From Armatimonadota bacterium (GTDB taxonomy: Bacteria; Vulcanimicrobiota; JACPDS01; JBDRKI01), in assembly GCA_043814095.1 (NCBI GenBank), contig JBDRKI010000069.1:1-48680 (forward strand): a stretch of DNA of 48,680 nucleotides, given 5' to 3'. The position numbers and the translations under genes are program-made. Shown here in pieces: positions 1 through 48,680 of this stretch (position 1 is its first letter; each line of letters opens with the position of its first letter). The notes beneath the pieces are model-generated. The model saw nothing but the letters and a program-made list of their open reading frames with translations, searched no databases and was not told the DNA's origin.

Positions 1-1258
1 GGGGGTTATGTTTAATCTGGATAAGCTTTTTTTCCGTTTCAAACCTTTCTTTTTCGTTGTATTTTACGTCCGGCAGGTCCATGTAAAGGGTTAAAGTGGC
101 CGAGGCGTAAGAAGGAGGCTTTATTTTATAATATTTTTGAATAATTTCATCGGTTATGACATCATATTTTGCCCCGCCAACCCCGTGAAGGAAAAGGTCG
201 GACACAAAAGTTCTGAAGTACATCATAAGAGTTACCGCTTTAAAGATTATCCTGTATTCCGAATTTTTTAATATTTCTATGCTGGAATCATTGTTCCGGG
301 ATAGCTTTAATATTTTTTCGTTTTTAGCGTACAGGCTGTTTTTGCTCTTATCATACCAGAGACCCGCGCGCTGGCCGCCGGGCAGTATAACCCAGAACGG
401 CAGTTCATACAAGTTGTCATGCAGGCGCAGGCTGGGGAAGGGGTTCGCGTCTGATCTTATAGAATGCGCTTCCCTGTAATTATAGAGAACATCGTTGTAT
501 ATAAGGTTGAATACGTCAATTTTATTTAATATATCAAGGAAAAAGGCAAGGAAGCTTTCGTGCCCGCTTATTATGCTTGCCGGGAGTTCAAGATAATTTC
601 TGTCTCCTTCAAAATGCCTTCTTGAAAGGGATATGAATTCGGAGAGATTTTTAGAAACTCCAAAAGCGTATTTCGCGCTTTCTCTATAGTGTTCAAAATT
701 TTTTAAGGGCTTGTCCCCGGGAAGAGTTTTTAATAATGCTTTTATTTGAGAGTAAAAACATTCCCATAAGTTTCCGGTCGGAGGGGCAAGCATGTAAGAA
801 ACATTTGCGCAGAAAGGAACGTTAAAGGGTATGTTTTTTTTATGCAGATTACCGGATTTAACGTAGGGAACAGAGAATGATTCCTGGCACCCTTCTTCAT
901 AATCAAGCCAGATATTTAATCCTGTGATATTATCGTTTTTCGAATATTCATTTATAAGGAAATTTTTTATCCATACCCCGGGGTGATAGAATGTTGCCTG
1001 GTGACCCGTGGTAAAGACGTAGGAGTTAAAATCTTTTTCTTTTAATTTTATATTTTTTTCCCTGCAGAAAGAATAAGCGGAAGTTAATATATCTTTTTTT
1101 ACGGCATCCTTAAATTTAGGAGCTTCTGTACCGCAGACATTGAAATTCCAGGCAAGCCGGTCAATCATGCTTTTATTGGCCATGCTAAGCCATTCTTTGT
1201 ATTTCGGTTTGCACAGATACACTTTATTTTTCTTCGGTATTATATAATCAAAGCTCAT
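1..1258 (-). CDS. Uncharacterised BshC-like protein (possible cysteine ligase); C-terminus runs off the window edge
   Basis: Not in ORF track, consistent with no stop inside the window. ATG at 1258 overlaps the bshB1 stop (ATGA). Hand-translated segments: MSFDYIIPKKNKVYLC..., TTGHQATFYHPGVWIKNF, YELPFW, and in the same frame VSDLFLHGVGGAKYDVITDEII. BshC likeness is inferred from motifs and context. Confidence 0.6.
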   Translation of the reverse strand, partial: MSFDYIIPKKNKVYLCKPKYKEWLSMANKSMIDRLAWNFNVCGTEAPKFKDAVKKDILTSAYSFCREKNIKLKEKDFNSYVFTTGHQATFYHPGVWIKNFLINEYSKNDNITGLNIWLDYEEGCQESFSVPYVKSGNLHKKNIPFNVPFCANVSYMLAPPTGNLWECFYSQIKALLKTLPGDKPLKNFEHYRESAKYAFGVSKNLSEFISLSRRHFEGDRNYLELPASIISGHESFLAFFLDILNKIDVFNLIYNDVLYNYREAHSIRSDANPFPSLRLHDNLYELPFWVILPGGQRAGLWYDKSKNSLYAKNEKILKLSRNNDSSIEILKNSEYRIIFKAVTLMMYFRTFVSDLFLHGVGGAKYDVITDEIIQKYYKIKPPSYASATLTLYMDLPDVKYNEKERFETEKKLIQIKHNP

Positions 1259-1941
1259 AGTATTAAACCTTTTAGTTTTTCTATTCCTATCTCTTCCTTG
1301 CAGAGAAATATTTCACCGTATTTACGCCTTATCATAAGCCCGTATATATGGTTCAATGCGTTAATTTTGTCAAAAACTTCCAGGTTCCCTCTTTTTTTAT
1401 TAAACTGCGATTTATAAACTTTTACTGCTTTAAGCTTCTGTTCGTGATATTTAGAGGTATCCACGATAAAAGAAGGCTTTACCATCATCCTTAAATGGGT
1501 GCTGAAGTAATAAAATATTTTTGAAGGATAATGGGGATCGCCTGTAAGGGTTGTTTTTGTAAGTTTGGAATAAAATCTTGCCGCATCGGCGATCTGCGAA
1601 GCGGCAACATGATCCGGATGAGCGTCATGCCAGTAAGGTATGAATAAAGCGGATGGTTTTAACTTCCTGTAAACATTGGCTACTTTTTTCCTTGCCGGTA
1701 TTGAATCTTCCAGGAACCGGTTTGGCAGGTCCAGCGTAATCCTTGTTTTGACTTTTAAAAGCTTTGCCGCTTCTTTGCTTTCATCAATTCGGAGTTTAGG
1801 GTTCCCGGTAGGGGTGGGCTCCCCGTCCGTAAGATCAAGTATCCCCACCCTAAATCCTTCATCGGCCATTTTTAATATGGTGGCGCCCATCCCGATTTCG
1901 GCATCGTCCGGATGCGCCGAGACAACAAGTATATCTAGCAT
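1255..1941 (-). CDS. bshB1: Bacillithiol-type N-acetylglucosaminide deacetylase (PIG-L/LmbE family)
   Basis: AHPDDAE and HPDH Zn motifs, LTDGE, KVYKSQF, YGE; SD GAAGGAG upstream. Confidence 0.85.
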   Translation of the reverse strand: MLDILVVSAHPDDAEIGMGATILKMADEGFRVGILDLTDGEPTPTGNPKLRIDESKEAAKLLKVKTRITLDLPNRFLEDSIPARKKVANVYRKLKPSALFIPYWHDAHPDHVAASQIADAARFYSKLTKTTLTGDPHYPSKIFYYFSTHLRMMVKPSFIVDTSKYHEQKLKAVKVYKSQFNKKRGNLEVFDKINALNHIYGLMIRRKYGEIFLCKEEIGIEKLKGLIL

Positions 1942-1942
1942 T

Positions 1943-2644
1943 TTAACTCCTTCGTTTTATTTGTTTATCTTTCTTAATTATCTTAAGATAGCAATTCAAT
2001 CTGTAATCGGAGTTTTTTATCTTTCCGGTAAAATCCCTGCGGTCTTTTATGTAAATCAGGCTTACGGGTATTTCCTTGAGGGTGAATTTGTTTTTATACG
2101 CCTGGATCCAGAACTCCACGGGGAAGCCGTATCCTTTTTCTGTCAGTTCCAGCTTTTTTAAGAATTTTACTTTATATGCCTTAAAGCCGCAGAAGCTGTC
2201 AGTAATCTTATAGCCGGTTATTTTATTTATTATGCCGGTTATTTTTTTATTTATTTTCTCTCTTTCCCCCGGCGCGCCCGAGATAACTGGAGATCTTTTA
2301 TGGTAGCGCGAGCCCGAGACTACATCGTATTTTTTCATGTGTTTTACAAACTCTTTTATATACTTTGTTTCATGCTGGAGGTCAGCGTCCATTTTTATAA
2401 GGTAATCGTAATTATGTTTTACGGCATAATTAAATATATCCCTTACGGTTTGTCCGTATCCTTTCCTTTTCTTATGCCTTTTTATAATAATGTCTTTAAG
2501 GCTTTTAACCGTCTTTAATGTACCGTCGGTTGAGCCGTCGTCATAAATTAAGATATCATAACCGCACGCCTGTTTTACGCAGTTTATGACAAGCGCTACG
2601 GTATTTTCTTCGTTATATGTCGGTATGGCTATCAGTATTTTCAT
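1943..2644 (-). CDS. Glycosyltransferase family 2 (DPM-synthase-like)
   Basis: IPTYNE, DDGSTD, DADLQH, VSGSRY, TDSFCGFK. Start set at ATG 2644, which overlaps the upstream TGA. Confidence 0.9.
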   Translation of the reverse strand: MKILIAIPTYNEENTVALVINCVKQACGYDILIYDDGSTDGTLKTVKSLKDIIIKRHKKRKGYGQTVRDIFNYAVKHNYDYLIKMDADLQHETKYIKEFVKHMKKYDVVSGSRYHKRSPVISGAPGEREKINKKITGIINKITGYKITDSFCGFKAYKVKFLKKLELTEKGYGFPVEFWIQAYKNKFTLKEIPVSLIYIKDRRDFTGKIKNSDYRLNCYLKIIKKDKQIKRRS

Positions 2645-3120
2645 GATTGTTTTTTTGCAAGAACCAGCCTGCAGCATTTGTCTCCGGCGCCGATTAAGCT
2701 TTCAAATTTTAATTTTAATCCGTTCGGCTCAAATGTGCCGAAATCAATCTCTCTTGCCGCATCGCAGAGTGTTTTAATTTTCTTTTTAGAAAGTCCGAGC
2801 TCTTTCCATGCTTTTACAAGCGGGCACGAGCTCATTGTTAAAACGGCGTTTTTCTCATCCGCCCTTATTTTTTTTGATTTAAATACGGTATTGTCCCCCG
2901 GGGATGTTTTTACGAAAGTATCCGCCAGGATTCTTAAGTCATTTCTGTATTTGAAATATTTTTTGCTTTTATCTTCCCCTCTCCTGTAAGCGGCTTTTGC
3001 GAGTATCTCTTTTGCCGTTTTTTCACCGTACTTTTTTCTTGTTTCCTCAAAAACATAGTAATACATTACAGCCCTGTCTTTTATTGCGCTTTCAATCTGA
3101 GAAAAGTATTTTTTCTTCAT
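2641..3120 (-). CDS. L-2-amino-thiazoline-4-carboxylic acid hydrolase-like (V4R-like) protein
   Basis: CPL..AW..LG, LCDAAREIDFG and GDKCC pattern; SD AGGAGG. Confidence 0.7.
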   Translation of the reverse strand: MKKKYFSQIESAIKDRAVMYYYVFEETRKKYGEKTAKEILAKAAYRRGEDKSKKYFKYRNDLRILADTFVKTSPGDNTVFKSKKIRADEKNAVLTMSSCPLVKAWKELGLSKKKIKTLCDAAREIDFGTFEPNGLKLKFESLIGAGDKCCRLVLAKKQS

Positions 3121-3132
3121 CTTAAATCCTCC

Positions 3133-4458
3133 TTAAAAACACAGAAATATATATCTTGCCAGAAATATCCCCCCTAGTATATACATAAGTATGCTGACCT
3201 GCCTGCCCCTGCCGGAAAACAGCTTTACCAGGGGGTATGTTATAAATCCGAATGCCATGCCGTCAACAATACTGTACGTAAACGGCATCCCCGCTATGGT
3301 TAAAAAAGCAGGTATAGCGTCAGTTGAGTCTTCCCATTTTATCTTTGTGATATTTAACATCATCATTGATCCCACAAGAATAAGGACGGGCGCTATTACC
3401 GGCTGTATAATCATATCTCCTACGGGCACCCCGCCGCTTATCATTTTTATTATCGGCATAAAGAAAAGCGCGGCAATAAAAAGAATTCCGGTAATCATGT
3501 TGGCAAGCCCCGTGCGCGCGCCTTCCGCGACGCCCGTCGAACTTTCTATATAGCTTGAAACCGTTGATGTGCCGACAAGCGACCCGAATATGGTGCCTGC
3601 CGCGTCTGAGATTAAGGCCTTGTTTATGCGGGGAAGCTTCCCGTCTTTAAGAAGGCCGGCTTGCGTGCTTACGCCTATTAAAGTTCCGATTGTGTCAAAT
3701 ATAAGCATAAAGAGAAACGCGAAAGATATTATTACCAGCTCATAACTGTGAAAAACGGATTTAACATCAAGCTTTAAAAAAGTGGGATCCAGGGAAGGAG
3801 GCATGGATGCTATTCCATGGAAAACAACAAGCTTTGTAATTAACCCTATAACTGTTGTTGCAAGCATACCCCATAAGAACGCACCTTTTACTTTTTTTGC
3901 TACCAGTATAGAAGTAAATAGAAGCCCGAAGATGCTTAAAAGGATAGCAGGTTCTTTAAAATTGCCCAGCTTAACAAGGGTTGCTTCGCTGTTTGCTATT
4001 ATGCCGCTTAACTGCAGTCCAATGAATGTAATAAATAAACCTATCCCGCAGGCTATGGAATATTTTAAAGTATCGGGTACGGCATTAATAATAAGTTCTC
4101 TTACATGCGCGAATGTAAGGATAAGGAAGATTATGCCGGATACAAAAACGGCGCCGAGCGCCGCCTGCCAGGATATGCCCATGCCTATGACTACGGTAAA
4201 AACAAAAAAGGCGTTCTCCCCCATGAGGGGCGCCTGGCATATGGGATAATTCGCGTAAAGCCCCATTATGAAAGTGGCAAGAGCCGCAGAGAGGCAGGTT
4301 GCCACCATGACCGCGCCGAAATCCATGCCGGCCTGATTCAACAGGGCGGGTTGAACAAATATTATATAGGACATGGTCATGAATGTGACAATGCCCCCTC
4401 GGACCTCGTTCTGGATCGTGGTATTATTTTCTTTTAATCGGAATATTTTATCCAGCAT
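3133..4458 (-). CDS. NCS2/AzgA-type purine (guanine/hypoxanthine) permease
   Basis: TFMTMSYIIFVQP, APLMGENAFF, FDTIGTL, YIESSTGVAEGARTGL; many TM helices; ATG 4458 with SD GGAGGG. Confidence 0.92.
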   Translation of the reverse strand: MLDKIFRLKENNTTIQNEVRGGIVTFMTMSYIIFVQPALLNQAGMDFGAVMVATCLSAALATFIMGLYANYPICQAPLMGENAFFVFTVVIGMGISWQAALGAVFVSGIIFLILTFAHVRELIINAVPDTLKYSIACGIGLFITFIGLQLSGIIANSEATLVKLGNFKEPAILLSIFGLLFTSILVAKKVKGAFLWGMLATTVIGLITKLVVFHGIASMPPSLDPTFLKLDVKSVFHSYELVIISFAFLFMLIFDTIGTLIGVSTQAGLLKDGKLPRINKALISDAAGTIFGSLVGTSTVSSYIESSTGVAEGARTGLANMITGILFIAALFFMPIIKMISGGVPVGDMIIQPVIAPVLILVGSMMMLNITKIKWEDSTDAIPAFLTIAGMPFTYSIVDGMAFGFITYPLVKLFSGRGRQVSILMYILGGIFLARYIFLCF

Positions 4459-4497
4459 TATTCCCTCCACAGCGCGAATATACCGGTAAAAAAGATT

Positions 4498-4523
4498 ATT
4501 CTATGAATATGGCCGGGTATCCT
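4498..4523 (-). promoter_or_regulatory. SigH-like promoter (AGGA-N18-GAAT) upstream of the permease operon
   Basis: Minus strand reads AAAGGA-TACCCGGCCATATTCATA-GAAT; the same pattern recurs before pilB and pilC. Confidence 0.4.
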
Positions 4524-4558
4524 TTGAAAATCCCTCGGGTTTTAACCCTTATTTTATG

Positions 4559-4587
4559 TTGACAAGCGGTAATTTGTTTGATATACT
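4559..4587 (+). promoter_or_regulatory. Sigma-70/A promoter of infC operon
   Basis: TTGACA (4559-4564), 17 bp spacer, TGn-TATACT (4582-4587). Confidence 0.85.
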
Positions 4588-4597
4588 TGCATAAGAT

Positions 4598-4715
4598 TTA
4601 AGCAGAAGCGCACCGCTTCTCACCTTATAACGCGTAAGGCTGTTGATAAGGTAGCAGTTTTTTAAAACTGATTGTTTGATTAAAATAAAAGCGGTGAACT
4701 TCTCATCGCTTTTTT
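4598..4715 (+). ncRNA. L20 leader (ribosomal protein leader) with attenuator hairpin
   Basis: AGAAGCG-CAC-CGCTTCT followed by CACCTTAT...ATAAGGT, then hairpin AAAGCGGTGA/TCATCGCTTT plus T-run, directly upstream of infC-rpmI-rplT. Confidence 0.8.
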
Positions 4716-4749
4716 GTATATACGATACCTGTAAAGGGAGGTGGATTTT

Positions 4750-5259
4750 ATCAGCAAAGACTTAAAGATTAACCGACAGATAAGGGCCAGGGAAGTCAGG
4801 ATAATCACGGAAGACGGCGAACAGCTGGGCGTTATGCCGATTGCGGATGCCTTGAACATGGCGGACGAGCGCGGATACGATCTGGTAGAGGTTTCACCGA
4901 ATGCCGCGCCGCCAGTATGCAAGCTGATGGATTACGGCAAGTATAAATACGAACAGAGCAAGAAAGAAAAAGAGGCGAGATCCAAGCAAAAATTCGTTAA
5001 AGTTAAGGAAATAGAGATGAGGCCCAAAATTGAAGAGCATGACTTCCAGGTAAAGCTCAAAAGGATTTTGGAGTTTCTAAAAGACGGTGATAAGGTTAAA
5101 GTTTCCATATTTTTCAGGGGAAGAGAAGTAGTTTACAAGGATCTGGGCAGAAAAATAATGGACAGGGTAAGGGAAGCCGTAGCGGACTGCGGGGCATTTG
5201 AAAAGGAACCCAAGATGGAAGGCAAAAGAATGTTTACGATTATTTCGTCTAAATCATAG
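4750..5259 (+). CDS. infC: Translation initiation factor IF-3 (probable ATC start)
   Basis: INRQIRAREVRII, DLVEVSPNAAPPVCKLMDYGKYKYE, FFRGRE; SD GGAGGTG sits 6 nt before ATC at 4750. Confidence 0.95.
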   Translation: MSKDLKINRQIRAREVRIITEDGEQLGVMPIADALNMADERGYDLVEVSPNAAPPVCKLMDYGKYKYEQSKKEKEARSKQKFVKVKEIEMRPKIEEHDFQVKLKRILEFLKDGDKVKVSIFFRGREVVYKDLGRKIMDRVREAVADCGAFEKEPKMEGKRMFTIISSKS

Positions 5260-5322
5260 CCAGAGCAGGATTAATTAACATATTAACCAGCAAAATACGC
5301 TTATTTTAGGAGGTAAAGTATT

Positions 5323-5532
5323 ATGCCAAAGATGAAAACCAGAAAATCGCTTGCTAAAAGAGTCAGAGCTACCGGCACCGGCAAGGTAAGAAGATGCAAG
5401 ATGTTTTCAGGGTGCCACCATATTTTAGAGAAAAAGTCACCCAAGAGAAAAAGAGGTTTCAGGAAAACCGCTTTGATGTCCCCTTCTGATGTGAAGAGAA
5501 CCAAAAAAGCATTACCGTATCTCAGCAATTAA
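5323..5532 (+). CDS. rpmI: 50S ribosomal protein L35
   Basis: MPKMKTRKSLAKR, HILEKKSPKRKR; synteny. Confidence 0.96.
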   Translation: MPKMKTRKSLAKRVRATGTGKVRRCKMFSGCHHILEKKSPKRKRGFRKTALMSPSDVKRTKKALPYLSN

Positions 5533-5563
5533 CGGAAAATTAGAAGTAAAATAGGAGGAAATT

Positions 5564-5929
5564 ATGGCAAGAGTTAAAGGCGGAAAAATAGCTATAAAGA
5601 AAAAACGCAAATTGATGAAAGCTGCAAAAGGATACCGCGGCGCGAGATCAAGGCGTGTTAATTGCGCGCAGGAAGCGGTTTTGCACGCGATGGCTTATGC
5701 CACCAGAGACAGAAGGAATAAAAAGAGAGAATTCAGAGCGTTATGGATTACCCGTATTAATGCGGCGGCCAGATTCTATGATATTTCATACAGCAATCTT
5801 ATGAACGGTCTTAAGAAAGCCGGAGTTGATATTAACAGGAAAGTGCTCTCCGATATCGCCTATAATGACATAAAAGAGTTTAAGCCTTATGCTGATATAG
5901 CCAAGAAAGCTTTAAAAGTTAAAGATTAG
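5564..5929 (+). CDS. rplT: 50S ribosomal protein L20
   Basis: MARVKGG, AKGYRGARS, RDRRNKKREFRALWITRINAAAR. Confidence 0.98.
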   Translation: MARVKGGKIAIKKKRKLMKAAKGYRGARSRRVNCAQEAVLHAMAYATRDRRNKKREFRALWITRINAAARFYDISYSNLMNGLKKAGVDINRKVLSDIAYNDIKEFKPYADIAKKALKVKD

Positions 5930-6026
5930 AAAAGATTATTAAGCTAAATTTTATTAGTTTAATAAGATTTAACAAAATTTAAATTAATAAGACTTAATGC
6001 AAAGATAAAAAATCATAAAAATAAGG

Positions 6027-6060
6027 AAAATACCCCTGCAGAACATGCGGGGGTATTTTT
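6027..6060 (+). terminator. Intrinsic terminator after rplT
   Basis: AAAATACCCCTGCA-GAACA-TGCGGGGGTATTTTT. Confidence 0.85.
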
Positions 6061-6089
6061 ATTATCTTTTGTGCTGTTTGGAACATTAA

Positions 6090-6112
6090 AAAATACTCCA
6101 TTTGACCGATAT
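6090..6112 (+). promoter_or_regulatory. 23-bp upstream element, copy 1 (contains sigma-28-like CCGATAT)
   Basis: AAAATACTCCATTTGACCGATAT; 21/23 identical to 45839-45861. Confidence 0.5.
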
Positions 6113-6171
6113 TTTTTATATATTATTAATGTTAAAATTAAAGTGGGAAAAGAAAAGGGGGCTTACCGAAA

Positions 6172-6369
6172 ATGGACAGATGGGACATATTGAGCAGGAT
6201 AAATGATTTCGCGCAGAAACACCATATTCCTGTGAACAATGTAAAACAGAAGATAACCAAAGAAGTGGCCAGTGAGTTTTCCCGCTTGGAAGAGGACTCC
6301 TATCTGGACGAATCTGTTATTGAAAACGCCTTTGATAAAGTAATGAAAGACTTTATGGAAGGCGAATAA
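6172..6369 (+). CDS. Hypothetical protein (65 aa, acidic, helical)
   Basis: ORF with purine-rich upstream AAGGGGG; no family recognised. Confidence 0.6.
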   Translation: MDRWDILSRINDFAQKHHIPVNNVKQKITKEVASEFSRLEEDSYLDESVIENAFDKVMKDFMEGE

Positions 6370-6380
6370 ACGAGGTCGAT

Positions 6381-6686
6381 ATGCTGGATTTATTGAAACC
6401 ATTAAAGGGATTAAAAAAAGAAATGCTTATTCACGGCCCTAAAAAGGACGAGAATATATTAATTAATTTAAGAAAGGCTCCTAATATAGACTGTAAAGCA
6501 TTCTGCCATATGCTGAACATTCTTTACAGCAAAAAGAAGAATTACAAGCTAAATCCAAGGGAAGAAATCCAACTTTTTAAAGATCTTAAAGATGCGGGCA
6601 TAAACAAGAAAAAAATCAGCTTCAATGAACTAACCGACTACAGGGTGTATATCTTCAATAACAGGCACAAACTTCAGACTGCATAA
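6381..6686 (+). CDS. Hypothetical protein (101 aa, basic)
   Basis: SD GAGGT; 11 nt after the previous gene; no family recognised. Confidence 0.6.
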   Translation: MLDLLKPLKGLKKEMLIHGPKKDENILINLRKAPNIDCKAFCHMLNILYSKKKNYKLNPREEIQLFKDLKDAGINKKKISFNELTDYRVYIFNNRHKLQTA

Positions 6687-6733
6687 TACTAGAGAATTTT
6701 TGTTTTATAACCGTAATTCAGGTATGTTTTCTT

Positions 6734-7393
6734 TTATTTTTTATCTTTTTCTTCAAAAAGACTGTCAGGCAGATTCTGGTTAAATTTATAATTTGTATAA
6801 TTTGCTTTTGAGGTAGCGGTTAAATTTATCTTAGGGAACGCAAAAGAAGCTTCGATATCATTAAAAACCCAGTATCCGTCTTTCTGTATATAGTTCTGGT
6901 TTATGATTATTTCAGCTTCGGTATTATATAAAAATACCTGTTTTCTCATGATAAATTCTTTTTTGTCAATCCATATATTATGGCTTTTAAGGTCGCCCAT
7001 TGGCTGTTTCGGTATAAGCTCAAGTATATAGCAGGCGTTCCCGCCCGTATCTTCCTCCCCGGCTATCTTGGTATTAAATTCTTTTACTTCGGGAAGCACC
7101 CATGAAAATACCTGAGGGTATTTTTTTAAGAACGAGGGGGTCTTTTTCAAGTCTACTTTAAATTTATCCGGAGCTTTATAATAATATTTGCCCTGCAGGT
7201 TTATGGGTATGGGCACAAACGACCATTTGGCCTGTATTTTAATGTTAAGATCGGCCTGGCAGTCTTTCATGCCGGAATTTATTGACAGCGCTTTTTTATA
7301 GATTTCGTTAAAGGAAGGTCCCGCGTGGGAAGCATCTGAAAGAAAGACAAATGCGCAAATTATAAGCAACACTGTTATTATTTTATTTCTCAT
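6734..7393 (-). CDS. Exported LolA-like / outer-membrane lipoprotein-sorting family protein
   Basis: Signal peptide ending ASHA; YKAPDKFK, CYILELIPK, IWIDK, NYKFNQNLPDSLF. Confidence 0.75.
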   Translation of the reverse strand: MRNKIITVLLIICAFVFLSDASHAGPSFNEIYKKALSINSGMKDCQADLNIKIQAKWSFVPIPINLQGKYYYKAPDKFKVDLKKTPSFLKKYPQVFSWVLPEVKEFNTKIAGEEDTGGNACYILELIPKQPMGDLKSHNIWIDKKEFIMRKQVFLYNTEAEIIINQNYIQKDGYWVFNDIEASFAFPKINLTATSKANYTNYKFNQNLPDSLFEEKDKK

Positions 7394-7425
7394 AATGATT
7401 CACCTTTGGATATAAGTCGCAAATT

Positions 7426-7890
7426 TTATTTCTTTATTTCAGCGGATATCTCAAGCACCCCGTTTTTAAGCTCTGCTTTAAAATTCTTTGATTCTATAGG
7501 CATGCGCAAGGGTATGTTTTTAAGATACATGCCAAGTTTTCTTTCGTTAAGGTGAAATTTTTTCTCGTCAATATTTACCTTCCGTCCGCTTTCAGCCGTA
7601 AGGATCAGGTAATTATCCGTTATATGGAAGCGTATATCGTCTTTCTCAATTCCGGGGAGTTCTATCTCTATATAGTATTTGTTGTTATGGGAGTATGTTG
7701 CTGATTTAGGGTGGAGCAGGGCGTCTTTTTTTAAGGATGCCTTGTTTGTGAAGATCTCGCTGAAGAGTTCGTCAACGGAGAGCTTCAGCGTTATTAGGGG
7801 GAGCATGGGGTCAAACCCCCATTTAAAATTTTTAACTTTCGGAAGTTCTTTTTTTGTTCTTTCTTTTTTCGTTAAATTTTTTGATGCCAT
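7426..7890 (-). CDS. Small heat shock protein (Hsp20/alpha-crystallin)
   Basis: EIELPGIEKDDI, ERKLG, AELKNGVLEI. Confidence 0.88.
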   Translation of the reverse strand: MASKNLTKKERTKKELPKVKNFKWGFDPMLPLITLKLSVDELFSEIFTNKASLKKDALLHPKSATYSHNNKYYIEIELPGIEKDDIRFHITDNYLILTAESGRKVNIDEKKFHLNERKLGMYLKNIPLRMPIESKNFKAELKNGVLEISAEIKK

Positions 7891-7909
7891 AGTTACCTCT
7901 TTAAAATTA

Positions 7910-8587
7910 TTATATTTCCCGGCCTTTGTATTCTTTGATTTTCATTAAAGTCTTATTCTCTGCTTTCATCCGGGACTGTGGCGTCTTAACTTCGCTTATG
8001 CTGTTTAATATAGATTTTATCAATATGCCCTCATTGTAAGCGAAGTATACCCCCCCGCTTATATCAAAGCTCTGGGTCATGCCCGGTTTAAGCTCAAAAC
8101 TTGTAAAAGGGCAGGATACTTTAATATACGCGCAGTCAAAACCGTCTATGTTTTCTTCTTTTTCAAAGGTATAGGTATAGGTGATTACTATGGGTTCTTC
8201 CCTGCCGGGGAAGCGCAGGTTTACCTGTGAAGCCCAGCTGTCTCCCACGTTTATGGGGTTTTTGGGGAAGGACTGCTGGGAGAATTGAGCCTGCGCCTGA
8301 TCGGCTATAACCTCTCCGTTTTTCTTAAATCTCGCGATAGTGGGTTTTTCTATTGCAGGAAGCTCTTCTTCCGCGTCCTGTCTTACTAAAGAGCCTGATT
8401 CTATAAATATTTCAAGACGGTAGATATCATTTGAGAAATCTTTAACTTCCTGGCGGATATTCATAATAACTTTCTGATCCTGCGAAGTTGTGTTGGCGCC
8501 TATGACTGTTTCCTGTTTGGTTTCCACGCTTGACTGGTATTTTAAAACATCTCCAGGTGTAAATTTATATTCCAGTAAAATGCTCAT
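7910..8587 (-). CDS. Hypothetical beta-rich protein (possibly DUF6263-like)
   Basis: FPKNPINVGDSW motif; SD GGAGG; no signal peptide. Confidence 0.55.
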   Translation of the reverse strand: MSILLEYKFTPGDVLKYQSSVETKQETVIGANTTSQDQKVIMNIRQEVKDFSNDIYRLEIFIESGSLVRQDAEEELPAIEKPTIARFKKNGEVIADQAQAQFSQQSFPKNPINVGDSWASQVNLRFPGREEPIVITYTYTFEKEENIDGFDCAYIKVSCPFTSFELKPGMTQSFDISGGVYFAYNEGILIKSILNSISEVKTPQSRMKAENKTLMKIKEYKGREI

Positions 8588-8744
8588 GCAATCCTCCGCA
8601 AATATAATAAGGTAATGGCTGATTATATAAATACAGCCGTAAAGTAGTTATTATTAAAAAATAATAATTTTCCTGCTTTTGAAAAAGGTAGATTTGCATA
8701 TTTATGAGAATACCATAAGCATAATATTATTTTGAGAGGTAGAT

Positions 8745-9986
8745 ATGCCCGTAAATATTGATCTTGTATGTGTAAAATGCGGCAGGGAATATACTCCTAA
8801 AGAAGTGAAATATACCTGTATAAAATGCGGCAATGACGGTCTTTTAGACATATTTTATGATTACAATCAGATTAAGAAGAAGATAAAGAAAATCAATCTT
8901 AAGAAAAACCCAGACAGAAGCATAGCCAGGTATGATTTTATTCTCCCCGTAAAATCAAAAGATCTGCTTCCCCAGATTAAAGTAGGGGGAACCCCTATTA
9001 TAAAAAGTACAAGGTTAAATAATTTTTTTAATCTCAAAAATTTGTATATAAAAGATGATACCAGGAACCCCACGGCTTCTTTTAAGGACAGGGCAAGCGC
9101 CGTAGCCGTCGCCAAAGCGCGGGAGTTCGGGTACAAAACCTTAACCTGTGCTTCCACCGGCAATGCCGCATCATCAATGGCGGGCATGTGCGCGGCTCAG
9201 GGATTGAAAGCAAAAATATTCGTGCCGAAAACGGCGCCCGAAGCTAAAGTTGCCCAGCTCCTTATTTACGGCGCGGAAGTTTTTATGGTAAAAGGGACAT
9301 ATGACGAGGCTTTTGATTTCTGTCTGGAGGTTTCAAAAAAGTACCCCTGGTACAACAGGAATACGGGATACAATCCGTATCTTCTTGAAGGCAAGAAAAC
9401 CTGCGCGATGGAGATATGCGAGCAGTTTGATTTTAATGTGCCCGATAAAGTTATTGTTTCGGTGGGTGACGGTTGCATAATAGGGGGGATATATAAAGGT
9501 TTTTACGATTTTTATAAACTGGGCTGGATAGATAAGATACCCCAGATTATAGGGGTGCAGGCGGAAGGTTCATCCCCGCTTGTAAAAGCCTTTAACGGAA
9601 ACAGGGATGTTATACCGGAGAAAGCCGAAACACTTGCTGATTCAATATGTGTTGGACATCCCCGGGCCGCGGGGCAGGCATTAAAAGGTGTTAGAAACTC
9701 CAAGGGTTTTATGGTATCTGTAAAAGACAAAGAGATTCTTGATGCCATAAAGATACTTGCAAGACAATCAGGCATTTTTGCAGAACCCGCAGGCGCCGCT
9801 TCTATAGCCGGACTAAAGAAGCTGGTAAAAGAGAAAAAGATAAAACAGAACGAGAAAGTCGTTGTTATAATAACAGGCCACGGGTTAAAGGATATAAAGA
9901 CAGCGCTAAGCACTGTAAACGCAAAGCCTCATATTATCAATCCAAGCATGAAAGAGCTTCAAAAGGCATTAAAAGGGAAGTCTTAA
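8745..9986 (+). CDS. thrC: Threonine synthase (PLP fold II)
   Basis: N-terminal CxxC...CxxC, NPTASFKDR, ASTGNAA, EGKKT, VGDG, EPAGAA, ITGHGLKD. Confidence 0.93.
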   Translation: MPVNIDLVCVKCGREYTPKEVKYTCIKCGNDGLLDIFYDYNQIKKKIKKINLKKNPDRSIARYDFILPVKSKDLLPQIKVGGTPIIKSTRLNNFFNLKNLYIKDDTRNPTASFKDRASAVAVAKAREFGYKTLTCASTGNAASSMAGMCAAQGLKAKIFVPKTAPEAKVAQLLIYGAEVFMVKGTYDEAFDFCLEVSKKYPWYNRNTGYNPYLLEGKKTCAMEICEQFDFNVPDKVIVSVGDGCIIGGIYKGFYDFYKLGWIDKIPQIIGVQAEGSSPLVKAFNGNRDVIPEKAETLADSICVGHPRAAGQALKGVRNSKGFMVSVKDKEILDAIKILARQSGIFAEPAGAASIAGLKKLVKEKKIKQNEKVVVIITGHGLKDIKTALSTVNAKPHIINPSMKELQKALKGKS

Positions 9987-10595
9987 TCTAAATTTAGGAA
10001 ACAGCTTCCTTATATTCCATCTTGATTTGCCTTTACCGATTCTGGCTTTTTCGGCAAATTTCCCGCTTTTTACGCCAGCTGGTTCTTTGCGGATTGATGC
10101 GGGAACAACCGGAGGTTCTATACTTTTGTTATAATTGGGGAAAGAATGTTTCTGTGCTATTCTATGAATATTTTTTGTTATATGGCCTTCTTCATTAAGC
10201 AGTTTTCCATGAGCAGCATCTGCTAATTCCCAGCAAATAAATTTTGCTATTTTTCTGCTTAAAACAAAGGATGATCGTGCAGGATCATTATTGAATAATC
10301 GTTTGAAAAAATTTCCACCAGCTGAATCTGAATTTTTTGCAGCAGTTATTAAGCGGGACTCTACATCTTTAACGAGTGCTTGAAAATCCGGATGTTTAGG
10401 TTGATCTGTTACTTTTGAGAATCTGGTTAGCATTCCTTTAAAGGCAGCATCGGATTCTTTAGCCATGCTAATTTTTTGCAGTAGGAATCTTACAAATTTG
10501 TTTGTTTCCTTAAATAATGCTGAATTTGTATCAATACCTCCCTTTAAAGAGGCAGCTGCCTGTTCTAATTTAGCCGCTCTAACGGTACCTCCCAT
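9969..10595 (-). CDS. Hypothetical protein (208 aa)
   Basis: SD AAGGGGG; TATAAT at 10648-10643; 18-nt convergent overlap with thrC; no family recognised. Confidence 0.6.
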   Translation of the reverse strand: MGGTVRAAKLEQAAASLKGGIDTNSALFKETNKFVRFLLQKISMAKESDAAFKGMLTRFSKVTDQPKHPDFQALVKDVESRLITAAKNSDSAGGNFFKRLFNNDPARSSFVLSRKIAKFICWELADAAHGKLLNEEGHITKNIHRIAQKHSFPNYNKSIEPPVVPASIRKEPAGVKSGKFAEKARIGKGKSRWNIRKLFPKFRLRLPF

Positions 10596-10658
10596 GATGT
10601 CCCCCTTAATATTTAAAATATTCCTATTATCAGGATAACATAATTATATCTCAAAGTT

Positions 10659-10675
10659 GTTAACAAAATGTTAAC
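10659..10675. promoter_or_regulatory. GTTAAC-N5-GTTAAC box, copy 1
   Basis: GTTAACAAAATGTTAAC, 10 nt upstream of a minus-strand TATAAT. Confidence 0.6.
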
Positions 10676-11588
10676 TTTTTCTCCCTTTTAAGGTATATAC
10701 CGCAACGGGTTTAACGGTTAACCGCTTTTTCGCGGCGGGTATTACTTCTTTTTCTATTAAGCCGTAAAGCCACGGATCCATCTGTTTTAGCCGCATTTTT
10801 TCTTCTTTTGTGCCGAAATACATCTGGAGGCCTGAAACAAGCATCTCGGAAGCGTTTTTGGGCGCGTAACTGAAATGATCAATCATGTCTTCAAAATCCA
10901 GATAGCATTTGTCAGTGTATTTATATGACCAGCATCCGTATTCATTCATTATTTTTTTTGTACTTTCAGGATTTAATTCATGATTTTCTTTATAATTTCT
11001 GTAGATTTCATCGTGGGCTTTTTGCAGGTTGTTCATATATTTCAAGGCGATCTGGGTAAGCTTGCCGTTTTTTTTGCCCTTCTTTTTATATTTTTTATCT
11101 AGGCAACCGCTTAACGCGGATATTTCCCCGCCGGCGTCTTTTAAAATTAAACCGTCTATCGCATGCATAATCTCATGGGATACGGCTTCTTTTAAACTGG
11201 AATGGCTGAAAGCATCATATCTGTTTAAAAGTATCAATATCCTGTCGGGGTATTCAGGAGTACATGATGCGGCGGCCCTTTCATATTCGGATTTGTCTTC
11301 TTTGAAGAAATCATCGTCTTTAAATTTTATTATTCCTATTTCAAAATCCGATTTCATTAATAAATTATAGCCGTCTTTCCATCTTTTATACAGATCTAAA
11401 AAAGGAGGCAGTATAACTTTTTCTATAAAGGCATCGCTGTTGGGTTCTTCTTCTTCAATGGTTTTAAGTGTTGTTATTCTGCCTTCTAAATCCCGCAAGA
11501 CGTTCTTTTTATCTTCTTTGGAATAACTGATTATATTTGAAGTATAAACTTCATTGAAAGATAAGTTATTTATATTATAAATATCCAT
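10671..11588 (-). CDS. Putative zinc metallopeptidase (HExxH; LF/PPEP/MtfA-like)
   Basis: HEIMHAID plus downstream YAPKNASE and LKQMDPWLY. Confidence 0.65.
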   Translation of the reverse strand: MDIYNINNLSFNEVYTSNIISYSKEDKKNVLRDLEGRITTLKTIEEEEPNSDAFIEKVILPPFLDLYKRWKDGYNLLMKSDFEIGIIKFKDDDFFKEDKSEYERAAASCTPEYPDRILILLNRYDAFSHSSLKEAVSHEIMHAIDGLILKDAGGEISALSGCLDKKYKKKGKKNGKLTQIALKYMNNLQKAHDEIYRNYKENHELNPESTKKIMNEYGCWSYKYTDKCYLDFEDMIDHFSYAPKNASEMLVSGLQMYFGTKEEKMRLKQMDPWLYGLIEKEVIPAAKKRLTVKPVAVYTLKGRKS

Positions 11589-11641
11589 ATTATCATCCTA
11601 TTACCTTTATAACCAGCATAACATAACAATATTGCCAGAAT

Positions 11642-11669
11642 ATTAACAAAATGTTAACTTTCTGTTAAC
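11642..11669. promoter_or_regulatory. GTTAAC-N5 box, copy 2 (three half-sites)
   Basis: ATTAAC-AAAAT-GTTAAC-TTTCT-GTTAAC; half-sites at 11642, 11653, 11664. Confidence 0.6.
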
Positions 11670-11695
11670 TTTTTATCCCTTTTATTACCATATAT

Positions 11696-11723
11696 TTGAC
11701 ATTTAAATTTAAAGTGATAATAT
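11696..11723 (+). promoter_or_regulatory. Sigma-70/A promoter of GNAT-luxE-luxC operon
   Basis: TTGACA (11696-11701), 16 bp spacer, TGn-TAATAT (11718-11723). Confidence 0.6.
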
Positions 11724-11790
11724 ATTTGCGGGCAATAGCTTAATAAAGTATAATATAGGATAGATAAAAACAATTATAAGGGCAGAAAAT

Positions 11791-12969
11791 ATGGCTAAAT
11801 ATAATAAAAAAATAAAGCTTGAAGGCGGTAAAGAGATTATCCTGCGCCAGGCCGATGTAGGCGATATGGATGAGATCAAGCACCTTTATTATACCGTTTA
11901 CGGCGGTAAATACACTCTTCCCGAGATAAATGACAGCGATAAGATGAAATGGATTATAAATGATTCAAATTATTTCTGGCTTGTCGGTGAAGATAACGGG
12001 GAGATAGTTTCATCAGTTATTGCCGTTGTTGAGCCGGATCACAGGATCGGCAAAGTATTTGCCGGCGTTGTCCATCCCGATTTCAGGGGGCATAAACTTT
12101 TAAAGACAAAAATTAAAATTGTCAATGATGTCCTGCTTGATGAACAGGATAAATGCGACCTTGTTTACGCGGTTGTAAGGACATTTGCGCCCCTGAGCCT
12201 GCATGAAGACCTGCACAGTCTGGGTTACGTTGATCTTGGCATATTTCCCAATGTAAGGAAAGTGCAGAGTTATGAAACGCATGGCTTAAAAGCTTATTAC
12301 AAAAAAGGGACCCTCGCCATGAGAAAAGCGCCTCCCTGCCTTATCCCTTCCGCAAATAATATTTATGAGATTACAAGAGAAAAACTTTCAATTGATCCGG
12401 CGCAGATTGATGAAACTAAGCCTGATATGCCGGAAAGGTCAAATCTTGAAGCTGACAGGTTATACATAGAAAAAAGCCCTGAAGTGGAATGGGAGTATTA
12501 CGAGAAAAGGAAAAAGGGCAAGCTTTCCTGCGACTTTTTCCCGCTTCATTATCCCCAGATTAAACTTTACACAAAAGATAAGAAGTCCCATGTATACATA
12601 CATTTCCTGGCGATTGACGGGCACGCGTCCATTATGGGGTTCAGAACGGATCAGGATCCGGTGCTTTTCTTAAACTTTGTATGTGAATATTTAGAATCAA
12701 TGGGGGTAAAGTATCTGGAGATTGTGGCGCCTGCGTATGATTCTGTTATGCAGAACCGGCTTTATCTTGCTAACTTTCTGCCGTGCGCGTATTTTCCGGC
12801 GTTTTCTTTTGGAATGGACGGGAAAAGATATGATCATATAGTTTTCTGCAGGAATTTTGTCCCTTTGAATTTTCAGGGGATGCATTTTTTCTCTGAAGCC
12901 AAGGCTTACGCCAAGGCGTTTTATAAAAATTACAGCGATAAGCTGTGGGGGGATTTAGAGGGTGCATAA
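11791..12969 (+). CDS. GNAT-family acyltransferase with long C-terminal domain
   Basis: IILRQA..D; acetyl-CoA-binding motif VVHPDFRGHKL; LGY..LG. Confidence 0.8.
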   Translation: MAKYNKKIKLEGGKEIILRQADVGDMDEIKHLYYTVYGGKYTLPEINDSDKMKWIINDSNYFWLVGEDNGEIVSSVIAVVEPDHRIGKVFAGVVHPDFRGHKLLKTKIKIVNDVLLDEQDKCDLVYAVVRTFAPLSLHEDLHSLGYVDLGIFPNVRKVQSYETHGLKAYYKKGTLAMRKAPPCLIPSANNIYEITREKLSIDPAQIDETKPDMPERSNLEADRLYIEKSPEVEWEYYEKRKKGKLSCDFFPLHYPQIKLYTKDKKSHVYIHFLAIDGHASIMGFRTDQDPVLFLNFVCEYLESMGVKYLEIVAPAYDSVMQNRLYLANFLPCAYFPAFSFGMDGKRYDHIVFCRNFVPLNFQGMHFFSEAKAYAKAFYKNYSDKLWGDLEGA

Positions 12970-14074
12970 AAATAATGTAGATGTTCTCTGCGGCGATAAT
13001 GCTGCTTTTTTATTGGATTCAAATCACGATAACATGTTTTTAAAGGCGATGAAAGACGCCTTTTCTTTTCATTACTTACATCTTCCCGTGTATAAAAAGT
13101 ACTGCGATAATTACGGGTTTACCCCCAAAGATTTAAAAAAATACGGCGATCTTAATAAAATGCCTTTTATCTTTGTTAATGTTTTTAAGCAGAAGAAGCT
13201 TTTAACCGTTAAAGATAAAGATGTGCAGATGATAATAACGTCATCGGGCACGGGAGGCAGAAAATCCTATATGTACCTGGATAATATAAGTTTGAGGAGA
13301 ATCATAAAGATAATTTACAATATTTACAATGACTTCGGCATGTATAACAGATCTCAAAAAACCAATTACCTTTGTTTTACTTATGACCCGCTTTATGCGG
13401 CTGACGTAGGCACGGCTTTTTCCGACAAATTATTAGCAACATTAACTTTAATCAATAAGATATACTACTCTATAGAGTTTGATAAAAGAATTAAAGATTT
13501 CAGGCTTAACAAAGAAAAGTCCCTGAAAGTTTTAAAAGATTACGAGCAGGATGGATTGCCCGTAAGGATATTGGGGCTTCCCGCTTTTTTATATGAAGTT
13601 ATTAAAGATTTAGGCAAGGGCTTTAAGTTAAGCAGGAAAAGTCATATCATTATAGGCGGCGGGTGGAAAACCCTTAAGGATAAAGAGATTCCCAAAGATG
13701 AGTTCAGAGCGCTTATTGAGGAGAAATTAGGGATGCCCAAAGAAAATATAAGGGATTTATACGGGCTTGTTGAGCACGGGGTTCCTTATTCGGAGTGTGA
13801 ATATGCCAATATGCATGTAAGCATATACTCAAGGGTGATTATAAGGGATCCCGGCACGCTTAAAGTTTTGCCTCCCGGGAAAACCGGGTTAATACAGCTC
13901 CAGACACCCTATATAAATACCATACCGGCTATCTCCATTTTGACGGGGGATATGGGAGTTCTTCATTATGACTGCCCCTGCGGAAGAAAAAGCCCTGTTT
14001 TAAAACTTATGGGAAGAGGCGGCGTCCATAAACATAAAGGGTGCGCGATAACAGCGCTGGATATTTTAAAATAA
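12962..14074 (+). CDS. luxE: Acyl-protein synthetase, LuxE family
   Basis: TSSGTGG, GGGWK, IRDLYGLVEH, ILTGDMG, C-terminal GRGG...KGC; GTG start overlaps the GNAT stop. Confidence 0.88.
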   Translation: MHKNNVDVLCGDNAAFLLDSNHDNMFLKAMKDAFSFHYLHLPVYKKYCDNYGFTPKDLKKYGDLNKMPFIFVNVFKQKKLLTVKDKDVQMIITSSGTGGRKSYMYLDNISLRRIIKIIYNIYNDFGMYNRSQKTNYLCFTYDPLYAADVGTAFSDKLLATLTLINKIYYSIEFDKRIKDFRLNKEKSLKVLKDYEQDGLPVRILGLPAFLYEVIKDLGKGFKLSRKSHIIIGGGWKTLKDKEIPKDEFRALIEEKLGMPKENIRDLYGLVEHGVPYSECEYANMHVSIYSRVIIRDPGTLKVLPPGKTGLIQLQTPYINTIPAISILTGDMGVLHYDCPCGRKSPVLKLMGRGGVHKHKGCAITALDILK

Positions 14075-14106
14075 AAAGCACGAAAAAATAGCGCAAGGAA
14101 AGAATT

Positions 14107-16791
14107 ATGCATACTCATTTTGTATTCGGTGAATTTATAGAAACAGAAGATTATGTAAGTTTAAAAGAGCTTAACGGCATATTAAGCAGGGCGGAAAAGT
14201 TAAGAGACAATATGCCTGCTGTCGGCATTGATGATATTATAGAGATACTTCATAAGACAGGTTTAAGATGGCTCCGTAAAAGCTATCACCTGCGCAAGAA
14301 AGCGTTAAAGCTTATGCCAGGCATTGTGGGTTTTTCCGCTGAGATGGCGGCCGAAGCCATAAACCAGATGGCACAGAGCTTGAATGAGAAAAACTTAAAA
14401 AGAAAGATAAGAATACAGTTAAGGGACAGGTATCTTCTTGATAAATTTATCTTCCAGCTCAAAGAAAGAAATTATTTAAAACTCCAGAGTTTAGGCATTG
14501 TGTCGCATATAAGCGCGGGCAATGTGTTTGCGGGGCCCGTTGATTCCCTTGTTCAGGGAATTTTAACCAAGAACGTGAATGTCCTGAAATTATCGGCGGC
14601 AGATCCGGTGTTCCCGCTTCTTTTTCTGGAAAGCTTAAGAGAAGTTGATAAAGATAAAAAAATCATATCAACAATTGCCGCCGTTGCTTTTAAGGGCGGC
14701 ACAAAAGATATTGAGAAAGAGTTAAAGAAAAGGTCAGACTGCATTGTTGTATGGGGCGGCGATGAAACGGTTGAAAGCTACAGAAAAGAGCTTCCGGTAA
14801 AAACCTCACTTATTGAATACGGGCCGAAAATCAGTTTTTCGGTTTTAACCTGTGACGGATTAAAGAAAAAAGGCATGCCCCAGGCGGCAAAGCTTATAGC
14901 AAAAGATATAGTTATGTGGGAGCAGCGCGCCTGTTCTTCCCCCCAGGTAATTTATATAGAGAGCAAATGCAATAAAGCCATCGGCGCGTTTTTAGAAGCT
15001 TTAGCTTCCGAGCTTTCCGCTATTAAGAAAAATTATCCGTATCCCGAGCTTTCCTCTGATGAGAAAGTTGAAATAACAAAGGCCCGCCTTATATCCAAAA
15101 TGGATGAGGCTTTCGGCGAGTGCGAAGTTTTAGAATCGGATAAAGACCAGTCTTGGACGATAGTTTATGATAAGCAAGACAAAGAAAAACCTTCACCCCT
15201 TAACAGATTTATTTGTGTAAAGCCCTACGATGATATTAATAAGCTTGCCGGTAAATTGAAAAAGATAAGATATTATATGCAGACGGCTTCTGTTCTTGCT
15301 AACCCCAAAGAGTTTATGCATATTGTATCATGCCTTGTGTCTTCGGGTATTGACCGCGTTACTGAGATAGGGAAGATGAGTTCCGGCAAACCAGGCTCCC
15401 CGCATGACGGCAAATTTGAACTGGAACAGCTCCTTAGGTGGGTAAATATAGAGAGCCTGCCTGAAAGATTTGACATAATGAAAAATCTCCAGTATGAAGA
15501 AGTTAAAAAACCTGCGCTTTTCCACGCAATTTACGAAATATTTGATTTTTCAAGAAAGTTCTCCCCTTTTTATAAAAATCTGTATAAGGGCAGGGAGATT
15601 AAAACATGGGATGATTTTTACAGCCTTCCCGTTATTGACAAGCATGATTTATACAAGAATACGCCTCCTAAGAGAAATAAACTTCTTACTGGTTCTCTTT
15701 CAGAGAGCTATATATTTTCATCGGGTGGAACAACAGGCGCTCCCAAATTCAGCTTTTATACTTATGAAGAATTTGAACAGGTAACCGATATCCTGACAGA
15801 TACGTACCTTTCTGCCGGGATAAGGAATACCGATGTTGTGGCCAACCTTTTTGTCGCGGGAAACTTATGGGCTTCGTTTATGGCGGTAAACGCGGCACTC
15901 GAGAAAATAGGCTGTGTTACAATGCCCGTTGCAGGTAATTCCGACATGGATTCAATTATAAGTTTTCTTTCTTCTTTTAAGGCGAATGCTGTTTTAGGGC
16001 TTCCTTCCATTATCCTGCAGCTTGCCCATTATATAGAAGCAAAGAAGATCAAGAATATAAAAATAGAGAAGATACTTTACGGGGGCGAGCATTTTACGGT
16101 TGAGGCCAGGAAATATCTTAAGAAAGTACTGGGAACAAAAATAATAAGGTCGGCGGGCTACGCTTCGGTTGACGCCGGCCCCATAGGATACCAGTGCGAA
16201 CATACAAAAGACACCGTTCACCATGTTTTATCCGATTATGTGTATGTGCAGATAATAGATCCGGAAACTTTAAATCCTGTTCCCGTGGGTCAGACAGGAG
16301 AGATCACCGTTACTTTATTAAAAAGAAAATTCATGCCCCTTATAAAATACCGCACAGGGGATTCGGGGAGAATAATTGCCGAATCCTGCCACTGCGCAAG
16401 AGGCGATGTTCTTTTTGAACTTCTCGGAAGGTGCGATGATGTGGTAAGGGTGGGGAGCGTGAGTATTTACCCCCATGAGATAGAGCAGGCTTTCCGTGAT
16501 ATCCCGGGGCTAAGCCATATCTACCAGCTGGTTGCGGATACAAAAAGAAATAAAGACATACTTACGGTAAGAATAGAACTTAAAGATGACCGCAAAGTTG
16601 ATAAAAAAGCGTTAAGCGCCAGGATAAAAGATAATATTTTAAAACAGGATTTTGAACTTGCATGGGTGCTCCAGGAGCGCTGGCTTGAAGATTTGTTTGT
16701 TGAGATTCTGCCTCCCGGCAGAATACCGAGAACCGGCGCGGGCCAGAGGGGCAAGGTTAAAAGGGTAGTGGATAACAGGAAGATAAAATAA
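14107..16791 (+). CDS. luxC: Fusion of LuxC acyl-CoA reductase (N-terminal ~450 aa) and PaaK-like adenylate-forming ligase (C-terminal ~430 aa)
   Basis: N half: HISAGNV, WGGDE, EYGPKIS, QRACSSPQ, HDG. C half: SPFY, SSGGTTGAPK, GYASVD, YRTGD, GRCDD. Confidence 0.87.
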   Translation: MHTHFVFGEFIETEDYVSLKELNGILSRAEKLRDNMPAVGIDDIIEILHKTGLRWLRKSYHLRKKALKLMPGIVGFSAEMAAEAINQMAQSLNEKNLKRKIRIQLRDRYLLDKFIFQLKERNYLKLQSLGIVSHISAGNVFAGPVDSLVQGILTKNVNVLKLSAADPVFPLLFLESLREVDKDKKIISTIAAVAFKGGTKDIEKELKKRSDCIVVWGGDETVESYRKELPVKTSLIEYGPKISFSVLTCDGLKKKGMPQAAKLIAKDIVMWEQRACSSPQVIYIESKCNKAIGAFLEALASELSAIKKNYPYPELSSDEKVEITKARLISKMDEAFGECEVLESDKDQSWTIVYDKQDKEKPSPLNRFICVKPYDDINKLAGKLKKIRYYMQTASVLANPKEFMHIVSCLVSSGIDRVTEIGKMSSGKPGSPHDGKFELEQLLRWVNIESLPERFDIMKNLQYEEVKKPALFHAIYEIFDFSRKFSPFYKNLYKGREIKTWDDFYSLPVIDKHDLYKNTPPKRNKLLTGSLSESYIFSSGGTTGAPKFSFYTYEEFEQVTDILTDTYLSAGIRNTDVVANLFVAGNLWASFMAVNAALEKIGCVTMPVAGNSDMDSIISFLSSFKANAVLGLPSIILQLAHYIEAKKIKNIKIEKILYGGEHFTVEARKYLKKVLGTKIIRSAGYASVDAGPIGYQCEHTKDTVHHVLSDYVYVQIIDPETLNPVPVGQTGEITVTLLKRKFMPLIKYRTGDSGRIIAESCHCARGDVLFELLGRCDDVVRVGSVSIYPHEIEQAFRDIPGLSHIYQLVADTKRNKDILTVRIELKDDRKVDKKALSARIKDNILKQDFELAWVLQERWLEDLFVEILPPGRIPRTGAGQRGKVKRVVDNRKIK

Positions 16792-16826
16792 AAAGCAGAG
16801 GATTAAATTTTTAACCCCCTGCTTTT
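16791..16826. terminator. Probable bidirectional terminator between convergent genes
   Basis: AAAAGCAGAGGATTAA-ATTT-TTAACCCCCTGCTTTT imperfect stem with A/T tails. Confidence 0.7.
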
Positions 16827-16834
16827 AACTTAAT

Positions 16835-17305
16835 TTATTTGTCTAATACAACTTCACCCGAATTGGTTTTTCCTTTAATATAATTTAAGATTTCTTTGTG
16901 ATGAGGTGTTTTCTTGATCATTAAATCAAGGTATTTTTTGAATTTATCGCTTTCTTCTTTGGACAAATAGGTTAGATCAGATATTTCAAGATTGTCTGCT
17001 ACAGGGACGCCTGCGGTATGATAGAATTCGGTAAGCTTAATAACATTCCCATCTTTTTCCAGCTCATAGGTATAATTACTGTTTACGTTTAATGTTATGA
17101 ATGTTTTTCTGCTTTTGGACGTGTTAAGCTTTATATTCAGTGTTGCGCGGCCGTCTTCAAATGTATAGTTTACCGTATTTTCTTTCTTGATTTCTTCGAC
17201 GGATTGAACTTCATTTGTTTTTGTCTGTGCCAGGATATCCTTGGAAAGTCCCGTTTTGATGCTCCCTGTGAAGTTATTGAATAGTTTGCCAGTGATGGTA
17301 TTCAT
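16835..17305 (-). CDS. Hypothetical protein, paralog B of a tandem pair
   Basis: SD AGGGAGG; aligns with 17321-17767 (KKENTV, NYTY.LE.DGN.IKL..FYH, LSKEESDKFK.YL, TPHHK.ILNY, VVLDK). Confidence 0.8.
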   Translation of the reverse strand: MNTITGKLFNNFTGSIKTGLSKDILAQTKTNEVQSVEEIKKENTVNYTFEDGRATLNIKLNTSKSRKTFITLNVNSNYTYELEKDGNVIKLTEFYHTAGVPVADNLEISDLTYLSKEESDKFKKYLDLMIKKTPHHKEILNYIKGKTNSGEVVLDK

Positions 17306-17320
17306 AAAATCCTCCCTTTT

Positions 17321-17767
17321 TTATTTATCCAGTACAACTTTGCCCGGACTGGTTTTTTCTTTAACGTAGTTTAAGATTGTTTTATGATGAGGCGTTGCCT
17401 TAATCATTGAATTAAGATAGCTTTTAAACTTATCGCTCTCTTCTTTAGATAAGTCATTTTCATAAGATACTGTTTCGACATTATCATAAACAGCAACGAC
17501 CTTCTCATGATAAAAATCCTTTAATTTGATGATGTTCCCATCCTGCTCCAGCTTATAAGTATAATTGGCATTTATGGTCAATGTTATAAGGGCTTTCTTG
17601 TTTTTGGAAGAATCATACTGTATTTTTAAGGTTGCATTCCCGTCTGTCATTTTATATACGGTGTTTTCTTTTTTATTTTCTTTAACGGACTTAACGGTAT
17701 TTGTTTCTGATTGCGATAATATGCCTTTCAAATACCCTGTTTGTACGGCATTATTAATAATGTTCAT
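17321..17767 (-). CDS. Hypothetical protein, paralog A of a tandem pair
   Basis: SD AGGGGG; aligns with 16835-17305. Confidence 0.8.
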   Translation of the reverse strand: MNIINNAVQTGYLKGILSQSETNTVKSVKENKKENTVYKMTDGNATLKIQYDSSKNKKALITLTINANYTYKLEQDGNIIKLKDFYHEKVVAVYDNVETVSYENDLSKEESDKFKSYLNSMIKATPHHKTILNYVKEKTSPGKVVLDK

Positions 17768-17852
17768 AACGCCCCCTGGTTTTTAAATTTTGTTTCTTCC
17801 CGATCCTTTTATAAATTATATTCCAGTTCTGTTGCAGATGCAAGAAATTTTT

Positions 17853-17880
17853 GTTAACAAAATGTTAACTTTTTGTTAAC
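17853..17880. promoter_or_regulatory. GTTAAC-N5 box, copy 3 (three half-sites)
   Basis: GTTAAC-AAAAT-GTTAAC-TTTTT-GTTAAC; half-sites at 17853, 17864, 17875. Confidence 0.6.
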
Positions 17881-17983
17881 ATTTCCTCCCTTAAGGCGGC
17901 TTTATGCTTAAATAAAAAGGTATTTCTGGTTCTGTTTGGAAATCTTATCAAGGATCCAAATATTTAAAATAAGGGGGTTAACC

Positions 17984-19339
17984 ATGAAAACCTTATTAAT
18001 CAAAAACGCTGATTTTATCGTTACTTTAAATGATAAAAATGAGATTTTAAAGGGCAGTGATATTTATATAGAAGGCCCGGAGATTAAGAAAATAGGAAAT
18101 CTTGGCGACATTAAAGCTGATGAAGTTATAAACGCTTCGGGCAAATATATATATCCCGGCATGGTAAACACCCACCATCATCTTTACCAGACTTTTACAA
18201 GAAATGTTCCCCAAGTGCAGTCGGCCGAACTTTTTGACTGGCTTATTTATTTATATGAAGTATGGAAGAGGTTTTCCCCCGAAGATTTTTACTACAGCGC
18301 TCTTGTGGGGCTCGGAGAACTTCTTCTTACCGGATGCACGACAGCTGTTGATATGTTTTATGTATTTCCGAAAACGGCAGGTGGTGAGATTTTTGATGTT
18401 CTGGCAAAGGCGGGGCAGGATCTTGGTATAAGGCTTGCTCCGTGCAGGGGTAGTATGTCGCGCAGCAAAAAAGACGGAGGACTTCCGCCCGATGCGGTTG
18501 TGCAGACTGTTGATGAGATTCTGGCTGATTCGGAAAGGGTCATAAAAAAATATCACAGCGCGGATAAATTTTCAATGTGTCAGGTGATTTTAGGGCCGTG
18601 TTCGCCTTTTTCCGTTACGAAAGAACTTATGAAAGAAACGGCTGTTTTCGCGCGCAAGCATGACAAAGTTTATCTGCATACTCACCTGGCGGAAACAGAA
18701 GACGAAAATGATTTTTGCAAAGAAATTTACAAGATGCGCCCTTATGAGCTTATGGAAGATATCGGATGGACGGGGGAAGATGTCTTTTTCGCGCACTGCG
18801 TCCATTTAAATGATGCTGAAATTAAAAAAATGGCGCAGACAAAAACAGGCGTCGCGCATTGCCCTACTTCCAATATGCGGCTGGGATCAGGCGTTGCCCC
18901 CGTGCCGGAGATGCTTAAGAAAGGCGTTAATGTTTCTCTTGCGGTTGACGGCAGTGCCAGCAACGATTCTTCCGACATGCTGGGTGAGGCAAGGCAGGCT
19001 CTTTTAGTGCACAGGATAAAAGGCGCTGACAGGATAAAACCGTTAGATGTGTGGAAAATAGCATCATGCGGCGGTGCAAAAGTACTCGGTAGAACCGAGC
19101 TGGGTTCGCTTGAGGCCGGAAAAGCAGCCGATCTTTTCATGGTTGATACAAATAAGCTGGGTTATGCGGGTGTGTATCCCGAACCTCTGGGACTTCCCCT
19201 TCTTACAGGGAATACACATATTGTTGATACGACAATAGTTAACGGGGAAATTGTGGTCAGGAACGGGAGGTTGACAAAATTGAACGAAGAGGAAATAATA
19301 GAAAGAGCCAATATTTTAGCCGCAAAGCTTTATAAATAG
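17984..19339 (+). CDS. 8-oxoguanine deaminase-like amidohydrolase
   Basis: NTHHHLYQT, PCSPFSV, HTHLAET, AHCVHL, HCPTSNMRLGSG, VDGSASND; ATG 17984 after SD AGGGGG. Confidence 0.85.
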   Translation: MKTLLIKNADFIVTLNDKNEILKGSDIYIEGPEIKKIGNLGDIKADEVINASGKYIYPGMVNTHHHLYQTFTRNVPQVQSAELFDWLIYLYEVWKRFSPEDFYYSALVGLGELLLTGCTTAVDMFYVFPKTAGGEIFDVLAKAGQDLGIRLAPCRGSMSRSKKDGGLPPDAVVQTVDEILADSERVIKKYHSADKFSMCQVILGPCSPFSVTKELMKETAVFARKHDKVYLHTHLAETEDENDFCKEIYKMRPYELMEDIGWTGEDVFFAHCVHLNDAEIKKMAQTKTGVAHCPTSNMRLGSGVAPVPEMLKKGVNVSLAVDGSASNDSSDMLGEARQALLVHRIKGADRIKPLDVWKIASCGGAKVLGRTELGSLEAGKAADLFMVDTNKLGYAGVYPEPLGLPLLTGNTHIVDTTIVNGEIVVRNGRLTKLNEEEIIERANILAAKLYK

Positions 19340-19357
19340 CCGCAATAAAGGATACAG

Positions 19358-20596
19358 ATGAAAAATATAACCGTTGACCAGATAATAAATTCTTTAAACG
19401 AGCCCATGGCTTTAATTGATTTTGACGGCAGGATTATAGATGCGAATAAACCTCTTGCCGTTCTTCTGGGCGCAAACAAGAAAATTCTCATAGGCGATTA
19501 TGCAGTTAATTACTGGAGTAAATCACGTCTTGACCAGATTGAATACGGCATAGAGCAGACAAAGAAAAAAGGGCGTCTTGATAACCGGGCCGCTGTGCTT
19601 GTAAATGTAAAAAACAGAGAGATACCGGTATCGTTTAACACGGCATTAATGAAGGACAAAAACGATAAGCCTTACGCGGTTCTTGTTACCGTAAAGGACA
19701 TGAGAAGCTTGAGAAAAAACGTTTCCAGTCTCAAGCGCTCCAGAAATCTTCTTAAGGAAAAAATTCTCAGAAAGAAGCAGGATATAGTAGAAGCAAATCA
19801 CCGCTTTATATCCCTTAACAAGCAGCTTGTAGAGTCGGAATATGAATTAAGAGTATTATTTAAACAGATAAAAGAAACCCAGCGTTTAAAATCTATTTAT
19901 CTTTCGGGGTTAAGCGAAGAATTTTATAACCCCCTCCTGTCCATTACTGGCTTTACCGAGATGTTAAAAGAGAAGGTCGGCTCAACGCCTGAGACAGAGA
20001 AAGAATTTTTAAAAGACATAAAAAGGCATGTCGATTATCTTCTGGAGGTTTTAGACAACCTGGAAGATTTATTAAAAATTGAAAAAGACAGGATAAAATT
20101 AAACCCTAAAAAAACAGACCTGTTTGTGGTTTACAGCGGACTTAAAAATATATACCAGAATGTCCTGGAGTTTAATAAAAATATAGAGCTGGAATTTAGC
20201 TTCCCGTACGAACCTTTGCCCGAGGTTTTTGTTGACAGGGCAAAGCTGAAATTAATAATGATAAACCTGATAAATACCGCCATAGCTCATCTCGGAGAGG
20301 GCAGGATAGCCGTAAATGTGGTAAATGATTTCAAAAAATCAAACGTGCAGACAACCATTGAAGCGGCTTATTCGGGGGAATCATCCGATGATGTTTTGTT
20401 TGACAGGTTCAGCGAGCTTTTTAAAAGCAAAGAAAAAATGAGCGGACTGGGGCTTGAGAAAACGAAAAAAATAATAGAGTCCATGAACGGCGTTTTTTCT
20501 TTTGAGAGTCATGATGAAGGAAGGGTTGTGGCGGCTAAATTTACAACTCCTATTTTCACCATGAAAAAGACCCCTCAAACAGTAGAAATAGAATGA
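19358..20596 (+). CDS. PAS-domain histidine-kinase-like protein with degenerate catalytic boxes
   Basis: N-terminal PAS, coiled coil, HisKA-like LSEEFYNPLLSITGF (His replaced by Glu), HATPase-like D..KL..I..NL and SGLGL. Confidence 0.75.
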   Translation: MKNITVDQIINSLNEPMALIDFDGRIIDANKPLAVLLGANKKILIGDYAVNYWSKSRLDQIEYGIEQTKKKGRLDNRAAVLVNVKNREIPVSFNTALMKDKNDKPYAVLVTVKDMRSLRKNVSSLKRSRNLLKEKILRKKQDIVEANHRFISLNKQLVESEYELRVLFKQIKETQRLKSIYLSGLSEEFYNPLLSITGFTEMLKEKVGSTPETEKEFLKDIKRHVDYLLEVLDNLEDLLKIEKDRIKLNPKKTDLFVVYSGLKNIYQNVLEFNKNIELEFSFPYEPLPEVFVDRAKLKLIMINLINTAIAHLGEGRIAVNVVNDFKKSNVQTTIEAAYSGESSDDVLFDRFSELFKSKEKMSGLGLEKTKKIIESMNGVFSFESHDEGRVVAAKFTTPIFTMKKTPQTVEIE

Positions 20597-20599
20597 TAT

Positions 20600-21526
20600 T
20601 TATTTTTTCTTCTCTTCTTTAAAGTAATCGGCCGTCTTTCTTAATCCTTCTTCAAGGCTTACGCTTACTTTCCATCCTAAAACTTTTCCTGCATAGTTAT
20701 TATCAAGGGCTATTTTATATACTTCTCCGGCCCTCGCGTCTTTATAAACGGGCTTTATGTCCGAGTTTAATGCGTCCGCTATTTTATAAAAAAGCCGGGT
20801 TACCGAAGTTTCTTCCCCCGTCCCTATGTTTATTATCTCTCCGCCTGCTTTTGCGAGTGCTTCTGTATTGGCGTTAACCACATCACCCACGTACACATAG
20901 TCCCTGGTTTGTTCGCCGTCGCCGAATATAAACGGGGATTTTTCCTCCAGAAGTTTGCCCGTGAATATCGCAACAACGCCCGCTTCCCCGTGCGGGTCCT
21001 GCCTGGGCCCGTATACATTAGCATAGCGCAGTATGGTGTAATCAAGTTTATACATATCGTGAAAATATTCTATGTAATGTTCAAGGCAGTGTTTGCTTAT
21101 ACCGTAAGGAGCAAGGGGCCGCACGGGATGCTTTTCGTCGCACGGCAGGTACTGCGGTTCACCGTATATTGCCCCGCCGGTTGAGGCGTATATTATTTTT
21201 TTTACTTCATACTTCCGGCAGAGTTCCAGTATTTTAATTCCGCTCAGTATGTTGGTATCGGCATCAGTAACCGGGTACTCAACAGATTTTCTCACATCAA
21301 TCTGCGCCGCGTGATGGTTTACGATATCAAATTTATACTCGGCAAAAATATCTTCAACGCGTTCATCGCCTATGTCCATCTGGAAAAGCTGCGCGTTTGT
21401 GTTTAAATTTTTAAGTTTGCCGGATGACAGGTTGTCAATAACAACAACCTTGTGGTCCTTCTCTATGTATGCGTCAACAATATGAGATGCTATGAAACCT
21501 GCTCCGCCCGTAACCAGTATATTCAT
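20600..21526 (-). CDS. NAD-dependent NDP-sugar epimerase/dehydratase (UDP-glucose 4-epimerase-like)
   Basis: TGGAGFIAS, YGISK, LRYANVYGPRQ, GDGEQTRDYVYV. Confidence 0.92.
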   Translation of the reverse strand: MNILVTGGAGFIASHIVDAYIEKDHKVVVIDNLSSGKLKNLNTNAQLFQMDIGDERVEDIFAEYKFDIVNHHAAQIDVRKSVEYPVTDADTNILSGIKILELCRKYEVKKIIYASTGGAIYGEPQYLPCDEKHPVRPLAPYGISKHCLEHYIEYFHDMYKLDYTILRYANVYGPRQDPHGEAGVVAIFTGKLLEEKSPFIFGDGEQTRDYVYVGDVVNANTEALAKAGGEIINIGTGEETSVTRLFYKIADALNSDIKPVYKDARAGEVYKIALDNNYAGKVLGWKVSVSLEEGLRKTADYFKEEKKK

Positions 21527-21580
21527 ATCTTTAAAGCTCCTTTAACTGTAATTGATGTATAAAAAAATCTTTCTACCCGA

Positions 21581-21609
21581 TTGCCAAAAAACCTTTAAAA
21601 GTGTAAAAT
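21581..21609 (+). promoter_or_regulatory. Sigma-70/A promoter of tRNA-Ser
   Basis: TTGCCA, 17 bp spacer, TAAAAT. Confidence 0.65.
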
Positions 21610-21628
21610 AGGTTTTTGCCGGGCATTC

Positions 21629-21723
21629 GGAGAGGTGGCAGAGTTGGTCGATCGCGCCCGCCTCGAAAGCGGGTAGAGGGTGTCAAAGCTCTCTCGGGGG
21701 TTCGAATCCCTCCCTCTCCGCCA
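21629..21723 (+). tRNA. tRNA-Ser (anticodon CGA)
   Basis: Acceptor stem GGAGAGG/CCTCTCC-G-CCA; anticodon arm CCCGC-CTCGAAA-GCGGG (CGA at 21664-21666); long variable arm; GGTTCGAATCC T-arm. Confidence 0.97.
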
Positions 21724-21800
21724 GAACGGTATATTATTGGTCCATTCATTGTTTTCTGTTTCTGGATTTGCTTTATTTTATATTGTTTATTGCTTTTTGG

Positions 21801-21891
21801 ATAGGTGTACTATGGGTGTACTATAGGTGTGCAGTGCACCTATTTACAAGATTTTAAAAATAGGTATAATATAGGTATAGAGTACACCTAT
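21801..21891. repeat. ATAGGTG direct/inverted repeat array overlapping the Fic promoter
   Basis: Half-sites at 21801, 21812, 21823, 21860, 21871; inverted CACCTAT at 21837 and 21885; TTTACA (21843) and TATAAT (21865) lie within. Confidence 0.8.
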
Positions 21892-21916
21892 TTATGCAAA
21901 AAAGAGATGGTGAAAA

Positions 21917-23248
21917 ATGTTTTATAGGTTAGAAAAACCAGATTTAACAAAGATTGATAAAGTTAAAGTATTTGATATTTTTCAAAAACATCTAGAGATT
22001 TTTGACTATCTGTATGATACTTTTTCTCCTTATGCCTATTGGGATAAGATTAAATATAAAAAAATTCCCGACTATATTTCGCATGAAGAATTTTGGTGGC
22101 TAGTTAAAATAATTAGAAATTTACCATCTTTTAAAAATAAGAATTTTATTATTGAAAATGAAAACGGGGAACATTTTGTTTACATGAAATTGCCAGGTAT
22201 TGATAAATTTCTTCATGAAATGGATTTAGATACTGGTGGCGTTCTTGTGGGAGAAGGCAAAGATCTTCAGAAAATTAACAACCAGAAACTTATTTCTCGC
22301 GGAATTATTGAGGAGGCAATTGCTTCTTCGCAGCTGGAAGGTGCAAATACTACAAGAAAGCTGGCCAAGCAGTTCTTAAGAGAGGGTAGAAAACCTAAAA
22401 ATAAAGCAGAGCAGATGATTTTAAATAACTATACAACCATGCAATTGATTGAGGAAAGTTATAAGAATAAAAAATTAAATGAAGATCTACTCTTTGAATT
22501 GCATGGGTTAATTACGAAAAATACGATACCAGAAAATGAAGTTGGCCGTTTTAGAAAAGATGAGGAAGAAATTATCGTGGGTAATCAAGAAGATGTTATT
22601 TATCATGGTCCTCCAAAGATAGATTTTGTAAAAAAAGAAATCAAAAAGTTTATTAAATTTGCCAACGATGAACTCAGAGAGCCATTTATTCACCCTATAA
22701 TAAAGGCAATTATGATTCATTTTTGGGTAGGGTACCTTCATCCATTCACGGACGGAAATGGGCGTTTGGCGCGCTTATTATTTTATTGGTATCTTTTGAG
22801 AAATAATTATTGGGCTTTTGCGTATTTACCCATATCATTGATGATAAAGAAATCACCCCAACAGTATATGATGGCTTATGTGTATTCAGAGCAAGATGAT
22901 CTAGATTTGACTTATTTTATTGATTATAACATAGAGAAAATAAAATTAGCTCTTGCAAATTTTAAAGAATATATAAAGAAACAAATTGAAGGAAATCAAG
23001 GCATTACGGATTCGTTAAGGGTGAAATATAATTTAAATGACAGGCAAATACAGCTTTTGCGGTTTTATAACGAAAATAAGAATGCGAGCACCATATTAAA
23101 AGTTTACAAGAATATTAATAAGATTTCTAAAAAAACAGCGATAAAAGATCTGAAACAATTAACAGATGCGGGATTTTTAATTCGCAGAAAACAAGGTAGA
23201 AAAATTTACTATTATGCCACTGAGAATGTGTCAAGCTTATTTGCTTGA
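21917..23248 (+). CDS. Fic-domain protein (class II-like) with C-terminal winged HTH
   Basis: Canonical HPFTDGNGRLAR; N-terminal inhibitory SSQLEG; C-terminal LNDRQ...TAIKDLKQL...GFL...GR..YY. Confidence 0.92.
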   Translation: MFYRLEKPDLTKIDKVKVFDIFQKHLEIFDYLYDTFSPYAYWDKIKYKKIPDYISHEEFWWLVKIIRNLPSFKNKNFIIENENGEHFVYMKLPGIDKFLHEMDLDTGGVLVGEGKDLQKINNQKLISRGIIEEAIASSQLEGANTTRKLAKQFLREGRKPKNKAEQMILNNYTTMQLIEESYKNKKLNEDLLFELHGLITKNTIPENEVGRFRKDEEEIIVGNQEDVIYHGPPKIDFVKKEIKKFIKFANDELREPFIHPIIKAIMIHFWVGYLHPFTDGNGRLARLLFYWYLLRNNYWAFAYLPISLMIKKSPQQYMMAYVYSEQDDLDLTYFIDYNIEKIKLALANFKEYIKKQIEGNQGITDSLRVKYNLNDRQIQLLRFYNENKNASTILKVYKNINKISKKTAIKDLKQLTDAGFLIRRKQGRKIYYYATENVSSLFA

Positions 23249-23329
23249 TCTGACATTGTAAAACTTAATTGACTCTATTGTTAAATTTTGTTAAACTTTT
23301 CTTAAAATACTTATTATTATTGAGTTTAT

Positions 23330-24784
23330 ATGAACATATTATTAATTAACCCTACTGGAGGCCCTCTTACCGATTACGGCGCTCTTGCCAAAGCCACGCC
23401 GGAACTTCCCCTTTTGGGTCTCGCTAGTCTGGCTACCGTTCTTACCGAAAAAGGCCATAAGGTCAGGATAGTTGATCTTCATGTTGACGAGCTTGGCGTA
23501 AAGGATATTGTTTCTATCGTCGGTGAAGGAAACTATTCGGTTGTGGGGTTTTCTGTTTATGTAACCACAATTAAAAATACCCTTGCTTTTGCAGGGGCAA
23601 TAAAAGATGAACATCCCGGCGTTATTATATGTGTCGGCGGTCCCCAGGCCACGCTGGATCCCGATTTTTTTAACCAGAGTTTTATTGATTATGTGTTCAG
23701 GGGAGAAGCCGATTTTACTTTTGCCGATTTTATTGATACTTTGAAAAACGGAAGAAAGATAGATCATATAAAAGGGTGCTTGAAAAATGAGAGTGGATCT
23801 TTAAAAGGCAGTAAGGAACTTTCCCTTGTTGATAATCTGGATGATATACCGTTTCTGGAAGTTGATAAATTTTATGACTTAAAAAAATTTCACCAGCCCG
23901 CCCAGGTAAGGGGCAGGAAAGCCGTAAATGTTTTAAGCGTGAGGGGCTGTCCTTTCCAGTGCACGTTCTGCGCGGCAGCCAGCATAACAGGCAGAAAACT
24001 CAGAAATATAAGTGTTGGCCGTTTTGTTGATAACCTTGAGAGGTTAAGGAGTAAAGGTTTTGATTCTTTCATGATATATGACGATACCTTTACCGTTAAT
24101 AAGAAAAGGGCGGTAGCCATAGCCGAAGAGATTATAAGGCGCAAGCTTAATATGGTATGGAACTGCTGGTCGAGAGCTGACTGCGTTGATGAAGAAACCC
24201 TGTCTGTTATGAGAAAATCCGGATGCTACCTTGTAATGTACGGGTTTGAATCGTTTAATGATAAAACCTTAAAAAGACTTAAAAAAGGATTCACCGCAGA
24301 GCAGTGTTTAAAAGCGGTTGAGGTTACAAAAAAAGCGGGGATGATAGCTTCCGCGAGCTTTATGATCGGGCTTCCCGGGGAAACGAAAGAAGATATTTTA
24401 AATACTATAAATGCCGCCGCTAAAACCAGGCTTGATATAGGGATATTCGGTATATTTGAACCCTATGAGGGCACGCCTATATACCAGGACTGTGTATCTT
24501 CGGGCAGGTGGATAAAGAGCAAATACAAGAACAGGCTTCTTCTTGATCAAGAGGAAGTATGGGTGCCCGATACCTTATCAAGGGAAGAGATTGAAAAACT
24601 TACACGCATGGCGTTTAATAAATTTTATCTCAGAGCTTCTTATGTTAAGAGTTTTTTGAAAATGCTCTGGCACCTAAATTGGGAGAGAAAACTGCGTCTT
24701 ATATCAACCGGACTTGATTACTTTATATTCCAGAGGTTATTTTCTACCGCCAAAAACTTTGTTAAGGGGTCGCGTTTCAGATAA
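23330..24784 (+). CDS. B12-binding radical SAM protein
   Basis: N-terminal cobalamin-binding domain (PLLGLASLA, VGGPQAT, GEAD); RGCPFQCTFC; YDDTF; GFES; IGLPGET. Confidence 0.9.
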   Translation: MNILLINPTGGPLTDYGALAKATPELPLLGLASLATVLTEKGHKVRIVDLHVDELGVKDIVSIVGEGNYSVVGFSVYVTTIKNTLAFAGAIKDEHPGVIICVGGPQATLDPDFFNQSFIDYVFRGEADFTFADFIDTLKNGRKIDHIKGCLKNESGSLKGSKELSLVDNLDDIPFLEVDKFYDLKKFHQPAQVRGRKAVNVLSVRGCPFQCTFCAAASITGRKLRNISVGRFVDNLERLRSKGFDSFMIYDDTFTVNKKRAVAIAEEIIRRKLNMVWNCWSRADCVDEETLSVMRKSGCYLVMYGFESFNDKTLKRLKKGFTAEQCLKAVEVTKKAGMIASASFMIGLPGETKEDILNTINAAAKTRLDIGIFGIFEPYEGTPIYQDCVSSGRWIKSKYKNRLLLDQEEVWVPDTLSREEIEKLTRMAFNKFYLRASYVKSFLKMLWHLNWERKLRLISTGLDYFIFQRLFSTAKNFVKGSRFR

Positions 24785-24813
24785 GTTCAAAATAGAATAC
24801 GGACAAGAGCAAA

Positions 24814-25803
24814 ATGGAAAAAATTAAAAACTATATCGCGTCCAAAAGGGAGGTATGGATATTTATCCCCGTTTATTTCGTTCTTGCCCTTATACAGGTT
24901 AAAACCAAACTTTTTCTTACCACGACATGGCTTGACGGCACACTTATACGCAATCACAATATGCTCCTGGGGTTTATTTACACGAATAACGAGCAGTCCC
25001 GCGTACTGCAGTATTATATCCCGGAATTTTTTAGGAATCTTTTTTCTTTATCCGTACCGGATGCTTATATCCTGCAGAGACTTGTATTTGTAACTCTGGC
25101 ATTTATACTTTTTCATTTTTTCTTAAGGAAGTGGTTTTTACCCCCCGCAAGTTTCGCGGGCGTCCTTTTTCTCGCGGCAGTTATGCCGTTAAGCTATATT
25201 AACTACCTGCAGGAAAGTTCGTCTCTTCTTCTTGTAACATTTCTGCTCGGTCTCTGGGCTATCCGCGAGAATAAAGATATCTGGCTTGCCGCTGTGCTTC
25301 TTATTGGCGGATTAAACAATGAAACAATGCTTATACTCCCGGCGGGGTATTTTTTTTACCGCTGCAGAGAGGTGTCTTTTAAGGGTGTGTCTATGCTTTT
25401 AATGAGAACGCTTATTATAAGTTTGCCGGCGCTTTTAGCCATGGGTTTTATCCGTTACCTAACAAGGGCAAACGCCCACCTTGGAGGCGCGCTTCACCTG
25501 TATAAAAATCTTTACGGCATTAAAGAACAGATTGTTCTGGTTTTATTGAATCCTCTCCATTTTTATAAATACATTTATTTTTTTATTTTTCTCATATTCG
25601 GCTTTTTCTGGGTATACGCGTTTATGCGGTATAAGGAAAAACCTTTGTTTCTCAGGAGAGTAGGATTAATAATCCCCCTATTTATAATCATACATATGTT
25701 GACAGGGGTCATATTTGAAGTAAGACAGATGCTCCCATTGAGCTTTTTAATTATACCCATGGCCTTCTTCTATATTTTTCCTTCAAAGGAAGGTATTAAT
25801 TAA
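24814..25803 (+). CDS. Hypothetical polytopic membrane protein (possibly GT-C fold)
   Basis: Many hydrophobic helices; polar motifs NNEQSR, GLNNET, EVRQM. Confidence 0.6.
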   Translation: MEKIKNYIASKREVWIFIPVYFVLALIQVKTKLFLTTTWLDGTLIRNHNMLLGFIYTNNEQSRVLQYYIPEFFRNLFSLSVPDAYILQRLVFVTLAFILFHFFLRKWFLPPASFAGVLFLAAVMPLSYINYLQESSSLLLVTFLLGLWAIRENKDIWLAAVLLIGGLNNETMLILPAGYFFYRCREVSFKGVSMLLMRTLIISLPALLAMGFIRYLTRANAHLGGALHLYKNLYGIKEQIVLVLLNPLHFYKYIYFFIFLIFGFFWVYAFMRYKEKPLFLRRVGLIIPLFIIIHMLTGVIFEVRQMLPLSFLIIPMAFFYIFPSKEGIN

Positions 25804-25868
25804 CTATAAGAATAATTATTCTTTAATAAGAAGGAATTAAATATTAAAAAAAAGAAAGAAGAAGACTT

Positions 25869-26525
25869 ATGGATGAAAAAATAATAAAAGAAGTAGTAGA
25901 TGAAGTAGTTAATAAAATTTCAGAGCAAACCAAGGTTAGCCCTGCCGGTTTTAACGAATATAATATTCCCATAGGAGTTTCTAACCGGCACCTTCACGTA
26001 AGCCGCGAAGATTTAGATATTCTTTTCGGTCAGGGGTATTCGCTTACAAATATTAAAGATCTTTCACAGCCCGGGCAGTTTGCGTGCGAAGAAACAGTTA
26101 CTTTAATAGGCCCGAAAGGCGTAAAGGAAAAAGTAAGGATACTGGGGCCTGTAAGAAAAAACACGCAGGTTGAGATTTCAATTACTGATTCCTACCAGCT
26201 CGGAGTTTCCCCCGCGGTGCGTGAATCGGGGGATATTGAAGGTACGCCCGGGATATCCGTTTCAGGTCCGCGCGGCGTTGTAAAACTTGAAAAGGGAGCC
26301 ATTATCGCTAAGAGGCATATACATATGACCCCGGAGGAAGCGGATTTATTCGGTGTGCGGGATAAGCAGGTTGTCGCGGTAGAGATTGCCGGTCCGCGCA
26401 AATTAATATTTGATAATGTTATCGTGAGGATCTCAAAAGATTTTAAACTGGATTTGCATATAGATACCGATGAAGCTAACGCAGCCGCAGCCACGACAGG
26501 AATGCGGGCAAAGTTGATTAAATAA
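25869..26525 (+). CDS. pduL: Phosphate propanoyl/acetyltransferase PduL with N-terminal encapsulation peptide
   Basis: [36 protein letters not shown]. Confidence 0.95.
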
Positions 26526-26551
26526 ATTTATCAAGCTGGGAGGTGAGAATA

Positions 26552-26854
26552 ATGATAAATACTTACGAAGCTCTGGGTATGGTTGAAACAAGAGGTTTAA
26601 CGGCGGCAGTTGAAGCGGCGGATGCCATGGTAAAGGCCGCTAATGTTAAGCTGGTAAGCTACGAAAAGGTCGGTTCCGGCCTTGTAACAGTTCTGGTAAG
26701 AGGAGATGTCGCGGCGGTAAGAGCGGCAACAGACGCCGGCGCAGCTAACGCCAGAAAAGTAGGAGAACTGGTGTCGGTCCACGTAATCCCGAGACCCCAT
26801 AAAGACCTTGATGAAGTTCTTCCTATCGCTCCTCCGAAAGAAAAAGTAAAATAG
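26552..26854 (+). CDS. BMC-H shell hexamer (EutM/PduA-like)
   Basis: [37 protein letters not shown] 26552 after SD GGAGGTG. Confidence 0.96.
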
Positions 26855-26886
26855 TTTTTCTTTCGGCTGGTTATTTTTTAAAAAAA

Positions 26887-26919
26887 TATCCCGTCCCGGC
26901 GTTATGCCCGGACGGGATA
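26887..26919. other. GC-rich intergenic hairpin after BMC-H
   Basis: TATCCCGTCC...GGACGGGATA perfect 10-bp arms; no T-tail on the + strand. Confidence 0.7.
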
Positions 26920-26953
26920 AGGGTATTGCTTTGGTTTTATACGGAGTGGCTTA

Positions 26954-27691
26954 ATGAATCAAAAGGATTTAGTAGATATAATAACCAGAGAAGTTATCAG
27001 CAAATTTGATTCTACCCGGAAAAACAAAGATAAGTCCGTCCGCAAGAATAAAATGCTGGTTCTTGTGAATGAGCTGTTGGGCGTTAAAAAATTTACGGAA
27101 AATTTGTTAACTATGGAGGAATCTGATAACTGGGATTTCTCCTTTATTTTTATAGACGAAAAAGTTTCAAGCAAAAAACTCCTGTACCTGGAAGATCATA
27201 TTGATGTAGTAAGCGATAAATCTCATATTAAAAGCGTTATCGGTAATTTTGATGCCGTATTGATAACGGATTTAAATATAAGCCAGCTTTCAAGTTCCGC
27301 TGCTCTTATCGGCGCCGATGAAGTGTCATCCCTTATAATAGACTGTATTTTTAATAACCGCCTTATTTACATAGGGGGCGAAAATTTTGATCCCGTGAAA
27401 TTGACAAGCGTGCCTTTTCCCGTAAGGGACGCTATCCTGCAGAATATAAGGACCTTGAATTCATATAATATAAATTTTGTTCAGCTGGACGATATGCCCG
27501 GTATTTTAAGAAGGCTCTCGGGGGTAAAAATTTCTTTATCCGCAAAGAAGAAGATAATTATAAAAGACGACATATCAGAAGGCTTTCAGAAAGGGCTGAA
27601 AGAGCTGATTTTATATCCCGGCGATATAATTACGCCGCTGGCGCGCGATGAGGCGAAAAAATACGGTATTGAGATAACCGAGCGGCAATAA
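26954..27691 (+). CDS. BMC-associated flavoprotein-like protein with encapsulation peptide
   Basis: MNQKDLVDIITREVISKF; FDAVLI.DL...A.L..AD...TLNSYNI; C-terminal IITPLARDEAKKYGIEI. Confidence 0.65.
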   Translation: MNQKDLVDIITREVISKFDSTRKNKDKSVRKNKMLVLVNELLGVKKFTENLLTMEESDNWDFSFIFIDEKVSSKKLLYLEDHIDVVSDKSHIKSVIGNFDAVLITDLNISQLSSSAALIGADEVSSLIIDCIFNNRLIYIGGENFDPVKLTSVPFPVRDAILQNIRTLNSYNINFVQLDDMPGILRRLSGVKISLSAKKKIIIKDDISEGFQKGLKELILYPGDIITPLARDEAKKYGIEITERQ

Positions 27692-27704
27692 CAAGGAGGA
27701 AGTT

Positions 27705-28025
27705 ATGGTAATAGGTAAAGTTTTAGGCACTGTTGTCTGCACCCAGAAAAGCAGCAGGCTGGACGGGGTTAAGCTGCAGATTGTCCAGCCGATAGACGTG
27801 AATACATTGAAACTGGAAGGCAAAAGCCTTGTTGCTATTGATACGGTAGGCGCGGGAGAGGGCGAGATTGTTATGCTTGTATCCGGCAGCTCTGCCAGGC
27901 AGACAGAAACAACAAACAATACCCCTACGGATGCGGCAATTATAGCCATTCTTGATACCATAGAAGTTGACGGGAGCGTCCTTTACGATAAAAGCAAAGA
28001 GAGAATTTCGGGATCTAAGAAATAA
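27705..28025 (+). CDS. eutN: BMC-P vertex pentamer (EutN/CcmL)
   Basis: GKVLGTVVCTQK, VAIDTVGAGEGE, GSSAR, DAAIIAILD. Confidence 0.95.
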   Translation: MVIGKVLGTVVCTQKSSRLDGVKLQIVQPIDVNTLKLEGKSLVAIDTVGAGEGEIVMLVSGSSARQTETTNNTPTDAAIIAILDTIEVDGSVLYDKSKERISGSKK

Positions 28026-28042
28026 AAATTCCGGAGGAGCTT

Positions 28043-29494
28043 ATGTCACTGGATGAAAAAAAAGTTTCGCGTATAGTGGAAGACATACTTGAAAAAGTAA
28101 TGACCCGCACCCCGCCGGCCGGTGCGGTTCCGGATGCGGGCATTAAAATTATGCCTGAGGTTGCCATGGAAAACGGGGCTTTTGAGACTGTTGACCAGGC
28201 TGTTGAGAACGCGGCTCTGGCTTTCAGGAAATTCCAGAAGATATCTTTAGAAACCAGGAAAAAAATTATTGAGAATATGAGAAAAGCCTCACGCGATAAT
28301 GCCGTTATGCTTGCAGAGACGGCAGTCCGGGAAACGGGCCTCGGGAGACTTGAGGACAAGATAAATAAAAATCTTCTATGCGCGGATAAAACACCCGGCG
28401 TCGAAGATTTAGAATCAAAAGCGTTTAGCGGGGATAAAGGTTTAACATTAACAGAGATGGCTCCGTACGGGGTGATCGGAGCAATAACTCCCACAACCAA
28501 TCCGGCGGCGACGGTTATAAATAATTCAATAAGCATGGTGGCGGCAGGCAATGCCGTTGTGTATAACCATCATCCCGGCGCCAGAAAGACTTCAATTAAA
28601 ACACTCCAGATTCTTAATGACGCCATAAAAGAAGCGGGCGGTCCCGAGAATCTTCTTACGTGTGTTTTTAACCCGACAATAGAATCAAGTCAGGCGTTAA
28701 TGAAGCATAAAGGAATAAGGCTTCTTGTCGTAACAGGCGGTCCCGCGGTTGTAAAGCAGGCCATGGGAAGCGGGAAAAAGACTATAGCGGCAGGGCCGGG
28801 CAACCCTCCTGTTGTTGTTGATGAAACAGCGGATATAGGGAAAGCGGTTAAAGACATCATTAACGGGGCTTCATTTGATAATAATATAGGTTGCATAGCG
28901 GAAAAAGAAGTATTTGTTGTGGAAAAAGTGGCGGAAGATCTTATAAGGAATTTTAAAAATCAGGGGCAGTACGAGCTTTCGGGAAAAGAGCTTGATAAAG
29001 TTATGGATATCATATTCCAGGATAAAGGCGCGGGATGCGCGCATCCTGTCATGAATAAAAACTTTGTAGGCAAGCCCGCGTCATATATAGCAAAGTCTGC
29101 CGGAATATCCGTTCCTGCTGATACCCGGCTTCTTTTCTGTGTAGTTGAGAAAGATCATCCTCTTGTTCTGGCGGAACAGCTTATGCCCGTTCTGCCGGTT
29201 GTAAGAGTGCCTGACGTGAAAAAAGCAATAGACTGGGCCGTGGAAGTTGAACACGGCGGAAGGCATACGGCAGTTATGCATTCTAAGAATATTGAAAACC
29301 TTCATATGATGGCCTGTAAAGTTGATGCCAGCATATTTGTCAAAAACGCTCCTTCGTACGCGGGGCTTGGATTCGGCGGGGAAGGATATACAACAATGAC
29401 CATAGCTTCCCCGACAGGCGAGGGGCTTACATCCGCAAAGACCTTCTCAAGGTTAAGAAGATGTACTTTAGCGGATTACTTCAGGATTGTTTAA
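28043..29494 (+). CDS. eutE: CoA-acylating aldehyde dehydrogenase (EutE/PduP) with encapsulation peptide
   Basis: TPGVEDL, PTTNP, VTGGP, AGPGNPP, FDNNIGCIAEKE, TIASPTGEG. Confidence 0.95.
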   Translation: MSLDEKKVSRIVEDILEKVMTRTPPAGAVPDAGIKIMPEVAMENGAFETVDQAVENAALAFRKFQKISLETRKKIIENMRKASRDNAVMLAETAVRETGLGRLEDKINKNLLCADKTPGVEDLESKAFSGDKGLTLTEMAPYGVIGAITPTTNPAATVINNSISMVAAGNAVVYNHHPGARKTSIKTLQILNDAIKEAGGPENLLTCVFNPTIESSQALMKHKGIRLLVVTGGPAVVKQAMGSGKKTIAAGPGNPPVVVDETADIGKAVKDIINGASFDNNIGCIAEKEVFVVEKVAEDLIRNFKNQGQYELSGKELDKVMDIIFQDKGAGCAHPVMNKNFVGKPASYIAKSAGISVPADTRLLFCVVEKDHPLVLAEQLMPVLPVVRVPDVKKAIDWAVEVEHGGRHTAVMHSKNIENLHMMACKVDASIFVKNAPSYAGLGFGGEGYTTMTIASPTGEGLTSAKTFSRLRRCTLADYFRIV

Positions 29495-29498
29495 ATAT

Positions 29499-30839
29499 AT
29501 GAGTAATTTTGTTGATAAAATAAAAGACGCGGGAGTTATCGGCGCGGGCGGCGCGGGTTTTCCTTCTTATGTTAAATACCAGTCGCCGGATGTTGATTAT
29601 ATTATCGCCAACGGTGCCGAGTGTGAGCCGTTATTATGTGTTGATAAACATATAATGGAGACAAAAGCAAAAGAGATTGTTGGCGCTCTTTCCGAAGCCG
29701 TTGAGTTTTTAAAGGCAAAAGGCGCATTTATCGCGCTTAAGGGAAAGAATAAAGACGCGGTAAAAGCGCTGGAATGCGAAATAAGCAAAATAGATAAAAG
29801 CAGAATAAAAGTTTTCATACTGGGTGATTTTTATCCCGCGGGTGACGAATTTGTAATGACTTATGAAGTTTTAAAAAGAATCGTTCCCGAAGGCGGGATT
29901 CCCATTAAGGTCGGGACGGTTGTAAATAATGTCTTTACTTTTGTGAATATATATAATGCTTTAAAGGGTATCCCTGTTACAGAGAGGATAGTAACGGTTA
30001 ACGGCCGGGTTAAAGAGCCTTATACCGCGTATCTGCCGGTCGGTATCTCTGTAAAAGATGCGTTAAAACTTGCCGGAGGCCCTGAAGGCGGAGATTATAA
30101 AGTTATACTGGGCGGCCCCATGATGGGGAAGATAATTGATGACCTGTCACAGCCGGTTACCCAGACTACCAGCGGCATTATTGTTCTCCCCTCAGATCAT
30201 GTCCTTATAAGAAGAAAAGAAAGAGCATTAGCGACAGAAGCAAGGATAGGGCGTTCCGCCTGTGACCAGTGCAGGATGTGTACCGACACGTGTCCCAGAT
30301 ACCTGCTGGGGCACGATTTGGAACCGCATATGATTATGCGCACCCTGCCGTACAAAAATATTTCTTCGGATACCGTCTCGTCCGCTTATCTTTGCTGTGA
30401 ATGTAATCTCTGCGCGTATTATTCCTGCCCGCTTTTTTTATCCCCGGGTGTTATAGCTGCGAATCTTAAAAAAGAACTTGCGTCCGCGGGCGTAAAAAGA
30501 CAAACTTCAAAAAAAGAGGATGATTACAGGATAAGGATATTCAGAAATTACAGGCGTATCCCGACGGGTAGATTGATATCCCGGATAGGGCTGGCTGATT
30601 ACAAGAAAGACGCAAAGTTTAAGGATATTAAAATTGAACCATCAAAGGTGAAGATGCCGTTAAAGGCGCATATAGGCGCACCTTCAATGCCTTCTGTTAA
30701 GATCGGTTCAAAAGTTAAAAAAGACGAGCTTATCGCAAAAGCGCCTGAAGGGGCGCTAGGCGTTAATCTTTATGCAAGCATAGATGGAAAGATTGCTGAT
30801 ATAAAAAACGGATTTATTGAGATAATAAGGGAAAACTAG
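29499..30839 (+). CDS. pduS: PduS/RnfC-like flavin Fe-S oxidoreductase
   Basis: GAGGAGFP, NGAECEP, YPAGDE, GGPMMG, CDQCRMCTDTCP, CCECNLC...CP, HIGAP; ATG at 29499. Confidence 0.9.
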   Translation: MSNFVDKIKDAGVIGAGGAGFPSYVKYQSPDVDYIIANGAECEPLLCVDKHIMETKAKEIVGALSEAVEFLKAKGAFIALKGKNKDAVKALECEISKIDKSRIKVFILGDFYPAGDEFVMTYEVLKRIVPEGGIPIKVGTVVNNVFTFVNIYNALKGIPVTERIVTVNGRVKEPYTAYLPVGISVKDALKLAGGPEGGDYKVILGGPMMGKIIDDLSQPVTQTTSGIIVLPSDHVLIRRKERALATEARIGRSACDQCRMCTDTCPRYLLGHDLEPHMIMRTLPYKNISSDTVSSAYLCCECNLCAYYSCPLFLSPGVIAANLKKELASAGVKRQTSKKEDDYRIRIFRNYRRIPTGRLISRIGLADYKKDAKFKDIKIEPSKVKMPLKAHIGAPSMPSVKIGSKVKKDELIAKAPEGALGVNLYASIDGKIADIKNGFIEIIREN

Positions 30840-30848
30840 GAGTTTATT

Positions 30849-31400
30849 ATGGAATTTAATGCCATAGGCATGCTGGAGTTTACAAGTATTTCGGCAGGCA
30901 TAAACGCGGCTGATCAGATGCTGAAAACATCCAAGGTGATTCTTCTTGAAGCCCATCCCATATGTCCGGGTAAATATATGGTATTAATAGCCGGCGGTGT
31001 GGATGAAGTAGCCTCTTCCATAGAGGTCGGGAAAAGGACAGGGGACTCCTTTATGGTTGATGAAATAATTATTCCGAATATCCATCCGGGTATATTCCCG
31101 GCGCTGACGGCTTCTTCCGCAGTTTCTGATATTAAAGCCCTGGGAGTTTTTGAAACATTCTCAGCCGCTTCGGCGATTTCCTCCGCGGATAAAGCGGTTA
31201 AGGCCGCCAATGTTGAACTTATTGATTTAAGGCTCGCAAACGGCATGGGCGGCAAATCATATTTTACGCTGACGGGTGAAGTTTACGATGTTGAAGCCGC
31301 CATGAAAGCCGCTGAAGAGGAGCTTAAAGACAAAGGGCTTATAGTAAACAGCGTGGTTATACCGTCAACACATAAGGAATTATCAAAAGCGTTACTGTAA
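30849..31400 (+). CDS. pduT: BMC-T tandem shell protein, PduT-like (Fe-S Cys retained)
   Basis: Two BMC domains; ICPGKY; RLANGMGGK. Confidence 0.92.
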   Translation: MEFNAIGMLEFTSISAGINAADQMLKTSKVILLEAHPICPGKYMVLIAGGVDEVASSIEVGKRTGDSFMVDEIIIPNIHPGIFPALTASSAVSDIKALGVFETFSAASAISSADKAVKAANVELIDLRLANGMGGKSYFTLTGEVYDVEAAMKAAEEELKDKGLIVNSVVIPSTHKELSKALL

Positions 31401-31413
31401 TGTGAGGTGTTTT

Positions 31414-31869
31414 ATGGAGATAGTCATAGGTTCTGATCACGGCGGTTATGCCGTTAAAGAAAGCATGAAAAAGCTGATAGAGGGCATGGGTTATAAATTA
31501 AGGGATTACGGGACATATTCAACCGATGCTGTGGATTATCCCGATTTCGCGCATCTTGTTGCCCAGGCGGTTTCACAGGGAAACGGGAATGTTCGCGGCA
31601 TAATGATAGATGCCATAGGCGTCGCAAGCGCCATGGTAGCGAATAAGGTTCCAGGGGTGAGGGCCGCGGTATGCAATGATGTTATTTCCGCGAAAAGTTC
31701 GCGCGAGCATAATGACGCGAATATGCTTACTTTCGGAGGGAAGCTTATAGGACCGCAGACTGCCGAAGAAATAGTAAAGACATGGTTAAACACCGACTTT
31801 GCCGGCGGCAGGCACTCAAGACGCGTGGAAAAAATAGTGCAGGTGGATGATAAGTACAGAAAAACGTAA
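31414..31869 (+). CDS. rpiB: RpiB/LacA/LacB family sugar-phosphate isomerase with atypical active-site loop
   Basis: GSDHGG, DYPDFA, ANKVPGVRAA, SREHNDAN, GGRHSRRV; DAIGVAS where CGTGIG is expected. Confidence 0.9.
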   Translation: MEIVIGSDHGGYAVKESMKKLIEGMGYKLRDYGTYSTDAVDYPDFAHLVAQAVSQGNGNVRGIMIDAIGVASAMVANKVPGVRAAVCNDVISAKSSREHNDANMLTFGGKLIGPQTAEEIVKTWLNTDFAGGRHSRRVEKIVQVDDKYRKT

Positions 31870-31882
31870 TCTGGAGATATAA

Positions 31883-32158
31883 ATGTTTTTAGGAAAAGTT
31901 ATAGGCAAAGTGGTAGCTACGAAAAAATATTATAAACTGGAAGGCGGCGCGTTTTATATAGTACAGCCGCTGGACCAGTTTGAAAAACCGGTTGATAAGC
32001 CAATAGTGGCGATAGATTTTGTTCATTCTCACACAGGGGATATTGTTTACCTGGTAAAGTCAAGGGAAGCGGGAATGCCGTGGAGTATTCCCGGAGCTCC
32101 GCTTGACGCGGGAATTGTGGGCATAGTAGACAGGATTGTTAATGAGGAAGCATTATGA
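31883..32158 (+). CDS. BMC-P pentamer 2 (EutN/CcmL)
   Basis: GKVIGKVVATKK, VAID, SREA, DAGIVGIVD. Confidence 0.9.
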   Translation: MFLGKVIGKVVATKKYYKLEGGAFYIVQPLDQFEKPVDKPIVAIDFVHSHTGDIVYLVKSREAGMPWSIPGAPLDAGIVGIVDRIVNEEAL

Positions 32159-32430
32159 TAGTCGGAAAAGTAACCGGAAATCTGTGGGCGACGATTCAGG
32201 ACAAGCATTTTAACGGGGAAAAGATTTTTTTCGTCACACCTTATAACGCTTTAACCGGCAGATTTGAAGGCACTGCGGTGCTTGCCGTTGATACGGTGGG
32301 CTCGGGAATAGGTGATAATGTTCTTCTGTTTTACGAAGGCAATTCGGCAAGACAGGTTCTGGGATGCAGTACAACACCAGCGGAAGCGGTGATTGTCGGG
32401 TTTGTTGACGAGATAAATGTTAAGAAATAA
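32155..32430 (+). CDS. BMC-P pentamer 3 (EutN/CcmL)
   Basis: GKVTGNLWAT, AVDTVGSGIGD, EGNSAR, IVGFVD; ATGA coupling. Confidence 0.9.
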   Translation: MIVGKVTGNLWATIQDKHFNGEKIFFVTPYNALTGRFEGTAVLAVDTVGSGIGDNVLLFYEGNSARQVLGCSTTPAEAVIVGFVDEINVKK

Positions 32431-33910
32431 TAATATGGAAAACAATAAAAATAATAAAAGCTACATAGCCATATTAACAATGGTAATAGCGCTTGCGCTG
32501 ATTCTGCGTTATTTTAAAGCAGATACCATGAATCTTTGGCTTGATGAGGCTTTCGGGTACTGGTTAAGTTTACAGCCCCTTTCAAATATTTTAAAATATA
32601 TATACAATATGGATGCTCACCCCCCGCTTTTTTATTTTTTCCTGCACTTCTGGGTTAAAGCGGGCCATAACCCTCTTACTTTGAGACTCCCGGGCATAAT
32701 TTTAGGATCGTTGAGCCTGATAGGCGTTTATCTTCTTGGAAAAGAGCTTATTAATAAGCAAGCCGGATTAATAGCCGCGTTTATGACTGCGGTTTCCGTG
32801 TCCTGCGTTATGATGAGCCGCGAGATAAGGATGTATGTATATCTTTCATTTTTTATTATTTTCGCGTTTTACTTTTTTGTTAAACTTTTTGACCGCCGGG
32901 AGGTGCCGGAATCGGAATATAATCCTAAACCCATATACTGGTTTTTATATATGATATGCATGGTCGCAAGCTGGTATCTGCATTATTTAGGTATCTTTGT
33001 GAGCGTAAGCCATAATATCATAGTGGCTTTATTTTATAGAAGGATAAATATAAGACACTGGATTTTATCCCAGCTTATTATTTTAATATGTTATATCCCG
33101 TGGTATAAATATCTGTTTTACCAGATTTTCTGCTCAAGAGGTCCGCAGGAAGCCACTTTCGGATGGAACGCGATACTTTATATATGGGACCTGCTGTTCA
33201 GTTCTTCAATGCTTCTATATCCTGATAAATACAATATGTGGTTTGTCTTTATAATATCGGCCTTATGCCTGCTTATACTGATTCTCTCAATTGTAAATTA
33301 CCGCAAAGACAGATTTTTTCTGGCGGTGGTTTTTATAGGTTTTTACACCCCGTTTTTAATTCTTTATTTTAAGTCTCTTTTAACATCGCAGACTATATTC
33401 CAGTTGAGGTATTTTAATTACGCGCTTCCCTTGTATTTTTTAATCGTTGTATCGTCTTTTGTGACAAAGAAAAAAATAAACACATTCCTTGCCTTTATAA
33501 TAATAGGGAGTTTTCTGGTATTTAATGCCGCGGGGCTGTATAATAAGTATTATGTTAAAGGATTTCAGGTGCAGAGATGGACAGAAGCCGTGGAATATCT
33601 GCAGGAACATTATAATAGTAATGACGCGATAATTATCCAGAGCTCTTTTCAGGCAATGCCGTTTAACTATTATTTCAGGCAGAAACATACAGAATATTAT
33701 TTAACGGGAAAAGATGTTCCGGAATTAAAAGGAATACTCGCCAAACACGGCAGGATATGGATGGTTATGAGTTTTGCATGGCAGAGCGATTCGGAAAACA
33801 GGATAGCCAAATGGCTGTATGAAAACTGTGAATGGGAAGCGGTAAGGTATAAAAATTTTACGCAATCCGACGCGGATATTATCGTGATATTATTTACTCC
33901 AAAAAAGTAA
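32417..33910 (+). CDS. GT-C (family 39/PMT-like) membrane glycosyltransferase
   Basis: LWLDEAF, DAHPPLF, REIRMY, QRW, PFNYY; alternative start at 32435. Confidence 0.85.
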   Translation: MLRNNNMENNKNNKSYIAILTMVIALALILRYFKADTMNLWLDEAFGYWLSLQPLSNILKYIYNMDAHPPLFYFFLHFWVKAGHNPLTLRLPGIILGSLSLIGVYLLGKELINKQAGLIAAFMTAVSVSCVMMSREIRMYVYLSFFIIFAFYFFVKLFDRREVPESEYNPKPIYWFLYMICMVASWYLHYLGIFVSVSHNIIVALFYRRINIRHWILSQLIILICYIPWYKYLFYQIFCSRGPQEATFGWNAILYIWDLLFSSSMLLYPDKYNMWFVFIISALCLLILILSIVNYRKDRFFLAVVFIGFYTPFLILYFKSLLTSQTIFQLRYFNYALPLYFLIVVSSFVTKKKINTFLAFIIIGSFLVFNAAGLYNKYYVKGFQVQRWTEAVEYLQEHYNSNDAIIIQSSFQAMPFNYYFRQKHTEYYLTGKDVPELKGILAKHGRIWMVMSFAWQSDSENRIAKWLYENCEWEAVRYKNFTQSDADIIVILFTPKK

Positions 33911-33943
33911 TTATATAATACAATCATAATGTGAGGTGCTATT

Positions 33944-35329
33944 ATGGAATACAAAGAATTAGTTGAAGAAATTACAAGGCAGGTTATAGAAAAGCTGAAA
34001 ACAAAAGAAGGAGGCGCGCCTTCCGTAGAGCCGCAGGCAAGCTGTTTCAGCCCTTCAAATCATCTCAGGGTAGGAGTTTTGTTTTCGGGCCGGTATGAGG
34101 ACCTGGAATCTCTTTTGCGGATAATAAAAGGTCTCGGGGTTATAAGAAACAATCTCATGCTTATTGTTACGGGGCCCAACAGGGTTTGGCTCCCTTCAGA
34201 TATGCAGGATGTATTCGGCAGGGTAGAGTACTGGGATCTTTCCCGTGCCCATTTTTATAAAACCCTTTTAAGCGAGTTTGATACTCTGGTTATACCTTTG
34301 TTTGAATTTACCCTTGTTTCCAACCTTGCTTCGGTATTAGATTCGGATCCGCGGGTTAAATTTGCTATGGAAGCTTTGAATTCAAAGAAAAACGTGTTTA
34401 TAATTCCGGATGAACTTTTTAAAAATTCGTCTTTGGGAGATAAGCTCCAGCAGTCCATGAATATTCTTAATTCTTACGGGATAAGGTGTTTGAGTATATC
34501 AAATACATCTGTTTCTTCTCCGGGGTTGGAGAAATGCAGCGCGGTTATAGGCGAGTGCTCTTCATGCGGGCGCTGTGTGGAGTTTTTAAAAGGGCAGGTT
34601 GAAAACGTTGTTTCCTGCGGGGCAGACAGGATATCGTCAACCGTGGGCGTAAGCCCGGATAACAGTATGGCCTCAATGATAGACCATACTCTTTTAAAGC
34701 CGGACGCGACGCGCGAGGAGGTTATAAAGCTTTGTGAGGAAGCGAAAAAATACACGTTTGCCAGTGTATGTATAAATCCTTCGTACGTTAAGCTGGCTGC
34801 CGATATGCTGCGCGGCACACCTGTTAAAGTCTGCACCGTGGTGGGCTTTCCTCTCGGCGCCACAACTACAATGACAAAAGTAAACGAGACAAGGGATGCG
34901 GTGGCAAACGGAGCCACTGAAATAGATATGGTTATAAACGTGGGCGCGCTGAAAGCCAGGCAGTATGACATTGTAAAGGAAGATATAACCGGTGTTGTTG
35001 AAGCTGCAGGAGGATATATTGTTAAAGTTATTTTAGAGACGGCTCTCTTAACGGATGAAGAGAAAGTTAAGGCGTGCGGGATTGCGAAAGAAGCCGGCGC
35101 TGATTTTGTAAAAACGTCTACCGGCTTCGGACCCGGCGGCGCGACAGCCGAAGATATAGCGTTAATGAGAAAAACAGTCGGCAAGTATATGGGAGTTAAA
35201 GCTTCGGGCGGGATACGCGACTTTGAAACCGCCCAGAAGATGATTAAAGCCGGCGCGACAAGGATAGGGGCAAGCGCGTCTGTTGCCATAGTAAAGGGAG
35301 ATAAGCCGTCCGGAAGCGATAAATATTAA
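33944..35329 (+). CDS. deoC: Deoxyribose-phosphate aldolase with ~240-aa N-terminal extension (encapsulation peptide, flavoprotein-like domain, Cys-rich linker)
   Basis: [48 protein letters not shown] from about aa 242. Confidence 0.93.
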
Positions 35330-35368
35330 TCCATACTTAAAATATGTTAAGGATATAAAGGAAACAAA

Positions 35369-36133
35369 ATGTCAAGATATTATTCTACAGAAGGGGTAAT
35401 TATAAAAACAAGGCCCCTGGGAGAATCTGATAAGGTGTACACCGTTTTATCGGCTGATTACGGAAAATTTGAGGCAAAAGCCAGGAGCAGCAGGCTTATT
35501 AAAAGCAAGCTCTCCGGCAGTCTGGAAATATTCAGCATGGTTAAGCTTTATCTGGCCAGGGGAAAAAGCATGGATGTAATCACCCAGGTTGAATTGATTG
35601 ATTCGCATTCTGATATAAGGTCTTCTTTAACAAAACTGGCGGCCGGATTTTACCTTCTGGAGATTTTTAATAAATCAATCATTGACCACGAAAAGGATTA
35701 TAAGGTGTATGCTCTTTTAAAACAGGCCTTAACCCTTATATCAGGGCATGAAAATTTAGATATAATTCTGCGGGCGGTTGAAGTAAGACTCCTTTTTCTG
35801 CTTGGGTACCAGCCGGTTCTTGACAGATGTGTTGCCTGCAGCGGAAGAACCGCCAAACTTGATTATATAAATGTAACCATGGGCGGGCTCCTCTGCCAGG
35901 AGTGTTTTTTGAAGAACCGCGGCAGTTTTACCATATATCCGGCAACAAAAGAAGTAATGAGGTATTTTCAAAAATTTGATATCAATAAAGTAAACCGGAT
36001 AAAGCTGACAGAAGACGTTATGAAAAACATATTTAAGATAAACACAATGTTTTATATGACGTATTTTAATTATAAAATAGCGTCTATTGATTTTATAAAT
36101 AAATTAAAAGAAAAGCAAACGGCCGGGGTGTAA
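35369..36133 (+). CDS. recO: DNA repair protein RecO
   Basis: GESDK, YGKFEA.A, LGYQP.LDRCVAC...GGLLCQEC. Confidence 0.93.
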   Translation: MSRYYSTEGVIIKTRPLGESDKVYTVLSADYGKFEAKARSSRLIKSKLSGSLEIFSMVKLYLARGKSMDVITQVELIDSHSDIRSSLTKLAAGFYLLEIFNKSIIDHEKDYKVYALLKQALTLISGHENLDIILRAVEVRLLFLLGYQPVLDRCVACSGRTAKLDYINVTMGGLLCQECFLKNRGSFTIYPATKEVMRYFQKFDINKVNRIKLTEDVMKNIFKINTMFYMTYFNYKIASIDFINKLKEKQTAGV

Positions 36134-36136
36134 TAA

Positions 36137-36568
36137 ATGCAGAGAATTTTATGTCTTGATATAGGAGAAAAAAGGATAGGTCTTGCGGTAAGCGATCCTT
36201 TAGGCATTACCGCTCAGCCCATTGATTATATTCTTAATACCGGCAAAAAGAATGTCTGCGAAAGGATAAAAGAGCTGGTATCGGAATATAATATAGGTAA
36301 AATAGTCGCGGGGATCCCCTATAATTTAAAGGGGGAGAAAACCGAATCCACAGAAAGAGCGGAGAAGCTTTTAGATTTTTTAAAAAAGAACATAGAAAAT
36401 GTGGATTTTGATTCCATAGACGAAAGGCTCTCCACGGCGCAGGCGCAGAACCTGCTTATTGAAGCCGACGTAAGAAGAAATAAAAGAAAAGAAAAAATAG
36501 ATAAATTAGCCGCCTCTTTAATTTTACAGAATTATCTTAGTATAAAACAATGCAAAAGCGAGGGTTAA
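36137..36568 (+). CDS. ruvX: YqgF/RuvX RNase H-fold nuclease
   Basis: LDIGEKRIGLAVSD, DERLST, IDKLAASLILQNYL. Confidence 0.95.
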   Translation: MQRILCLDIGEKRIGLAVSDPLGITAQPIDYILNTGKKNVCERIKELVSEYNIGKIVAGIPYNLKGEKTESTERAEKLLDFLKKNIENVDFDSIDERLSTAQAQNLLIEADVRRNKRKEKIDKLAASLILQNYLSIKQCKSEG

Positions 36569-36571
36569 ATA

Positions 36572-37579
36572 ATGCATCTTAAAAAGCTTATTGCTTTTAT
36601 TGTAGTATCTCTGCTCATTATTTTATCGGGTTTTGGATTGTATTTTTATTACCAGCTTTCTCCGGCGGGAAGGGGTCAGGAGAAAATATTGTGTATTGAA
36701 AGGGGCGAGAGCCTGGCGGGCACTGCATATATGCTTCAGAAAGAAGGATTGATAAGGTCGTCAAAAGCTTTCGGCTATTTCGCCAGATTAACCGGCAGTG
36801 AAGAGAAGATAAAATTCGGGGAGTATAAAATATCACCGAAGCAGTCTTCCCCGGACATATTAAAACAGCTTGTGGATGGCAGGGTGTATATGCATCTTAT
36901 AACAATACCGGAAGGATTTACATTGAAACAGATAGCAAAAAGGCTTGCAAATGAAAAAATAGTACCCGAAGAAGATTTTTTGTATCTTGCTTCCAATAAT
37001 ACCGATATTGCAATATCGGATTATACTCCTCCTACTTTAGAAGGGTATCTTTTCCCAGACTCATATTATTTTTCAAAAGATTCCCCCGCCAAGGATGTTA
37101 TAAACACGTTTGTGAATATGTTTAAGAAAAAGATTCTGCCTCTTTATGAGGCGGCAAAGAAGGATAATGATAAATTAATGTCTCTTGAGGATATTATTAA
37201 GCTTGCATCTATAGTTGAAGCCGAGACACAGTTAGATACCGAACGGCCCGTAGTTGCTTCTGTATATTATAATAGGCTGAATAAGCATATTCTTCTTCAG
37301 TGTGACGCCACAATTCAATATATACTTTCTGAACGCAAGATAAATATAAGATACAGCGATCTGGCCATAGATTCGCCTTATAATACGTATCTGTATCCGG
37401 GACTTCCTCCGACGCCCATATGCAATCCGGGCATTGCTTCCGTGGAAGCGTGTCTTTATCCGGAAAAAACTCAATTTCTGTATTTTGTAAGAAATGACAA
37501 AAAAGGCGACGGCAGCCATATTTTCAGTAAAACATATATTGAACATCTAAAAGCGATAGACAGCCACCAGCTGTATTAA
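36572..37579 (+). CDS. mltG: Endolytic transglycosylase MltG
   Basis: N-terminal TM; TIPEG, LEGYLFPDSY, LASIVEAE, SPYNTY...GLPPTPICNPG. Confidence 0.95.
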   Translation: MHLKKLIAFIVVSLLIILSGFGLYFYYQLSPAGRGQEKILCIERGESLAGTAYMLQKEGLIRSSKAFGYFARLTGSEEKIKFGEYKISPKQSSPDILKQLVDGRVYMHLITIPEGFTLKQIAKRLANEKIVPEEDFLYLASNNTDIAISDYTPPTLEGYLFPDSYYFSKDSPAKDVINTFVNMFKKKILPLYEAAKKDNDKLMSLEDIIKLASIVEAETQLDTERPVVASVYYNRLNKHILLQCDATIQYILSERKINIRYSDLAIDSPYNTYLYPGLPPTPICNPGIASVEACLYPEKTQFLYFVRNDKKGDGSHIFSKTYIEHLKAIDSHQLY

Positions 37580-37593
37580 TATCAGGAGTTATT

Positions 37594-38112
37594 ATGTTTA
37601 AACTGCTAAAACCCGATTTATACGTAGAAAAAGTGGAAAGAATAGATTTGAAAGTATTTAAAGAAAAAGGATATGACACCATAATCCTGGATCTTGATAA
37701 TACGCTTGTCAGCTGGAAAAGCAAAAAGGTTTCCGATAGCGTGATAAAGTGGCTGGATACCGCCAGAAGCTTAAAATTTAAAATGTGTATAGTCTCAAAC
37801 TGTCTTCTCGGTGGAAGGGTAAAGCATTTAAGCGAGAAACTCTCCATCCCCTACATACCTAAAGCCGTAAAACCCAGGACCAAGGCATTTAAGCGCGCTT
37901 TAGATCTTTTAGGCAGTTCCCCGGAACGCACGCTTCTTGTCGGGGATCAGATGTTTACAGATATTTTGGGCGGGAACCGCATGGGTCTTTTTACTATCAT
38001 GGTAAATCCCGTTGATAAAAGGGAATTCGGCGCCACGATTATACAGAGAATGGCGGAAAAAATAGTTTTAAATAATTTAAGAAAAAAAGGCGAGCTTAAT
38101 TCGGATATTTAA
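37594..38112 (+). CDS. yqeG: YqeG-family HAD IIIA phosphatase
   Basis: DLDNTL, IVSN, KP, VGDQMFTDILGGNR. Confidence 0.92.
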   Translation: MFKLLKPDLYVEKVERIDLKVFKEKGYDTIILDLDNTLVSWKSKKVSDSVIKWLDTARSLKFKMCIVSNCLLGGRVKHLSEKLSIPYIPKAVKPRTKAFKRALDLLGSSPERTLLVGDQMFTDILGGNRMGLFTIMVNPVDKREFGATIIQRMAEKIVLNNLRKKGELNSDI

Positions 38113-38166
38113 TATCTTTCTTTATTTTTTTTGTGCTTGTTTTTACATCTATTTCCTCATATCTAA

Positions 38167-38191
38167 AGGATTATATTTTTCAATATAGAAT
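38167..38191 (+). promoter_or_regulatory. SigH-like promoter upstream of pilB
   Basis: AGGA-N17-GAAT. Confidence 0.45.
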
Positions 38192-38246
38192 CTAATATAA
38201 AATATTAAAAAATAATTCTTAATATTCTAAATTAAAGGAGTGCATT

Positions 38247-39983
38247 ATGGCTCAAAGCGGAAAACTTGAAACCCTTGGCGAACTTCTGGTTGACAAGCAG
38301 TTTATTACGGTTAAGCAGCTGGAAAAAGCTCATGAGAAAGCGGAGAAAAGCGGCACCAGCCTGCGCAAAATACTTGTTTCTATGGGTTTTGTTTCGGAAA
38401 ATGACATAAGCCAAGCCATAGGCGATCAGTTGGGCATAAAATTTGTTAATTTAAACGAACTGGAGCTTGACCCTGATTTTGTTAAATCCGTGCCTGACCA
38501 TCTGGCACAGAGATATAAAGTTATACCCGTTGACCAGAAGGAAGAAAAATTAACTCTGGCAATGGTTGATCCCACAGACGTAGTCGCTCTTGATGATATA
38601 AGGCTTGTTACCGGGCTTAATATAGATCCGGTTATTGCCACCGAAGAAGCCGTTAATTCCGCGATAGCCAGATATTACGGCGTTACGGATATTGCCGAAG
38701 CGGAGGAGACTGTAAAAGACATAGCAATTGACGCTCACGGTCCGCTGGAAATTGAGGAAGGCAAAGAAGAAGAGATATCGGTTGACAAATTAAAGGAACT
38801 TGTGGATGAAGCGCCCATTGTGAGAGTGGTAAATTTAATTATATCACAGGCGATTAACGATAAAGCTTCGGATATTCATATAGAGCCCGACGCGAAAAGC
38901 GTAAGAGTAAGATATAGAATTGACGGAGTCCTTCACGATGTTATGAGCCCGCCTAAACATATCCAAGCCCCTATGGTATCGCGTATAAAAATTATGGCCA
39001 ATATGGATATAGCCGAACGCAGGATTCCCCAGGACGGCAAGATACACTTAAGGCACGAAAAGAAAGAGTATGACCTGCGTGTATCAAGTCTCCCGGTTAT
39101 ATACGGTGAAAAAATAGTTATGAGGATACTTGATAAAAGCTCTATAATGCTTGGACTGGATAAATTAGGATTTTATTCGGAGATCCAGGGAGAATTTGAA
39201 GATATAGTTGAAAAGCCGTACGGTATGATACTTGTAACAGGTCCCACCGGCAGCGGTAAATCAACCACTCTTTATTCCTGTCTTCATAAGCTGAACAGGG
39301 GAGATAATAATATCATTACGATTGAAGACCCTGTTGAATACCAGCTTCCGGGAATTAACCAGGTTCAGGTTAACGAGAAAGCAGGGCTTACTTTCGCGAA
39401 CGCCTTAAGGTGTTTCTTAAGGCAGGATCCCGACATCATAATGGTCGGTGAAATCCGAGACTCGGAAACAGCCAAGATAGCCATTGAAGCGGCGCTTACC
39501 GGCCACCTTGTATTAAGCACCCTGCATACTAATGACGCGGCCGGCGCCATAACAAGGCTGATTGAAATGGGTGTTGAGCCGTTTCTTGTCGCCTCATCCG
39601 TTATCGGTGTCCTTGCCCAACGCCTTCCGAGAGTTATATGCTCTAACTGCAAGGAGGCGTATAATCCTCCGGCGGAGTCCGTGCGCAAGTTCGGATTTGC
39701 CGCGCAGTCTGATTCACAGGTAACTTTTTATAAAGGTGTGGGATGTGATAACTGCAAGCAGACAGGCTACAAAGGAAGAACCGGCGTTTATGAGCTTCTC
39801 CCGGTTTCGGACAGGCTCAAAGGTTTGATTTTAAAGAAAGCCTCAACCAATGAGATAAAACAGGCTGGCGTTGAAGAAGGAATGAAAACCCTGCAGGATG
39901 ACGGTTTGAGAAAAGTGCTTGAAGGCGTGACCACAATAGAAGATTGTTTAAGAGTCGTATATGTTGAAGGAGACGCGTTTTAA
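38247..39983 (+). CDS. pilB: Type IV pilus assembly ATPase PilB (GspE family)
   Basis: MshEN-like N-terminus, ASDIHIEP, GPTGSGKST, LRQDPDIIMVGEIRD, CSNC...CDNC. Confidence 0.95.
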   Translation: MAQSGKLETLGELLVDKQFITVKQLEKAHEKAEKSGTSLRKILVSMGFVSENDISQAIGDQLGIKFVNLNELELDPDFVKSVPDHLAQRYKVIPVDQKEEKLTLAMVDPTDVVALDDIRLVTGLNIDPVIATEEAVNSAIARYYGVTDIAEAEETVKDIAIDAHGPLEIEEGKEEEISVDKLKELVDEAPIVRVVNLIISQAINDKASDIHIEPDAKSVRVRYRIDGVLHDVMSPPKHIQAPMVSRIKIMANMDIAERRIPQDGKIHLRHEKKEYDLRVSSLPVIYGEKIVMRILDKSSIMLGLDKLGFYSEIQGEFEDIVEKPYGMILVTGPTGSGKSTTLYSCLHKLNRGDNNIITIEDPVEYQLPGINQVQVNEKAGLTFANALRCFLRQDPDIIMVGEIRDSETAKIAIEAALTGHLVLSTLHTNDAAGAITRLIEMGVEPFLVASSVIGVLAQRLPRVICSNCKEAYNPPAESVRKFGFAAQSDSQVTFYKGVGCDNCKQTGYKGRTGVYELLPVSDRLKGLILKKASTNEIKQAGVEEGMKTLQDDGLRKVLEGVTTIEDCLRVVYVEGDAF

Positions 39984-39995
39984 GGAGCTTTAGTT

Positions 39996-41078
39996 ATGGC
40001 AACAGAACATAAAGAAGTCAGCATGAATGACCTGTTAAAACTTACGATGCAGCGCAACGCTTCAGACCTGCATATTACAATGGGCCTGCCTCCGATTATA
40101 AGGGTAAACGGAAAGCTCACCCCGACAGAATATCCCAGATTAATGCCGGAAGATACAAAAAAGCTTATTTATTCTATTTTGAGCGACAAGCAGAAAGAAA
40201 AATTTGAAAAAAGTCTGGAACTTGACTGTTCGCACGGTTTAAAGGGATACGGCAGGTTCAGGGTAAATGTTTTCAGGCAGAGGGGTTCGGTATCCGCCGC
40301 ATTAAGAGTTATTTCCCAGGAAATACCTTCAAGAGAAGAGCTGGGTCTTCCCGAAACCGTTGAAGAAATCCTCCACCGCCCTAACGGCCTGGTGTTGGTT
40401 ACCGGCCCTACCGGCATGGGTAAGTCCACAAGCATAGCCTGTATGCTTGATATGATAAATGCCACAACATCCCAGCATATAATTACAGTTGAAGATCCGA
40501 TAGAATACATACACCACCATAAAAAGAGCATGATAAACCAGAGAGAACTCGGCCAGGATACTTACGCATGGTCTAACGCGTTAAGGTCCGCATTGCGCGA
40601 AGATCCCGATGTTATACTGGTCGGCGAGATGAGGGATTTAGAGACAATATCATATACTTTAACGGCGGCCGAGACGGGGCATCTGGTATTTTCAACGCTT
40701 CATACCTGTGATGCGGCACAGACAATAGACAGGATAATTGACGTTTTTCCTCCTCACCAGCAGCAGCAGATAAGGGTTCAGCTGGCGGCCGTACTGGTAG
40801 GTGTTTTTTCCCAGCAGCTTATACCCCATGCGAACGGCACAGGAAGAATTCTCGCTCTGGAAGTCCTCCAGGCTTCTTCAGCCATTAAAAACCTTATAAG
40901 GGAGGGGAAGACATACCAGATTTACAATGCCATACAGACAAGCTCAAAGGATAAAATGCAGACAATGGAGCAGGCCCTTTACGGATTATATAAGAAAAAC
41001 CTGGTAACCCTGGAAGACGCTTTAAAAGCCACGAACCACCCGGCTGAATTCAAGCATATGCTGGATAAGATAAACTGA
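39996..41078 (+). CDS. pilT: Twitching-motility retraction ATPase PilT
   Basis: ASDLH, GRFRVN, GPTGMGKST, LREDPD, AIKNLIRE. Confidence 0.95.
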   Translation: MATEHKEVSMNDLLKLTMQRNASDLHITMGLPPIIRVNGKLTPTEYPRLMPEDTKKLIYSILSDKQKEKFEKSLELDCSHGLKGYGRFRVNVFRQRGSVSAALRVISQEIPSREELGLPETVEEILHRPNGLVLVTGPTGMGKSTSIACMLDMINATTSQHIITVEDPIEYIHHHKKSMINQRELGQDTYAWSNALRSALREDPDVILVGEMRDLETISYTLTAAETGHLVFSTLHTCDAAQTIDRIIDVFPPHQQQQIRVQLAAVLVGVFSQQLIPHANGTGRILALEVLQASSAIKNLIREGKTYQIYNAIQTSSKDKMQTMEQALYGLYKKNLVTLEDALKATNHPAEFKHMLDKIN

Positions 41079-41124
41079 GTTAAATTCCAAACAGGAATTG
41101 TTTTAAATAATTTTATAAGAAAAA

Positions 41125-41149
41125 AGGAAAATACTTTATAATATTGAAT
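41125..41149 (+). promoter_or_regulatory. SigH-like promoter upstream of the small ORF and pilC
   Basis: AGGA-N17-GAAT, same spacing as the pilB copy. Confidence 0.45.
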
Positions 41150-41215
41150 ATAATAATAATTGTTTTTTAGTGTTTTAAATTGATAATGAAAATTTAAAGC
41201 TCGGAGGTGATATAT

Positions 41216-41275
41216 ATGTGGTGGTGGTTAGTTCCTTTAGCAATAATAATAGTTGGAAACCTGTCAAAAATATAA
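41216..41275 (+). CDS. 19-aa hydrophobic peptide MWWWLVPLAIIIVGNLSKI (not in ORF track)
   Basis: SD GGAGGTGA at 41203-41210, 5 nt before ATG 41216; TAA at 41273-41275. Confidence 0.55.
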   Translation: MWWWLVPLAIIIVGNLSKI

Positions 41276-41292
41276 ATATGGAGGCCGTATAG

Positions 41293-42519
41293 ATGCCTAC
41301 TTTTCTTTATGAAATTAAGGATAGTCACGGTAATTTAAAAAAGGGCAGCATAGATGCCCCTAATTTGAAATCCGCTCAGCAGATACTGCGGGATTCAAAT
41401 TATGTAATACTTAAGTTAAATGAAAAAACAACTTCTGTTGCTCAAACAGATGTTTTTGCATTTATGAATAAATACAGAAGGGTGAACGATCAGGCACTGA
41501 CCGTATTTTCCAGACAGTTTGCAACGATGATTAATGCGGGTCTTGCAATGGTAAGATGTCTTGATATTTTATCGGAGCAAACCGAAGACAAAAAGCTCCA
41601 GCAGACCTTAATAAGCGTAAGGAAAGACGTGGAAGGCGGCGCGACCCTGTCAAGCGCGATGGGGAAACACCCCCTGGTTTTCAGTACCCTGTATGTGAGC
41701 ATGGTTAAGGCGGGCGAGATGGGCGGTGTTCTTGACGAAGTTCTTGAACGTGTCGCCAATTTTATGGAAAAAGACTTCAGTTTAAAAAAGAAAGTAAAAG
41801 CCGCGTTAACATACCCCGTTGTTATACTTGTAATGGCATTATTAATAGTCGGTTTTCTTGTTACATATATTCTGCCTACTTTTGTTAATTTATTTAAGAG
41901 TATGGATATGCAACTTCCCCTCCCCACTAAGATTTTAATGGCAATAACGGAAGCGTTTCATAATGTCTGGGCCGTTATGGGCATATTTGCGGCGCTTGTT
42001 GTTATAATTATTTTACTCAGCCGGTATGTAAGGACAGATACCGGCAAGCGCCAGTACGATATGTTAAAGTTAAGCGTACCCGTATTTGGTATGCTTAACA
42101 GGAAAGTCGCGATATCAAGGTTCTGCAGAACTTTAGGGACGCTTCTTTCTTCCGGCGTGCCAATTATGCAGGCCCTGGAAATAGTCGGCAAGGCTTCGGA
42201 CAACGAAATTTTATCCATGACGGTAAATAAGATAAGGGATAGCATAAGAGAAGGCGAGAGCATAGCCCAGCCGCTTGGTTCAAGCGGGATGTTCCCCCCC
42301 ATGGTTACCCAGATGGTTGCGGTCGGTGAAGAAACGGGAAGCCTGGATTCAATGTTAGGCAAGATAGCGGATTTTTACGATACGGAAGTAGAATACATGC
42401 TTGCTTCTTTAACCTCAATGTTAGAGCCCATAATGATAGTCGGCATGGGCGCGATAGTAGGCTTTATTGTTATATCGGTCTTCCTGCCGCTTTACCAGCT
42501 TGTGGGTCAGTTCGGATAA
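41293..42519 (+). CDS. pilC: Type IV pilus platform protein PilC (T2SSF family)
   Basis: FSRQFATMINAGL, GEMGGVLDEVL, ALTYP, VGEETGSLD, LEP. Confidence 0.95.
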   Translation: MPTFLYEIKDSHGNLKKGSIDAPNLKSAQQILRDSNYVILKLNEKTTSVAQTDVFAFMNKYRRVNDQALTVFSRQFATMINAGLAMVRCLDILSEQTEDKKLQQTLISVRKDVEGGATLSSAMGKHPLVFSTLYVSMVKAGEMGGVLDEVLERVANFMEKDFSLKKKVKAALTYPVVILVMALLIVGFLVTYILPTFVNLFKSMDMQLPLPTKILMAITEAFHNVWAVMGIFAALVVIIILLSRYVRTDTGKRQYDMLKLSVPVFGMLNRKVAISRFCRTLGTLLSSGVPIMQALEIVGKASDNEILSMTVNKIRDSIREGESIAQPLGSSGMFPPMVTQMVAVGEETGSLDSMLGKIADFYDTEVEYMLASLTSMLEPIMIVGMGAIVGFIVISVFLPLYQLVGQFG

Positions 42520-42549
42520 AGCAGTCAATTTGCTACGGTTTGTGTTTAT

Positions 42550-42580
42550 ATAGGGGCGTAACTGATAATTGCGCCCCTAT
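42550..42580 (+). terminator. Hairpin/terminator after pilC
   Basis: ATAGGGGCGTAA...TTGCGCCCCTAT; weak T-tail. Confidence 0.65.
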
Positions 42581-42626
42581 CTTAATTTAAAAAGTTAATA
42601 CAAATACTATATGAACGGATTTAAGA

Positions 42627-44231
42627 ATGAAAGAATACAGAATTTTTAATATTCCATTGATTGTATATATATTCATACTGGCATTATTTTTAAGACTTTA
42701 CAATCTCGGTTTGCCGAGCATATGGGTTGATGAGGCATTCAGTATCTGGGTCGCGAAATTTGATATGGTTCCCCTCGTGCAGTTTATAGCAAAAGATGCG
42801 CACCCTCCTTTATATTTCATGCTGCTTCATTTCTGGGTTAAGCTGTTCGGCACAGGGGAGTTTGCAGTAAGGCTGTTATCTGTTTTATTCAGCATGGGGT
42901 CTCTTTGTTTGATTTATGCTGTATCTAATGTAGTATTTACGGATAAGAAATACGGTCTTCTTGCTTCTTTCCTTTTCGCCATATCTTCTTTTTCAATAAC
43001 GGGCGCGGATACAGATGTAAAGATGTACAGCATGCTTACATTCTTAACAATTCTGTCCGTATATTTTTTATGCAGGATAATAAAAGAGGCAAAACCTTAT
43101 TTATGGATTTTATATACCTTAACACTGATGCTGGCATTATATACTCATTATTTTGCGTTTTTTGTTATATTTGCTGAGCTTGTATGCATTATTCTATTTT
43201 ACAGGGATAAAAAAGGCACAGATGAGAATGCAAATAATAATATGTGGCCAGGAATAAGGCCTGCTGTTATTATAGGGCTTATTATGCTTGTAAGTTTTAT
43301 CCCGTGGGTTAAGCCTTTTTTTGATCAGTCATTTATTTTTGATAAGGGGGAACATCTCCCTAAAGCTACATTTTTTCACTTAGCTAACCTTTTTTATTAT
43401 TTTTTCACTCCGATTCTTTCTAAGCTTGATTCATTTTTTGCTCCTTTTGCGCATTTAGCGATTTCTTTTGTGTTCATACTGAGTTTTATCCTGATGGTTT
43501 TGGGAGGAGTGAAGCTTTCTAAATACAAAAGCGGCATTGTTTTGCTGGTATCTTTTCTGATAATTCTCCTGCTTCCTTTTCTTGTATCCTGCATGGCGGC
43601 CGAGAAGCATGTTTTCCAGGCCAGGTATATGACTTTGGTTTTCCCTCTATTTACCATCATATTTACCTGCGGCATTTTAAGTCTTGAGAACAGGTATTTA
43701 AAATATATTCTTATTGCCGGCTTTATATTTTCCAACCTTATTTTTTATTATCTATACACTAATAATTCCGATTACTGGAAACAGAACTGGAGAACAGTAG
43801 TAAGTTATGTGGAAGAAAAATCCCGGCCGGGGGATGTTGTATTCCTTCAGGTTTCATATAACGCTTTGCCGTTTAATTATTATTATAAAGGCGGCGCGTT
43901 TAAGCTTTCGGCCGCGCAGAAGAATACGGGGATCCCCGAATGGAGATATAATTTCAGCTATACAGACGAATATTTATTAAAAGGCGGTCTTCCCCAGTAT
44001 CATTTTGACAGTTACGACCCCGCTTTTTTAAACTGGGCGGCTAATCTTCATAACAGAATAATATATATTTTAAACATAGAAGAGTTTGGAGATCCTGACA
44101 GAAAAGTTTTAGGGTGGCTTTCTAAAAACTGCATTTTTTTAGAAGGGATAGAAGTTGTGAATATAAGTCAGGGACAGTCGCGTGTAACGGTCGGTATATT
44201 TGAAACCAAAACGGAAAATGAGAAACAATGA
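42627..44231 (+). CDS. GT-C (family 39/PMT-like) membrane glycosyltransferase, tandem paralog 1
   Basis: IWVDEAF, DAHPPLY, KMY, QNWR, PFNYY. Confidence 0.87.
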   Translation: MKEYRIFNIPLIVYIFILALFLRLYNLGLPSIWVDEAFSIWVAKFDMVPLVQFIAKDAHPPLYFMLLHFWVKLFGTGEFAVRLLSVLFSMGSLCLIYAVSNVVFTDKKYGLLASFLFAISSFSITGADTDVKMYSMLTFLTILSVYFLCRIIKEAKPYLWILYTLTLMLALYTHYFAFFVIFAELVCIILFYRDKKGTDENANNNMWPGIRPAVIIGLIMLVSFIPWVKPFFDQSFIFDKGEHLPKATFFHLANLFYYFFTPILSKLDSFFAPFAHLAISFVFILSFILMVLGGVKLSKYKSGIVLLVSFLIILLLPFLVSCMAAEKHVFQARYMTLVFPLFTIIFTCGILSLENRYLKYILIAGFIFSNLIFYYLYTNNSDYWKQNWRTVVSYVEEKSRPGDVVFLQVSYNALPFNYYYKGGAFKLSAAQKNTGIPEWRYNFSYTDEYLLKGGLPQYHFDSYDPAFLNWAANLHNRIIYILNIEEFGDPDRKVLGWLSKNCIFLEGIEVVNISQGQSRVTVGIFETKTENEKQ

Positions 44232-45787
44232 AGGAATATAAATTTTTACGCCTGCCTTTATTTGTGTATGTATTCTTTCTGGCGTTATTTTTGAGGTTAT
44301 ATAATCTTGGGGCCCCGAGTATATGGGTTGATGAGGCATTCTGTGTATGGGCCGCGAAATTTGATCTTCCCTCTCTTTTAAGGTATGTATCGGCAGATGC
44401 CCATCCTCCTTTATATTTTATACTGCTTCATTTCTGGATTAAATTATTCGGCGCAGGGGAGTTTGCGGTAAGGTTATTATCCGTAACTTTCGGCATGGGG
44501 ACTCTAGTTTTGATTTACAGTCTATGCAATGAAGTTTTCCGGAATAAAAAATACGGCTTGATTGCTTCTTTATTATACGGGGTTTCATCATTCTCCATAG
44601 TTGATATTGATACTAATGTGAGAATGTACGCGATGACGGCGTTTCTTATTACGCTTTCGGTATATCTTCTATGCAGGATAATAAGGGAAGAGAAGCCCTA
44701 TTTGTGGATTATATACGCATTAACTTTGGTATCGGCATTATACACGCATTATTTTGCTTTTTTTGCGATATTCGCCGAAATTATATGTATTGTGTTTTTT
44801 TACGGAAGAGGGGGATCTGCAGATAATAACAAATGGCCGGGAATAAAGCCCGCTTTTATTATCGGGTTTATCCTGCTTTTATCTTATATCCCCTGGACTA
44901 ATCAGTTTTTCGCGCAGATTTTTATTTTTCCTAAATCCGGGTTTAACCGCGGGCTTAATATTTTTGACATTGCGCAGGTTTTATATTTTTATCTTACGCC
45001 TTTTATTTCCAGGATTAATATATGGTTAGTATGCGCGTCGGCGATATTGTCTTTTATTCTTCTTTTCTGCGGAATAATAAGGATTTCAAAATACCGCTGC
45101 GGCTCCGTTATATCTTTAATCTTTGTTACGGTGTTTATACTTCCGTTTATTATATCTTTAATTCCGGGACAGCGCTGTATTTTCCAGTTGAGAACATTAA
45201 CAACAATTTATCCGTTGTTTTTAGTAATATTAAGCTGTGCCGTTATGGAATTAAAGAATAAATATCTAACCTATTTCTTAGTTGCAGTTCTTATTGTAAT
45301 TAATTCTGTTTTTTATTTTCAGTATATTAATGATCCCGGATGCCGGAAGCAGGACTGGAGAACAGCTGTAAGCTGTGTTGAGGAAGAAGCCCGACCGGGT
45401 GATGTTATTTTAATACAGGCTTCGTGCAACGTGCATCCGTTTAATTATTATTATAAGGAAGGATTATTAAAGGTTTATGTTCCGGAGCCGGAGCTGGCCG
45501 AGGGAATATGGTTTTATAAACTTGATTATAATGATAAATATCGGGCAGAGGGCGGATGCCCGCAGTATTTAATAGATAATTTTAACGAAAGTTTTTTGCG
45601 CAAAATAGCACAGTCATGCGGTAGAATTATTTTTATAGCCAATGCCGAAACGCTTGTGGATCCTCAAAGAAAAGTATTCGGGTGGTTAAATGGAAACTGT
45701 GTTTATTCGCAGGGCGTCCGGGTAGAAAGCTCTTACCCCGGGTACTCTAATATTTTTATCGGTATATTTAAAACAAAGCATCAGTAA
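44228..45787 (+). CDS. GT-C (family 39/PMT-like) membrane glycosyltransferase, tandem paralog 2
   Basis: IWVDEAF, DAHPPLY, RMY, QDWR, PFNYY; ATGA coupling; colinear with paralog 1. Confidence 0.87.
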   Translation: MKEYKFLRLPLFVYVFFLALFLRLYNLGAPSIWVDEAFCVWAAKFDLPSLLRYVSADAHPPLYFILLHFWIKLFGAGEFAVRLLSVTFGMGTLVLIYSLCNEVFRNKKYGLIASLLYGVSSFSIVDIDTNVRMYAMTAFLITLSVYLLCRIIREEKPYLWIIYALTLVSALYTHYFAFFAIFAEIICIVFFYGRGGSADNNKWPGIKPAFIIGFILLLSYIPWTNQFFAQIFIFPKSGFNRGLNIFDIAQVLYFYLTPFISRINIWLVCASAILSFILLFCGIIRISKYRCGSVISLIFVTVFILPFIISLIPGQRCIFQLRTLTTIYPLFLVILSCAVMELKNKYLTYFLVAVLIVINSVFYFQYINDPGCRKQDWRTAVSCVEEEARPGDVILIQASCNVHPFNYYYKEGLLKVYVPEPELAEGIWFYKLDYNDKYRAEGGCPQYLIDNFNESFLRKIAQSCGRIIFIANAETLVDPQRKVFGWLNGNCVYSQGVRVESSYPGYSNIFIGIFKTKHQ

Positions 45788-45838
45788 TGTTGCTTTGATC
45801 TAAAAAACAACCATTTTTAAACGTTTTTCACGCCTTTT

Positions 45839-45861
45839 AAAATACTTCTTTTGACCGATAT
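45839..45861 (+). promoter_or_regulatory. 23-bp upstream element, copy 2 (pilin upstream region)
   Basis: AAAATACTTCTTTTGACCGATAT; 21/23 identical to 6090-6112. Confidence 0.5.
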
Positions 45862-45944
45862 ACCTTCTTATAAAGCTGTGCTATTATATAAGTGGAAGAA
45901 GGGATCGAACTTTTTTACATACATATTATATAAAAAAAGTAGAA

Positions 45945-46186
45945 GGAAGGAGGTGAATAAAGTAAGATTCTTGTAAAGTTAAAAGGGCGCAGACGGAAAA
46001 AAACAATCGCAATTATCATTCATCTTTCATTCAGCAATCCTGAAGCTCCCTTTCTAAGCGTAATTTTCTGTAGATTTAAGGGTTTTTTCCGTTTATAGAA
46101 AAAAATACTGTTTAAGAAGGACTTTTCCTTTCTTTCAAGAATCTTAATAAAAAGCAAAAGAAAAATGGGGAAAGATTCCCATTTTC
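45945..46186 (+). ncRNA. Candidate structured pilin leader RNA with an orphan Shine-Dalgarno
   Basis: AAGGAGGTGA without a start codon; nested stems 45963-45978/46132-46146 and 45991-46002/46083-46094; hairpin 46162-46185. Confidence 0.4.
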
Positions 46187-46217
46187 TATTCTTAAAAAGG
46201 AAGGGGGTGAATATTAG

Positions 46218-46622
46218 ATGCGTAAGAAAAGAAAAGGTTTCACATTAATCGAACTTATGATTGTTATAGCCATTATAGCCATCTTAGCAGCAATCCTGGT
46301 CCCGAACTTCTTAAGAGCAAGAGCTCAGGGCAATGTGACAGCTTGTAAGAGCAATGTCAAAAACATGGGTACAGCTCAGGAAATGTATGCTACAGACAAC
46401 AGCGGCCTTTATGCCGCAACCTTAGCTTCGCTGACAACTCCTATAAGCTATCTGCAGACACTGCCGACATGTCCCTCATCCGGTGCATATGATTTATCAA
46501 CCGTTGCAGGTAATACCGCATATACAGTATACTGCTCAGGTACAGTACACAGCGGTGTGGGCGGCGTTACTTCAGCCAATCAGCCGAGCTTTGACTCAAG
46601 CCAGGGTTTATTACCTAAGTAA
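46218..46622 (+). CDS. Type IV pilin (probable major pilin)
   Basis: Class III signal MRKKRKG|FTLIELMIVIAIIAILAAILVP; strong SD; own terminator. Confidence 0.92.
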   Translation: MRKKRKGFTLIELMIVIAIIAILAAILVPNFLRARAQGNVTACKSNVKNMGTAQEMYATDNSGLYAATLASLTTPISYLQTLPTCPSSGAYDLSTVAGNTAYTVYCSGTVHSGVGGVTSANQPSFDSSQGLLPK

Positions 46623-46645
46623 TAAGGGTTTTAGTTAATAAGTTC

Positions 46646-46683
46646 AAAAACAATCCGCCTCTTTGAGGCGGGTTGTTTTTTTT
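46646..46683 (+). terminator. Intrinsic terminator after pilin
   Basis: AAAAACAATCCGCCTC-TTT-GAGGCGGGTTGTTTTTTTT. Confidence 0.9.
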
Positions 46684-46722
46684 AATAGGATTTTGATAAG
46701 ATGCGGGGAATAGTAAAATTAT

Positions 46723-48672
46723 ATGTCAAAGAATTTTTATAAAATTATATTTGCATGTATCTGTTTTTTCGCGCCCTTGTTTTTTTTAATGGCAACAGAC
46801 GATGTTTTTCTGCTTAATAAAACACTTCTTTTTAATTCCCTTCTATTAATAATATGCCTGTACTGGTTTTTTGATGTTCTAAAATCAGGAAAAATCGATT
46901 TCAGCTTCAATATTTTAACGATTCTAATTGTCTTATTTGTTTTGGACATGGTCATTGCAACGGTATTTTCTGTGAATCCCGTTTTAAGCTACGGGTATTT
47001 TTTAAACTGTCTGAGTTTGTTTATATTTTTCCTGTTTGTGAGCAGCAAGCTTTCCCTTAATGATTTTGAACTTATGGCCAAAACTTCAATTGCGGCGTGT
47101 GTTATTATTTCCGTGTATGCTGTTTTTCAGTTTATAGGTCTGGATTTTATTGACTGGTATCCGAAAGAGATAGCCGGTTCAAGGCCGATAGGGACTCTGG
47201 GAAACCCCATATTTTTAGCTAATTTTATCGCGGTAATCGCTCCGTGGAGTATTTATTATTATTTCAAAGAGAAACGTTTTGTATATACTCTCGCTTATAT
47301 TGTTTCAATTGTTGTGCTGTGTGCCGCATTATATTTAACTTTCTGCAGGAGCGGTTTTCTGGCATTTGTTGTTTCTCTGGGTTTGATGTTTTTTTTGAAA
47401 AGAGACTGGTTTAAAAACTTAAAAACGGACGGACGCTCAAATATTTTAAAACTATTAATTTTATTTTTTTTACTTATAAGTATTCCTGTATTTATCCAGA
47501 ATACGGCTATTAACAAAAAAACAAATAAATTAATTGAAGAAAAAATATATACTCCCGTAAAAGCGAAAGACGTGAATATATCAACGAGAGTTTACCTGTG
47601 GAAGAGCGCTGTAAATTTAGCGATGGACGCTCCTTTTACGGGACACGGTCCGGACGTTCTTCCTTTTGTGTATACAAAATACCGTTATATGGAGCCGGTT
47701 GAGATACGCGGCAGGATTAAGGCCCCGGCGCATGTTCACAACCAGATTCTGGAATATGCCGTTATAGGGGGGATACCTCTTTTTGTCATTGTTCTTCTTA
47801 TTATATTTATATTTTTTAAAGACTGTTTTAAGACAATCTTTAAAAACAATGAAGGAAAAGATATTCTTATCCTTATAACATCAGGCGCGGTTTCTTACTG
47901 GGTAGGAAATCTTTTTGTTTTCAGCGGTATTTCCATTGATATATTATGGTATGCTTTTATGGGCTTTTTAGTTATTGCCGCCGGGCGAAGAGTTGTAATT
48001 AAAACAGGGTCAAAACATGTTCTAATTGCGTTGTTTTTGCTGGCGGTAGTAGTATTTAATTTTTATTACAGTTTAAAGTTATGGACTGCGGATTATCATT
48101 ATAAAAGCGGGTTAAGGTTTTCCGCCCGGAAAAATTACGTGAAAGCCATAGACGAATTTAACAAAAGCATGAAGATCAACCCTTATAAATCCGTTTACAT
48201 GGAAAAAAAGGCAAAAGAGCTGGAAGGATTATATACATTAACAAAAGACCCTGTTTTTTACTACGGCAGTAAGAATTCTTACCTGCAGGCTCTGGAGGTA
48301 AATGCGCTTAATTCATACGCATGGGCTGATCTCGGGAGGCTTTCCGCTTGCGCCGGAAACCTGAAAGAATCGCTTGATTATTATCTTCAAGCATTAAAGC
48401 TTGATCCCTATAACCCGGTTATACTGTCGGATCTTGCCACAACGCTTTATAACGCGGGAAAAAGAAAGCCGGCAGAGTCTTATTATCTGGAGAGTTTGTC
48501 AATTTACCCGTATTCTTCATTAACCAGTAAAAATTTAGGCATGCTCTATAGTGATGAAGGCAATTATGAAAAAGCCCGTATTTATTTATTAAAAGCCCTG
48601 GAATATGAGCCGGATCCGGAAAAGAAGCAGAAACTGGGAAAAATAATAATTGAGCTGGATGCCAAAAAATAA
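46723..48672 (+). CDS. O-antigen ligase/oligosaccharyltransferase (Wzy_C) family protein with C-terminal TPRs
   Basis: GTLGNPIFLA, TFCRSG, RVYLW...PFTGHG, HVHNQ; TPR repeats in the last ~200 aa. Confidence 0.88.
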   Translation: MSKNFYKIIFACICFFAPLFFLMATDDVFLLNKTLLFNSLLLIICLYWFFDVLKSGKIDFSFNILTILIVLFVLDMVIATVFSVNPVLSYGYFLNCLSLFIFFLFVSSKLSLNDFELMAKTSIAACVIISVYAVFQFIGLDFIDWYPKEIAGSRPIGTLGNPIFLANFIAVIAPWSIYYYFKEKRFVYTLAYIVSIVVLCAALYLTFCRSGFLAFVVSLGLMFFLKRDWFKNLKTDGRSNILKLLILFFLLISIPVFIQNTAINKKTNKLIEEKIYTPVKAKDVNISTRVYLWKSAVNLAMDAPFTGHGPDVLPFVYTKYRYMEPVEIRGRIKAPAHVHNQILEYAVIGGIPLFVIVLLIIFIFFKDCFKTIFKNNEGKDILILITSGAVSYWVGNLFVFSGISIDILWYAFMGFLVIAAGRRVVIKTGSKHVLIALFLLAVVVFNFYYSLKLWTADYHYKSGLRFSARKNYVKAIDEFNKSMKINPYKSVYMEKKAKELEGLYTLTKDPVFYYGSKNSYLQALEVNALNSYAWADLGRLSACAGNLKESLDYYLQALKLDPYNPVILSDLATTLYNAGKRKPAESYYLESLSIYPYSSLTSKNLGMLYSDEGNYEKARIYLLKALEYEPDPEKKQKLGKIIIELDAKK

Positions 48673-48680
48673 TTAATATA

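What the first reader, a model, noticed from the sequence alone, without database searches (positions are those of the whole stretch)
11791..16791. Luciferase-less Lux-like operon: GNAT + LuxE + LuxC fused to a second adenylating enzyme
Seen: a self-contained unit (sigma-70 promoter at 11696, terminator at 16791). It encodes a long GNAT, LuxE with its C-terminal Cys (KGC), and an 894-aa protein joining LuxC (catalytic QRACSS) to a complete PaaK-like ligase (SSGGTTG, YRTGD). No luxA, luxB or luxD is in the window. Known: LuxE and LuxC activate an acid and reduce it to an aldehyde; PaaK-type enzymes make acyl-AMP/CoA; GNATs transfer acyl groups. Inference: a compact carrier-free assembly line with two activated acids, one reduction and one acyl transfer, making an uncharacterised small molecule or lipid. 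I know of no characterised product for this arrangement.
Basis: partly seen in the sequence, partly recalled or inferred. Interest (0 to 1): 0.75.

Follow-up and report, generated by a model that had tools for sequence, protein, structure and literature searches.

The report
Three-gene leupeptin-type aldehyde pathway
Three real, adjacent genes in an uncultured bacterium encode a compact relative of the enzyme set that Klebsiella uses to make the protease inhibitor leupeptin, so they most likely make a small capped amino-acid or dipeptide aldehyde and have nothing to do with light emission.

Summary
In detail: GNAT (11791-12969), LuxE-like (12962-14074, Cys361) and an intact LuxC::ligase fusion (14107-16791, Cys276). 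No luxAB or luxD was found in the 99%-complete genome. The fusion is full-length in 12 of 61 same-phylum genomes searched, so it is no artefact. It is not an orphan: each gene is a distant homologue of the Klebsiella leupeptin operon (LeupA 34%, LeupB 28%, LeupD by profile), and the ligase carries LeupB/LeupC motifs, not PaaK motifs. It lacks LeupC and the MFS exporter and forms its own clade, so it is a variant, not a member. Best reading (0.62): carrier-free synthesis of an N-acyl dipeptide aldehyde, perhaps ending in Arg/Lys. Trees hint that the one-ligase form predates the LeupB/LeupC split (AU p 0.026 and 0.067). Against a simple assembly line: 11 of 28 genomes with this GNAT lack an intact LuxE, and keep a catalytically dead remnant where examined. 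This scan noted the same leupeptin-type cassette before on other genomes; that lead came from those notes and was tested here.

The parts
11696..11723 (+). candidate sigma-70 promoter (TTGACA-16-TAATAT, extended -10 TG) in the 202-bp divergent intergenic gap
   Evidence: 10 of 12 matches; total site count not above shuffles, so placement is the only support
11791..12969 (+). LeupD-like two-domain GNAT, 392 aa; N-domain a canonical GNAT fold, C-domain a more divergent alpha/beta unit
   Evidence: Pfam; AF2 pLDDT 95.9; GNAT folds Z up to 14.8 over residues 16-161, tandem GNATs 7q3a/2wpw Z about 12 over residues 2-336; profile match to LeupD family P 99.4, 293 columns
12962..14074 (+). LeupA/LuxE-like adenylating enzyme, 370 aa: P-loop TSSG (93-96), GTAFSD (150-155), C279/H285/C338/C340, thioester Cys361 (codon 14042-14044)
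   Evidence: (34% to LeupA)
14107..15456 (+). LuxC-type acyl-thioester reductase domain of the 894-aa fusion; catalytic Cys276 (codon 14932-14934)
   Evidence: Cys kept in all 23 fusions aligned
15487..16791 (+). Leup-type (PaaK-fold) ligase domain of the fusion: SSGGTTG, NLFVAGNLWASF, GYASVDAG, YRTGD, A10 Lys883
16791..16826 (.). 16-pair hairpin between convergent genes, called as a terminator on the minus strand; possibly bidirectional
   Evidence: sequence

Best explanation
A minimal, NRPS-independent, carrier-free pathway of the leupeptin type that makes a small N-acyl peptide aldehyde. Step 1 (inferred): the GNAT uses a short acyl-CoA to N-acylate a hydrophobic amino acid. Step 2 (inferred): the fused ligase domain adenylates the N-acyl amino acid and condenses it directly with a free amino acid, without CoA. 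Step 3 (chemistry established for LuxE/LuxC; residues shown here): the LuxE-like enzyme adenylates the C-terminal carboxylate and holds it as a thioester on Cys361, passes it to Cys276 of the reductase, and NAD(P)H releases the aldehyde. Leup has two amide-type ligases and makes a tripeptide; with one, the simplest product is N-acyl-Xaa-Yaa-aldehyde, Yaa possibly Arg or Lys, or a longer peptide if the ligase iterates. With no dedicated exporter it may act on the cell's own proteases or leave by a general transporter. Shown: genes, catalytic residues, homology, conservation. Inferred: substrates, order of steps, product, role.
For: All three genes map onto leup genes from a primer-verified locus (L050: 1,235-bp leupA_f/leupB_r amplicon as published; LeupB 99.9% identical to a named K. 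michiganensis protein): LuxE-LeupA 34% over 371 columns (E 3e-80), fusion-LeupB 28% over 707 (E 4e-88), ligase domain 33% to LeupB and 30% to LeupC; GNAT-LeupD P 96.5 for the N-domain and P 99.4 over 293 columns with a bridging alignment. Ligase motifs NLFxAGxLxxSF, GYASVDAG and GKxxRVxDxR are shared with LeupB/LeupC-type rows and differ in the 5 PaaK outgroups; the Leup-type ingroup is separated from PaaK at 100/100. The same GNAT family sits in five-gene ligase-MFS-GNAT-LuxE-fusion cassettes of Streptomyces and Kitasatospora plasmids. GNAT-LuxE-fusion is contiguous in that order in 9 of the 11 other genomes with a full-length fusion. PaaK-fold enzymes can condense two substrates without CoA (NatL2; passages of PMC7204872). 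Asp155 is shared by this LuxE clade and LeupA (113 of 115 rows) and aligns near the acyl-pocket bottom.
Against: Identities to Leup proteins are only 28-34%, too low to transfer substrates. LeupC and the MFS are missing from the locus; a LeupC query finds only the two fused domains in the genome. Both domain trees put the window outside the LeupB clade. The pocket mapping is register-dependent: the direct alignment to PaaK places a gap there, 110 of the 115 rows are close kin, and the NRPS 235/239 code behind the Arg/Lys guess is recalled, not tested. 11 of 28 genomes with a strong GNAT match have no LuxE match at E 1e-20 and no fusion, so this GNAT has value on its own. In 2 of 11 genomes (G003, G019) the fusion lies apart from GNAT-LuxE. 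The role of each Leup enzyme could not be read: the primary paper is not held.
Confidence: 0.62

Rival explanations
1. The GNAT is not a biosynthetic capping enzyme here but a regulator or a stand-alone acyltransferase (for example acylating the A10 lysine of the ligases or other proteins). LuxE plus the fusion make an uncapped dipeptide aldehyde that cyclises to a pyrazinone signal.
For: GNAT stays intact beside a LuxE remnant lacking the P-loop and the catalytic Cys in the 5 such loci aligned. Related GNATs are fused to an anti-sigma-type HATPase_c_2 domain in 3 of the cassette GNATs scanned and to cNMP-binding domains in Atlas clusters. A protein acetyltransferase (3f8k) is the top PDB sequence hit of the profile and S. 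lividans Pat GNAT scores Z 13.9. Leup-derived pyrazinones act as signals (PMC11480411).
Against: The top fold hits are tied among many unrelated GNATs. The family is homologous over its length to LeupD, the only acyltransferase of an operon whose product is N-acylated. Orphan retention fits a useful N-acyl amino acid equally well.
Confidence: 0.15
2. One reading: same chemistry, non-peptide product. A fatty, aryl or other carboxylic acid is reduced to an aldehyde and joined by an ester or amide into a lipid or small molecule.
For: PaaK-fold ligases take many acids, with ester or CoA-thioester outcomes. The three-gene clade is a separate lineage. LuxC-like reductases serve a fatty-aldehyde step in tambjamine biosynthesis (passages).
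Against: LuxE is closer to LeupA (E 3e-80) than to Photobacterium LuxE (E 4e-28 in a larger database), and far below the lux equivalog cut-offs (117 of 550; 162 of 750). The ligase has Leup-type motifs. No ACP, thioesterase or lipid gene is adjacent in the 9 contiguous loci listed (only a subset of neighbours was scanned).
Confidence: 0.14
3. The unit is not self-contained: it works with partners in trans or nearby (the second cassette on contig C25 with its MFS, or the extra threonine-synthase-like enzyme at 8745-9986 supplying an unusual amino acid) to make a larger or non-standard product.
For: The genome holds a second GNAT-LuxE-MFS-fusion cassette. The thrC-like gene is a second paralogue (the hom-PALP-thrB run is on C23) and lies just upstream of the GNAT in G001, G003, G006, G039 and 1.8 kb upstream here.
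Against: The thrC-like gene occurs in 36 of 61 genomes, including families f10 and f11 with no GNAT match, and on other contigs than the cassette in most carriers. The C25 enzymes belong to another clade and differ at Asp155.
Confidence: 0.08
4. A remnant or dispersed bioluminescence fatty-acid reductase.
For: Pfam LuxE and LuxC hits with both catalytic cysteines.
Against: No luciferase family and no LuxD in a 98.97% complete genome; scores far below lux equivalog cut-offs; fusion to a second ligase as in LeupB.
Confidence: 0.01

Closest known systems
Leupeptin operon (MFS + leupABCD) of Klebsiella michiganensis, Xenorhabdus and Photorhabdus (Li et al. 2020; seen only through citing papers)
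   Same: LuxE-type enzyme with C-terminal Cys, reductase::ligase fusion, two-domain GNAT, no carrier protein; Leup-type ligase motifs.
   Different: No LeupC, no MFS; order GNAT-LuxE-fusion instead of A-B-C-D; 28-34% identity; separate clade in ligase and reductase trees; the fused ligase keeps GYASVDAG and PxxxYRxGD as LeupC-type rows do, where LeupB has LYGSVDAG and VIRYDIGD.
LuxC-LuxE fatty acid reductase of luminous bacteria (PDB 7XC6; PMC9157457)
   Same: Acyl-AMP to LuxE-Cys to LuxC-Cys to aldehyde relay; both cysteines kept.
   Different: No LuxAB or LuxD; below equivalog cut-offs; extra ligase domain and GNAT.
PaaK phenylacetate-CoA ligases and CoA-independent PaaK-fold ligases (NatL2, AjiA1, ClxA, BagE/FevW)
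   Same: Fold, P-loop, A7 and A10 motifs.
   Different: A4 and A5 regions differ from PaaK (GYASVDAG versus YGLxE-type); below PaaK cut-off (164 of 646); fused to a reductase.
Livipeptin/thiolstatin-type acetyl-dipeptide argininals of Streptomyces lividans (10.1101/2020.10.26.356543)
   Same: The kind of product predicted: N-acyl dipeptide aldehyde protease inhibitor from a three-gene unit (passages).
   Different: Made by an unrelated route (tRNA-dependent L/F transferase plus C-minus NRPS); no homology claimed or tested.

Membership tests
leup (leupeptin) operon | LeupA: LuxE/PaaK-family enzyme with C-terminal Cys | tested here: met
   34% over 371 columns, E 3e-80; Cys361 aligns with the LeupA RSC Cys
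leup (leupeptin) operon | LeupB: acyl-CoA-reductase::ligase two-domain protein | tested here: met
   28% over 707 columns, E 4e-88; same Pfam architecture
leup (leupeptin) operon | LeupD: GNAT | tested here: met
   remote homology: hhalign P 96.5 N-domain, P 99.4 over 293 columns with bridging rows
leup (leupeptin) operon | LeupC: free-standing second ligase | tested here: not met
   none in the window; LeupC query and PF14535 find only the two fused domains in the genome; one contig-cut PaaK-like ORF of another subfamily at C25:3-890
leup (leupeptin) operon | adjacent MFS transporter | tested here: not met
   flanking genes are not MFS; an MFS lies in the paralogous C25 cassette
leup (leupeptin) operon | belongs to the LeupB clade (orthology) | tested here: not met
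   LeupB-type rows form a 100/100 clade that excludes the window in ligase trees and a 100 clade in the reductase tree
leup (leupeptin) operon | makes leupeptin or a peptide aldehyde | not testable with these tools
   needs expression and LC-MS
lux operon (luxCDABE) | luciferase luxAB in the genome | tested here: not met
   0 matches to PF00296, 98.97% complete genome
lux operon (luxCDABE) | LuxD acyl transferase | tested here: not met
   0 matches to PF02273
lux operon (luxCDABE) | LuxE and LuxC above NCBIfam equivalog cut-offs | tested here: not met
   117.4 of 550 and 161.5 of 750 bits
lux operon (luxCDABE) | acylated Cys of LuxE and catalytic Cys of LuxC | tested here: met
   aligned to 7XC6 chains
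PaaK phenylacetate-CoA ligase | score above TIGR02155 cut-off and PaaK A4/A5 motifs | tested here: not met
   163.8 of 646.3 bits; motifs differ from 5 outgroup rows, 3 of them annotated PaaK
PaaK phenylacetate-CoA ligase | CoA thioester formation | not testable with these tools
   needs an enzyme assay

The most novel reading that the evidence does not exclude
The three-gene unit is the ancestral, one-ligase form of the leupeptin pathway (LeupB-ligase and LeupC arose later by duplication) and is an old, largely vertically inherited part of one branch of this phylum. There it makes an undescribed intracellular N-acyl dipeptide aldehyde or pyrazinone that tunes the cell's own proteases or acts as a signal. 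In several lineages the reductive half was lost while the GNAT was kept with a catalytically dead LuxE that now serves as a pseudo-enzyme partner or ligand sensor. That would make PaaK-fold amide ligases with a LuxCE relay a general carrier-free peptide-aldehyde platform with a readable pocket code.
Probability: 0.22. Interest if true: 0.62.

Novelty: new variant of a known kind. Interest (0 to 1): 0.37.

Why it matters
It removes a false 'orphan lux' lead and places the cassette in a known class, which makes it directly testable: about 5 kb, three soluble enzymes, a predicted product class with simple trapping and protease assays. If right, it yields a new peptide-aldehyde protease inhibitor or signal from an uncultured phylum and a minimal CoA- and carrier-free amide-forming plus reducing catalyst. 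It is also the simplest system in which to assign the roles of Leup-type enzymes.

Tried and rejected
Assembly artefact: rejected, the fusion is one open frame in 12 of 61 genomes, in 7 plasmid records covering at least 80% of the query and in LeupB. Dispersed lux: rejected. The single genome-contig scan with the GNAT alone gave 2 loci, one useful. Read evidence: 1 run listed, share 0.06, no RNA holder listed; laid contigs covered 8 of 30 bins and did not bridge the junction: uninformative. Fold searches of the GNAT gave only tied generic GNAT hits, no substrate clue; N- versus C-half profile comparison was weak (P 15), so 'tandem GNAT' rests on partial structural matches. Flanking thrC-like and 8-oxoguanine-deaminase genes as pathway members: not supported, both occur widely away from the cassette. 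Look-ups of earlier notes by sequence and by place gave nothing. Literature searches found no paper on a three-gene form; the primary leup paper and its supplement, and the PaaK structure paper, are not held, and that supplement may already list such variants.
Full report
Observation. The three ORFs, their lengths and all quoted motifs are in the sequence. GNAT and LuxE overlap by 8 nt and the fusion follows after 32 nt. Pfam gives LuxE (E 2e-48), LuxC (E 2e-95) followed by AMP-binding and AMP-binding_C_2, and a weak GNAT. Against 7XC6, LuxE Cys361 and reductase Cys276 align with the acylated cysteines (roles from passages of PMC6279958, and part 1 of 5 of PMC9157457). The promoter-like site is well placed but the count of such sites is at chance level, and the hairpin was called on the minus strand only. 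The genome (2.5 Mb, 98.97% complete) has no match to the luciferase or LuxD families. Named close homologues come from MAGs labelled Eremiobacteraeota, Vulcanimicrobiota, Xenobia, Armatimonadetes or Chloroflexi, so the host is probably Vulcanimicrobiota (inference).

Conservation. Of 61 genomes searched (own plus 60 relatives), 12 hold the fusion full-length in one stop-free frame, at 16 places. In 9 of the 11 others, GNAT, LuxE and fusion are contiguous in the window's order, with no MFS or free ligase hit in the 9.6-19 kb fetched (one GNAT is cut by a contig end); in G003 and G019 the fusion stands apart from GNAT-LuxE. Kin are not independent. The own genome has a second, more distant cassette on C25: GNAT-LuxE-MFS-fusion. 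On named plasmids, the Streptomyces and Kitasatospora regions viewed carry ligase-MFS-GNAT-LuxE-fusion and a Salmonella plasmid carries LuxE-fusion-ligase-GNAT.

What it is related to. A word look-up of this scan's earlier notes pointed to the leupeptin operon; I had not made that link and tested it. [quoted passage not shown] A passage of PMC11212599 says the pathway uses separate AMP-dependent ligases for amide bonds and a reductase for the aldehyde. PMC11480411 (passages and Discussion) reports leupeptin, a lysine analogue and derived pyrazinone signals. With the published leupA primer (PMC8283571 passages) I retrieved 8 loci and used one, L050: it gives the published 1,235-bp amplicon and a LeupB 99.9% identical to a named K. 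michiganensis protein. Window versus L050: LuxE-LeupA 34%, fusion-LeupB 28%, ligase domain 33% to LeupB and 30% to LeupC, GNAT-LeupD E 1e-5 by BLAST, P 96.5 by profile for the N-domain and P 99.4 over 293 columns when six GNATs of related cassettes and the Salmonella one bridge the alignment. The primary paper (Li et al. 2020) is not held: I saw it only through these citing papers, and the role of each Leup enzyme is my inference.

The ligase is Leup-type, not PaaK. In an alignment of 39 ligase domains, all fused and LeupC-type rows share NL(F/M/L)xxGxL(W/Y)xxF-like, (G/A)Y(A/G)SVD(A/G)G-like and GKxxxVxDxR-like motifs, while the 5 outgroups have YG/FS-x-F/W/Y and YG(L/M)xE-type motifs (one Bacillus row is intermediate). 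Scores are far below PaaK and lux cut-offs. CoA-independent condensation by this fold is established for NatL2 (passages of PMC7204872).

How it differs from leup. No LeupC and no MFS; a LeupC query finds only the two fused domains in the genome, and a contig-cut ligase of another subfamily lies past the C25 cassette. Trees: with 35 rows, 33 of 39 rows (six near-duplicates or long rows dropped) and 27 of 39 rows, the window's ligase falls in a clade of three-gene-type fusions (96/99, 99/96, 92/84), outside a group that joins LeupB-type ligases with LeupC-type (97/93, 99/97, 92/90). Holding all fused domains together was rejected at p-AU 0.026 with 33 rows but not with 27 (0.067). I named that test after seeing the first tree, and the LeupB branch is long. 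The reductase tree (quick, 27 rows) also separates the window from the LeupB clade. So 'leup minus LeupC' is not favoured; a one-ligase ancestor with later duplication is plausible but unproven. This departs from the 'trimmed-down' wording of earlier notes.

Substrate hints. Asp155 (GTAFSD) is present in 113 of 115 LuxE-type rows including LeupA, and absent from the C25 and G045b paralogues; 110 of those rows are close kin. By profile alignment to the Leup-type ligases it lies five residues after the position matching the A4 aromatic residue, which a review table places in the acyl pocket (passages of PMC8388817). By the NRPS code (recalled), acid at that place suggests a basic side chain, and the lack of Asp right after the aromatic suggests an N-acylated substrate; the fused ligase has small or hydrophobic residues there. 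The direct alignment to PaaK puts a gap in this region, so this is a weak hint. AF2 models are confident (GNAT pLDDT 95.9; LuxE 91.9 with a low-confidence tail at 357-367 around Cys361) but fold searches give only generic GNAT and PaaK-fold matches.

Evidence against a strict three-enzyme line. Of 28 genomes with a strong GNAT match, 11 have no LuxE match at E 1e-20: 9 of 9 in genus g5, plus G049 and G053. None has a fusion; a LuxC-family search in 5 of the 11 found nothing in 4 and two weak partial hits in G053. I fetched 7 of the 11 loci: in 6 a LuxE-like ORF follows the GNAT, in one no ORF was listed in the short stretch before the contig end. The 5 aligned lack the TSSG P-loop and end before the catalytic Cys, while the GNAT keeps its conserved residues. 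The GNAT therefore does something useful alone. Related cassette GNATs carry HATPase_c_2 domains.

Mechanism and verdict. Most likely (0.62) an N-acyl dipeptide aldehyde made by GNAT capping, CoA-free amide formation on the fused ligase, and a LuxE-Cys361 to reductase-Cys276 relay. Rivals: regulatory or stand-alone GNAT with a pyrazinone product (0.15), non-peptide product (0.14), partners in trans (0.08), bioluminescence (0.01). It works like the leupeptin pathway but fails membership on LeupC, MFS and clade: a new variant of a known kind. No paper on the three-gene form turned up in searches of an open-access library; the unseen supplement of Li et al. 2020 may list it. Other papers seen as passages only: 10.1101/2025.08.11.669332, 10.1101/2020.10.26.356543, PMC13232609 (not relevant). 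Earlier agents of this scan reached the leupeptin link for other genomes. Interest 0.37.

Noticed in passing
L028 (G000:C25) 2309-8337, minus strand; ORF 3-890: Second cassette in the same genome: GNAT (355 aa), LuxE-like (35% to the window's, His instead of Asp155), MFS, full fusion (40%); then a DUF4172-Fic gene on the other strand and a contig-cut PaaK-like ligase of another subfamily. Probably a different, exported product.
   Followed up: partly
L063 4810-6991; L064 5582-7898; L077 5306-7658; L066 6155-7913; L067 5847-7677: Intact GNAT followed by a LuxE remnant that lacks the P-loop and catalytic Cys but keeps an open frame (330-376 aa in genus g5; 192 and 221 aa in G049, G053), in genomes with no reductase-ligase fusion: candidate pseudo-enzyme.
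   Followed up: partly
window 8745-9986 and 17936-19339: An extra threonine-synthase-like gene and an 8-oxoguanine-deaminase-family gene flank the cassette here and directly abut it in G001; the PALP gene precedes the GNAT in G003, G006, G039. Both also occur away from it; likely old synteny.
   Followed up: yes
L026 7596-13354 (CP054717.1); CP053580.1: A conjugative Salmonella plasmid carries leupABCD orthologues (73, 66, 66, 52% identical to Klebsiella LeupA-D) without the MFS, among recombinase and toxin-antitoxin genes; a second Salmonella plasmid is 99.8% identical there.
   Followed up: partly
L023, L024 3713-11346, L025 3992-11352: Streptomyces, Streptantibioticus and Kitasatospora plasmids hold five-gene leup-type cassettes whose ligases group with LeupB and LeupC: a possible NRPS-independent leupeptin-type route in actinomycetes.
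   Followed up: partly
L041 10742-12340; L042 5897-7291; L046 3755-5236: Cassette GNATs fused to an N-terminal anti-sigma-type HATPase_c_2 domain.
   Followed up: no
L056 3856-7237; L057 3838-9674; L058 1417-6114; L062 3745-9586: Another luciferase-less LuxE-LuxC family, with an SDR and an ABC or SLC23 transporter, on Pantoea, Priestia, Lactiplantibacillus and Azospirillum plasmids; looks like an uptake-and-reduce salvage module.
   Followed up: no
window 10671-11588 (-), 9969-10595 (-), 16835-17305 (-), 17321-17767 (-): Family-less genes inserted on both sides of the cassette: one with an HExxH motif (HEIMH; below-cut-off ATLF Pfam hit, E 0.019), and two tandem ORFs that look like paralogues by eye.
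   Followed up: no
window 25869-30839: Propanediol/ethanolamine-utilisation-like genes (phosphate propanoyltransferase, acylating aldehyde dehydrogenase, RnfC-like), suggesting a microcompartment locus; unrelated to the finding.
   Followed up: no
L070 6536-7678 and L037 8495-10846 (G007): In G007 the LuxE has Ser in place of the catalytic Cys and an altered P-loop, the fusion ends at 783 aa and no GNAT match was found: a decaying copy.
   Followed up: partly
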